From positions 262,415 to 326,414 of the forward strand of contig NW_002060966.1 in the NCBI RefSeq assembly GCF_000150275.1: 64,000 bases of DNA. Direction: 5' to 3'. This document shows, piece by piece, positions 1 to 64,000 of this stretch. A program made the position numbers and the translations under genes. The stretch comes from Trichoplax adhaerens (lineage: Eukaryota; Animalia; Placozoa). The notes under the pieces were generated by a model. The model was not told the DNA's origin, did no database searches, and saw only the letters and a program-made list of their open reading frames with translations. Each line of letters starts with the position of its first letter. Position 1 is the first letter of the stretch.

Positions 1-3000
1 TACAGAATCGCTGTTGCTCATGTTATGCATGTATATGCTGCACAATACCTGTCTCTACAACTTCTTTTATATTTTGACTACCATTTATACTTGTACGACT
101 TGGAGCCTATAGATAGAAATCCATCATTTTAAGATATAGATTGCCTTGATTTTTCAATCAGCCAAAACTCTTTTGAATTTACGGTACAGTATTCTATAGA
201 TAATACTCATCATGCCATTTGTGACTAATGATAAAGTAATGGCTACTCCAACTAAGGAATTTCTGGAGTAACTAATTCAGTATTTCGGTGTAGGCATAGA
301 TAATCTGACGTCATCAATATAATGTTTACCTTAGATTCTAATTTTGGAGTTATTTCATTACATTCGTCATCGCTGTCATTATGGTCTGATTCTTCCACAC
401 CGACATGTCTTAAGTTACTGTAAGAGTGAGTTCGATTTTGTAGTATAATTTCCTGTGAGGTAGATTGAAAGATATATCTTGTAAACTGATACATTTCTGC
501 ACACGACTAGTGGTGAATAATGCAGTTTCGCGTAATAATTCATTACCTCGTCATTACAAGAAATATAACTGGATGGATTAGATGCATCCTTATCTAGATC
601 TTTAGTTTTGATAGGTATTGAGTGCCGGAACGAATTTGCTCCCTCCTTGGTGGAAATGATAAAATGATTAATATAAAAACAAAAAAATTGGCCATAAAGG
701 CATACACAACTACTTTACTCATTAATAACAGGATATTTCAAAACTCAAATACGGTAACAGATATATATTCATGGTTATCCTTATTTAAAATCCTCTATCT
801 TGAATATGACTAAGCATCGATACATTTTATAAATAAGAAGAAAACGCAAGTTTGCTTTTGAAGGCTCTCTTAAGCATAAGCTCTAAACTACTCTAGTTGT
901 TACCTCATTGTCATTATTTTGCTTAATTGATGGAGTAATATCGCTTGATTTTTTACTGCAGTTTTTAAGGCTAGAAATAACTTGTTTCCACGTTTTAGCC
1001 TATAACAGTCCAATAAATTAAAATAGGATTAACAGGATCCAGACGGAAAGGAACTCAATACATTGATCAACATTGTTGTATTTATATAGACGTTTTGTCA
1101 CATACATTGCTGCTAGTAATTTCATAAGATCGGACTCCATTCAAACAATTAGGAGGTATAATGGATTGTATACCCTAATAAATGATCAAGAATTTTATTA
1201 ATTTTCTATAATTAAATCCATAAATAGCGATTTAATATACATACTAGTGAGACTTCTACATCACTAGGTTCAATTCTTGTGCAAACACTAAGGTTAATAA
1301 CAAAATCGTCTAGACTGTCCTGTAAAAAACATCAAATTTGTCAATTAGTAACTAGACTCATGATGTTATGTAGGCAGCATATTGTCAAGTAATTCGTTAG
1401 ATAAAAATATTAAGCCATCAATAGCTCATTGATACGTATAATTTACTTTGGACTGAAAGACTTACATTGATTAAGGAGAAGTTATAAACTTGATTAATAG
1501 GAAATTTTTTAGTAACATGAAATAGTTCTGTTTTTCGGCCTTCTGACCAGTCACCATTGTTGGAAGTTAAATTGACGAAGAAGTATCTAAAATTATCAAT
1601 AAAAAATATAATTAAGTTTTTAATTCTATTGTCTATTGAAAGAAAGTAACATTTATATTAATACCACATATGAAATCAAGATTAATTTGCGGTAATAAAA
1701 TGAAATATATCAATAGAATAAACAATATTCATAAATCTGTGATAGGATAACTGAACAATCATTTTACCCACAACTATTTTCTTGTACTATATACCTATCG
1801 GAAGTATCAACCGATATAAATATTATAAAAAGATCAAGCTTACACTTTTAATCGTGGTAGTTTGGGAAGATTACATTCAGCATCCATTAAAGTAATACAT
1901 AATTGTCCTTTTTTCTGATAACTATAGAGAAAAATTATAAATTAGACGATTAGATAATATTATTCATGAGATGTAAGAGTAAAGGTTCAATTCTAAATCA
2001 ACATAAACAGCCAATAAAATACATACACGTATACATGTCTTAAATATAAATTTAACTTACCATATCTCACTTCGAACAACAAACTTCCAAGGTAATTCTA
2101 GATTGAATCAATGATAAAGGAAATAAATTTTATTTTTAACTTTTCAATATCTATTCTAATCATTTGAAAGTAATATAAATTGCAATTTTACTTTAAGTAA
2201 AATGGAGTAGGGGAAGGCGTATTATTGTAAACTTTGCTATGAATTTCGTAACTTATTATAGACGATCATATGGTGATAATCGAATTAAATTTTTTGCCTG
2301 GTACAATGCCAACATTAATTTTGACAAGAATGTAAATAAACAACTCTATGTGATAGTGATGATTTGTGACGTAGTGACTAGAAAAGTTTGTCTAATGACA
2401 AGATGATAGCATAGCAATGGGAATGGATCATCGAATCCAGTAGAGACGAACTAAACTTACTTTTCTTTAGATTGATTGAGTTATAACGACTAAGGATAGA
2501 TTGCTCATCGTTTTCTTCGTTGCAGCTTTCATCAGAATCACTATCCGATAAATCACTATTATGTTCGCTGTGGCCAAGACTGGGGCAGTGAACTCCGGTA
2601 CCTTCGCTTAAAAGGGAAATCAAGGATACTGCTCCTCCTTTAAAACTGAAGCCGGACCAATCTCTTTCGGTTATTGATTTCGATCTTTCCGAAGCTATGC
2701 TTATTTTACTATCTAATGTCGATAAATGTTCATCTTTTAAAAATTCCAATTGGCTTGAATTGATATTGCGAAATTCTTTACGTTCAATTAATCCTGGCGA
2801 CGCTGTCTGATGGCTATTATTACTAGTTATTTTGTTAGTATTGTTGTTATTATTGTATTCTGTAGATGTTTCTTGATTTGGTGAATACGATGATGGCGGC
2901 ATATATCTTGGGTGAGGAGAAGTTGTTTTTGTCTTCTGTGTAACTACATTAACACTAGGTAATGTCGGTGAGAATGCTGATCTTGTGGTATGGGCCATTC

Positions 3001-4399
3001 CCTGAACTGGGTATGCTGAGGCAGTTGGAATAGTATTATCCGATGACCTAAAAAAAGAGGAGTGGTTGCGATTTAAATCAAGTTTAGAGAAGATGCAGTC
3101 CTATTCCTACTTACTCTATTGCCTAAAACGATAACTATTCTCATAAATTATTTAAATAAATCATTATTGTAAATCTATCCTTTTCCAACTTACCATTGTT
3201 GTCGTGGTGCGGCCCATCTACTGGCCGCATATTCTTTTAGCTTACGTTGTAAAACAGCATTCATATCTAATGTTGCCTTTAATCGTGCAGCTAACAAGAC
3301 ACTAAAATGTAAAGAGAATGGATTAAATTTCAGACTATCGTATGATTGTCTAATATTTAGAAAGCGAGCATAAACGGATGTAGATTTCTTACTTTTCTTC
3401 TTGATAATGCTTGTTCTCTATTTGATACTGTTTAACTTTAGATGTTAAATAGTCAATATGGCGTTGAAGTCGTTCCTATTATTAATCAATGAAACTTATG
3501 ATTATACTGTATATATATATCATCTATTCAACTACAACAGTCACGTTATATATTACAATTCACAACACATGATTTATTTACCGATTCCGGCATCGAGTGT
3601 TCACTTCTTGTTTGACTTAAACCGCTATATAAAAAATCGTTTATGACATAAATTTAGTATAAAGGTTTTTAAAAGATCTACTTTCCAATTTACAGTAAAT
3701 CGAGAATTATCAAATGCTTATACAAAATTCGCTAACTTACCTATCAAGAAGGCCGCTACCGTAGATACCATCACGCTCTCCGTAAGGATACGAATTGAAA
3801 TTAGGAGGCCGATTAGTAGGTCTAGCAAAAGTTAGAATAGTTAGCACGCTTTTGACATAAATTCAATTGCAAATAAAAAGTTGGATTACAATAATCAAAC
3901 TTTCCAATTCAATTAAGTTGATTGAATTTTTTACTTACTCATAAAAATTATCTGGCATTCGTTCAAAGATCAGACCAGGATCATTAGTAGAAGCATGGGA
4001 ATAAGAAGACTGTGACGGATTAAATAAAATTGAAAATAAGAATTAGGGCTCAATACGTCTAGTCATCGTTGATCGTTCTATTCACTATCAATTATTCTAA
4101 TTAATGAACATGAAAAGAAAATTATAGTTTGAGTGGAAATTTTTAGCAGATATTCAACATTGTAATTCATAACGCTAATCTTATTGAATATCAACATCTT
4201 AGCCATAATTATTCGACTCACTGGTACTGATGCCAGACTAGACTCGGAACTACCACGATGTTGGAGAGGATACATCACATTTCTGTTTCTATAATCGAAT
4301 TGGCGTGGTGAGGAAATTGAATTAAAGCTGTCGTTTCTATTCGGCATGCGATTTGCTTCATCAGAAAATCCGCTTAAGCAAGTATCGAATGTTGTTGGC
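1..4399 (-). CDS. Multi-exon gene: Ser/Pro/Asn-rich protein with a short coiled coil and one divergent, probably Ca2+-independent C2 domain (ends not fully resolved)
   Basis: Phase-consistent GT-AG exons at about 4399-4222, 4009-3939, 3821-3741, 3624-3582, 3427-3393, 3302-3194 and 3047-2461 (contains ORF 2378..2998), then the C2 exons at about 2097-2060, 1921-1844, 1586-1466, 1319-1244, 1175-1106 and 999-904. Coiled coil YQEENVLLAARLKATLDMNAVLQRKLKEY. The C2 exons translate as NYLGSLLFEVRY-YQKKGQLCITLMDAE..YFFVNL..RKTELFHVTKKFPINQVYNFSL..FVINLSV..LG...TWKQV, a synaptotagmin-type C2 pattern without the Ca-binding Asp residues. The junction near 2460-2100 is unresolved. Confidence 0.7.
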
Positions 4400-7300
4400 C
4401 TAAGATTGCAAAGATATATATATACATAATTTATTAGTTTAATTTATTTATATTTTCGTATATTATTATGCATGAAAAACGATTTGACTATAAATAACCG
4501 GGCCTTATGATTGCATCATAAGGATTTTTTTCCGTATAAAACGCACAAGATTTAAAAGTGTTTGCGTTAACGAATGAAGAGTTTGATTACTGATAACTGC
4601 AGCTATTGTTTGCTGCGGAATTAAATTATTTCTTTCCTAATCTACAAGTTAAATAGGTCTTGCTAGATGATTCAATACAATCAGAGCATTTGATGAATCA
4701 ATTTTTTTGGATACCCAACCAATCGATGTTTCGTTTTCATGGATAGAGGTTATCAACTTTATAAAGTAATAGTATAAAAATAGATCGATTACGGTCATTT
4801 TTAACGTTAGTTCATACTTTTCCCCTTTTCTATAATTTTAGCGCATCCTTATAGGGTTCACAAGCGTTTATATAAGGGAAATGTTAGCTGCTAGGCCATC
4901 TTGCGCTTAACTACACACCGTGATATCATTCATGGAGGATAATAAGTTACTGTATTCAAAATATATATAATCTTCAAGGTTACTAATGTTCTAGGAAAGA
5001 GAATACTCTGCTGGTATAAAGTATTAGCTATACATTATATTGTGATTATGACACTCTCTATTTCCCCTTTCCCACCTTGTAAGTGACAACAAGTTAAATT
5101 GTGCAAATAGCGATTTTGAGAAGTTAAAAATACGTCCAATGAAAATTGAATGCCAAAAAAGTAAAATGAAATTCTTTCTAAGTGATATCAATAGCAAAAA
5201 CTAGTAGCAACAGTTTACTACATAAGGGATAATGCGCTATTATAGTTAATGACTAGCCAATGGAATCCCCGGCGAATTGACCGTTTGATTTTACTACTAC
5301 TGAAATGATATAAGAATTCGACCACTCTACCACTGTATAAACTAATCACTTAATCTACTATGAAGGTCTACTAGAAATTATTCATTTCATCTTGTGAATT
5401 TAAACCGATACGAATCATCTATACTAAAAAACGAGCAAATTACAAAATTAAAATAGGCCCATCGAAAATTAGATTCAATTTTGCTTCAAACTGATACGCA
5501 ATGATATCAATTTGATCGCGCCGTAATTTGTACTGCGGTCGTCTTTTTGACTATTGAGGAGATAGTCTTCGATTTGAATGACATTAACTTGGAATTTATA
5601 GAATTCTCTCACTTCCGATACACTTGTTCATGAAAGACCAAAAATATGCAAGTACGAATAGTAGAAGAATAGTCCGGCATGATTACGGAATTTAAAATCT
5701 ATATATAGGTCAGATATTGTTAGATTGATGTTCTCACACGCTGATTCTGAACTAAAGTAACTAGGTGTTCGTGACTTTGCTAGCTAGCAACGATAGTCTT
5801 TAAGGAATAAAGTTCGGTGGCTATGTTTGATCCTGTTAGCCATCTCATAGCGTGTTTTAATAGACTACGGGGTAGATGACAATTTTTAACAAAGATCTAA
5901 AGGCGGCATTCCTTTCTTTGGCTAATGTTTTGATTTTATGCTCCTCTCGAAGCCAAAAACGATTCAATTTCGATCATTGTAATTATTATTCTATTTAGAC
6001 GATGTAATAAGTGTAAATGAATTTTTACTAAATACTAGTAACCCAAATTGGAATTTTAACCGCAGTAAAAATGTGGTAGATTATAAATATCTAGTTGTAT
6101 ACAAGCTAGCTCTTTGCGATTAGGTGTGGACTGAAATCTCATTGCAATATTCTATCGTATTAGATCTTATTTATGATCTAAATACATGACATTTTATTCT
6201 TTTAAAGTTGAATGGCACGGGCAAAGATGCTCTACTTTATTTTAATTAACAAAAATAGTTTATCATTACGCCATTTTAATTAAAGATAGCTGTAACTTAT
6301 TTTGCTGCAGCATTAATATTTAGAATAATGACACTATTTGAATTAGAAAAACCAATGAATAATTTGTTCTACTAATTACTATAGCAAAAAGAGAAAGGTA
6401 AGAGAATGAAATGGCTTTATTAGCTTCATTATAGAAGGAGACAAGGAGTCGACTATTATTTCGGTCTAGTATCTTTTTGATATTTATAACAAAGCGCAGC
6501 AATTATAATTATTATTGTTAAACAGAGTGCGAAAAAATGTGTCAAGTAAGCTTAAACCGTTGCTCAAGAGGTCAAAATCTAATAGTGCTGTTCTTTTTAC
6601 TTGTACTTAGCAAATCATATTTTCAGCTTAAGAAATAAGGTAATAAATTTGAATTATCTTGCAATTTGCCGATGAATAGATAGGGAAATACTTTAAGCTA
6701 TAGTCGACTACGATAGCTTGAGCTATCAAGATTTCTTGAGATGTGTTCATAGCCACATTTCTATTAATGATGGCTACAATAGCAAGATGAATTACTTTTT
6801 CTTGCATTAAACAGAAATTCTATTCTATTTTAAAACGTTATTTAATACTTAAAAGACTGAAAGGTTATTATTTTTCGAATTGGACAATAACTGATAAATA
6901 CTTTCCGATGTAACTTACAATTTTTTGTATTAGTTAGTAAGGATGGATAGAATAACTTACTATTCCTCACACTATAGATTAAAAAGTGTCATGATGGTAA
7001 CAGAAGAAAACTCATCCATGGCAAATGAAAAAAATTAATCTTCAAAATCCTCCCCCCCCCCCCCTCAAAAAAAACTCGAAAAGAAATAAGAGAGCCGTTA
7101 AAACAAAAATAAATGATACATCTCGATAGTAATATCCAAGAAATGACTTACATGGGCATATTATCGCCATTTGTCCTTTCTGTGCTACTAAAACTATTTG
7201 AAGCCATGGCGGAACTTTGATAGAACCGCAGTTTTCCACCTGGCTATACTATCCAATAATTTTGTCGATGCCAAATGCTTGATCTGATACGCTTAAAAAT

Positions 7301-10300
7301 GCTTGTAAGTCTTTACTATGATAGTCAATCGATGATGATAAATGATCACTTGTGAAAATTCGATCTAATCTTGAATTGATAGTGACATAAAAAAGATTTT
7401 CCAATCGAATTGAATATTTAAAACGTTTCAATGTGTGCCATTGCAATCCATTAATCGTGTAATCCAAGTCTAAATGGAAATATAACGGAATGAAGGAGTA
7501 ACCGGACTAATAATAGTAATTAATATTGCCAGCCTAGAAACTGATCATTGCACAAAATTAAAATTAATGATAGAAGTAGCAATCACATTCCAAGCTTTGA
7601 AGATAGAGCTATTCTTTAAACTGCTATGGAATATCAAACATGCACAAAATCGTATGATCAAATCAATACATTTGGTTCATTGTTTACTAGAATGTATCAG
7701 CACAATTATGGAAAGAAGCCAACAAGTTGATAAATGACTGACAGCTGAAATATGAATTTATACAATCGAGAAATAGCTATTAAATTGTAGTAGTAAATCT
7801 CTCGTGCCATATGAGTATCACGTTGAGCTCTATTCCATCGACGATCGGCGTGATTCAAGTTAGTAGAGTCTAAATTATATGAAAAAGCAATCGAGGGAAA
7901 TGACAACAATTAGAATACAATATACATATAAAAGTATGATTGTTATTATTTCAACATTGCAAGCGAAGGAATGTGGATGTCATAATTAATAACAATATGA
8001 TCAATAAACGTCATTAGCGCTAAGTTAAGTGTTTAGAATAAGCAATACAAATGAATTTGAATATAACAATTAATTAATTAGTTCTTCTACCAATGATATT
8101 CACCATGCAGTGTGTAATGTCTTCACGTGTATTGCCATTATTGATAATTGTTAGGCGCTACCTATTGAGAAGAAGGATCTAAAAACAAGTTTTTCAACGT
8201 ACCATGCATTCCATAGCTATTTTGTTTGTATTTTTGCCATTTATTCACATGATATAGGTAAACAGTGATCCTCTTACTCTATCGGTAAGATCTGTCATTT
8301 GGCATAGCGACTACAACAGTGATAAACAATGGATTCGTTCTATTTATTCCCAGTCTATATGAAATTGCCATCTGTTACATGACAAAAACATAATATCTTC
8401 GTATACTGTTCGGCCCCAATCAGTCTAGATAGACTACGGGTGATGATGAGTAAGTTAATTGATTCGTTAGTACTATAGTTTCTACTGTATTAGCTTACAA
8501 GATAGCAGGTAATAACCCGTAAATGATGAATCCATGCTGCCGGTATCTTAATGCCACACCTAGTTATTACCTATCTTAACATCATTAGATCAACGAATGG
8601 TGCTTTCCACGTCGATTAGGTTGGCTGAAGGTTATATAGTATTAATACTAAGCTATTGGGTGCAATTGTCATACAACTAAATTTAATTTTGATATTATCT
8701 ACTGCGTATTAATCACTAATTTTCGAAAGAATACTTTCAATTCTTTTTAATTAGCTTTGATGATAGTCTAATCATTTAATTTATTGCAATAACGCATTCA
8801 ACGTTAATTACAAGTATAACTTCAACACACCTTATACAGTGTAAAATCGTGATTTTTGGGGGGACGGAGGGAGGGAATTTTACGAATTTGAATGGAATTT
8901 AAAACTCGCATCTCTCTCATTAGGCTTTTTATCAATTACACCTAGACCGCAACGTTTGTTATTGATTTGCGGTTTCTTTCTTAAATATATGACGATATAT
9001 TACGAGTAACATGTCATGTCCAAGAATAGATGATAACACGCTGATTTCTGAATTGGATACGACTAAAATTACGTCTACTATCTATTCCAATGTGCGATAG
9101 AGCTTATAGCTACACCAGGGTATAGAAATTTCAATACTGCTTAAATTAAAATAATCTCCTCTACAGTATAAGGAACACTCAATGGTATGCAGCATAGATC
9201 AACTTCAGTATCGAAAAGCAACTTTAAACAATATATCTGCTACTAGTAGTAAATGATAACTGAATTCCTTTACTACTTCCTCTTTTGTCAATGGCTAATT
9301 TATGCAGGGCGATTATTTTTGAAATGATAATAAATAATAGTTATGCTTTGATTCATAGTCTATAAAGTACTGATGAATTGTAATGAATTGTGATTATTTA
9401 CATTCTTCAATATGCACTTAAAATAATAAAAAAGGGTCCCATCGATATTAAGTGAAACGTATAGTACCATAGTATATAATCGTAGCTGATGATACAGTTA
9501 TCAGATATCGGCCACTATGAAATCTCACTTTATAGCCAGATATCTCGGTATAAATAAATATTAAGTAATTTACATGATAATCGAAATGATCAGCATATGC
9601 CGGTATTAAAATTGAATTAATGATACGCGAAATTATATGATATGCCATACCTTATCCTACTATTACGGCTAGGTACAAGTAGGGTATCACAGGCTTACAG
9701 CTAGATACTTTGGTAGTAACACAGTTAATACGAAAATGTGAACTAGCATTCAAAATTCAGTAATATGAACTAATACTAATCGAAGATATGCGATTGTAAA
9801 GGATTATAACAATTATAATTATTAAATGGTCATATGTTGCATTATTTAAGTATTTGCCTGATGTTTCACCTTGCTGTCAAGCATGCAGACTTGAATATGC
9901 TAATATTTATCTTAAACTCAAAGAAATTTTTACAAGATCACATTTAACATGTGAACCGCTATTGAATAATGCTTACGCTATATGACTAGATGCTAATATT
10001 AGCTGTAGCCAATAATGCAGAATTTAATAAAAGACAGATTTGCTACTACGTAAGTATCGATAAAAATTATATTTTGCAGGTTCATATACTAGTTGTTAAT
10101 AGAAATTTCAAATTGAGTTAGCGATACAACATACATCCAGTATTGTAAGAGTAGCAAGTAAAAGAATTAATAGTTATTAAATATATAAGTTATATAGCAT
10201 AGGATATAATGGTTTTATTAATTGATAGATAAAACTGTCTTCGTTTATTACTATAATATAGGACTAAGTTTCGTAATGAAATGCTATGATAGGCTAAGGC

Positions 10301-13300
10301 ACGATCCACCTACAACAAAATTGTTTTTCTATCTGTTCAGCTAAGATTTAGAGTAACAAATACTGGAGAATAAAATTTTTTGATGTTAAACTGACGGGAA
10401 CTATACTTGTTTATTTGATTTAATCTTTCACAATATTACTTCCGTCCTTTTTCAAAACATAAAAATTGATTACCGTACATCCCTCTACGATCGACGTACT
10501 GTTTTACAAGCATGTTACGTATTAACTATAGACTTAATGTTATTACCTATTATGCATGCTACAAATAAGATTGTAGACAGTATATCAACACCGCTATAAT
10601 CCTACGCTATCAAGGCGATCACGTCTCTCATCTATGCATAATTCGAAATAGTTCAGATTAATGATTGATTGATTGATGACTGATGCAATAACCGAGAAGG
10701 TTACCCATCGTTACTTGAGGTATTTAAATAAAGTAAACAGATGAGAAATGTTTACACTACAGTAAATATTGTCGTCAACGTGCTGTATCATCTGCTTATT
10801 TGCTTGTATAATTTCTGAATAATAAATTTGTTATTCTTTAGTAATTTCAATTGGTACAGTATATACGGTATCACTCAGCACTTCCACGTGGCTTAAGGGT
10901 CCTATTTTTAAAATTTCAGATTACCATATGCCATTTATAATACTGTCTATCTCTTACACGTAGGTAATATAATAGCTATCCAGTAATCGCACTGTCTAAC
11001 ATCTAGCTACAATTTTTAAGGATTAGTCATGCCGGTTAGCTTAGCCCCACCCAACAAATTTATCTATGTGCGATATATATATTTATATGCATACAGCATA
11101 CACCCTTAAAGTATGAGCATAATGCGGATATGATACCTAATGTTGACTGAAATACAGTATTATATAGAGTAGTAATTACTTACTGTTAGGCTCAAAACGG
11201 CAATTATGTTTTTGTAATTTCATTATCTGCGGTTATATTACAGCATTTATATTAACTTAAAATGATACTAACATGCTAGTATTTTCGATTAGTTTATTTG
11301 TTTTATAAGTATATGATAGCTTATTACCAGGGTCAATAAATCTAAATTCTTTCATAAAAGTTACGATATTTTACTCGAATATAGCAGTATCAAATTATTT
11401 ACATCTCAGTAGCCAATCGGGTTACCATTGAGGTCTTAAATTCGGTTAAAAACTATCATAGGAACTTGAGCTTACAAATTTGTTATTAAAATTGCTTCAT
11501 TACCGTCATGTTAACTTATATATTTTAGCGAATCAGTTGTACTCTACTTAGCTAGTTAAGGAACATTAATTACCATTATCACGTGGTGGAGACCTATAAT
11601 CTAAAAAATTTACTATCGTATAGCTTGATCAGATTCTTAAAACTACGATTAAGCTAGCTAAAATATCTGCATAAATATATACTGGCATGTTGCTAGTACA
11701 TCGCACTGAACGTATCGCGTTTACTTCGAAAATATAATTATATATGTGAGTTCATCAGAATGGTTCTTATACTGTAAGATATTGCTGGTATTACTTTTTA
11801 AATCCTACTAATTTAATGATGTATATTCCGATTCGATTTTATGAAATAGGAGATATTTTCATGAAATAATATTTTGGCTCTATTTCAATCTCATCATTAA
11901 GAACTATACGTATATATATACATATCAGTATTACTGTAGATGTCTGGGAATTGATAGAATACTACAATCATATGCGTTAATCCTGTAGGTGAAAAGAAGG
12001 TCAGATGGAATGTAGATTACTAGATACTGTATTGACAGAATACGATTATAATATTTATCCACCACAACTAGTGCTATCAAGATTATGGATAAGACGTTAT
12101 ATGCAAGTTTAAGTAAATCGTTATATTTAGTAATATCTGATATACATATATATATCACGTAGTTACTGTATTATAGTCTTTGTAATCAACAAAAAAAAAT
12201 GAGTTGGAGTATCTTATGCGATATAAATTGCTCACCGCAGTGGGTTAACGAAACAAAATTTGGACCGCACAAGTTGTGATATGGAATCAATACTAATTGT
12301 CTGCCTTGAAGCGTTCGTTTTATCTAGAACTGAAAACAGGTCGGTAGTTTTATAGGGCCTTACATTCTTGAGTTATGAAGTTGTAAAAACGACTAAAAAT
12401 AAATACGAGTTTGTGCTAGCACAGTATTCACTAGCTAGAAGTTAATCGAGAAATTTGTATTGGTGTACCATCTAACTTTGGTAGAAATCTATAATCTACT
12501 AAATATTGTAGCTATTAGCAACTCGAGAATGGTAGCCGTTATTTATCTGTTCCAAAGTACTTTATTAGCTTGGTACGAAGCAGCCTACTAATTGGCTTCT
12601 ACAATCGGACGTTGCTATTTCATCAATAAATGATACGATTATAATATACTATATTTGAAATAGGATTGCTTCCTATCTAAGTGAAAGCCGTATAACAAAA
12701 TTGAGTTTCATTCTGCCGAGCAGATGCTGCCTTATTTTATCATGCCTTGTTGTAATTCGTATCTGCGACAGCTACTACTTTTATTTTGAATCTCATTAAG
12801 TTGGCTAAATTAGATCAAAACTAGTTGAAGTAGAAAGTATTTAAATGAGTATTGGAGGATAAGAGTATCAGTTTGCGGCACCGCCTCATTATTATAATTA
12901 ACAATATACAGCACTACACATGGGCTTTAGACTGATGATATTCAATGTCAATTTAAAATTTTATACTTTGATATTTGCTGGTAATACGATTGTTATGGCA
13001 CACGTTGTGGTTGAAGGAAATGTCAACATTAAGATGACTATTATGAGAATTTAAATGTTATTAAAAGGCAACTGGAATTAGCAGTTCAACACTGGTCCCC
13101 AAATATCAATGTTTCGACCTATATTTTAGTCCAGGGTTTAAAGCACTACACTAGCGTGTCCTTCACCTTGTTAGCTTATCAAACAACGCCATTGGGTTAG
13201 CAACTTAGTATAGTACACGCGTATAAATACTTTACAATTTATTTAAGTTTGTGTCTACTGTAACTTGATAATCTAAGGAGGAAAATTTAATGCTCAAGAT

Positions 13301-15514
13301 ATTGCATTTGGCATTGACTACTGATTCTAATAGCAATTTATTATTTGAATTACTATGGATAATGGAATGAATTTTGCCTTATTCAGCGGAGGCTAATTTT
13401 ATGAACGGATACCTTCCTTCTTTTAAATGCATCCTACAACTTGCTCCATCTGAAATTGAGTATTATACTCGTACTAGCGAAGTATCGCTGGACAACAACT
13501 AGTATGGTAGATGGATATTTTAGTCGATACTATTCTTCATAGGTAAGCGTATCCATTAAGCAAATTATAGATGCCTTCGTATGGTTGTAGGATGGATATG
13601 GCATAGCAGGAATCAACTACGCTGTCCAGACTCACTGCATATCATACTCTTAATGTGGGTTGTCGATCCTAATCAGCAGACTCGAAAGGCGCCTACTCGA
13701 CGATAGACTTGTCAATTACTCTAATGGCATAACTTAAAATTCTCTCTTAATATTAAATGTATTAAGTGTGTTATAAAATGAGAATTTGAGCATTTCTGGT
13801 AATTACTAGCTGCGTATGAACATGTGAAAGATATGATTTTACTTGTAAACTAAGCCCGCTAAGCCGAAGAATGTTTAGCTAAGTTGCACACCGCAGGATC
13901 GCCGGGGTAGGCTTGGCCTTCCTTGTCCCCTATGGACCAGCGCTGTTGCACGCTGCAGATCGTGAGCACGAGGTCCCTAGCACAAACTATCCTACCAATT
14001 TGCTCGTATAGTCTATTGGGTTATAGCGGAAAGGACAAAAAAAATTATTATTGATGGCCCTTTGTAATGTCATTTGATGCAGAAACTTGGTGGTATTCCT
14101 TCTATCCATGATACGTAAACACGTCCATTATAATAATAAAATGATAATGATTGTCAGTGTGATACTTTTCAGATATGCTGGTCAATTTCTCCCACTGTAA
14201 GCGGACGGAGGCGTAGTAGTGAGCAGCATTTGAGTTCATTACAAGATGGACTTTAAATCGTTTTTTAAGTGTACCATACGACCATTTTTTCTTGATCATC
14301 TCAACTTTTCAGCGGTAAAATTGATCAAAGTGACTCGCCAACCAATTGAAATAGTGATGATCAAGAAATTGAGATGTACCCTGTGGAAGGGATTTTGAAT
14401 AGGCTTTCATTAGACATTTTAATTTAATATTAGTCTGGTGAAATGAGTGAGAGTGGTTGCACCTACTGGAAATGGCGCTCGATTGAGACTAGCGTTCGAT
14501 TAATATACGTTTACGTGAGCGTTTACCTTGTAATGTACGGGCATGAGAGGAAATGATGTACTCAGCTTTTGCCAGTTTCTCAATTTAGAATGCACATAAT
14601 CAGTCTGGTTTTCAGATAAGTCATACACAGTTGTTCATCAGAGCAAATTGACTGTTGCCATGCATGGTTGACTACACCACTTTTCGTAAGAAAAATTGTT
14701 GCGCACGTTGCCATAAAATATTCCTATTGGCGCGTTACTGTACTGTACTGTAACTTACTCAAGAACAGTCGACTCAAGACAACTGCGGATATACCATTGC
14801 TTAGTCATTTGCTCTTCTATCATGATAAGCGCTGGATTATTAGCATACGACTAGATCAGTCACTAGTAGCCTTCTTCAGTATCGTCCATTCAATCTCATG
14901 TTCAACCTTCATTAATTAACTTGCATCTTCTACCAGCAATGACAGAGTCACACTAAAGTACTGTATTGCAACCAATTGGAAATACGGTAGTTTTACTTTT
15001 CTACCGTCAAGGATTTTACTGTACTGTACAGTATATTAATCACAATTCATGAATAACGATGCAATAATTGCATGGAATTTCTTTAATTTTCGATCAGCGA
15101 AGAACAGAGCAAATGCAGTCGCTTAAAAGATGCTTTAAAAGTCTTCTTCATTCTCTTTATGAGTTCAACAGTTGCGTATCACCCATACCGGGAATGCTGA
15201 ATATAAAAATCGATAGGAAACTGTATACGACGTCGTGCATTCATTGAGTTACTCTACTGTATTCAAATCTACTAGAAACCATGCCCAAATGAAGAATATC
15301 ATTCTATTTGATGTATCAGTAGGACAGCTAGAAACTCAGTATCCAAAGTAACTTATGCAAAATGGCTACGGCTAGCGTACAGCAATGTTTCCTATCCGAT
15401 GGTATTTTCATCAAGTTCAAGAAAAGTATAAATTGCAATTTATTGCTCTCGATGCCACCATTTTTATCCCTCTAGTCAAGTCAAAGATTAGGAAATGTGT
15501 TCATGTCGGTATAA

Positions 15515-16270
15515 ACTAGTGTATTTGCACGATGGTTTTAGTTCCATTTTGCCAGTTGAAAGGGTACACTAGGACTACTGTATGCAGTACAGTAGAGTAT
15601 TGAACATTGTTTTCAAATAGGTATCCGTCTTTCCGGCCATCTGTCAAAGGACCGTACACTGAGTGTCTGAGTAGAGTATTGAACATTGTTTTTATTAAAT
15701 AGGTATCCGCCTTTCCGTCTATCCGTCGAACATTGGTTTCAAACAGGTGTCCGTCTTTCTGGCCATCCGTCAAAGGACCGTACGCTGAGTAGAGTATTGA
15801 ACATGATCTTCGAATAGGCATCCGTCTTTCTGGCCATCCGTCACAGGACAGTACACGACACAGAGTCCCAGTGTAGTACATTTGGACAGATACACAGAGG
15901 TATCCATCTTTCTGGCCATCCGTCAAAGGACCGTACACTGAGTAGAGTATTGAACATTATCTTCGAAGAGGCATCCGTCTTTCTAGCCATCCGTCACAGG
16001 ACAGTACACAGAGACTCTACACAGAGTCGAGTACAGCACATTTGGACAGATATCAAATAGGTATCCGTCTTTCTGACCATCCGTCAAAGGACAGTACACA
16101 CAGTCCAGTACAGTACATTTGGACAGCAGTCCAATAACACCATGAGCAAAAGCGACAAAAAGTCACGCAGTGTAAAATAGGTTAAATGCACACCTGAATG
16201 GGATACACTACTATGTCAAGTTACAAGCTCTCTACTGTAAGTACTGTAGCCGCCAGATCGAGCGGACGAT
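15515..16270. mobile_element. Possible non-autonomous Helitron/Helentron-associated (DINE/HINE-like) element containing the minisatellite
   Basis: Begins AAACTAGT, has internal tandem repeats and CAGTA runs, and ends with TGCACACC..TGTCAAGTTACAAGCTCTCTACTG..GCGGACG, which recalls the conserved tail of invertebrate HINE-like elements (recalled resemblance only). Confidence 0.3.
15590..16130 (+). repeat. Complex minisatellite: 7 copies of a ~40 bp core separated by two types of spacer
   Basis: Core GGTATCCGTCTTTCTGGCCATCCGTCAAAGGACCGTACAC at about 15620, 15702 (truncated), 15746, 15816, 15899, 15970 and 16060. Spacer A resembles TGAGTAGAGTATTGAACATTGTTTTCAAATA; spacer B resembles (GACA)CAGAGTC..GTACATTTGGACAGATA. 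ORF 15516..15938 is a translation of this repeat. Confidence 0.9.
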
Positions 16271-16300
16271 TGTTTCCAGCTGGATATCCTAGTTACAGCC

Positions 16301-19300
16301 ATGCCGGAAGGTAAGTTTGATGGCTGCCTGAAGAAGGCTAATGTTGATCGTCTTGATTTTACTGGATTGCATCAAATGGATAACATGAATCGTTTAAGAT
16401 GCCATTTGATGCATTTTCTTTTATATCCATAGTTCAAAATGAACCGTTTTCCAACCCCATTGCTCCTCCAACCTTTCATAGGGGTGAATCGAAGGAGGAA
16501 AAGTAGGTGCTACCATAATTGCCATAGTGCGTTTCGTAGTCGGCGATTCGCTTAGTCGATGCAACATCCATTGCTCGATATCAACAGGACGATTGAGATA
16601 GCGATGACATTGATAGTAGAATCATGCAGAGCATGTCGTAACCTAATTAAAACGGTAGAAAGGATAACGGTTATAGTGACTGATTCATTTTACTTTCGTT
16701 GTTTTAAAGGCTGACGAATGACGACTTTCGTCGTATGTTGATGACACCACGTCCAAAATCCTCCGAATTCTCCACGTAAGCCATAAATGTGTCTTGCTAT
16801 CCATCTTATATAAAGTGTCAATTTGCTTGTAAACCGTATGATTCATCAATTTAGCATAAGTAAGAAAGATGAGAAAGATACTGCTCAAATTAAACGTCAT
16901 AAAAAAAAGAGGTAATGCAATCGTGATGGTAACAATTATTTTAAACTGCATGTTCTTTCCTTGATAACTTGCCTGGGTTAACTTGGTACCGTATAAACTT
17001 TCAATACCGATTAACTTTATTTTAAATTCATGTTCTATACAGTACTATGCAGTAGAAGTAGAGCAGTTGCTTTGAACTTTGCGTCATGACACTTTTTATG
17101 ATGTTTACCAGTTGTGATATTGCAGTAAACAGGACAACCAGACTAGCAAATCAATGTGTTATAACTTTAAATTATTGTTTCTTACTTTATTCAGCACGAC
17201 TCAATTTGCCAAAGAAAAAAGTGAAGAAGATCAATGGAAAAAGGAAATTGCCAATAAATATCGCGATAGAGTATGTATTCATAAATATAAATGTAGTAAA
17301 GACACAGCCATGCCGATATTCTCATCCGTAAAGTAGAAATAGTCTTATTCTACTGTAGAACAGCAGTAGGCAACAATTAGAGAGGGTCTCCCTTGGATCG
17401 TTCTTATAATACTGTAATAATAAGTCATAGAAACATACAAAGTATACTCCTTTTAGCGATGCATACGATTCATGATTTGTGAACTAGCGTACAGCAAAGC
17501 AAACACCGTCATTTCTTTATCAACTGGATTGTAAGCGACGATTTTACCTAAGAATCATATTTTTATTGTACACGATACTATCCAATCAACGCACGCAGGC
17601 TAAAGAGAGACGCGATGGGGTAGATACAGATTATCAGAATGCAGCATCTCATACTGATACGAGATACAGAACGATTGGGCCATTAGGCGAATCAGGGTGA
17701 GTAGTTTTACTTTTGCAGTTACGTCCAATAGCTGTTATATGTCATTTCCTCAAATAGCACTCCAAAAGCGATATATCAATGCAGTCATTATTACAAAATG
17801 TTACTATAACATATTTCAGAGATAGCGCTGCTGAGAGACGTATAAAGGAAATTCAGGAAAGTAAATATCTTGGTGGTGATATGGAACATACTCACTTGGT
17901 GAAAGGTCTCGATTTTGCATTACTGCAAAAGGTTTGCAAACATATCATAACATATCATAACGGATAGTACAGAATACTTCGTCTAGAGTTCATATACTGA
18001 TATCTCTGATATCAAATAATGTACAGCTAAATTGCTACTTGGTGATACATATTCAAATGTTTACAGCCACTCTAAATAATCTGATTATCATGTGATAATT
18101 TAAAGGTACGAGAGCAAATGACTACTGACGAGCGAGATGAAATTATAGAAGAAGAGGACTTGTCAACCCAAAATAAGTATGTTCATCTCCCTACTATGAA
18201 ATTATTCACAAAGGACTTTGTTCATTTAATTCTTACAATGTAATTACCTACAACCAATAAATTGTCAGAGTTAAGCAAGTTGAAACTGAAGAGATTTCAT
18301 TTCGAACAAGATTAGGTAAGAAATGTGCATTTTAGTTTACTATTATGTCTTAGCAATACCGCACCCGTTAGCTATCTTGGCAATCTCAACTTGACTGTCA
18401 TAGGATCTAGGATTAATGTATTATAAATCTTTTCATCAACTTTAGCCAAAAATATTCATAATATTGTTTTTAAATCTTCGCTACCGCTACGAAACGAGTT
18501 CTTTGCTTCTGGAAGAATGGTAAGCCTTCTTCTTATGTAAATAGATTAAATCATTTGGGCATCAACGTACTCCACTCATAATTATATGCTAACTATTTTT
18601 GTAGGCTTACGCAGTTGATTTGAATGATGATGAAGGCGAGAGTGATATTCCGACTACAATTATTCGAAGTAAAGCTGATTTCCAAAATGCTGAGGTTATT
18701 GTTTTACCTTTGCTTATCATGTATTTGGAAACCGTTGCAAGTCTCTCCAGTATGCCATAATAACTTTTTCCCTTATTTTGATTGCAGACACAAAGTGATA
18801 TTTCAACCAATGACATTGTAATAAATAAGTTAACGCAGATATTGGCTCACCTAAGGCAAGGTTTACGAAGCAAAAAACTGAAGAAGAAGGAAAGAGCTGG
18901 TAAAGAACATGTTACAGCACATTCTCAGGAAAGACCTAAAGTGATAGCACCGGAAGGGAACATGAGGTATCAATGTGTGCTTGTAATTTCTTTTTTTGTT
19001 AACTAAAGTATGAGCAACTTATAATGTAATTGTCAATTTTCATTTCTACTCTTTGGAATTGCGCAGCATTTTCGATGACGTTGGATCGGATTATTTACTT
19101 GACTTAAAGTCAAAGAAAGACAAGAAAAGTCATCAAATGCAACCCGGTACATATTTTAAAAAGCCCGTCGACGATAACAATGACAAAGACGACGAATTTA
19201 TGACGATATCATCCAAAGATTATGTAAAAAAAATAACAGAAAAATTTTCCAAAAAGGAGGTTAATATCAATTTTGAGGATTGAAAATTTTGTGATATCGT

Positions 19301-20536
19301 AATATGATAACTCATATAAGTTATTCGTACCTTTGAATTGTGGTCAACTATTATTGCCGACGCTAAGAACCGACAACAGCAAAACATAAAGTGAGTGGAT
19401 GTTCTGTATTAAAATCATACAAAATTATTTTGCTGTACACTCTCTAAATATTATTACACTTCACAAAAATTTATATAATATCGTTCTCAATTTACATTTA
19501 CAATACCTAGAGCGAAAGCTAAGACGGTTCCAGCGAAGAAAAATCAAGGTGTTGGTAGTAGCTTAGACTATTACGCCGAATGCTATCCTGGGTATGTAGT
19601 TACATCGGAATTAACTCATCATGAAATAATGCGTGTTGCACAGAATGACTAAATTACGATATTGTTTTATATTGGATTACATATTGCAGTGCTATGGAAG
19701 TAGATGATGCCATGGCTGATAGCGATGAAGAAGCTGACTATTCGAAAATGGACATGGTAATATTAAATGTGTCTAAATTATGTTACTCTGTGTTAATATC
19801 AGAAGCTACCACAGCTTGTGATATGTCAATAACCGAGTTGAAATCAATAAATATACATCATTTTTATTTCAGTTATTAAAAATTGTCAATTAAAATTGTA
19901 ACATAGGGTAATAAAAAAGGTCCTGTTGGCCGATGGGATTTTGAAAATGAGGAAGATTACAACAAGTACATGGAAAAGCGTGAAGCTCTACCAAAGTATG
20001 CTACAGCTTTTGTAGTACTTTATATTGCAGTACTAGCTCTACTTATCACCATATCTATGATATGCTGATCATTGCTTGTCATTCCAGCGTAGCTTTATTT
20101 AACCTTTGAATCATATTTGTAGAGCTGCTTTCCAGTTCGGAGTCAAGATGGCTGACGGAAGAAAAACTAGGCGTCAAGGTGTAAAAGATGATAAATCAAA
20201 GTTAGATCGTGAATGGCAGCAAATCTCTAACGTAATCATTGTTTAATTTTCTTAGTTTGAATTATGTAACATTTGCTGTAAACGTACTATGAAACGCACA
20301 AATCAGAAAATTGATGGTGTTTTATTTTATTTGGATAACAGATCATTAAAAAGCGCAAGGAAATGGGTACCGGAGGTCCCGTAAGGTAATAATGGCTCGT
20401 AATATTGATTTGCAGTAATGTGGGGTTCGATACTCGGATATTTAGATTAGGGTAACAATATTCCTGGTAATGAATGCAATATTCTATTCTCTGTTTATTT
20501 AGTGGAAGTGCTAAGAAATTGAAGGAAAGCGACTAA
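16301..20536 (+). CDS. IK: Protein Red (IK), spliceosomal B-complex protein
   Basis: Spliced exons give MPE|VQNEPFSNPIAP..LTNDDFRRMLMTPR..KYRDR|AKERRDG..QESKYLGGDMEHTHLVKGLDFALLQK|VR..DIPTTIIRSKAD..TNDIVINKLTQILAHLRQG..YAECYPG..DSDEEADYSKMDM|GNKKGPVGRWDFENEEDY..REALPK|AAFQFGVKMADGRKTRR..LDREWQQIS. These are the RED_N and RED_C signatures. ATG at 16301, TAA at 20534-20536. Confidence 0.97.
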
Positions 20537-20599
20537 AAAGAGTTGTCTGTTACTATTCCCTTTATATCACCTAAAGTTGTCCGATTTAAGTTAAGTCAT

Positions 20600-21700
20600 C
20601 TTTCCCTAGATTACTTCGCTGACAAGTAACTATGGCCTTGTTTATGCACTTATGTCAACATAAACCACAGCATAGGACTGTTGATGTAAATAGAGTAGGA
20701 CTTTAGCCTTGGCAATGCAACTGAATGTTTCAATGTGTATTTGAACGTTACCTTGTATTTATATGGACGAAAATATCTTTTATGCCTCACGACCGTTTGT
20801 GGTATATTAAAGTTAACTGTAATTCTACCATTTTTAAATAAATTTGTAAACTTGCTGCTATGGAACCATTTAGCGTAAAACCCTTCATAGTTGAAACTCA
20901 CAAGATTAATTGGATAATTTATCCTGAAAATTTCTTGTAAAAATAACTGTAAACGAAGAAAGTAATGTAATGGGTGATATATTCTCATACATATTTGGAA
21001 TACTGACTCTAATATCTACTACTTTATCTATTAGTAACTTAAACCGATGAGGTGCTGAGATAGATCCTGTCATTGAGTAAATGTATTCTTTCTACAAAAC
21101 ATAGCCTCTTGTTAACGATCCTTAAATGGTGTGAATACGTTCGCAAATGGATTTATGCAATACAGTCATACCTTACAGTGGGTGACGGTGCTTGGCATGT
21201 TTGATTCTGTTTGTTTCAATTGTAATTTGTTGATTACTCTATTTCTTTGAAATAACTCGCATAAAACATAAAATCTATATTTGTTAAGTGCTCTACACTA
21301 ATATCCATAGCAATGTTCGTCGATGGGTCTTGCACTCGTATTCTGTTTTGGACTCTTGGTACTTAATCGACGATCCTTGGTTTACAGTAAACTATGAGAC
21401 TGCCCGTTCTAGTTAAAATTTCAAACCAAACGTATTTAACATTTGAAATGCAATAATATAGATGTTCGTTTATCTGAGGCTTTGAATTTACCATGATGCC
21501 ACAAAAAATGTACAATAATAAGGCTCCATCGTACAGAAAGCATAGAGGTATTGCTTTTATTAGACAATTTTATCAGCGGAATATTTAACGAAAAGCGTAC
21601 GATAGTAAGGCTTCATCGTAAATCAGGTGTACTGTAAAGTAAGATGCCGAAGAAGAAAAGTAAGGAAGACTCGTTGTGCAAGTCATGAACACGCATGTAC
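20600..21700 (-). pseudogene. Decayed paralog (P1) of the multi-TM GRL-like family
   Basis: Broken frames give FLYDGAFIIVHFLWHH (cf. FTIRNITLVAVTFWHL in 22683-24968), LCELFQRNRVINKLQLKQTE (cf. IQKQFQTFKTSTINEESIWMKEIE) and APHRFKLLIDK (cf. QPTKFSIFIMLCDK). Many stops and frameshifts. Confidence 0.5.
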
Positions 21701-21889
21701 ATACGCTATTACACTGTACTATATACTCTAATAGAAATTTGGATCAACTTCCAGCGATACAGGTGCACATATGTATATGTTAAAGTCCGAAATACAGTAA
21801 TTTCACTTAAATTTTTGGGCTTTAGCCGGATATAATGCATAATGGCCGATTATGGGTTTTGGCCGCAACCTATATAATAGAATACAAAT

Positions 21890-22300
21890 TACAGACTCAA
21901 TATAATCTTCATACACCACCAACTAATCAATACTGCAATTTCACAGTGTTTTGCTTATGGAGCTTAAGGTCTCAATAAAGAAAGCTTTTTGTTCAGTATA
22001 TAAGTTTACCTGAATATATTGACTTTTCTTAGAATTAAAAATTATAATTGCAATTGCTTAGCCTACTTTACCAAGAACAAATTCAGTATTTACCTATGTT
22101 TATCACTTTTACTACACTTTACCCATCAGAGTGTTCGAGTGAAGCTCTATACCACAACAAAATTGGTTATTGACTTCAAAATATACCTGCATTAGTTTAT
22201 ATCATGCATGATACATCTGCAAGTTTTGATTCTCCATTTCTTACTGATACTATTAAATTTCCTATCATTTCTAATCATATTATAATTTTAATTGTCAAAG
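21890..22300 (-). pseudogene. Fragment (P2) of the 3' half of the same family
   Basis: Patchy co-linear nucleotide similarity to 33370-33690, including an exact 16-mer ATACCTGCATTAGTTT at about 22183 and 33668. Translates VLISWWCM (cf. IITNF*CI and LIINYW). Confidence 0.4.
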
Positions 22301-22573
22301 GTTTCACCTCAAATGAGGATGGAATCGCCGAAACTGAACCTAATTCAAATTTAGCCAGTTATAGCTGATTTTTGCTTTCTATGAGAAATCATTCAGTTGC
22401 TCTTGGCCTGCATGTGATACAACTGCAGCGAAAATTTCTACGGTACTATTATTTCAGTAAACAGTGCTATCGCTTCCAAGCTTGTTCAAATTCTCCAACC
22501 AAGTATACTAATACGAACCTCCTTACAGATATTGACTTTAATTTTATTTAACATCTCTTTAAATTATAGGATA

Positions 22574-22700
22574 CTAGTACAAACTCCCGTCGCTTTGCTG
22601 ACGGTTTACGATAATGTGCTCATTTAACAGATAGTATTACCATTTGTCGTACTCAGGTAGACCTGTCAGAGGTTCAGTAACTTTATACCGTGTACTGTGT
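22574..22700 (-). mobile_element. Helitron 3' terminus, copy 1 (intact)
   Basis: Minus strand reads CCGTCAGCAAAGCGACGG (hairpin, 22604-22587), 9 nt, then CTAG (22577-22574) followed by T: the canonical Helitron 3' end. The upstream 70-125 bp are shared with three other copies. Confidence 0.8.
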
Positions 22701-24968
22701 ACTATGAGGTAGTGCGCCTATATATGAATCTGAGGAATATTGCTGAGCGCAATCATAGCCGCAGCAGCAAAGTATTAGCTTCGTAGCGTCCGCAAGTCCA
22801 TTTACAACAGCACCTTCACTAGTTCCGAACGCAAGTGCTTTTTCATCAATCCATTTCCACATTTTTTGGCACAGAGCCAGGCTCGAATCTCGGCTAATAC
22901 TGTTTGCCCATTTATAACAAAGCCAAGTTGTGCATGGTAGGTACCATATAAAAACACAAACTTTATAATAGAACCACTCTAAGGAGTCGAACGTGTAATA
23001 CCATACAACCACTTCTGTGTATACCAGCAGGAAAATACAATGAAAAACAGGGATTCCAAGGAGTAGCAATTTTACCGCATTGCAGTCATCACCAATATGT
23101 TTGAGTAAAAATCTTTTATCAATTTCTATCTCTTTTTTCTCTTCTGTATATAGGGCTTCTGCAGCTTCGCGTACANNNNNNNNNNNNNNNNNNNNNNNNN
23201 NNNNNNNNNNNNNNNNNNNNNNNNNAAAATAAAGCGATTACCCTTGCTTTTATCGCAAAGCATAATAAAGATGCTAAATTTTGTAGGTTGTTCAATTTTC
23301 TTTTTTGGATCCTTTTCTTGAGAATTTAATAGGATCTTATAGATTGCACTCTTAAAATCTACTTCAATAATCTCTGTATTCCCTGTAAAAGCATATAGAT
23401 CGTGTATTATAAATTTGATACAAAACTACCACTGGTAAAACTTATTTGTACACATGCAACTGATATCTGACTAATCGTGGTATGTCAGCAAGTATGCATA
23501 TAGGCTGTAAAATGATATCCAATACAGTACTTATAATGCATATGTCACTACCCGAAATTATGATGTGATACAGTACCTGTAGCTTAATTTGATGCATTAG
23601 ATCATATTCAACTTATATACTGTACATACACACCCAATAAAGACAATTTAATGAATGTTATCATATTAAGATGGTTACATAAAAAAATTTATGGTAGTTT
23701 GTACCTTTGATGTCTTAAAAACTTGACTCAGAACCTCACGAGTTTAAGCTACTGTACATATATTCCCGTATACTTATTATACAGCTATACAATATATATA
23801 TATATCAGTATACAATCACCTTGCTGTACTGCTTTCGGTTCAAAATCCTTTAACAAGAAATCATCGGTATTCAATGAATTCGTAAATTTATTGAACTGTT
23901 CCGTAAGTTCATTAAGGCTAAGATGAAGTGTAGTTAATGCTGGATCTTTTGATTTGCAAAGTTTTTCCAATTGCAAAACGAATATAATAAAAACCGCTAC
24001 TGATGAAAGTAAGTTATACAAAAAATTAATTGTAATATTGTCTGCCTTGTTCTCCAAATGCTTTTTTGAATTGTCATTATTTAATGCAAAATAAGCATTG
24101 ACGCCTAGAGCTGTTGCCAAATAAAGGTTTATCCACGCCGTTCTCACTCTCTTTAGGGATTTTTTGCAGAACGTAGAACCCTTTTGAAAGTTTGACTTTC
24201 CCAAGTTCGAGTTCAATATATGTAAAAAATATGATGAATTTGCTAACGCCATAAATTCTGAAACTTTATACTTGATCATGAATGATAGATTTTGGCATTC
24301 TGAAATTCTCACAACAAGCTGCACTAAATTTAATAAGTGCCAGAAGGTTACAGCGACTAATGTAATGTTTCGAATGGTGAAAATTGAAAGACTACATCCA
24401 CAATTTAGTGATCCATTTAGTGTAAATAGTTCTAGAAAACTGATTTCTTTATTTTCTGATGCGATCCGTAATTTTAAGTTATTCGTACTATAAAAAGCAA
24501 TATTATCATACGTTAAGAGTTTGAGCTACGTTTTGAAAAGTAAACGTCGTCTTTGTTAAGCAAGGTATTGCTCAAAGGTAGCTGAGTCAAGTATACTAAA
24601 CTTAAGTACTTTTGAATTGAATACCTTGATCGTCTTAGCTGTTCATTCGCATTCTTATTTATTCTCGAGTCTTCCGCTGTATGCATACTAGCGACAATGA
24701 TTATAGCAAAAATCTCCAAAATAAACGCTACACTCAGATAAGAAACAGTTATCTGTTCTTCGTTCGTTGATGGTTTGGTTACGTTTGCAACCATTTTTAA
24801 TTTTCTAGCAGTGATATTAGTCTGATAGCAGGTATAGAATAAGACTGCATATAAGGTTAGTCCTAAATTCGCCATTTCAATTAGAATAAGAATGTTACGT
24901 ATAAAGTAATAGAAACGGTTCCAAAATCTTTTTAAGCATCCTAAAGAAGGCAAATATTTACGACCCAT
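22683..24968 (-). CDS. Apparently intact ~550 aa multi-pass membrane protein (G3); candidate divergent gustatory-receptor-like/7TM ion channel with two extra N-terminal TMs
   Basis: Exon 1 is 24968-24625 (344 nt, phase 2), exon 2 is 24487-23820 (668 nt, phase 1) and exon 3 is 23382-22683, interrupted by a 50-N gap at 23176-23225. Splice sites are GT-AG and phases are consistent. This joins ORFs 24513..24968, 23785..24324 and 22683..23069, with about 9 hydrophobic segments. The CDS is well supported; the family identity is inference. Confidence 0.75.
23176..23225. other. Assembly gap (50 N) inside G3 exon 3
   Basis: N run of placeholder length. Confidence 0.99.
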
Positions 24969-25396
24969 CTACAGTATGATATAGTATATTAATCAACCAC
25001 ATCTAAAATTTTGGGCAGCTAGTTAATACGTTCTGACACTTTCTGTCTCTTGTCGCTCAATACTACGGCATAGTAAAGTATGTAGGTTGATTACTCTCCA
25101 TTGCGATGTCTAACTGTGATATTGTTCAGACTTTTCCCACGTGCTAAAGCAATAAAAAGCTAATGTATTGAACTGTTAACTGCTTACTAGCTGGATCATC
25201 TGCATAAGCTTAGAACCATTGTGTCTATTCGATAGCGGAATTAACTACGCTTCTAGCGAAGACAACACAAAGTTGCATTTTGCATGATAATGCAGACTAT
25301 CAGCCTATAGATTGTACTGTATGCATTTCCCACTCTCATAGACCTGAACAAGTGAACATGGACCATTAGTCAGTTTCTAGTAGTCCATGACCTGAG

Positions 25397-25627
25397 GAAG
25401 GTTAAAACTAGTCAACGGTACAACGCTAGGATCAACTTGATCCTAACGCAATTCATCAAGATGCTGCTCGAGGCTCAAATTATGACCCAAAATACGCAGG
25501 AGAGACTGTCTTCATTCCAAGGATCCCCCACATTTTCCTCGAACCTGCGATATACTTTCAGCTTGTCCCGAACTTCCTGTTAACTTAATCCGACAGAATG
25601 CATCCAACTCGTTACTAGGGCTACAGT
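25397..25627 (+). mobile_element. Degenerate Helitron RepHel PIF1-helicase fragment, copy 1
   Basis: Frameshifted translation KLVNGTTL..LLEAQIMTQ(K)YAGETVFIPRIP..SSNLRYTF..LPVNL matches the Helitron helicase segment GLCNGTRL..IEAxILTGxxAGExVxIPRIxL..xLPFxFxRxQFPVxL. Confidence 0.8.
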
Positions 25628-26691
25628 GCGCTCCGTCCCCTCTCGGTTACCCCTAGCCAGTCCAGAGTAGTCGAGGCCAGGCAATGTTATCTAATTCCTT
25701 CGTTCAGTTTAACCAATGGTTTTAGCTAAGGGTCTCTAATGTGAACTAGAGGATAAAAGTTGATGATTATCAGCCGCGTCATTGATTCCACTTATTTATA
25801 TCTGTAATAATATCTCATGTAGATGGACTAGGATTGTAGAGTTAAAGAAAGAATATTTATTCAAGAAGCAAATATACCTAAGTTTCTTGATATCTTAGTA
25901 TTATTGATAAACTACTTTCGATGATATGGGCATTCATTTTGTTTCGTTTCCTGGTGAACTTCCGCGTATTTGAGAGCTCCAAGAATATTGAAAGCATGGT
26001 ATAGGCGTATGTGAAGTATATTCGTTATTTGATACTCGCGTATGTACTCAGAAAGAACGGTCGTAGGAATAGGATTGTATGGACGGTGTTCGCTGGCTTG
26101 TGCGCGATTATGCAAGCAAATCAAAAGTCTGTAGATGGCTGTAAATAGTTTATTTAGCGTTAGTGTTAACCTGAATTACTCAAGTCAACGTAACAGTTTA
26201 CCAGTAGAGAACTGAAATTTCAATACATTCACGCTACTTTCCAAGGTACCTATCATATATAATAATCCTCGCAACTCTTAAAGGTCCTGGTAAATTACGG
26301 CCTCGTGCAATCAATAAATGCTACAAGTGCGTGTATGAAATACAAGAACGACTTAATAAATTGAATTCTACACGTATATCAGTAAATGATATCTTAATAG
26401 TGCCATCACAGAAATATGTCCATTTCATCGAGAAAGTGGAGACCGTTAATATTTCCTACAGTCACCTCCCACCATAGGCTAAAGCAATCTTTCAATGCAG
26501 ATTGCAGTAATTTCAACATTATGCTTGATACCGTAACTGAGAAAGACAAATTAAAATTAAAACTGTGCATTTTCATTACAGCTACAAAGAATTCTTTTAA
26601 CCTGAAATATCAGGATGGAGATTTACCTTCAGCTGCAGCTACAAATACTGCAATTGAACGCGCTGCTATAGCACTAGCAGAAAGACTGCAA

Positions 26692-26741
26692 NNNNNNNNN
26701 NNNNNNNNNNNNNNNNNNNNNNNNNNNNNNNNNNNNNNNNN
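26692..26741. other. Assembly gap (50 N) downstream of G4 exon 2
   Basis: N run of placeholder length. Confidence 0.99.
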
Positions 26742-26902
26742 TCTGCAGATTAGTATAGTGAGATAGTTCTTTCTCGTTAGAGGTCCTCAGCTAATCGATT
26801 ACGTTGTATCTTCGTAAACGAGGTTTTGTTCAATAAATCTTAATTTTCTAAAGTTTTGAAGATTCTTGATCTATCAGCCTCACAATATCAGTATACAATT
26901 AC

Positions 26903-28033
26903 CTTGCGGTTTGGCTTTAGTTCCAATAACCGCGAACGAGAAATCATCGGTATTCAATGAATTCGTAAATTTATTGAACTGTTCCTGAAGTATATTATAG
27001 CTTTCAAGAAGTGAAGTTAATGCTTGATCTTTAGATTTGCAGAGTTTTTCCATTTGCAAAATGAACACAATCGAAAACGCTGCTGATGAAAGTGAGTTAT
27101 ACAATATATTAATTGGAATATAGTCTGCCATGTCCTCCAAAGACTTTTTCGAATTGTTATTATTTAATACAAAATAAGCATTGATGGATAGAACTGCTGC
27201 CAAATAAATGTTTATCCATACAATTTTCACTTTCTCTAGCCATTCTTTACAGAACGTAAAATCCTTTTGAAAGTTCGACTCTTTCATGTTCGAGTTCAAT
27301 ATATGTGATAAATATGATAAATTTGCTAACGCCATAAATTCTGAAACTTTATACTTGATCATGAAAGTTAGATTTTGGCAGTCTGACATTCTCACAGTAA
27401 GCTGCACAATATTTAAGATGTGCCAGATGGTTACAGCAACTGATAAAATGTTTCGAATGGTTAAAATTGAAAGACGACTTCCACAAATTTGTGATCCATT
27501 TAGTGTAAATAGTTCTAGAAAAGTGATTTCTTCATTTTTTAATACGTTCCGATATTCAGAGGAATTACTGTAAAAGGCAAATATTATTATACGTTAGGAG
27601 TTTGAGGTACGTTTTGAAAAGTAAATGTCGTCTTTATTAAGCAAAGTGTGGCTCAAAGGTAACTGAATCAAATATGCTAAGCTTCAGTACTTTCGAATTG
27701 TATACCTTGATCGTATTAACTTGTCATTCGCACTCTTATAGATTCTCAAGCTTTCCATTATATGCATTGTAGCGACAATGATTAGAGCAAGAATAAATAA
27801 AAGCGACAGTATTGCATAAGAAACTCTTGTCTTTTCTTCGTTCATTGATGGTCCGGTTACGTTTCCTCCTGTTATATCAGTGATGTAAGCCTGCTGATAG
27901 CGACCCAGAAAGATTACAAGTAATATGAAATTTACCATTTCCATTATAGTAGGAGTATTACGTATCAAGCAACAGATACCGTTACAAAATTCTATTTTAA
28001 GCATGTTGCTAAAACCAAACATTTACGATCCAT
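26903..28033 (-). pseudogene. Recent duplicate (G4) of exons 1-2 of the G3 gene; frameshift near the start, exon 3 not visible (50-N gap nearby)
   Basis: Exon 1 is 28033-27706 and exon 2 is 27567-26903 (665 nt, open, same phases as G3). The homologous ATG reads MDRKCLVLATCLK* (TAG); only the ATG at 28022 restores the frame. Could still be functional. Confidence 0.75.
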
Positions 28034-28492
28034 CTACAGTATGATATAGTATATTTGTAATAAGTTCTCGAGCAAATGTAGAGACAACGTATTAGCAAAG
28101 AATAGAACTTTACTACGAATTATAAGTGCGAACTAATAAAGTATGACAGCAACGCTCATATATATAGTCTATCATGGAATATTCTAGAACTTATTAGTAC
28201 TTATTTATTTATTATAATATACATGGACTGAATATTCTAGAAAGTTCTATATGTATACGAGGTTCAAATATGTGCGCATCTAAGACTGACCCTTACGAAG
28301 TCACTCTACTAATACTATGACAATAACCCCTTCATACTTACATATTCTCTATTTCCTAGCATTTGTCATATGGCATTACCATACTTGTAAAATAGGAATT
28401 CGTACGATAACGACTAAATTTTATTTGAAAAAGAAACAAAGCTAATATTACCATCAGCTATTTAGGAGAAAGTTTTACGAAGGCACGAAAGA

Positions 28493-28697
28493 AAGGTTAA
28501 AACTGGTCAATGGTACAACACTATGATCAACTTGGAAGTTGATCCCAACCCTATTCATCAAGAAGCTGATCAAGGCCCAAATTTTGACCCAAAAATATGC
28601 CGTAGAGACTGTCTTCATTCCAAGAATCTCCCTGTTTCACTTCCTGTTATTCAGACAGAATACTGTACAGTTCACCCAACTCGTTACTAAAGCTACC
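28493..28697 (+). mobile_element. Degenerate Helitron PIF1-helicase fragment, copy 2
   Basis: KLVNGTTL*..LIKAQILTQKYAVETVFIPRISL (in and upstream of ORF 28539..28832); close nucleotide paralog of 25397-25627. Confidence 0.8.
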
Positions 28698-28719
28698 GTA
28701 CCGTGCGTACAGAGCGATG

Positions 28720-28832
28720 TATTGTACATTGTACAGTACCGTACAGTATACCGTAAGACTTGGCGCCAAAATGGGTCATTTCAAAAACAGTACTGTACAC
28801 TTCACTGTACTGTACAGTACAGTGTACAATAG
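28720..28832. repeat. Degenerate (CAGTA/TACTG)n microsatellite
   Basis: Runs of gtacagtac and tactgtac; the same motif is dense at 32497-32590 between two Helitron ends. Confidence 0.7.
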
Positions 28833-28834
28833 TA

Positions 28835-29320
28835 TACCTAATTTCAGCTAGCTATTCCTTGGTAATTTTTTTTAGACAAACCTAACTAACTTATGTAGTA
28901 AGTAAAGTTTACAAGAAGTTATAGTTATTTTATTACATTATAGCGTCTTTTCTTTTGTATTATGGAATAAGACTGAATGAGTTGCGGATATTTCTAAAAA
29001 TAAAAATTAGATTCATTTAGCTGTAAGTTGTACTGAAAACCTAGTAATCCTATCAACTAGATGGAAGAAAGATAGAGCTGATGGTGAAATCTATCGGTTT
29101 TTATATTAGCCACGCAATCATATATTTAATCCCTTTGCTGCACTCTAGTATTACGATGATAGTTCAAATTAATTAAACTTCAAGTATACAATATTTGCCA
29201 AAATGATATTTTCTATGCAGTTTTATTTAATAACTTCATTTTTACTGATTTTAGCTTTACACAAGGAATTCCATTTAATAGCTTTGCCAAATGTACATCA
29301 TAGTCACGATTTAATGCGCA
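28835..29320. repeat. Direct segmental duplicate of 34095-34540 (part of pseudogene P7)
   Basis: Near-identical co-linear sequence, e.g. CTAACTTATGTAGTAAGTAAA..GAATAAGACTGAATGAGTTGCG..GCAGTTTTATTTAATAACTTCATTT in both places. Confidence 0.9.
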
Positions 29321-29326
29321 ATTAAT

Positions 29327-29666
29327 TAATCGACGATCCTCGGCTTACAGTAAACTATGAAACTGCCCGTCCTAGTTTAAACTTCAAACCAAACGCATTC
29401 TTAACATTTGAGATGAAATAATGTAAATATTCGTTTATCTGAGGCTTAGAATTTACCGTGATGTCACAAAAAGTGTACGATAATAAAGCTCCATCGTACA
29501 TCAGGTACAGAAATATTGCTTTTTAAATAGACAATTTTATCGGCGGAATATTTGACGATGAGTGTACGATAGTAAGGCTCCATAGTAAATCAGGTATACT
29601 GTAAAGTAAGATGCCGAAGAAGAAAAGTAAGGAAGACTCGTTGTGCAAACTATAAACACGCATGTA
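29327..29666. repeat. Direct segmental duplicate of 21364-21700 (part of pseudogene P1)
   Basis: TAATCGACGATCCT..CAGTAAACTATGA..GTAAAGTAAGATGCCGAAGAAGAAAAGTAAGGAAGACTCGTTGTGCAA..ACACGCATGTA is present in both places. Confidence 0.9.
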
Positions 29667-29728
29667 TTGTATGTACTGTAGGTATCATATATTATAGCTG
29701 AATCATATTCATGCTATATTGTATAATA

Positions 29729-29810
29729 CTAGTACAAACTACCGTCGCTTTGCTGAAAGTTTACGATAATGTACTCATTTGATAATAATTAACAGATAGT
29801 ATTACCATTC
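29729..29810 (-). mobile_element. Helitron 3' terminus, copy 2 (hairpin mutated)
   Basis: ACTAGTACAAACTACCGTCGCTTTGCTGAAAGTTTACGATAATG.. on +; CTAG at 29729-29732 is intact, but one hairpin arm is GAAAG instead of GACGG. Confidence 0.75.
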
Positions 29811-30023
29811 GACATCATACAGTATATATCCCGGTAACAGCCAGGCACTACTATATCCACAGCTATGCTTGCAGAATACTACTTTTCAATAATGCATTCA
29901 CGGATGAAATGCTATGAAATGCTATACTAAGATTGGTTAATGGAACAAAGCACATTATGATAACGAATGTACGGTGATGGATATACCAAGTTAAGATTAG
30001 CAGGTACTGTACAATGTCTTTAG

Positions 30024-32010
30024 TACTGTGGTCAATTCTATACCAATCATTTTAAAGTGTCTAAGGATCGCTTGCGTATGCAAGCAAAGATTGCTTTGTC
30101 GATAACAACCGTTATAAGACAATGTAACAATCAAAATCTGACTTACGGTAACCTTTCGCTCCCTTTACCCGAAAGTTTAATCTCTCCTACTTTAAACTGG
30201 ACTATGATCTTTACTTTATCCATTTTCATTGACATCTTCTGTTTCTTCTATAAATTCGAAAACAGCACGTAGGTAAGCTTACAAGGTATGTTAATAACTA
30301 TGCTATAATGTTAAGGAAAAATTAATAGAATAGTTACCCATAATAATCGAAAACGATGCAGTGTTGACAAGTTAAAGGCGTTATTGCTGTCCTAACTATA
30401 ACGTTCCATGTCAAAATTTAACGTGAATGAACTGATACGGCTCAAAATGATACAATGTTATATTGTATAAGAATTTAATTGACAATACCTATAAGATATA
30501 GACATTGCATAGCATTATCATAACGATGAACGTAATAGCTCGTTACGCTACTTAAAATACTGTGCAGCGCCACTGTGATTAGGGTAGAATGATATTAATT
30601 CTGTAATTATTTTAATCTTGTTCTTTAAAAATGACAGGAATGGATGCCGTGATATTAAAGGTGAATTTAGTATCTTTGAATTATTTGTACCTAGCTACTG
30701 AATAAGACGAGTAAATGGAAACTTGGTATCTGCTATCAATTTTATAGGCCTAGTAATAACTGTAGCCATCGGTTTATATCTTATTGGCGTACACTGGTAT
30801 TGGGCACCTATAGGGAATGACCAGGAATACATACACCTGTTAAGAATGAATGATTCTGAAATTTTCGGACTGTTGTTTGTATCTTGTTTACTTGGTATTC
30901 AAACCAAATTCCATCAAGATTAGCTAATTATTTAAAAGTTGTAATGATGCTTTATTTGGTGCTATCTCTAAGTGTTATGACTCAAATTGAAGTGGATCGT
31001 TTATCGTAAACCGAGATAGTTTTAATAGCAGAAGGGCTTTTAAAATTTGTGCTAGCGTGAAAGTTTACTTAAATGAATTGGAAGCGATTTATGAGTCACA
31101 GGAACAGGTTCTTCTAGAATATCGGAAATATTTAAATAAAATTCAGAAACAATTTCAGACATTTAAGACTTCAACAATCAACGAAGAATCTATATGGATG
31201 AAAGAGATTGAAATCCCATCGCCTGAAGATATGGAAAGCATTGCGGAGATATTTAAGATTTCTATTAGTCCCAGTGATTTAGTAGAAAACTGTCCTCAGT
31301 CTGAAAGTGAGAATATCAAAATTAAGATTATGTATGATGCAATAAAGGACTATGACTGGAGCTATGTGAAGTTGCTAGTATTCTTTGAAGAAGGAGATTT
31401 TCCTCCCAGCCCGACAAGAGAAGCGTATTTAGATAAGTATGCACGGTTAAAATTTTTCTATGTAGTGAAAGTACATGTAAGCAAGCAGCTGCAAGTTTGG
31501 CTTCGAATTTGGAAGAAGAATTTAAATGTAATAAATTTAACTTTGTACAATTTCTAAGAAGTAATACCAGGAATTTAAAAGATATATTTACCCTACCGCA
31601 GTGATTCTATATACTGTCTTTCTCTATATTCTCATGATAATACGTGAAAGAGCATTACCAGAGGTAAATTGGACAATTTTTCTACAGGTCTTGGTCGAAT
31701 ATGGATATATATTCTTAGGTCTAAGACTAATAATTAATTATTGGAAGAGTCATATCGAATCGGATACGACGCTGAAGTTTAACAAAATGTACGTTCAGAA
31801 AATTAAACGTAGGGTGAAGAAAATTAAAAGGAGCAGATTCTTTTAAAAATCATATTGGCAAGAATTTGTATCTGGTACAATTTGGAAATCGGTTCAGAAA
31901 ATATGTTAGTTATGGCATCTCTATCTGCTGAAATGCTTTAACACATTAGCGCGTTATTGTGTTATTTTGCTATTTTTGATTTTATTATTGCCGTCAAGGT
32001 GTTTCAGTGA
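30024..32010 (+). pseudogene. Inverted, full-length but disrupted paralog (P6) of the multi-TM GRL-like family
   Basis: Exon 1 runs to 30268 (AC|GTAGGT, phase 2) with 2 TMs and NLT/NLS sequons; the acceptor at 30638 is also phase 2, as in G3 intron 1. Matches to G3/G4: EFSIFELF vs EISFLELF; SEIFGLLFVSCLLGI vs SEFMALANSSYFLHI; LKVVMMLYLVLSLSV vs VKIVWINIYLAAVLSI; LEAIYESQEQVLLEYRKYLNKIQKQFQTF vs LEKLCKSKDPALTTLHLSLNELTEQFNKF; W..LEIGSENMLVMASL..LLCYFAIFDF vs W..LAFGTSEGAVVNGL..CCGYDCAQQY. Several stops and frameshifts. Confidence 0.75.
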
Positions 32011-32388
32011 CTTAAAATTTGGGAAGTTTTTCAACAAAATACCAGTATTATGGAGTGAACGTTAACTTTTAGAATTTTCCTTCAAGTTTTTTAATTGTAA
32101 TCATCCTAGCTTAGAATTTGTATCTTGATAAGTATTCTAGCTGTAAATATATGCTTCATTTAGTTGATTTTATAAGGGTAGATTTTACTTAATATCTTAG
32201 TATATTGTAAACCCGAATGTTTTATTCGGGTTAGAATTTTAAGATGGTCCGTAGCATAATTTTCGTTAAGAATCAAATAAGGTGAGTTTGTAATTCAAGT
32301 GATATATTTAGTCAATAGAATATATGTATGCTAATTTTGATCATTAATTACAGTAGAAGTTAATGCTACTATGTAATTTCATACAGTA

Positions 32389-32510
32389 CTAGTGCAAACT
32401 TCCGTCGCTTTGCTAACGGTTTACGATAATGTGCTCATTTAACAGATAGTACTACCATTTGATATACCTATCAGAGGTTCAGTAACTATTTACCGTTTAC
32501 TGTACTGTAC
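32389..32510 (-). mobile_element. Helitron 3' terminus, copy 3
   Basis: CTAG at 32389-32392; hairpin CCGTCGCTTTGCTAACGG with one mismatch; shares about 120 bp with 22574-22700, including TCAGAGGTTCAGTAACT. Confidence 0.75.
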
Positions 32511-32590
32511 AGTACGTAAGTACAGTACTTTTGTACAGCATACAGTACAGTACAGAGTACTGTACAGTACTTTAACTTAACAGTACTGTT

Positions 32591-32683
32591 ACTACAAACT
32601 CCCGTCGCTTTGCTGACGGTTTACGATAATGTGCTCATTTGTTAATAATTGACTGATAGTATTACCATTTGATAGACCTGTTA
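32591..32683 (-). mobile_element. Helitron 3' terminus, copy 4 (hairpin intact, terminal CTAG lost)
   Basis: ACTACAAACTCCCGTCGCTTTGCTGACGGTTTACGATAATGTGCTCATTT; lies in tandem about 200 bp from copy 3. Confidence 0.7.
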
Positions 32684-33122
32684 GTGTTGTTAAATTATAA
32701 ATCTAAAAAACTAATCATTAGCCTTGCACTTGAAAACGTCTTTTCTCCTTTATTGTCAGTCTCCGTCTGTTATTATATCATCCCTGGCGCGTACCGATAC
32801 GGTCCGCAAACAAGTGTACAGTATACTGTAAAAATGTATAATTTTAAGTTAAACTATACTTATATTAATTTAATAGTTTTCGGGATAGATGTGTTGAAAC
32901 TTGTTTTACTAATACGTGTATAATGCGTTATTCTGGACGTATTATGAACGTATTACATAAGCAATTGTTGAAATTATATTAACCAATAGAAGCATGAGCG
33001 CCCTATACCAGCTTTTCGAAAATTTTGAATCGTATAAGGCTTGAGCGAGGGTAACGTTCAGTGCAAGACTCCTATAAATATGACAAAGAACCACATGCAC
33101 CACTTTCATAATAGTCAAGAGT

Positions 33123-34740
33123 TTACTGCAAGCTTACCCTTGCCTAACCTAGAACTTCAAAAATAGAGAGCTTCTATAACACGTTCGCTCTTACAATCTT
33201 CTATGCTGATGAATGGGCAAAAGGTATGCAATAATTACGATTATTAGTAAAGAAATTCAGCGAAAAGAGGATACGAGTTGCAATATAAAGCAGTAAGGCA
33301 CTTTCTATTGTATCATTAATACGGCGCATATAACTATAGTTGAGGTTTCAGAGACCAAGTCCCGATACTCTCATCAAAATACATCAGAAATTAGTAATTA
33401 TAGTTTAGACATAACTATATCCGTATTGAAAAAGTTTATAAATAAAGCAAATGCTTGCAATTTTACTGACTGTAGCTGTATTTGTAGGTATTAGTAACCT
33501 TATTAATCTTTCCAACTGCTTTCGAAATACTACAGTATTTATAAGTTGTGTATCTTTAAAGGTCGTAAATAAAATTACCACAAATTCTTTCTATGAGAGT
33601 GTTATCACTATACGTGGACCTTTTGGTATTATAAGACTCAGCTCCTTGTACGAGGTAGGCCAGTCCATACCTGCATTAGTTTTACTCTGCTACTCACGCT
33701 AGGTGAGTATTTCAATTTATAAAAGTTTCTGGCTTTCATGCTCTACCTTTGCCTTTGAATAACAATTTTGGAGAATCATAAAAATCTAGTATTATTTATC
33801 TTTATCCTCTTGACTGATAATCATTAAGGTGGAACATCTGCAGAATGCAGAATATCGGAATGTTAGCACTCTATGACGCAGCTAACGGTAACTGGTAGTA
33901 TATATTGCAGTTTTAAATTTGAAATATAACTTAAGAAAAGTCTATGATCTATTATCTAAGTAAACCCTTATTACTTGAATTCTATACGTTGAAACTCTGA
34001 AATCATAAGCAATAACATACAGTAGATCACATCTATAAAAAAATAGATGAATCGTATATTAAGACTATAAGATTATAAAAGTGGCTAGAGAATGTCTAAT
34101 TGCATCTAGCTATTCCCTGGCAGTTGTTATACGCACCTAACTTATGTAGTAAGTAAAATTTACAAGAAGTTGTAGTTCTTGTTTTATTTTTGAGAAGACA
34201 TTTTATTACATTATTCCCTTTTCTTTAGTATAAAGGAATAAGACTGAATGAGTTGCGAATATTGCTAAAAGTAAAAGTTAGATTCATTTAACTGTAAGTT
34301 ATACTGCAAAACCTAGTAATCCTAGCAACTGGATGGAGGGAAGATAGAGTTGATGACAAAATCTATCGATATTCAGATTAGTACTTCAGATTAATTGTAC
34401 TTCAAGTATACAATATTGCCAAAATGGTATTTTCTATGCAGTTTTATTTAATAACTTCATTTCAACTAATTTTAGTTTTATGCAAGGAATCCCATTTAAC
34501 AGCTTTGCCAGTGGTTATCATAACCACAATTTAGTGCGTATACATTCAAATTTTCATGTAATTTTGGCGAAGCAGTACCTTGCAGTACCAAAATGACGGC
34601 AAATTGTTGTAGATAAAACATCATTGTCGATATCAATTTCCTAGATACTAGATATGATGAGAATTAAAAACACAGTAAATCCTACGGATATAAATTAATC
34701 GTGATCAGATTAAGAGAAGAAATACTTAAGATTACAGCAT
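33123..34740 (-). pseudogene. Near full-length decayed paralog (P7) of the multi-TM GRL-like family
   Basis: FYLQQFAVILVLQGTASPKLHENLN vs G3 FILEIFAIIIVASMHTAEDSRINKNAN; KIKQELQLLVNFTYYIS vs KYKVSEFMALANSSYFLH; LFQYGYSYV*TIITNF* vs P6 LVEYGYIFLGLRLIINYW; LLYIATRI vs LKIILARI; ends KLSIFEVLG*ARVSLQ*. Many in-frame stops. Confidence 0.7.
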
Positions 34741-34835
34741 GAAATGATTCTCTTTAATACATGTATCAATAAACATTTACAATTCGGTGATAAACCGTAT
34801 AAGGATAACAAAAATGAAAATGAGACATCTATTAG

Positions 34836-37800
34836 CTAATCTTCTCCGTCGGGGTGTAGAAATGGCGTAATATCAGACACTTTGGTTATTTCGGAAGCGT
34901 TAAAAGTTTCTGAACACATCGGACATGGAATCTCATCCTCAATAATTCTGTTATCAAGTCGATAAAGTTAATATGTTGACGATTTCAATACCCTAAAGAG
35001 ATTATTAGTAAATTCTATCATAAAAATAGATAATCACTTACGATTTAAAATCTTCATATAGAGCAGGAAAATTACACTTTGGACAATTAGTCCATTCATC
35101 GACAGTCATATGGCGTCCCTAATCAATCCGGTAAATAATCAGTTAATCAAAGAACAACAGCAAAATCACAATTATTTGTCTATTAAATTCGTAGTATACC
35201 ACAAATAAAGCGCAGTCAGATCATTGAGTGATATTATGGCAGTTAACTTAAATATTGGCTCTATTTTTTGATAAAAGCCTACCGTAACTATGCAATATGG
35301 GATAGTATTTTTACAGTCAGGACAATCAAGTTGTGTTTGAGGTAGCTCATATTTGCAGAAAGGACAGGGTTGTTGAGTTTCTTCTACTTCAGACTTATCT
35401 GGTTTTCTATATCGAATTATAAACAAAATGATCTTCTTTACTTTATTTTCATTTAATTACTTAGCAATCGCTAATATTTCAATTTCGTTTGCAAAACTTT
35501 TTAATTGAAAATAACCTGACGATTTGTTCTATTTTCTTTTTATACTTTAAATCTATTTTATTACGATATTCTGGGCGAACCAGCATAGCCGCATAGCCGA
35601 ATGCAGAATTTTTTAATCCAGATCGATGGCATTCGATAATAGTAGAGGTCAAGATTGGTACAACATCTAGGGAGGTAAAAAATATTAAATTCTTAATTTT
35701 TATCCAGTAGGAATAACGTAACGTTAATCGTTGATATACAATCATATTTCGTTGTATTATACTAGTAATATTACTACTTACGTGATCCAAATTTACTAAT
35801 ATTATTTGCTACTCTAATTAGCATTCTGGCTGCTTTCACATGATCGCCCCGTTTTACATGCATCTATATCAACATGGTGGAGAAAGCATTAGTTTAAGGT
35901 TACCATCTCATAACACATGAATCAGACTAGATCATACCTTGACTAATATATAACTATGTAAAATCATAAGATTCTGAGACATTTCCGAAGGTATCTTAAT
36001 TTTTTGCTTGCGTAATTCTGTGATCAATAAAAATGAAGAATTATATTTGCTTTAAACTTAAGAACTCGCACAACTTTTACTTCGCTGAAACAGGATTTAA
36101 TTTCACGTAATGATTATCCGAAATATAAGTAAGTATGTCAACTTTTTACTTTGTACCTTGACACATGCTAAATAGCAGATCATGAGCAACTCTGTAATTG
36201 CCTGAAATTGATAAAAAATATTTAAAGCCTTATTTATATTTACTTATATACGGTACAATAACAATTTAATGGAGTAAAAATATTCATTTAAGGCTCTTAC
36301 CTTGGGTTTGTTCTTCTCTAGCAATAATAATTGCTGTTCTAGCAGCTTCACGATACTGGCGAAGAGCCATATATAATCGAAACAAATAGGTGGCATCCTG
36401 TGGTTCAAAATCAAAGACGATTACAATAAGATTCAATTTGCATCTTTAAGTTTTGGAGGAGTTCTTTAATTATGAAAGTTTTTTAGCTTCAAAATCCATA
36501 CTCAGCAATTATAGATTCAATAGCATGCAAATATTTTACGACTTTGCGACTAAAACTTGCTAAAATATTATTACTTTAGGTACACCATCTACTTCGCCCA
36601 TTAGGTAATCAATTAATTGATGAGTTAATGCTTCATCTTGAGCGCGACCAACCTAACGGTTATAGAAGCAAAAATTACCACGTTGTATTTTATGGGCAGT
36701 TTTTCAATTCTTGAAATTGTACTACGCGATATACATACAGTTTCAATTGCCATGTCAATGCTTTTATTTCCTTCGCCAGGTGGTTGAGTACGCAAAAAGT
36801 ACTTCAATGCCTACTCAATGTACAAATATTCTAGTATTTATAGACGTTTAAATGAATTCTATTCATTAGCGATACGAAATCGCTTGAGTAGCGGAATATT
36901 TGGTTAAGTTTTACCTTGACATATTTTGTGGCCTTCAAGAAGAATTTACCAGCTAAGAAATAATATTTTCTATTTTCAAAATATAGAGCTATGCTCTCGT
37001 ATTCTTCGCTACTAGCATCGTCTCCTGCAATTAGAGAAGCATCGCGAGATGTAATTTATACTCATATTCTAAACAGTTATTTGCGATATATCCGTGAATA
37101 AATATCGACGCATTAGAGACATATACTGTAGACCATAGCTCATGATGCACTGCTAATAAATTCTTAACATTTTATATTCGATACTAAGCAAAATATTGTA
37201 CCTATTATTTCGGCATATAGTTCCATTTGATCATGCGTCTATAATAGAGAGTTATGAAATAATATTTATTAAACTATTGCTCTAAAATTAGTTAAACGAA
37301 TTTGCCGTACCGTTGCTAGTTGGAAAGCTTCGTTTGTACACTTGGACATAATAAGAAATTGAATTGCTGAAGCAAAATCTCCAAGTTTTTGAAAAAATCT
37401 GTAATATTGAAATGCATATAGTAATAGTTAGACAACAATCGAGAGCAAAATATTATTAAACAAATCTCTACGAATATAAAACTTTACCCATAAGATATAC
37501 AGTAGTTATAAAATTACGGTATCTTGCAGATTAAATACTAGCACTGAGTGATGTAGCCATATCAATGATCTTTTTCTTTAATAACCAGCTAATTAGTGTT
37601 ATAATAGGATACTCACAATGCTACCATTTTAGCACCTTCGACAGAATGAGTCTCTCGGACTATCCTAACTGCTTCTTCTGGCTTCTGTAAATGCTCTAAA
37701 TTGATTCTATAATATCATTTTAAGAGCAGATCATATTTCAGTCAGGTATTGTACGAGTTATTCTATATCATACGATTAGTTCCAGTAAATATTAAATTCG

Positions 37801-40800
37801 GTATATTAGTTTGCCTACCTGATAACGCTATCAAAGTCTTTGGCATTTTCATAAGCGCGAACTGCATCGCTATATTTACCATCAGCTTCCTTGGCCTTAG
37901 CATACTGAGCATGGATTTTAAGAGAAGAAACTTCAGGAAGTAATTCTCCCACTTTAGCCCTGTTATATTAAAATTATGCAATGAAAGAAAGTATCTCCTG
38001 AAATGCTAAAGCTTCCAAAGAACAATATTTTTTAAATATCCTGCTATTATACTAACCAGTTCTTGGTTCTAATATAGATGGTAGCAGCTTTATCGAAGTA
38101 TTGGCCTTTCTCATATAAAGCTGCAGCCTCAGGAAATTGCTAATGTGTTGAAAAGAGAGTTAGAGATTTTCAGTTTATTACGTACGAAAGAGAAAATATT
38201 TAGAAATCTTATCTGCAGCTATACTAACTTTCATTCCTTCTAGCACAGTTGCGCATTCTCGACATAATTGACGATTTCCTGATTTTGCAGCTATACCAAC
38301 GCCCCTACATTTCAACAAAGATCGATTTACTATTAGTCTACGTCTTCCTGTACTATCTTACTAAATAAGATTATATTAGGCATAAAAAATAATTTTACCT
38401 TCGGATATCTCCTACACGGATAGCCATTCTTGCTACACCAGCAGTACAAATAGCATTATCTTCACTTTTCTAGTTAGGTTAAGTAATTGGAAACTCACGT
38501 TTAATTAATTCCTAGACACACGCTTCGAGTAAATTTTGATTTTGGCCGCTAACCTCATTATCGTTTGTTAATCCGTTCTCGTAGTTAACTAGTGCATTCG
38601 GATAATCGCCCCTGAAATTATATAAGGAAATTTTTACAATCAAATTTACCGATAGACGGCAAAGTGATATCGTTATGGTTTGATTTTTAACATGAAATTT
38701 TCTGACATATATTTGAACGAATGATATTACATGAATTCTAATTGTTGCGCGTATTCCTTGGATATGTAAGCGACTTCTTCCTGCGAAAAGTTTTTGGCCA
38801 ATTGCAATGCCTGATCCCAGTGATGTAAATCACATCGCATCTATGAATCAAATTATACTCTAAGAATGGCTATCGAAGTATTGATCGTATATTACGATAA
38901 ATTTAAGTAATATTTAGTTATTTTAAACCTCTAAAGCCACTTTGGGATTATTTGATGTTAAAAAGAGATCCTATAGTTTAGTTAAATGGCTTCATAAGTG
39001 ATAATCATTATAGAAGTTTTATTATTGATATTGTATGTAAAGTTTCAACCCCGGCAAAGACATCAATATTCTTTAAAAATTAGCTTACTTGGGCAAGATT
39101 ATATTCTTCTAAGAATAGTGCCATGTGCCCAGCGAGTAAATATTTATTCTCAACATTCTATTTATTATTACGTGAGAATATAAAGCAAATTACATTTGTG
39201 AGGGTAAAAAAGATTTGATTCATAAATTAAATAAGGGCTTACTTTTACACTCTCTAACGACAGGACCATCCCAACATCTTTCAGATGACGATAGACACGT
39301 ACAGCTAGAGTGAAGAAACGTTGATACAGTAATAGTAAAGATCGGCATTAATAGAGATCATAAAGCTTTCGATTTCGGTATGGTGCAGTGAATTCTAGAA
39401 TAGCACTGCAGATGTACCTTCCTCAATTTCTAAATTCTGAAGCGCTGCTTTACCAATTTCTATCCAGAACTGTTTCTGACTTAGCTGGGTAGCAATATTC
39501 CAAGCATCTTTGAAACTATATATTCAATGCTTGGTCGTCAAGTTTAGCTCAATCTAAATTCTATCGAGCTAAAAGTCGAATGGACTTACCGTCTAAGAGA
39601 GAGGCATTGGGTAAGGGCAATTCTTAACTAACATAACGAGTTAAAAATTAGCGTTAAAACTAATCTTCTACTAGTTACAATAAACAACAAAATGAAGCTA
39701 TATCAACATACTTCTTCTTCCACTAGTTCATCCAATCTACTGAATCGGCTATGGGTAGTCAAAACCACCCTGGCTGTCTGTAGGTTTTAAATAAATATCG
39801 ATTAAAAATGAATGAAATAAACAATGAGTAATCGTTCTAAAAAATGTACCTTGCCATTCTGTGTTTGGCATATTACTTCCCCATCATACAAAAGAAATGG
39901 CACCTGATTGAATGGTAGCTTGGTTTTGCCAATTAATTTACATTCAGGGCCTATCATAGTTTTATTTAAAGCCAATTACAATTTAGACGATTTAAAAGTC
40001 TAAATTGAGTTTATAAAACATAAAGAGCTTGCTTTAAATGTTTAATTGGCAAATCTTACCAAAGATACTGTCGCTCCAATAAATATAAGTATACACGTTT
40101 TGATCGTCGTAGGTGCAAAACACTCCCTAAGTACAGCCATTTCAAATTAGATTTATTATTGTAAGCTTCTGCAACCGTTGGTAGAATAGTAAAAAGTTCA
40201 GAATAATAAATATTACTTTATCGCTGGGCCAGCTTTCCCAGAGTACGCCTTTAACGGTTGGAGAGAAATCTGGGATATCGACTGTTGCGTCATTGATCTG
40301 TAATGATTTAATATTAATAGAGTAAGAAAAATGATAAATCGAAAATAAAATATGACTCAAAATATATAATATAACTAAATCATATTCATTCTCACCGGAT
40401 TATAAATAAAGCCATCATTCTTATCATCAATATAAATAAGTATGGTTTCTGATGGATTACAGCAAACTTTGCGTATGCCTATTAATAAATAAAGCAAAGA
40501 AAGTCTAGTATACGATTTGAATACTCAGTTTTTAGTCTATTCTATTCTAATATTACCGATTCCATGGCGATATTCGTTAACAAATTTCCAATCTTCGATA
40601 TAAAAGTATTGAATATTACCAGCCTAAAGGTGAAGTTAGAAATAATTTGATATTATATGCAGAAATTACTAGGTCATATTGGTTGCAGATAACGAGATGA
40701 TTTTAAAAATCTACTGTGATTGGATTATGAACCGAAATTCTTAATAATTTAACAATACAAGAGGCTGATTCGTTTTGCTATCTATGAAAGAAATTACTTA

Positions 40801-43800
40801 GACTTGTAAGTTAGAATCATGTCTACTAATTAACGACAGAACAAGGTAATCTCATTAAATTGCTTAACAAATTGTTAATATTTTATCGTTGAAAAACTAT
40901 CTGGACACTTTAATTTAAAGTGAAGACTGAAATAGCCCTAGCAATTATGTTAATAACAGTATGACATGAAATTGAGACGTTTGATTACGGGATCAGATTA
41001 ATAGTCAAAGTAATAAATACCAGATATAATTATATGCTATATTGAATTAACGTAATTAATGCTGCAGCAGTTTATTATAGCTGATAGGTTCTAAAATATT
41101 TAAAATTGATTACAGAACGAAAAGTCTAATAGACAGCTGAAATGGGTTGTTATCTACTTACATCACTGCCATAGATAAGAAAATTTTTTGTTAAATCATA
41201 GCATGTGATGACAGTTTTATCATCTTCCTCAGGGAAAAGTTTAGTCTCTCGGTCATGCCCTAAACCACTTTCATCTGTTTCAATCTGTTTCGACATTGGT
41301 AAAGGTATTTTAGAGGGTTATTTATGTAGCAATTTTAATTACTGATTACAGTAATTCAAAAATTGTTTAGCTATTACATTACCAAATGTAGTTGAATTTT
41401 GTTTTTAAGCATGGCAGCAGCATAATCAGAATTAAGGCGAATAGTACTGACTGTACCCAAATAATCTTTCTCATTAAGTTTTTGGGGACCAGACTCTTCG
41501 AAATAGTAAAACCAGACTCGATTATTCATACCAACAGCTAAATGGTATGGACCTAAGGCTATAAAGGAAGGCTCGACTTCAATATCGATTTTTAAAGAGT
41601 TTTCTTCCTGTAAATTATCATAATTATAGAGAATTGACGTTATTGAAAATAGATGAATTTGGGCATGTATACCCATAATTCCATTGAAACAAGTAGGACT
41701 ATCATATACATATCGAACGATAATTATAGATTACCTCATGAAAATTAGGTAGCACTGTTACTTCTAATAGCGATGTTAAATAAGCTAGACGCATCTCATA
41801 ACCACAGCCAAGTACCGGAAGTCTTGTTAGGTGAACATGAACATTACCTGAAATTGCGAAATTATATTTACAGTTATTTTCTCACTTTGACTAAATTATT
41901 TAGCATTGTTATCATAAATCTCGGTAGACCCTTTTGTGTAGCTATGGCAAGCAATTGGCCATCATCGGTCCATTCTAATTTCATCAAGTTATCTAGAAGA
42001 ATAAAAGTGATAAGCTTTTACGTAAATAGTGCGGCGAGATAATTAATTATATTATGGTGTTCCGTTTTATATTATTTATGAAACTCAAAAATACCCTTAG
42101 TAGAAATATTTTACCTTTTTCATCTTCAAGAGAAATGACTCCGTAAATTTCCTTCAAGTCAGATATATCGTGAATTTTAACACTATGTAGAAAGATAAAG
42201 ATCGGTAGAATAATTGAGACGCATGTCTTTTAGAAATTTGTAAATGTAATAAAATTTAACTTGTTTTAATGTGGTTGTGATCATTGAAGTCAGAAAACTA
42301 GCATTAATTTTCACCTGGAATCACCGCATGAGGCTGCTTTACCAAGAGAAAATGAGATACTAACTGAGCCAAGATAATCTTTAAAATCTCGGGTTTGAAA
42401 TAATTCCTTCAATATCAGGAGAATCATTTTAATTGTTCTACATTGAAATTTAATTTATTGAACTTTTCATCTCTAAATCTCAAACTATTTGAAAACCTGT
42501 CCAATTTCCTTCATATGGGTAGAAATAACCACAAGGTAGCCATTTGAGAACCCAATCATAATGTAGCCATCACCATACCTTTTAGAGTTATATAGATATT
42601 GTTAAAGATATTAACTACAGTAAAAGCCCGAATATTAGCAGACTTACCATCGATAGGAGACAATGTTTCCGTATCTCGGCTTTAAATGCAAATATAGATA
42701 CAAGAGTCACAAGGATTAATTTTAGAGCAAGTAATAGTATTCACTTCCACTTTAAATTATAAGCTATTGTTATACCTGAAAAGCCAACTCAATGGGATTA
42801 TCTGGATCATCAATATTGAACAGAAATAGTGTCTTTTTAGCAATGATGACACTAACCTGTTTGATAGTAAAAAATCATACGATAGGTAATAATTAGAACC
42901 AGCCACATGTGATTATGTGAGGATGTTAACATTAAAGTTTGTTACCGTAGTTTCCTCGGTGTTACTTTTCCTTTCATCTGTTTTCATTGTCGAAAATTGT
43001 ATATTTGATGGCTCCCCTCGAATTGCAGGCTGACATAAACAAAATTAGGATTGCATGATAAGCTTTGGATTGCTCATCAACCTTGGTAGTAATTTAGGTT
43101 ATAGATTACCTGTCGAATTGTATCTCCGTCAACATTGCTGATAGTGATAGTCTTATCTTCGGAGCCTAGGGCGATAAGATTCTGAAAACGAAATAGTTAG
43201 TCTTAATTGTTAAATCTTAATTCATAGCTAACATTATCATGCTACAATATATCTCAGTTCATAGTATGTAGTGATTGATTACATTTGAATTCCAAGCACC
43301 ACATGTAATCTTTTTAGAATGCTTTCCCAGGATTGGAATTTTCCTAGAGAAAGACATGCAATCATCATTACAGAATATCCTATGCTAGTTCGTTAGTTGG
43401 TATCATAATGTTGTATGCTACAACTTTAAGAACCTTGATGTTTGATGATTATAAATTAATAAATTGCCCTTATTAGTTCCAATAGCTAGGGAATCCGCTA
43501 CGGAAGACCAGGAAACAAAAGTTAATGAGTCCCTAAAGTAGTAATTGACAGAATATTTTATTGCACTTGCAAGGCAGATAGCTAGCTTTAAAATTAAAAT
43601 AGTATCTAGTATTCAACATGTGCTATATAATTGTAGCAATAAAGTGTCAACAATATCGTTTAGCAAATCTGATAGCACATTTTTTTTACACGATATTTTT
43701 ACCAGTTTAGTAGCAATTTACCGACACAGTGCAAGCTTTTACTATAAAGCTGTTTATAGTTGAAATATCGCTACTAGTATGGATAAATAAATTGTGCTCA

Positions 43801-45231
43801 GAAATGAATTGATAAATGATTTATAGAATCATTTATAACACTTTGTTGGATCTTGGCTGTGTTAATATTCAATTCAAAGTTTGTAAACTAACGAAATTAG
43901 AAATAAATTGTGCCTTTCGGTAGATTGTAATCAATCGATGAGAAAAATTTGAAACTTACTTTAAACCGCTGTCAACTTTACTGATTTTACGCGAATTTGC
44001 ATCCCATAAGAAAATAACTCCTACAATTGATGAGAAAAGAAATATTCTAATTTACATCTCTACATTAATAAAGGGTTATTCGTGTTTTTCTATTCTCCCC
44101 GTATAATCCAAATATATCATTGTGACCATAATATCCGAACAAAATAATTTAATAAGTCTCAATCACTTTAATACGACATCATGTCTATGTATGTAGTATA
44201 TTAAAGTTGAAATAGTGAAGCTAATCAGCGATTAGTTTTATATTGATCACGTTCATAACGTAAACGAGCTAGTAGATCAAATAGGTGTCGTTGGAATAAA
44301 TCGCTGAAGATAGTGTCGATAGACATGATTATTTCTCACCTCTAACAGTGTTATGATTATCCTCTCTTATTTACTCAGAAAATCACTTAAAAGATAATCC
44401 ATGGTCACTTCGTAACATAAAATAATATTCTTACCCGATTTATCTTGTATGATAGCCAAATTATCGCCATCTTTATCCCACGATATACCAGCACAAGCAC
44501 TACAATAATAACATTGGTTCATGATCAACTCAATCGGAGGTTAAATCAATAATCATTGACGAGATAGACATGGGTTGGCAATGGATAAAATCGCTCACTA
44601 ACCCGGGTAAACTGACTTCTTCTTTCACTTCTCCATGACGATCATAAATATCAACAGAATGGACTGTTGTGCTAAATAAATAAGAAACAGAACTTAGTAG
44701 TCATCCATAAAGTTCTCCATTATGACGGATTGATCCTCGACAAATTTATTCGTCTTCTACTCTTCATAAACATTTTCAATACTGATGACAGAATATTTGT
44801 AATTCTCAATGACAGGCGATCAAGTTAATATAGGTAACTATTCCCATTGGCTTATCAATAAACCAATACTGTGATAATTCGCTGATCAAGCGCCAACATC
44901 GTTACGAAATCGACATGGAACCATCGATGAGCAAGCTTACTGAAGGTTTTCATTCATCGATTGTATACAAGCGCCTCAAAGTGAAGATTAGTATAGACTT
45001 ACTTGCACGTTGCTAGGTAATTTCCCTGTTGAGGTTGCCATGCAATTTTAGTAGTACCACTGGCCGTTTGGCTTTTCGAACTTAAGGTAAAGACTTTCTA
45101 AAATAGCATCAACAAGACGAAGAAGACATAGTCAGCCACTAGCGATCAACATCGATCGCCTTGGCAATAAAACATTCAAACTATTCCCATCCAATTTCAT
45201 GCGATTGCCTCTATATCTCTCTCACCTTCAT
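34836..45231 (-). CDS. WDR19: WD repeat-containing protein 19 / IFT144 (IFT-A complex)
   Basis: About 40 exons: MK|[59 protein letters not shown]|[65 protein letters not shown]|[34 protein letters not shown], plus the C-terminal CPFC/CPDC/CPKC/CPMC zinc ribbon. ATG at 45231, TAG at 34838-34836. Confidence 0.97.
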
Positions 45232-45360
45232 TTTGTTTCTCCTTCCTCTCGTCGCTATCTCTAGTCAAGTCCGTTATAACGGTCCAGCAGCCAATGAAAT
45301 GGCGAGAAGTTCATTAGCGTTTTGTTTTTGTTAGTCGGAATGTTTCCATCGTGGAATAGA
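45155..45360. promoter_or_regulatory. WDR19 promoter region (possibly bidirectional): CCAAT box, MYB-like palindrome, imperfect X-box-like motifs
   Basis: CAGCCAATGA at about 45288-45297; perfect palindrome CCGTTATAACGG at 45271-45282; ATCGCCTTGGCAAT at 45155-45168 (intron 1); GTTTCCATCGTGGAAT at about 45342. Confidence 0.35.
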
Positions 45361-45691
45361 GTGCATACTACTGTAGCTGCAGTGAAAAGTACTGTAACCC
45401 CGAGACCAGTAGACTCACTTCAACGCCAGTCCTAACCCTATATAGTGGTATATAAAATTTGGACAGACTTATTTCCTCTATGCAATTGAAGTCATAGTGA
45501 AAGGTGATCACCAGCAGTAAGCAGTTATTCTTCTTTGCGTTAAGCGGTGTTCCAAACAGTACATAGCTTAATGGAATAATGACTCTCTAAGGACTGTTTC
45601 TTGAACTCAACTTGGAGACGAGCCCAAACAGAACTATCAGGGCACGACGTCGGTTGCCTTGATTGAGACTATATCCTAGTAATACTATTGC

Positions 45692-46051
45692 ATGGAGTCC
45701 GATGACAAGGATGATATAGCAAGACGAAAAGAAAGCAAATTAATGCGTCTAAAAATTAGCACCGATCGAATCCTCTTTAATACAGTATTAGCATTGCATC
45801 GATGTTCTGGACAGCTGACAGTCGATCTACGCAAGCGCTTCAGACCATTACTCGACTTGAGTATGGCACCGGCCAATCCGAGGAAGCCACTGTACGGACA
45901 GACAAACGGAATGAAGGATGATTGCTTCTACTGGGTAAAACTTTCAGCTAATAGGAATGGGCACGAAATGAGAATGGAATCGAGTGCAAAACTAGTCGAG
46001 ACTTCTTGCTATGAGTTTACTTACTGTATGTACTCCATGTATTGCTTGTGA
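45692..46051 (+). CDS. Orphan 119-aa ORF head-to-head with WDR19 (hypothetical)
   Basis: ATG-initiated, locally less AT-rich, protein-like composition; no recognisable domain. Confidence 0.3.
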   Translation: MESDDKDDIARRKESKLMRLKISTDRILFNTVLALHRCSGQLTVDLRKRFRPLLDLSMAPANPRKPLYGQTNGMKDDCFYWVKLSANRNGHEMRMESSAKLVETSCYEFTYCMYSMYCL

Positions 46052-47812
46052 AGAGGATTGTGGGTCGATGTTGCCTCTGTGCTCTGCTAGTACAGTCGCT
46101 ATTAAATACGACTAGACTAGGCAGCTAAAAGTCGATAGAGATTGCTTGCTTTATCGGTTTCGATTCATCACCATAACAACAGTAGGATTGAAGAGAATGC
46201 AATCCACCGCAACAACTTTCATTTTAGCTCAGATGAACTTATTCTTGATTTAGAGCCTGTGGATATCCCTAATACTTATAGCGATTTGTAATGAGGTTTT
46301 AATTTTTCGTAAGATTTTGAATATTCTAGTTTAACTCTGACCTTACATGAAGCGATAGGGAATACCGATTCTTGTACAATAGAATTAGTTACGGTATACG
46401 CGGCTATATCGCGCTACTCAGGATAATGACTTTGATGTTAGAAATTCTATCTCGTATAGGCATGAAGTAGACAGTACAATAGCTTGATAAAGTACCGCTG
46501 GCTTGTCTTTATTGCTCTGATCTAGACTACTATAGGGATGATTCTATACAATGATAGTGTAATACCTCGATCAATTAGGGTATACATTTTACTGAGGCGC
46601 TCCTACGACTTACTAGGGCAGCGATATAACATCATCAGATCACAAGTGATAAGTATGAATGTTACGGATATCGCTGTTGCTCTGGAAAATTTCTAAGTGG
46701 ATGTTTGGGCAACCATTTGAATATTTTAGTTTCCTATGATTATTTGTATATTACAGTCAGTTGTCGATCAGTGATCTCTCAATGAACTTATAAACTAGAT
46801 CAATCAACGAAATGATGGCTTAGACTGTTTGGGACATCCGTACTCATCTATTCAGTGAATTTTTCTACCTAATTAAAATAAATGAGTTTGATTTGCTAAT
46901 AGCTTGATTTCGTGCTCCGAAAATCTTGTTCATTCAATAGGGTTAGAATAATCAAAATATCTTATATATTTCTCAGTCCAAGTAAACAATATCGATTAAA
47001 TCAGAAGAATAGACTACAATATCCGATGAGGACAAATAAGTGATTGAGTAGAAAATTGCTACACCGTTGTGTACTATTTAATAAAGCATCAATAAAACGG
47101 AAAGTATCAACTTATAAATACTACCTAACCAACCTAACAGATGGATGAGCTATCAGAAAGAAATTTCAATTTATGCAGCTGATTTATTATTAAAGGAAAG
47201 GTTTCATATCATTAATGAATTAGAAATGTCTATATTTCAATTAATTACATCGGACAATAAAAGTGATACTTTCACATTGGACAACTGATTGAATGAATCC
47301 ATTAACGATTGGTCCATGCTAATATTTTGGTATTAAATGTGCAATCAAACAGTTATGACGAACACCTGCCTTGATATCATAACCAGATTGCATTATATAT
47401 TACAATCTTTACTACCATGATAAAGTTTAAGATTTAGAATGGATGTTAGTTTTACTTGTAAGTTAATTTCAATTTATTTGGGTACAAACAATTGTCAATT
47501 ACTTAACCCTATAAGCAAGAGGAAGTATGTTGTCATAAATTCTACTACGTAATCATGATCATTGTAAGAGATTCTAGTGAAAATGAAAATTTGAGGTGTG
47601 CCCATAAAAAAATAATTCTTTTACAGTCCAACATTAATTATAGTGATCAACTATAAATGAAAGACAGAGAAGGAATCAATTATCGCGATAATAGTCGACT
47701 GTAGCCAATCACAACAACACTTCAGTCTTGTTATTTCATTCTTGCAACAACATCCTAGTAGCTATCGAAGAGAACAGCTAATGCGACTTATTGACACTTT
47801 CCTGTAATCAAA

Positions 47813-50800
47813 ATGTGGCTAAAATTGCTCATCCTTGGCTTTTCTACTTTCTTGATTTCCAAATCAGAATTTTTGACTCGTAAGTTCTGTTATAAGGCAT
47901 AATATGAATAACATGAAGAAAGCTTGATCCATTCTTAAATCACTTATACCCTGTATTGAGCAAGCCGTATACGATATTTTTTTGTATTGATGAGATTTAC
48001 CTGCTTTTACAGTAAACAAATGAATATTTTATTCAAAGCAAGCTAAATTTTTCTAATGTAATAGATATATCTTCTAGCTGCTGAAAATTTGACAGTATTT
48101 AAAATATAACTCTTCAATGCTTATTCACTAATGGAGCTAAAATATTGATGAAAAGTAGGATTTCATTACATCATCTATTAGTAGTTATGCACGTGTACCG
48201 ATAGACACTAGGCAACACACTAGCAAATAGTACATTAAAATTCTAATTACTTCTTGAAGATGCATTAAGAGTGATTAGGGATCGCTATTAATCTCAATGA
48301 CTTGGCTTAGCGAAAATTCTTATATTACTTTTAAGAAACAAATTTCAGTAAATTATATTCTGTTATCAATGTTTAATAGACAAAATTTGTTAATATACTG
48401 AAAATCTTTGTTAGTCAATTTGAAAATGCGATATCATGGCATTTCTATCCGCAACATCTAAAATTAGGAATACAGATTCAGATTACTATTAGCTTTATTT
48501 TCATTTACTTTTAAACATAAGGTTGTATTGGTAGGATGTTAAATTGCTTTGAGTTTACTTTCAATAAAATAAGAAAACTGGTCGGCAGTCACTTAAGGTC
48601 TATTACCACACAATGGGTGCCACTTTCTTTGACAAGAGAAATAAAATCAAGCCGATCTTCTATCTTAAAGTAAATTGAATCGATCTTGCTTGATTAGTAT
48701 ATTGTATACTAGACAGAAACTGAGATTTAATATAGTCTTTCTACATCTGGTATCTAGTATTGCATCAGAATAGGGGTTTAATGGTATAGAATGATAACGA
48801 TTGTCCAATAATGTGATAAGAAAGCGATGAATCAAGATTTAGCCTTAGTTCTTTATGCAAGATAGGTACGCCACACGGAAAAATTGCATCAGATGTTGTT
48901 GTAATTTTGCTCGTTAATGACTAGTACTATTTTCCTAGTGATTGAAACACGTAATAGGTACCTAATATCATTTCAATTCCTAAGATTAATGCTTAAAAAT
49001 ACTTAATGAAATTAAATATATGTAGACTAAATTGAAAGCTGGATTTGATGTAAAGTCGATTTTGGTAAAAATTATGAGATATAGAATAAAAATTCTCTTT
49101 CTGCACTTCGTTCAATGTAGTGCAGTAAAGTTTATAGATACTTGTATGTCTACCCCAAGCTATATTCATTTTAACATTGCTATTAAATAAATTTCTAGCA
49201 TTATATTTCTTACTAATAGTCAAATTTTAGAATATAAAGCAAAAATATAGATAAATTCAGCATATGCTCTAAGATCCTAATTTAGGTTTATGTTGTGGGG
49301 TATTGCTAACAGTAATGGTAACAAACGTAATTACTATTGATTTTGGAAATAAAAAATAGGTTTTAATGGTATCTTTACTTACATCTATCAAGTTTAATGC
49401 ATATTTTGATTCCTTAGGTAAAATATTTTGATATTTCTACATTGTGGTTCTTTCCAAATTGACTAAAATGCCTAACTACAATTCTCTCAACGCTTACTAG
49501 TCTACAAAAATGAGTAATTCCTCGTATTGATGAAAATAAACAAATTATCATACCCTACAATATGGATTGTTTAATTTGATGATAATTTGTGGGAAAAGTT
49601 TGTACCGAAAATTAAAAGTATTATATTTAACTTCTTTCTATACTGAAATAATGGTAGATGGGCTTGTAAATGTCTGTCTGCGATGGGAAATATGAAATCT
49701 CGGGAGATATTGAGTGTATTTAAATTAACGCTTAAGTTTCTGACGCACTAAACAAATTGCTATACTCTACAATACTGAATTAGCATACTGGTACATATGC
49801 TTATAAATATTCGCCTAAGGTGGATAATACAAAATTTCCGGAGATGCTGAGTGTACTTAAATTTACGCCTAAGTTTTTAGCGCGGTAAATAATATTAATT
49901 AATTCTATATTTAAAAATACTATATTTTAATCATCTAGCTTTCATAATTTGTTGGATTCATTTCTATCTCCTACAGTCATATGTAATAGACAGTTATTTC
50001 CCTATATTACTGAAAGCTAATTATTATTACTTAAATATAATTTTAATTACTAATGGTAACTCATCTCATTTAGAGCGAGTAGATTTATTATTTTTTAAGA
50101 ACTAGACTTTATTTTTTCGACATTTTCTCACATATTATAAGCGGTAAATCAATTAACGGATCTGATACGATTTCTTATTTTGATACTACTTATTAGGTTG
50201 CTAAACGTTCCAATTAGATGGAATAAAATGACAACAAGTTAAGCAACTACTATAGGATATAATAAATCTATTAAATCATTTCGTTTTAAATATCGAGAAT
50301 TGGAAAATAATCATTTTTCTTCTGAAAATATCTGCAATTCAACGTTCACTTACTTATTATCCTTCATTATCCTAAAATCGATCTCGTATCGATTCAGCTA
50401 TAAAATCATATCTTATCACCAGCTGTATATCTCGACTAGATCGCAATTGATTACTCTGCCATTGGTACGATATTTCTGCATTGATACGTAAAACTAGGCT
50501 CGGATTAATTAACAGGTTTAACAAACCTAATTAATTTTATTTTAACGTTCCTATCGCTGGCTCTATCAGAATAGATAGAAAGAACAAAGCACTATTATTA
50601 CTATTATGAAAAGAACATAATTTTACTCAATTTTAATAATTAGCATGTCGCAGTAGTCGATTTATTATAATTGTTTACGGAATAATTAATAAATAATCGT
50701 AATCTTGCTCCTAGTGAGAATACTTACAGTGCTATGCAATATTTTCCGCATTAGTATTTTCACGGAAACTATAATACAATTTCTTTTGTAGCAAAGCTTT

Positions 50801-53800
50801 ATACCAAGATTACGCAACTTCTATATTTAGTCGCGCCATAGCTACCGTCCGTACCTTAGAGCTTCATATTCATTAAATAAGTTTTCCGGTTTATTCCACA
50901 TGTCCTATGGTGATGATTTCTAAATGATATGTTGCTAAATTCGCATTTTTCAATTTTGGCGTAAATATTTTCGCTAATGTGGATTGTTGATGGTTATATA
51001 ACTATGAATTAATTAACAGTTCAATATTTTCTAAATGCAGTAATAACATATTAGCGAATTGATTACATCCTAGAAACAATGCAGTCGATGTTTGCCTATT
51101 ATTATCATTTTCGTAAATTAACATAAATGCATCAGTAATTATATTCTATTAATATGAGGTTGTAGCTTTAAAGTTGTGAGAATATCAAGGATAGACGTAA
51201 ATAATCACTGAATTTCAATTAGATCGTTAGTTAAATAGAATACTGTACTAGATTTTTTGGAATTAAGCTACAATTCAAAGAATAGAGAACTCGATTGTCA
51301 AAATAATCTCAAGCCCGCCAGTTCTGGTCATTTAATCGACTCAAATAGTATAGAAAGAGTCCATAAATTACGAAAGCCATTACGTTTTCGACAGTATCTG
51401 GGCTGAATCTTGTTATTTTATAGATCACTTTAGATGAGTTTTGATATTTGCGTACAGACAGGAACGAAAATAAGATTGCAACATAGGAGTGTTTGTTCAT
51501 TTGTCGTTAAAGAGACACTTTTCTTAAGTAAGTAAATAAAGCAATGAGAACTTTCCCATACACTATATATTCTGTCTTTCAAACGATTTTTAGCGTAGTA
51601 GCACAATCGAAAACTACTTATTTAATAAGTTATTGTAATTTAATTTTGCTTAAAAATTACTTTTTCGAAACATTCGACCACATTACTAACCTATAGTTTT
51701 AGCAAAATATCTTCCTCAAGGATAAAAAGACAATTATGTATGGTCCATATTTTAACATAGAAATTCTTTTATCTAGTAGGACCGTTAAGGTATTTATCTC
51801 TTTATTTAATTTATTAGATAGAGGCCTTAATTAAAATTGAGAGTTTAAGACAGTACTGTTTTTATTTTTCTATTTATTTTTACATCTTTGAAAAGAGAAT
51901 GCCTCAAAAATATTGATGCACATACATAAATAATTGGATAATCAACTTGTTTATAAATTGCATTAATCTTTTTTGGAGGTGACAATGAATTCTCGGCTTT
52001 GACCTTCATGTAGAATAAGGGCAATTTATTTCTTTTATAATTGATACGTTTTAGTTTGTCATAGTTTCTTTCCAAGCGATGCGAAATATTTTATAGGATC
52101 ACATAGAGTTAACTTGATTCAGATTTCGAAATAGGGCTATCTGAAGAATGAATACTTAAATAAAGCATTCCTGGAGTTGTAAGCACTTTCAGTAATATTT
52201 TCCGTTTAACCTTATGTTAAAAAATTCAGCTTATAACTCTAAATTGGCAATAAAATCTATGCCAGCATTGGATCTGTCTACAAATTGTTTGGTTTGATTT
52301 AAAGCCACTTTATTACTAAGTAGAAATTTATTTCTAAAACTTAACTCTATATAGATTAATCAGCAGCGATCAATCAATTTAGGTTTATAGGCCATCACGT
52401 AAAATATGACAATTAAATTCGTTAATTGCGATAATGTTAAGTTTTATTTCTTGAAATATTCATAGTTAGATTGGAATTAAGAATATTAAATCTTAAAATT
52501 GTTTATGATCTTTAACAGCAACATCAAAAGAATTTGAAAAGCCTTTCCATCAAATGTATTTATTCGAAAATTCTACATCCTCTTGGAATTACTCTGATAA
52601 AAACATTAATTTAAATTTGCTATTGGATAACGGTTAGTATTAAACATTATAAGAATCAGGCAGTATAATTATGATTGTCAGCTTAGTTAATTATTCATAA
52701 GTTTAATGTGCAGACCTTTCAGCAGAAATGTACGAGATAAGATAATTTTAGAATAACAGTAAAACAATTTTAAGTAGTGATATACAGCAACTATTTAAAT
52801 ACATAATAACTCGTGGAGTGAGATAAAATTTCCTGATCAGGTACAGAAAAGAGCTAAAAATTGATAGTAACTCATAAAACTTAAACCCTTTTGCCATCGA
52901 GCAATTGATACAAAGCATTGCACCTTCAAGAATCTGTGAAATAAGTTATTTATACAGTAGTAGAAAAAAATTACTATGTAAATATTAAAAAAAAATGGTA
53001 ATTAATTAATTCATAATACAGCCAGTAGAACAATATAAACTTTTTGGATCGAATCGCTTCGGAAATTGGGCTAGAAGAATTGAATAGCCACTTATTAATA
53101 TGTAGTTAATCTGCCATTAAATGATAGAACATAAAATTTTGAACTCCAATAGTCTATAATATACCTTAGAAACTTTCCTGATAAAATTGCAACAGAAAAT
53201 TGGCTAAAAATTGTAAAACTGCTTGATTATATTTATTTTTTCTGTCATTAAATGATAAGATGACAGGTTCAAACTTCATTAATTAATTTATAATTTATTT
53301 TATAAATTTTCTAATCAACTAGCTGCAGAAAATGGGGTAAAAAAAATTAAATTGCTGCTCTTTAATCCGTAATTAGTTGTCTTGTCATTAAATGATGAAA
53401 TATTAGGTTTTTAACTCATTTGTTTATATAATTTATAATTTACATTTTTTTATCGAGTAAGGCTAGAAAGTTAATAAATCGTGATACACAGGAATAATTC
53501 TTGGCTTACACTCACTACAATTCGTTGAGAAGAATAATCATACTCAATAAATAACTATGAAAATGACCTTGAGTTCCTAGTTGGCTTTTATCTTATTGTT
53601 AGCTTTAAAATGATACGATATGAAATTAAATGATATTTAATGAGATGTTATAATGTTATTTCTTAGTTACCCTATCGGATGGCAGTTTGCGCCTCGTCGA
53701 TGGAAGAAATCCTCACGAAGGACGTATTGAAGTTTATTACAAAGGAATATGGGGAACAGTTTGCGGTAGAGGGTTTAGCCAAAAGGAAGCCGATGTAGTT

Positions 53801-56800
53801 TGCCGACAACTTGGATATGAGAAAGCAGATTTTTGCTGTCCAGAGTTTGCTATGGGACAAGGAATAATTTGGCTTAATTGGATCGCTTGTCCTACTGGTT
53901 ACGAAAGCCATATTTTGGAATGCAACCGTAGTAACTGGGGTCACAGTTTCTATTGCACATGTCNNNNNNNNNNNNNNNNNNNNNNNNNNNNNNNNNNNNN
54001 NNNNNNNNNNNNNNNNNNNNNNNNNNNNNNNNNNNNNNNNNNNNNNNNNNNNNNNNNNNNNNNNNNNNNNNNNNNNNNNNNNNNNNNNNNNNNNNNNNNN
54101 NNNNNNNNNNNNNNNNNNNNNNNNNNNNNNNNNNNNNNNNNNNNNNNNNNNNNNNNNNNNNNNNNNNNNNNNNNNNNNNNNNNNNNNNNNNNNNNNNNNN
54201 NNNNNNATACAAAAATATAACAACGTATCCTCATCTATTGATCAAATTCGCGTAGTTAGCTTCTTAGATTGGTTACAATATTAGAGAAAGAAAATATATA
54301 CTTTCTCCTAGATGCTATAGATTTCAACTCGTACATGCATAAATAAAAACTTATCTATTTTCAGTGATACAAATATAGTTTCTAACAGTTAAAAGTTTAA
54401 TAAGATATTCGAAAATAGATATGTATTATTTGATAATCATCATCTTTGTAATATATATAGCTAAACATTTTTGAAATGTCCAAAAATAGAGTCTAGTCAT
54501 TAAACTTGTGGCAATAAAAGTCACTTAGCCATCAGCAAGTAAACCATTTGCAATTATGTCTAGCATTTTTACAGATAAAAGCAAATCGTTTCATTTATGG
54601 ACTAAAATGACTGTGTTTTCTCCATCTCGAAAATCCTATAATCTGAAATCTATTCTATTTTTAGGATATAATTATTGCGCTTCTAATCCTTGTGATACCA
54701 ATGCTACTTGCTATAATAAAGCTAACGATTATATATGTCGCTGTAAGGACGGTGGATTCAAAAAGAATTGCTCCGAAGGTAAGGAACTTTCCAAGTTAGC
54801 CTACCATAACCTTGATGTACCTTAAACTTCAATGTTGGGATCCAACTAAAAATATCTTTGCCCTAACTACCATCATAATATGTGTCTATTTCTTGCATAA
54901 ATAAATTTCAGAATACGTATTTTAGTTCTTTAAAATTTCCGATTGCACCGATATTAAGTAATCGTAAAGCAATTTGTTGCACATTTAAAATTTTTTTTTA
55001 ATTTTGTACCCTTAGTAGATTAGAATGTACACAAATTCTTTGATATTTCTAATTTTCTTAAAAAGCATGCTATTATGAAACAAAGTGTATTTGCTTACTT
55101 TAAAGTTTCAAATTTCGCCAAAATTAAGTAATCAAGAAATAATTTGCAACATGTTTTTAAATTTATACTTCATATCATCGATAGAATCGAATACAGGCAT
55201 TCTTTACCATTCTAATTTTCTCTATATTATACTATCCTGAAACAAAATATTTTTGCTTACTTTAAAGTTTCTAATTTGGCCAATAGTAAGTAACTATAAA
55301 GCAACTTACTATGCCTACATTTGTTACTTGTTTATGTTTAGTATCCTAAGAAGATTAAAATATACCCGTATTCTTCGCCATTTGCAGTTTTCCTGTATTA
55401 TGTTATCTTGAACCAAAGTATATTTACTTATAGTTTTAATATCCTCGTTAAATTCAACGCAGTGAATTAAAAGTAATTTTTAATATGTCATCATCATATT
55501 AATATTTCTTTATATGAGGTAATAATACGATTAGGTAAGACTTGAACCATTAAGTTTATCTATCAGTTTATAAATAATTATCTGAAGATGATCATTCTTT
55601 CCTGAATCTAACAAGTTTAGTCGTTATGCCACAAAAACCTCTTCTAAGCGCCTATTTCGCTTTGTAAAAGATTTGTAATTATATTATTTTTACCAAAACA
55701 TAAATTATAGTATTCTATTGAGCTTCTGGCGATCATCAAGATTCATGAAATCAGGCATGAGAGTATTGCTGGCAACAAACTTAGTAAAGTTATTCAGTAA
55801 TTATTCAGTGATTATGGAAACCTGTTTATAACAAATTCTAACTATCAATGCGCATATTAGAGTAGTATAGCCGCGTTGCATGAGTAGATATAATAGAGGC
55901 ACACAACAAGTTTTAATGCGGGAATAATTGCACTCATGTGTGTACTCATGGTGTCTGTCATTTCATTTACTATCCAATAGCTATTATTTCGGGTACATTC
56001 AAAATCGTAGACAGTTTAGATGGGACTTATGGAACCGTTCAAATATATTCCGGAACGTCGTGGTCGAAAATTTGCTGGAACTCCATATATCGCATAAGTA
56101 ATATAGCATATAAAAGAATTGGGCAAGCTATCGCTAAATCTGTGGGACAGAAAATGTGTGGTCTAGGAATGCGCTTGGATGATATTCGACCAAGTATTGA
56201 GCCTTACGTCAATATTCCCTTCATATGTGTTGCTGATGGAGACATCGATATTTTAAGTAAATGCTTACCATGGCAAGAAGGAATGTTGACTTCGTATTGT
56301 ACCTCTCGTAATACTGTTTACGCTATCTGTTCAGGTAAGATGGAGTAAAGACTTATAATAAACTTACCATAATAAATTTACTTATATTGTAGCGACCAGA
56401 ATTCTTTTAACTTATACTTGTACAGAATAAAGAATACGCTACTTCTAGTTCGAAGATCAACGTTTTATTTGTAATCGTTCTTTTAAAAATCTCTACCTAC
56501 ACATGCATATAAATTTAATCCTCCGATCATAGATATCAGCTGCTTCATATAGTGCAGTCTAACCTGCTATTAGCATTTAGAAAATTTAGAAGATAATATT
56601 TTAGATATTTTTTAATCCTTTCTCTATCAGCTTTAAGATTTAATAGTGCTACCGTCTACTTTCAAGCTTTCTTCCTGTTAATGATACAAATAAATCAACT
56701 TACATTTATACAGATTATAATAGGAGTTCATTAACAGAACTGCAAAATTATTTATTATTTAGGCTCAGCATGTCTGTCTAATCCTTGTGTTAATGGACTT

Positions 56801-59800
56801 TGCTTCAATGCAAATGCAAATGGTACAGCCTACGTATGTAAATGTTTAATTGGCTATACTGGTCAAAATTGTGATATAGGTAATTTCTCGAATTTGCTAT
56901 ACTTTAAGATCTAGCACGATTGACATGTACAAGTATATTATCATATATTATTATATTGTTTAATTATTACATATTGTTATGTTATCCTTAATTTATTATA
57001 TTATGTACATATTAGTGCCATTGTTAATTATTTAACAGAACTTGAATAGTTTGATCAGTAATTTGAAATTCGTTTGAAATACTTTGATTAAATGGGAGCA
57101 GAAACCAACTACTGCAAGAGATATCAAAATTTGTGCATCAATAACGCAACTTGTATTAAAATTGGATCAAGTTTTCGATGTGCTTGTGCACCAGGTTACG
57201 ATGGTTCATTCTGTCAGTATGGTAAGATGCAAAGAAAATTATGTAAAACAAAATTTTACGCATGTAGATGGAATATTCTAAATATCTATTTCCTGTAACG
57301 AATTTCTAATCAATTACAAATACTACGGCCATCTCATAATGCTTTGCTATAAAATATATTAGGAGAATAATTTAGTTATAAGTTAATTCTATATCTATTT
57401 CACATTTACCTTACAGAATAATTCATATTATTTAATTAAAAAATTTTAGGTCCACACGCGGACGGCAGTTTAAGACTTATTAAATTTAAATCGGGCAGCT
57501 ATCAAAACAGTGAAACATTTAGCCGTGTCGCAAAAACTCGCGGATATCCAGTTATTTATTTTAACAGCCAATGGTTTTCCATATGTTACGATAACTTTCT
57601 CATCACTGAAGCAATGGTTGCTTGCAAACAATTAGGTTACGATACTGCACTGAGTTATGGCTATCCTGAGGAAGATTCTGTCAATAAGACATCATTGGGG
57701 TATAATCCGATTGCCTTACAACGTATTCATTGCAATGGCAATGAAAGCCAACTGCTGGAATGTGCCGATATCAAATGGGATTTTTGTATCAGAAATCGGA
57801 TGACTGAACTCCATTGCGGATGTGAGTCGCCTGTAGATTTTCAATCCAAATTCTCGAAATTTGAAGAGCTTTTATTTCTTGCTACCAATTATTTTTATTT
57901 GTTAACTTAGCCTGCCCTCCACATTGCACATGTCGAGAAAATCTCGTCATTTGCATGGGTAAAAAAATTACAGAGGTTCCAGAAACTGCTGGTGCAACCT
58001 ATGATTATTGCCATGTATTGTACGTAAGGCATTAGCTCATGAATATGTGATAATAAAGCTACCCTATATTAAAACTAGGATGTGATTACAAAACTACCTT
58101 AAACTAAAATAAGGAAAAATTATTTACGCAATATTTATCGGTAGTAAATTGAAATGTCTCCTATTTGGGGGCATTTTAATAGGAAGGATTTCTGTAATCG
58201 GAAAAAGTCAAGAATATGTTAATTAATAGAAAATAATCTTGTGCGAGTACTTAATTAGACAATGTTTTCCCTCTAGAATGTTTCGCTTTACAAGCGTCAA
58301 AGTGATTAAAGACAATTCCTTTCGAGCTTATCCTAATGTGAATAGGCTGTAAGTCGACAACTTTATTTCTCTCACCCTTGAAATTCAACTTGTAAAATAA
58401 TTGCATAATTAATCACTACAGATTTCTTGGTCACAATAACATCGTTACTATATCGAATATCGCATTTCAGCGTTTGCCTGATCTCACGCATATGTGAGTA
58501 AATCGTTATGGTACTTAGATTCTTGATAAAGTAGTAAACGGCATATTTAAAATTGGACGCAAAAGGATGTAACAAGATTTCGGTATTTTCTTTAGTTATA
58601 TTAGAATGCTAACTATCTCCTTAAGATCAAATAAGTATGGTTAAACGCTATAAATACGATGAAAAATTTTTATGGAATTTTATCACGATTTCGCCAGTGC
58701 ACAAAGGAAACATTATTAAGATGCTACATATATATAAATTTTTTCTCTGTATATGGTTCGATGAAAATTAAACTAAACGTCCTGCAAATCATTCAATATC
58801 AAATATTGTCATGATATGCAAATTAGAGATAAATGCTCACTAATTCACGAGCTGAGGCATTATCAACTATCTTGCAAGACGAGCAGCGAGATAATTTTTC
58901 ACCTTTGACTTATATCAGCTCCATTTATGATAATAATTTTTCTATTTTACTAGAATTTTAGCATTCAACCCTTTAACCAATACATCTGGTCGAGCATTCT
59001 CCGATTTGCCTAAGCTTTCCATCCTGTAAGTTATTGCGACAATGTCAAACTACGATAGCTTCGGCTCTCAATACATCCTCTGACATTTTTGTTTTAGCTA
59101 GAGAATAATTAAAGCCAATGGGAAATTTTATATGATTCTAAGTGTCTAACTTATTATTTATATAATTTGCATAGTAAACTTGCGAATACAAGCTTTTCCA
59201 TCCAAGAAACAATTATGAATGTACCAGTTTTAGCTAAATTGTATGTTTATTAATGTTATTACAGTTTTGCTCTGGCTCTGCATGATTAAATTGTTATCTT
59301 CAATCTTTCCTTCATAAAATAGACATTTACAAATGATGCAACTGGAGCATTTCAATAACAAAATAACTCATAATATGAGAAGATTAAATCGATTGTGAGT
59401 AAACATCAATTTATAGGCTTAGATATTGCCATGATCTTGATTGAATACCAAAGAAAGATCTGATAAAGCTATTTCTAGGAAGTATTTTGTTCATTTACAG
59501 TTCAATCATTTAATGCTATCCTCCTTCGTTAACATTTAGATATTTAGACGAAAATGCGATTTTAAGTCTACATCAAAATCAATTTTTTAACTTGAAGAAC
59601 TTACAGATTCTGTAAGATATGTCAATGCCAAAAATGTTTAGGAAAAGATTAGAGTCTTTGTTTTGACAATTGGTTATACTAATTTTAGGCTCCATTTGAA
59701 AGCTGTACAATTATTTTCTCTAGGAGTCTGTATAATATTATAGAGAATGATTGCAGCTATTTTTAATGTCTTCTTCAATCTATAGTTCTCTGAGGACAAA

Positions 59801-62800
59801 TCAAATTCGGAGCATTCACCGTTACGCTCTAAAGGGATTAAAGGAATTGACTTCTTTGTAAGTTTTTATTCTAATGAAATCATTTACAGGTTTCATTAAA
59901 TTTGTCTAAGCAATTTGGTTGCTTAAATTAGAAGACTAGACGGAAACAGAATTTCTAATATTGACGGCAATATTTTTCATGTTGTTCCGAAACTGCAGTA
60001 TTTGTAAGTATTGAACTAATCACTTACTTAACTAAACTGATGGTATTACAAACTAAAGATTTCTGGGAAAGATAGAAAGATGAATGGTGGCTAATATTTA
60101 TTCGGCATAAATAAAATTTAGTAACTTAATGTATGGCTATTTGTATTTCAGAGGGTTACACAAAAATCGATTTAAGCAAATTGGTCGCTTAGCGTTTTAT
60201 AACTCATCTTCTATCTTTTTCATGTACGAATGTATCTTAATCTCTAATAATCAATTCGAGAAAGTATTTCTGCAGTCCATCAATACCCTCTATTAAGAAT
60301 CTTTATTTCATTCATAAATTTAATCTATGCCAATATGTTTTCTGGTACACTGATAGCGATCTCAAGGACAATTTAATTGATTATATCAATCCAGATGCAT
60401 TTCAAGGGATGACAGGACTTAATAAATTGTAAGATAGCATAATGATATTAGTCTTAGATAAAATTGATGAAACGGTCGTTATATGTGCATATTCATTATT
60501 CATTTATGTTTTCTTTAACATTTTAGAGAATTAGCAAACAATCGGTTTACTTATCTTTCCAGAGAATTATTTCCTAAGCATCTTAGCAATTTAACATACC
60601 TGTTAGTTGGAATTTCATACAAAACTTAATTTATTGCTAGACTACTAGCTAATTTGATTCTCAAGCTGCTGTCTATTGTTCTCCTGTTAGTTGATGATAA
60701 ATACATATCATCTATTTATTTCGGAATTATTTAAATGTTTTGCATAGCAAATTTTGCGTATCAACTGAGGTTCATATACAGAACTAGCTAGCTAGAGTAT
60801 TAAACAGATAACTATAACTTCTGTTAGTTGAAAATGAAACCTTAACGTGTTATAATTTATATATATAGAGCAAATGATACCAGAATATATATATACAACC
60901 CTAGGAGTGAATCAGCATATGCTTAATTTAATTTGCTTCTTAGTTATATTAATTAAAAGTGAATGCTATTGCGTGAAATAGAACTGTGGACCTCATTAAT
61001 TATGACGATAAAATGATCGAATCAATGTGATTCTGCATCCCCTTTAGATATTTATTTAACTTTCCTAAGTTACTAAAGTAAACGCTAAATTGTTATTACG
61101 TTAGACTGAAGGTAAATATTTAATACTAGCTAACTAGCCATTCATCAACTCAATACTATTACTATAGCAGCCTACGGGGAAATTTCATTTCGAGGATACA
61201 ACCACGAAGCTTTAGCAACCTGATAAATTTGCAAACGTTGTAAGTTCCATTTGTAAGGCAGTTCAAAAATAGTATAAATTATGAACGATAAAGAAATTAC
61301 ATTGGGCCGAATATGTAGTTTGCACGATTTCTAAAGTGTTAGCTATCATAAATTATAGAATATACATATAGTTTACCACATGGTCTTAAATATAATATCA
61401 TTTATTCTTATTTTTTGGTATAGGAGTTTATCCAATAATCCGATATCGAATTTATGTCGTTTTGCATTTTCTAAATTAAGGAATTTAACCAAACTGTGAG
61501 GGAATTTTAAAGTAGTAACTAATACTGAGTGACAAATCAATAGCTAAGTGGACAAATAATTTGCAAATGGACGAAACGTGAGACAAATTGGATTAGAACA
61601 AGAACTAATCAAACCATGTTTTGCTACTTTAGAATTATGAATCATTGCCTATTAGAGAAGGTTGAGAAGGATGCCTTTTCGCTAGGATTACCTAACCTGC
61701 AAACTTTGTAAGCAATTTCTTTTCATAATTTCTAAATAAAAATGTGATATGTATTAAAGTAAAATTAAAATTAGCTGCAAAAGATTAAGTTCAATAGCAA
61801 AATTGCTATTACAGCAATCCAATAAATGCATCGCTTTAGTTTATTACATTTTTATAAGCCATTTGGAAACACAATGATTCCATTGAAGTTTAGCTTAGTA
61901 AAGTCAAAATAGAATCTTGGAGATCAATAGAACTAGTAATACTTAATTTAATATACTTTATGATATATGTTTATATGTTTTGCGAGCATAAAGAGATCAT
62001 TGCAAAGAATGAAACACGATATTTCTGTCTAATTATGAGAAAATATCATTAGAAATTTAGAACGTAATAACTTGAAGAATTTGCAGTTTCTAGGAGTAAT
62101 GCCTAACTTGCGAAACCTGTAAGTTGAACCAAATATTTCGATCATATTCATGTTTGTAATGTCTACATGATATGATAAAATTGTTCGTTGTAAATGATAT
62201 TTATGGTCTGTGTTAAAAATAAAAATGTTCTCATTTTATGTTAATCTTCAATAGCTAATTGCGAATTGAAAGTTCAGTTTAATCTTTTTTTTACCTTGAC
62301 GGGTTTTAAGCAATAGCTGCAGTTTTCCAATTTAAGCTTCTAGAAATAATAGCAATAATTAAACCTTTTAGGCATTGAATAGATTTAGGGTTAATTTCAT
62401 ATATTCCAATTAAGTTTTTTACTAGTAATTAGGCTAAAAACGTACTAAAATTGATCGAGAATCCCCTGTCAGCTCCGAATGTATTTCGTTGATCCTAGTA
62501 ATCAATAATAAATATTCGTTTACGATAATGTAAACCTAATAGTTCACATACGTATATTTTAAGAAAGTGCTTATTTCTAAGAATACTGGCAGTAGCTACT
62601 ATCTCATTATCTAAATTAGATTTTAACTTAAACATCAATTACTACGTTTTGATAGGAATTTAGCCGAAAATAAGTTGAAAACATTGCAGTACGACAATTT
62701 TAAAGCTTTGCCTGGCCTACAAAACCTGTAAGGAATTATAAGTCATTCTTAAAATTTGTTAGCTCGAATTCTCTATAACAATTTGATCAATCCTTTAATT

Positions 62801-64000
62801 AAGCTCGAATTTTCTAACGTTTGAGATTACTTTTGCCAAATTTTTCCGCATATTCATAATGATAACATTGCGTCTGTGCAAATTGCAGCATTTAATATCG
62901 CATCAGATTTGTTGTTTTATCTTTATCGTGCAATATAATGCCATTTTCAAATTAGCTATTATTTTTAGAATTAATCAGCGCTATTCTTACAATTATCTTA
63001 TTTCTTTTATTTCGTATGTGCATGCAGTTCTAGTCTTTTCAAGAAATTTTAGCTAATAATTTCAACATCGTTGATAACACAATTTCATGTTGCAGACCTA
63101 TAAACGTGGGTCAGTTGAGATCTATTTTGTTTTAAACCAGGAATCTATCCAGAAATTACTTTCTTATGTATATAGAACCTCATGCTTTTGGTAATTTGCA
63201 CTCGTTATTAGTGCTGTAAGTACCTAAAATATATAAGCAAAGTCTTTTATTACTATTACTCGATTACTATTAATTTCGTTCTTTTTGAATTGTGTACAGG
63301 GATTTGCACGATTGCCTTAATATTAAAGAGAGTATCGAAGCTATCTTGGGCTCTAAATTACTTCATCTAACTAAACTGTAAGCTGATCACCCTCATTTTT
63401 ATATTATTTCAAAGTTTAAAAATTCAAATTAGAACTGGTTGATTGATAGAAATATGGCTCATACTGGACTATCCAAAATAAGTGAATATCAGTTTGAAAA
63501 TTTCAGTTCCCTCATCGAACTGTAAGTAATTCTATATTAGTATTCTTAAAATTGAAAAAAATCGATAATGATTTATTAAATAAAATAAATGTCAGATAAA
63601 GCATCTACTTAATTCTTGCTATTATATGGAATAACTATAATGGTTTATTGAATTTATATACAATTACCGATGACACAAACAAAAAGATGTAGATTTGAAT
63701 CAATTGATATGACATTCTGATTAGTAAATGATATAGTTATTAGTACTTATTATCTTTATGCGATCGAGTAAATTTCTAGTATCATTTTCTTATATAGCAA
63801 TAATGTTAGTAACAGCATTTATAAAATTTATGGAGTATACTGCTCAAACTATATAGGTAAAGATGATAGTTACATACTTAGAATTAATGCCAACGATAAA
63901 GATAGATGTCTATAATTCAAGATGTACAGATTGATTAAAACAAATACAAAAAAATACCGAGCAAGTTATCTAGTACAATAATTCTTTGCTGGTTATCGCA
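47813..64000 (+). CDS. Secreted/membrane receptor ectodomain: signal peptide-SRCR-EGF-divergent SRCR-EGF-EGF-SRCR-LRRNT-at least 18 LRRs (3' end outside window; probable LGR-type LRR-GPCR)
   Basis: Signal exon 47813-47879 MWLKLLILGFSTFLISKSEFLT (phase 1) joins 53667 ([42 protein letters not shown]..E..ILEC). EGF exons at about 54665-54778, 56763-56879 and 57101-57221; SRCR-like at 55981-56334; SRCR at 57450-57821; LRRNT CPPHCTC at 57911. Eighteen 66-78 nt phase-2 LRR exons follow between 58277 and 63521 (e.g. DLKDNLIDYINPDAFQGMTGLNKL). Confidence 0.9.
49700..49890. repeat. Two degenerate ~55 bp direct repeats ~137 bp apart in intron 1 of the SRCR-LRR gene
   Basis: GGAGATATTGAGTGTATTTAAATTAACGCTTAAGTTT vs GGAGATGCTGAGTGTACTTAAATTTACGCCTAAGTTT. 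Confidence 0.7.
53110..53470. repeat. About 3 degenerate ~135 bp tandem repeats
   Basis: CATTAAATGAT recurs at about 53115, 53246 and 53386, the last two followed by ..CATT..ATAATTTA. Confidence 0.55.
53964..54206. other. Assembly gap (243 N) at the end of the first SRCR exon
   Basis: N run. Confidence 0.99.
54900..55440. repeat. About 3.3 degenerate ~165 bp tandem repeats in an intron
   Basis: TGAAACAAA..TTGCTTACTTTTAAAGTTTC.AATTT.GCCAA..TAAGTAA recurs at about 55076, 55238 and 55409, with a partial copy at about 54910. Confidence 0.75.

Follow-up and report, generated by a model that had tools for sequence, protein, structure and literature searches.

The window, i.e., the whole stretch of DNA that was analysed (64,000 nucleotides), comes from Trichoplax adhaerens, and the guess of an earlier sequence-only reading that its host could be a nerveless animal was right. 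Between positions 20,600 and 34,740, it carries two tandem paralogs, G3 and G4, and an inverted pseudogene, P6. This region had been described as a hidden cluster. However, GenBank already holds G3 as TRIADDRAFT_61559 (B3SBB9) and G4 as TRIADDRAFT_61560 (B3SBC0), both named "uncharacterized" and both mis-modelled at assembly gaps. The features of the two genes are as follows:

24625..24968, minus strand: G3 exon 1, with the start codon, two hydrophobic segments, N-glycosylation sequons between them and a phase-2 donor
23820..24487, minus strand: G3 exon 2, with the EISFLELFT motif, three to four membrane segments and a phase-1 donor
22683..23382, minus strand: G3 exon 3 and stop, with a soluble loop domain, two membrane segments and the ISRDSSL..KMWKW motif
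23176..23225: assembly gap within G3 exon 3, spanned by ~40 codons in the H2 ortholog
27706..28022, minus strand: G4 exon 1, with the ORF start at 28022 (an ATG further upstream, at 28031, is in another frame)
26903..27567, minus strand: G4 exon 2, preceded by a phase-2 intron and followed by a phase-1 intron
26692..26741: assembly gap in G4 intron 2, the probable site of the missing exon 3

G4 is indeed a duplicate of G3, as had been proposed: the two share 66% amino-acid identity in exon 2, and their GT-AG introns lie at matching positions, first in phase 2 and then in phase 1. Exon 1 of G3 is included in the model P0009 of the second strain, H2, and exon 1 of G4 is 100% identical to that of the H2 model P0006. 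Exon 2 of G3 also encodes a coiled-coil-like helix (LEKLCKSKD..EQFNKF), whereas the tail with GYDCAQQY at the end of exon 3 is found in G3 only. The frame of G3, which had been described as an intact gene, is open on both sides of the gap at 23176-23225 and may continue across the Ns. The GenBank model 61559 splices around this gap and skips ~120 residues, including one membrane segment. Exon 3 of G4 (217 codons) lies outside the window, on the unplaced 1445-bp contig C496 (L005:447-1097); in the H2 model P0006, exons 1 and 2 are followed by this exon, and C496 most likely belongs in the gap at 26692-26741. The last exon of the GenBank model 61560, at 25915-26124, is spurious and borrowed, and the real exon 3 of G4 corresponds to the partial TRIADDRAFT_62930. 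The models of two mis-annotated Trichoplax genes are hereby corrected, and two unplaced contigs, C496 and C581 (see below), are tied to their family. Proteins of this family reach 545 and 586 residues. In the searches reported here, exons were used individually, and P0009 and P0006, both taken from the database, served as full-length queries. A literature search found no paper mentioning TRIADDRAFT_61559, TRIADDRAFT_61560, TRIADDRAFT_62930 or the H2 counterparts of G3 and G4, TrispH2_012115 and TrispH2_010285.

On the opposite strand, the pseudogene comprises the following features:

30638..31846, plus strand: P6, a G6-type pseudogene in inverted orientation, its frame broken by one stop codon and four or more frameshifts
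30057..30272, plus strand: possible P6 exon 1, with a single hydrophobic segment and a phase-2 donor (GTAGGT), proposed from reading the sequence only

P6 had been presented as an inverted pseudogene with the phase-2 intron of G3; its pseudogene nature and a phase-2 acceptor were confirmed. Its phase-2 acceptor (30636-30637) directly precedes the EFSIFELF motif and its in-frame TGA lies at 30699-30701; the frameshifts were counted against an intact paralog, G6, carried by the unplaced contig C581, in which a single frame stays open from the EISF-type motif through to the stop. It should be emphasized that the family membership of P6 is visible only via this P6-type paralog. Comparison of C581 with the G3 type gives Smith-Waterman z values of 8-10.6 (shuffles preserving the hydropathy profile), hhalign links the P6-type/C581 sequences to the G3 type with an E of 2.2e-4, and the two top non-self HMM matches of the window are collinear pieces of P6. 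P6 is a true but distant pseudogene of the G3/G4 family. The candidate exon 1 has no significant similarity. A fifth member, the intact-looking G5, was found on scaffold C1413 (HMM E of 5e-17 and 2e-8), with a two-TM piece upstream that resembles exon 1 of G3 and G4. Genome-wide, the paralog count amounts to five loci, G3, G4 and P6 in the window, G5 on C1413 and G6 on C581, with no expanded repertoire. All five share three motifs in the same order: E-I/F-S/T-F-x-E/A-L-F after the phase-2 intron, LE-K/N-LC-x-SK after helix 6 and W-x-x-R/H-I-S/E-x-D/N-S..K-M/Y after the last helix. Shuffle tests of membership across them give z values of 6-14.

The single family initially proposed also included three other pseudogenes, P7, P1 and P2. 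Neither P7 (~32900-34740) nor P1/P2 (~20600-22600) has any similarity to the family by HMM, phmmer or nhmmer, and their tile scores fall inside the null distribution. These three were rejected as family copies, being indistinguishable from background. The "P7" and "P1/P2" areas share a low-copy intergenic repeat, not family coding sequence. In the same way, the terminal alignment of GYDCAQQY (G3), CYFAIFDF (P6) and G*ARVSLQ* (P7) lacks statistical support, and its P6 piece lies past the stop of the pseudogene, in another frame. Gene birth and death at this locus is nevertheless real, with tandem duplicates and one pseudogene. Elsewhere in the window, the plus-strand tile 58051-58950 scores 85 against the G4 type but is negative by HMM and nhmmer, and was taken as chance. 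Two repeats of the cluster are worth mentioning:

28947..29666: low-copy segment between genes, with further copies at 34218-34510 and 21360-21699
22571..22657, minus strand: ~90-nt interspersed repeat, a hairpin then CTAG, just downstream of the G3 stop

This last repeat, located 30-110 nt downstream of the G3 stop, has three further copies in the cluster (29723-29812, 32387-32472 and 32590-32672) and 445 candidate sites genome-wide, which would suit genes picked up and dispersed as cargo of Helitron-like elements. Such an origin is very improbable: neither the contigs of G4 exon 3 and G6 nor the 10 kb around G5 contain the repeat, the ORFs scanned include no helicase remnant, the G3-G4 spacer is single copy, and G3 and G4 arose by simple tandem duplication, spaced by ~3.08 kb, with the upstream region duplicated as well.

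The G3/G4 family is without detectable relative outside Trichoplax. A HMMER search of 1.84 billion proteins matched Trichoplax proteins only, and a search of 5.8 billion clusters likewise yielded no other family member; the two other hits, P0003 and P0004, are coiled-coil proteins and were rejected, the match being one of coiled-coil composition. Pfam scans of G3, G4, G5 and G6 at E up to 10 assigned no family, 7tm_7, 7tm_6, Trehalose_recp and DUF3537 being all absent. A sequence search of the PDB gave no match, and the ESM Atlas, queried by features and by structure, gave noise only and no lead. A 7tm_7 search of the T. adhaerens genome returned nothing, its controls being equally silent. Other placozoan genera are possibly missing from the libraries, and "Trichoplax-restricted" may really mean "placozoan-restricted".

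A hydropathy scan reveals seven strongly hydrophobic segments common to G3 and G4, plus an amphipathic one; two of the strong segments are encoded by exon 1 and conserved in both genes. Joined to charge and sequons, this simple scan, which is not a trained predictor, suggests about eight membrane helices with both the N-terminus and the C-terminus in the cytoplasm: the K/R-rich loops are those assigned inside, and sequons lie in loops assigned outside. The outer loops would be short and carry N-glycosylation sequons. The ~175-residue loop between helices 6 and 7 would be cytoplasmic, with a coiled-coil-like helix and, after it, a beta-rich part. Conservation is highest in the last TM pair and the helix after it. 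AlphaFold2 runs with 4- and 6-row alignments gave unreliable models (mean pLDDT 33.4 and 38.7, pTM 0.22-0.23), a Foldseek comparison of these low-pLDDT (<40) models with PDB structures had no hit at E <= 0.001, and the Atlas model has a pLDDT of 0.38.

Based on exon 2 onward, the family had been assigned to gustatory-receptor-like 7TM ion channels, i.e., it would be an extremely divergent GR/OR/GRL member whose TM0-TM7 start at exon 2 and which forms a tetramer with a ligand-gated pore. From exon 2, the segment order does allow a reading with four TMs, then a long inner loop that is helical, then a TM pair and a helix. Like insect GRs/ORs and metazoan GRLs, the family is multi-pass and helical, with outer loops that are short and an inner loop that is long, evolves fast and has tandem copies with pseudogenes. 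Its best-conserved stretch, near the C-terminus, also recalls 7TMICs, whose conservation is highest toward this end (bioRxiv 10.1101/2023.08.30.555482). Furthermore, 7TMIC-type proteins are often undetectable in sequence searches (PMC7746228), and the AlphaFold2 models are too poor to judge the fold. However, no profile of GR, OR or GRL matches. 7TMICs are defined by seven helices that leave the N-terminus inside the cell and the C-terminus outside it, and by similarity to GR, GRL or DUF3537, and their fold comprises a long TM4-6 anchor domain and a TM7 split into 7a and the pore-lining 7b (PMC7746228; bioRxiv 10.1101/2023.08.30.555482). In the Trichoplax proteins, the charge pattern of the simple scan fits eight helices with both ends inside; the count of seven TMs omits the two conserved segments of exon 1, to which the two-TM piece upstream of G5 adds a similar case. 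The proposed TM7 is weakly hydrophobic and specific to G3: G4 stops earlier, and the tails of G5 and G6 are hydrophilic and unrelated. The pore helix TM7b would be absent from these three, although G4 is 100% conserved between the two strains.

The TM7 motif published for the superfamily, (T/S)Yhhhhh(Q/K/E)(F/L/M) (PMC7746228), also fails in register: in the G3 tail G-Y-D-C-A-Q-Q-Y-S, one of the four motif positions fits, the Tyr, which is Asn in the H2 ortholog. In random translations, a loosened pattern of this type turns up ~0.09 times in 600 residues. Characteristic introns mark the 3' part of animal GRL genes (PMC7746228), whereas the last ~230 codons of G3 are a single exon and the G6 frame is uninterrupted from its EISF-type motif onward (GRL positions being taken from the published description, unaligned). 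The proteins are also longer, with 545-586 residues versus ~350-500 in GRLs, length being a weak criterion, and five loci only were found. The GRL reading fails each sequence-level test and is not supported; we consider it very improbable. If true, it would mean a hidden chemoreceptor repertoire in a neuron-less animal, which is unsupported on present evidence. This case calls for caution, as by-eye matching of motif and topology, with one exon dropped, can mimic a GRL.

As AlphaFold2 gave no usable model (pLDDT 33-39), the family could still have a known fold, possibly that of 7TMICs. G3, G4, G5 and G6 could represent a new class of surface membrane proteins, either a cryptic 7TMIC whose last helix was lost or replaced or an unrelated new fold, with diversifying selection on exposed parts and a role in sensing or recognition; we regard this as unlikely. 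The G3/G4 family is best read as a lineage-restricted family of polytopic membrane proteins, putatively glycosylated judging from the sequons. With moderate confidence, we favour a Trichoplax-restricted orphan family of proteins of ~545-586 residues. As a guess at the mechanism, the glycoprotein could assemble through its juxtamembrane coiled-coil-like helix, and its exposed surfaces could change fast through contact with variable partners, be they microbes, food cues or self/non-self molecules, for instance. The family resembles the orphan gene families of fast tandem clusters by the lack of relatives outside the lineage, by replacement at about the silent rate, by tandem duplication and a pseudogene, and by members on unplaced contigs at assembly breaks.

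The claim that these genes evolve fast was upheld. Nei-Gojobori counts on aligned codons pooled over exon pieces, which are rough here given the 33% GC genome and mosaic gene conversion, give a pN of 0.230 and a pS of 0.199 between G3 and G4 (pN/pS ~1.15, not different from 1). In exon 2, the values are 0.177 and 0.104 (nominal p = 0.037). Since replacement occurs at about the silent rate yet both frames are open, G3 and G4 probably evolve fast under selection; a pN/pS near 1 can also arise from relaxed constraint on one copy. The overall ratio, together with the plainly dead P6 and the lack of homologs outside Trichoplax among 1.84 billion proteins, would also suit decaying or non-functional duplicates, or annotation artefacts, whose frames are open by chance. 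This is quite improbable considering that frames of 222 and >160 codons stand open in 33% GC DNA, that 0 of 5000 neutral simulations with the observed 332 substitutions kept the frame open, that intron positions and phases are conserved between G3 and G4, and that H2 has full-length models. The orphan family favoured here would illustrate cleanly how, in a membrane protein family confined to one lineage, amino acids change at the silent rate while frames are kept. Between T. adhaerens (H1) and H2, G4 is frozen (100% identity) while its neighbour G3 has drifted to 92% (92.3% identity).

The tandem minus-strand paralogs G3 and G4 belong to a real family of membrane protein genes, which is small, evolves fast and is restricted to one lineage. 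The window (C1391:262415-326414) has a GC content of about 33%, so that long open frames are unexpected by chance. A tblastn search with G3's three long ORFs (minus strand) found the second copy, G4, ~3.08 kb from G3, with 52% identity in the exon 1 ORF and 68% in exon 2 (66% in an exon 2 alignment). As read from the DNA, the exon structure of both genes is identical: exon 1 ends in ..CGA TCA AG|GT (phase 2), while exon 2 starts at AG|T and ends in ..CAA G|GT (phase 1); exon 3 of G3 starts at 23382. Contrary to the claim of a hidden cluster, both genes are present in the GenBank annotation of Trichoplax adhaerens (TRIADDRAFT_61559 for G3, TRIADDRAFT_61560 for G4).

These gene models can nevertheless be corrected. 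The frames flanking the gap 23176-23225 are open on both sides, as expected for one continuous G3 exon. The Trichoplax sp. H2 counterpart of G3, the protein model P0009 (586 aa), is continuous across it and places its residues 390-429 inside, which makes the true gap ~120 nt and not 50. Judging from these sequences, the G3 frame is likely continuous there; the GenBank model is spliced around the gap and loses one membrane segment. Exon 3 of G4 was not found in the window by tblastn. It lies on C496, an unplaced contig of 1445 bp (annotated as TRIADDRAFT_62930, partial) that shares 84% DNA identity with intron 2 and exon 3 of G3. As the H2 counterpart of G4, P0006 (545 aa), joins this exon to exons 1 and 2 of G4, C496 most likely fills the gap 26692-26741, even though its ends have no overlap with the gap flanks. 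The last exon of the GenBank G4 model (25915-26124) was rejected as spurious.

A ~140-nt block with 82% identity (25395-25529 and 28490-28632) is common to G3 and G4, ~430-570 nt ahead of their start codons, and may be a promoter or regulatory piece retained from the tandem duplication. On the strand opposite G4, a 92-codon open frame (26416-26691, plus strand) enters the gap 26692-26741; no Pfam family matches it, and the spacer around it is single copy in the genome.

The proposal that the scattered frames of this cluster form a single family holds for G3, G4 and P6, an inverted plus-strand copy (30638-31846). The two largest pieces of P6 were the top two non-self HMM matches among the 1978 pieces obtained from the window by six-frame translation (E 2.2e-4 and 0.058), on one strand and collinear with the HMM. 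Two members, G5 and G6, are added to those of the sequence-only reading. The former is the one further locus obtained by genome-wide profile search (105.6-Mb assembly, 1414 contigs), at C1413:9.672-9.674 Mb on another scaffold; the latter lies on a small unplaced contig, C581 (1646 bp), recovered by a genome search with P6 and 85% identical in DNA to 30282-31819.

C1413:9668000-9677999, local 4195-4740, 4719-5051, 5078-5857 and 7005-7361, minus strand: G5, open exon pieces
C581:1-1646, frame 70-1305, minus strand: G6, uninterrupted 412-codon piece of a P6-type gene

The exon-2 and exon-3 pieces of G5 are open (E 2e-8 and 5e-17, respectively), and a two-TM ORF, the putative first exon, lies 1.15 kb upstream, beyond an assembly gap (local 6794-6843). 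The C-terminal tail of G5 is basic, and no annotated protein for it appeared among the results of the searches run. As with C496, confusion of the assembly by the recent duplicates is the probable reason why C581 is missing from the scaffold. P6 covers G6 in six frame pieces, has a TGA (30699-30701) where G6 has Arg, and carries at least four frameshifts relative to G6; P6 is thus a pseudogene. Against shuffles inside 15-residue windows, which preserve the hydropathy profile, Smith-Waterman z scores of G6 reached 8.0 (local) and 10.6 (global) with the G3 type, 6.6 and 8.7 with the G4 type, and 5.9 with the last exon of G5. Alignment of the two subfamilies by hhalign gave E 2.2e-4 and 45% probability, and a phase-2 acceptor in P6 stands eight codons ahead of EFSIFELF, as in G3.

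The three other claimed pseudogenes, P7 (~32900-34740), P1 and P2 (~20600-22600), are not real copies. In 32900-34740 and 20600-22600, no piece rose above background with the family HMMs, with P6, G5 or G6 as queries, or at the DNA level with nhmmer. In a tile scan reading stops as X, these regions scored 34-59, as compared with means of 41-47 and maxima of 53-85 for tiles outside the finding; their translations contain many stops and no family motif. One outside tile (58345-58950, plus strand) scored 85 against the G4 type in a long gapped Smith-Waterman alignment, stops being read as X; with neither HMM nor nhmmer giving a match, it was rejected as chance. The sequence common to the P7 and P1/P2 areas is non-coding.

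28947-29666, with repeats at 34218-34510 and 21360-21699, strand not given: low-copy intergenic segment
22571-22657, 29723-29812, 32387-32472 and 32590-32672, hairpin and CTAG on the minus strand: ~90-nt interspersed repeat

The first segment also occurs on the tiny unplaced contigs C655 (1265-1881) and C446 (160-512), with 86-92% identity, which suggests that the scaffold lacks further parts of the locus. On the minus strand, the ~90-nt repeat shows a GC-rich hairpin, CCGTCAGCAAAGCGACGG, followed ~10 nt on by CTAG|T, and thereby resembles the 3' end of a Helitron. Genome-wide, 445 candidate sites were counted, four of them inside 10 kb here.

Hydropathy analysis of P0009 and P0006 reveals that both have seven strongly hydrophobic segments in common (~26-44, 75-93, 156-174, 232-250, 266-284, 461-479 and 495-513 in P0009) and one conserved amphipathic segment (~185-205). 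Sequons occur in loop 45-74, and the tail is K/R-rich, as are loops 94-155 and 206-231. This pattern fits a predicted eight-helix topology that leaves the 175-residue loop 285-460 on the cytoplasmic side together with both termini. The loop starts with a coiled-coil-like helix, which accounts for the sole non-Trichoplax database matches, both to coiled-coil proteins; its later part is beta-rich, in low-confidence models only. Conserved motifs lie ahead of helix 3 (E-I-S/T-F-x-E/A-L-F-T), past helix 6 (LE-K/N-LC-x-SK), at helix 7 (GD-x-x-x-A-x-K-x-LL-x-x-IP) and past helix 8 (W-x-x-RIS-x-D/N-S..C-x-KM-x-x-W).

No family member has a match in Pfam, a PDB sequence search found none, and Atlas searches gave no lead. 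Word-seeded searches with P0006 and a six-row alignment returned the same Trichoplax proteins only. A search of 1.84 billion proteins with the exon 2 profile gave, apart from the coiled-coil matches, Trichoplax proteins only; a database of that size demands ~45 bits, a level at which relatives as remote as G5 would escape. No paper naming the G3/G4 genes was found in the literature.

The family had been proposed to resemble the gustatory-receptor-like (GRL) proteins, or 7TM ion channels (7TMICs). Compared with the features described for GRLs (Benton et al. 2020, PMC7746228) and 7TMICs (Himmel et al. 2023, bioRxiv 10.1101/2023.08.30.555482), this identity is unsupported. Sequence similarity was not found, P0009 and P0006 exceed the GRL range of 350-500 residues, inclusion of exon 1 is at odds with seven TMs and an outside C-terminus, and the 3' introns typical of GRLs are absent from the family genes. 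The TM7-type ending read in G3, P6 and P7 is likewise unsupported. Of the four motif positions, G3 fits one in register; D, C, A, Q and Q stand where the motif calls for hydrophobic residues, and the H2 ortholog has Asn in place of the motif Tyr. In random translation here, 600 residues contain an equally loose pattern ~0.09 times. Conservation within the family is lowest in the C-terminal tail, which G4 lacks; the tails of G5 and G6 are unrelated, and that of P6 is located past the stop and in another frame. With the pore helix absent from four of the five members, this would not be a 7TMIC family. Structures predicted from shallow alignments were of low confidence (mean pLDDT 33.4 and 38.7) and gave no Foldseek match; a fold related to 7TMICs is a possibility.

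The fast evolution proposed for the family is borne out. Between G3 and G4, pN/pS values per exon piece are 0.338/0.315, 0.177/0.104, 0.369/0.216 and 0.174/0.265, and overall 0.230/0.199 (p = 0.28 vs equality); for exon 2, p = 0.037, uncorrected. In 5000 neutral simulations, each with the 332 substitutions observed, the frame never stayed open; both frames are therefore under selection. Intron 1 is 87% identical between the two genes and exon 1 67%, a pattern indicative of mosaic gene conversion, of faster change in the exon, or of both. The 543 residues compared for G4 are 100% identical between the T. adhaerens strain H1 and H2; for G3, identity is 92.3% overall and drops to 84% in the last part.

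Elsewhere in the window, the IFT144/WDR19 zinc-finger exon (35175-35426, minus strand) confirms that WDR19 flanks the cluster. A 140-codon ORF (15516-15938, minus strand) contains three YGPLTDG-x-KDG-x-L units, in a stretch where GC is raised to ~0.38-0.39.
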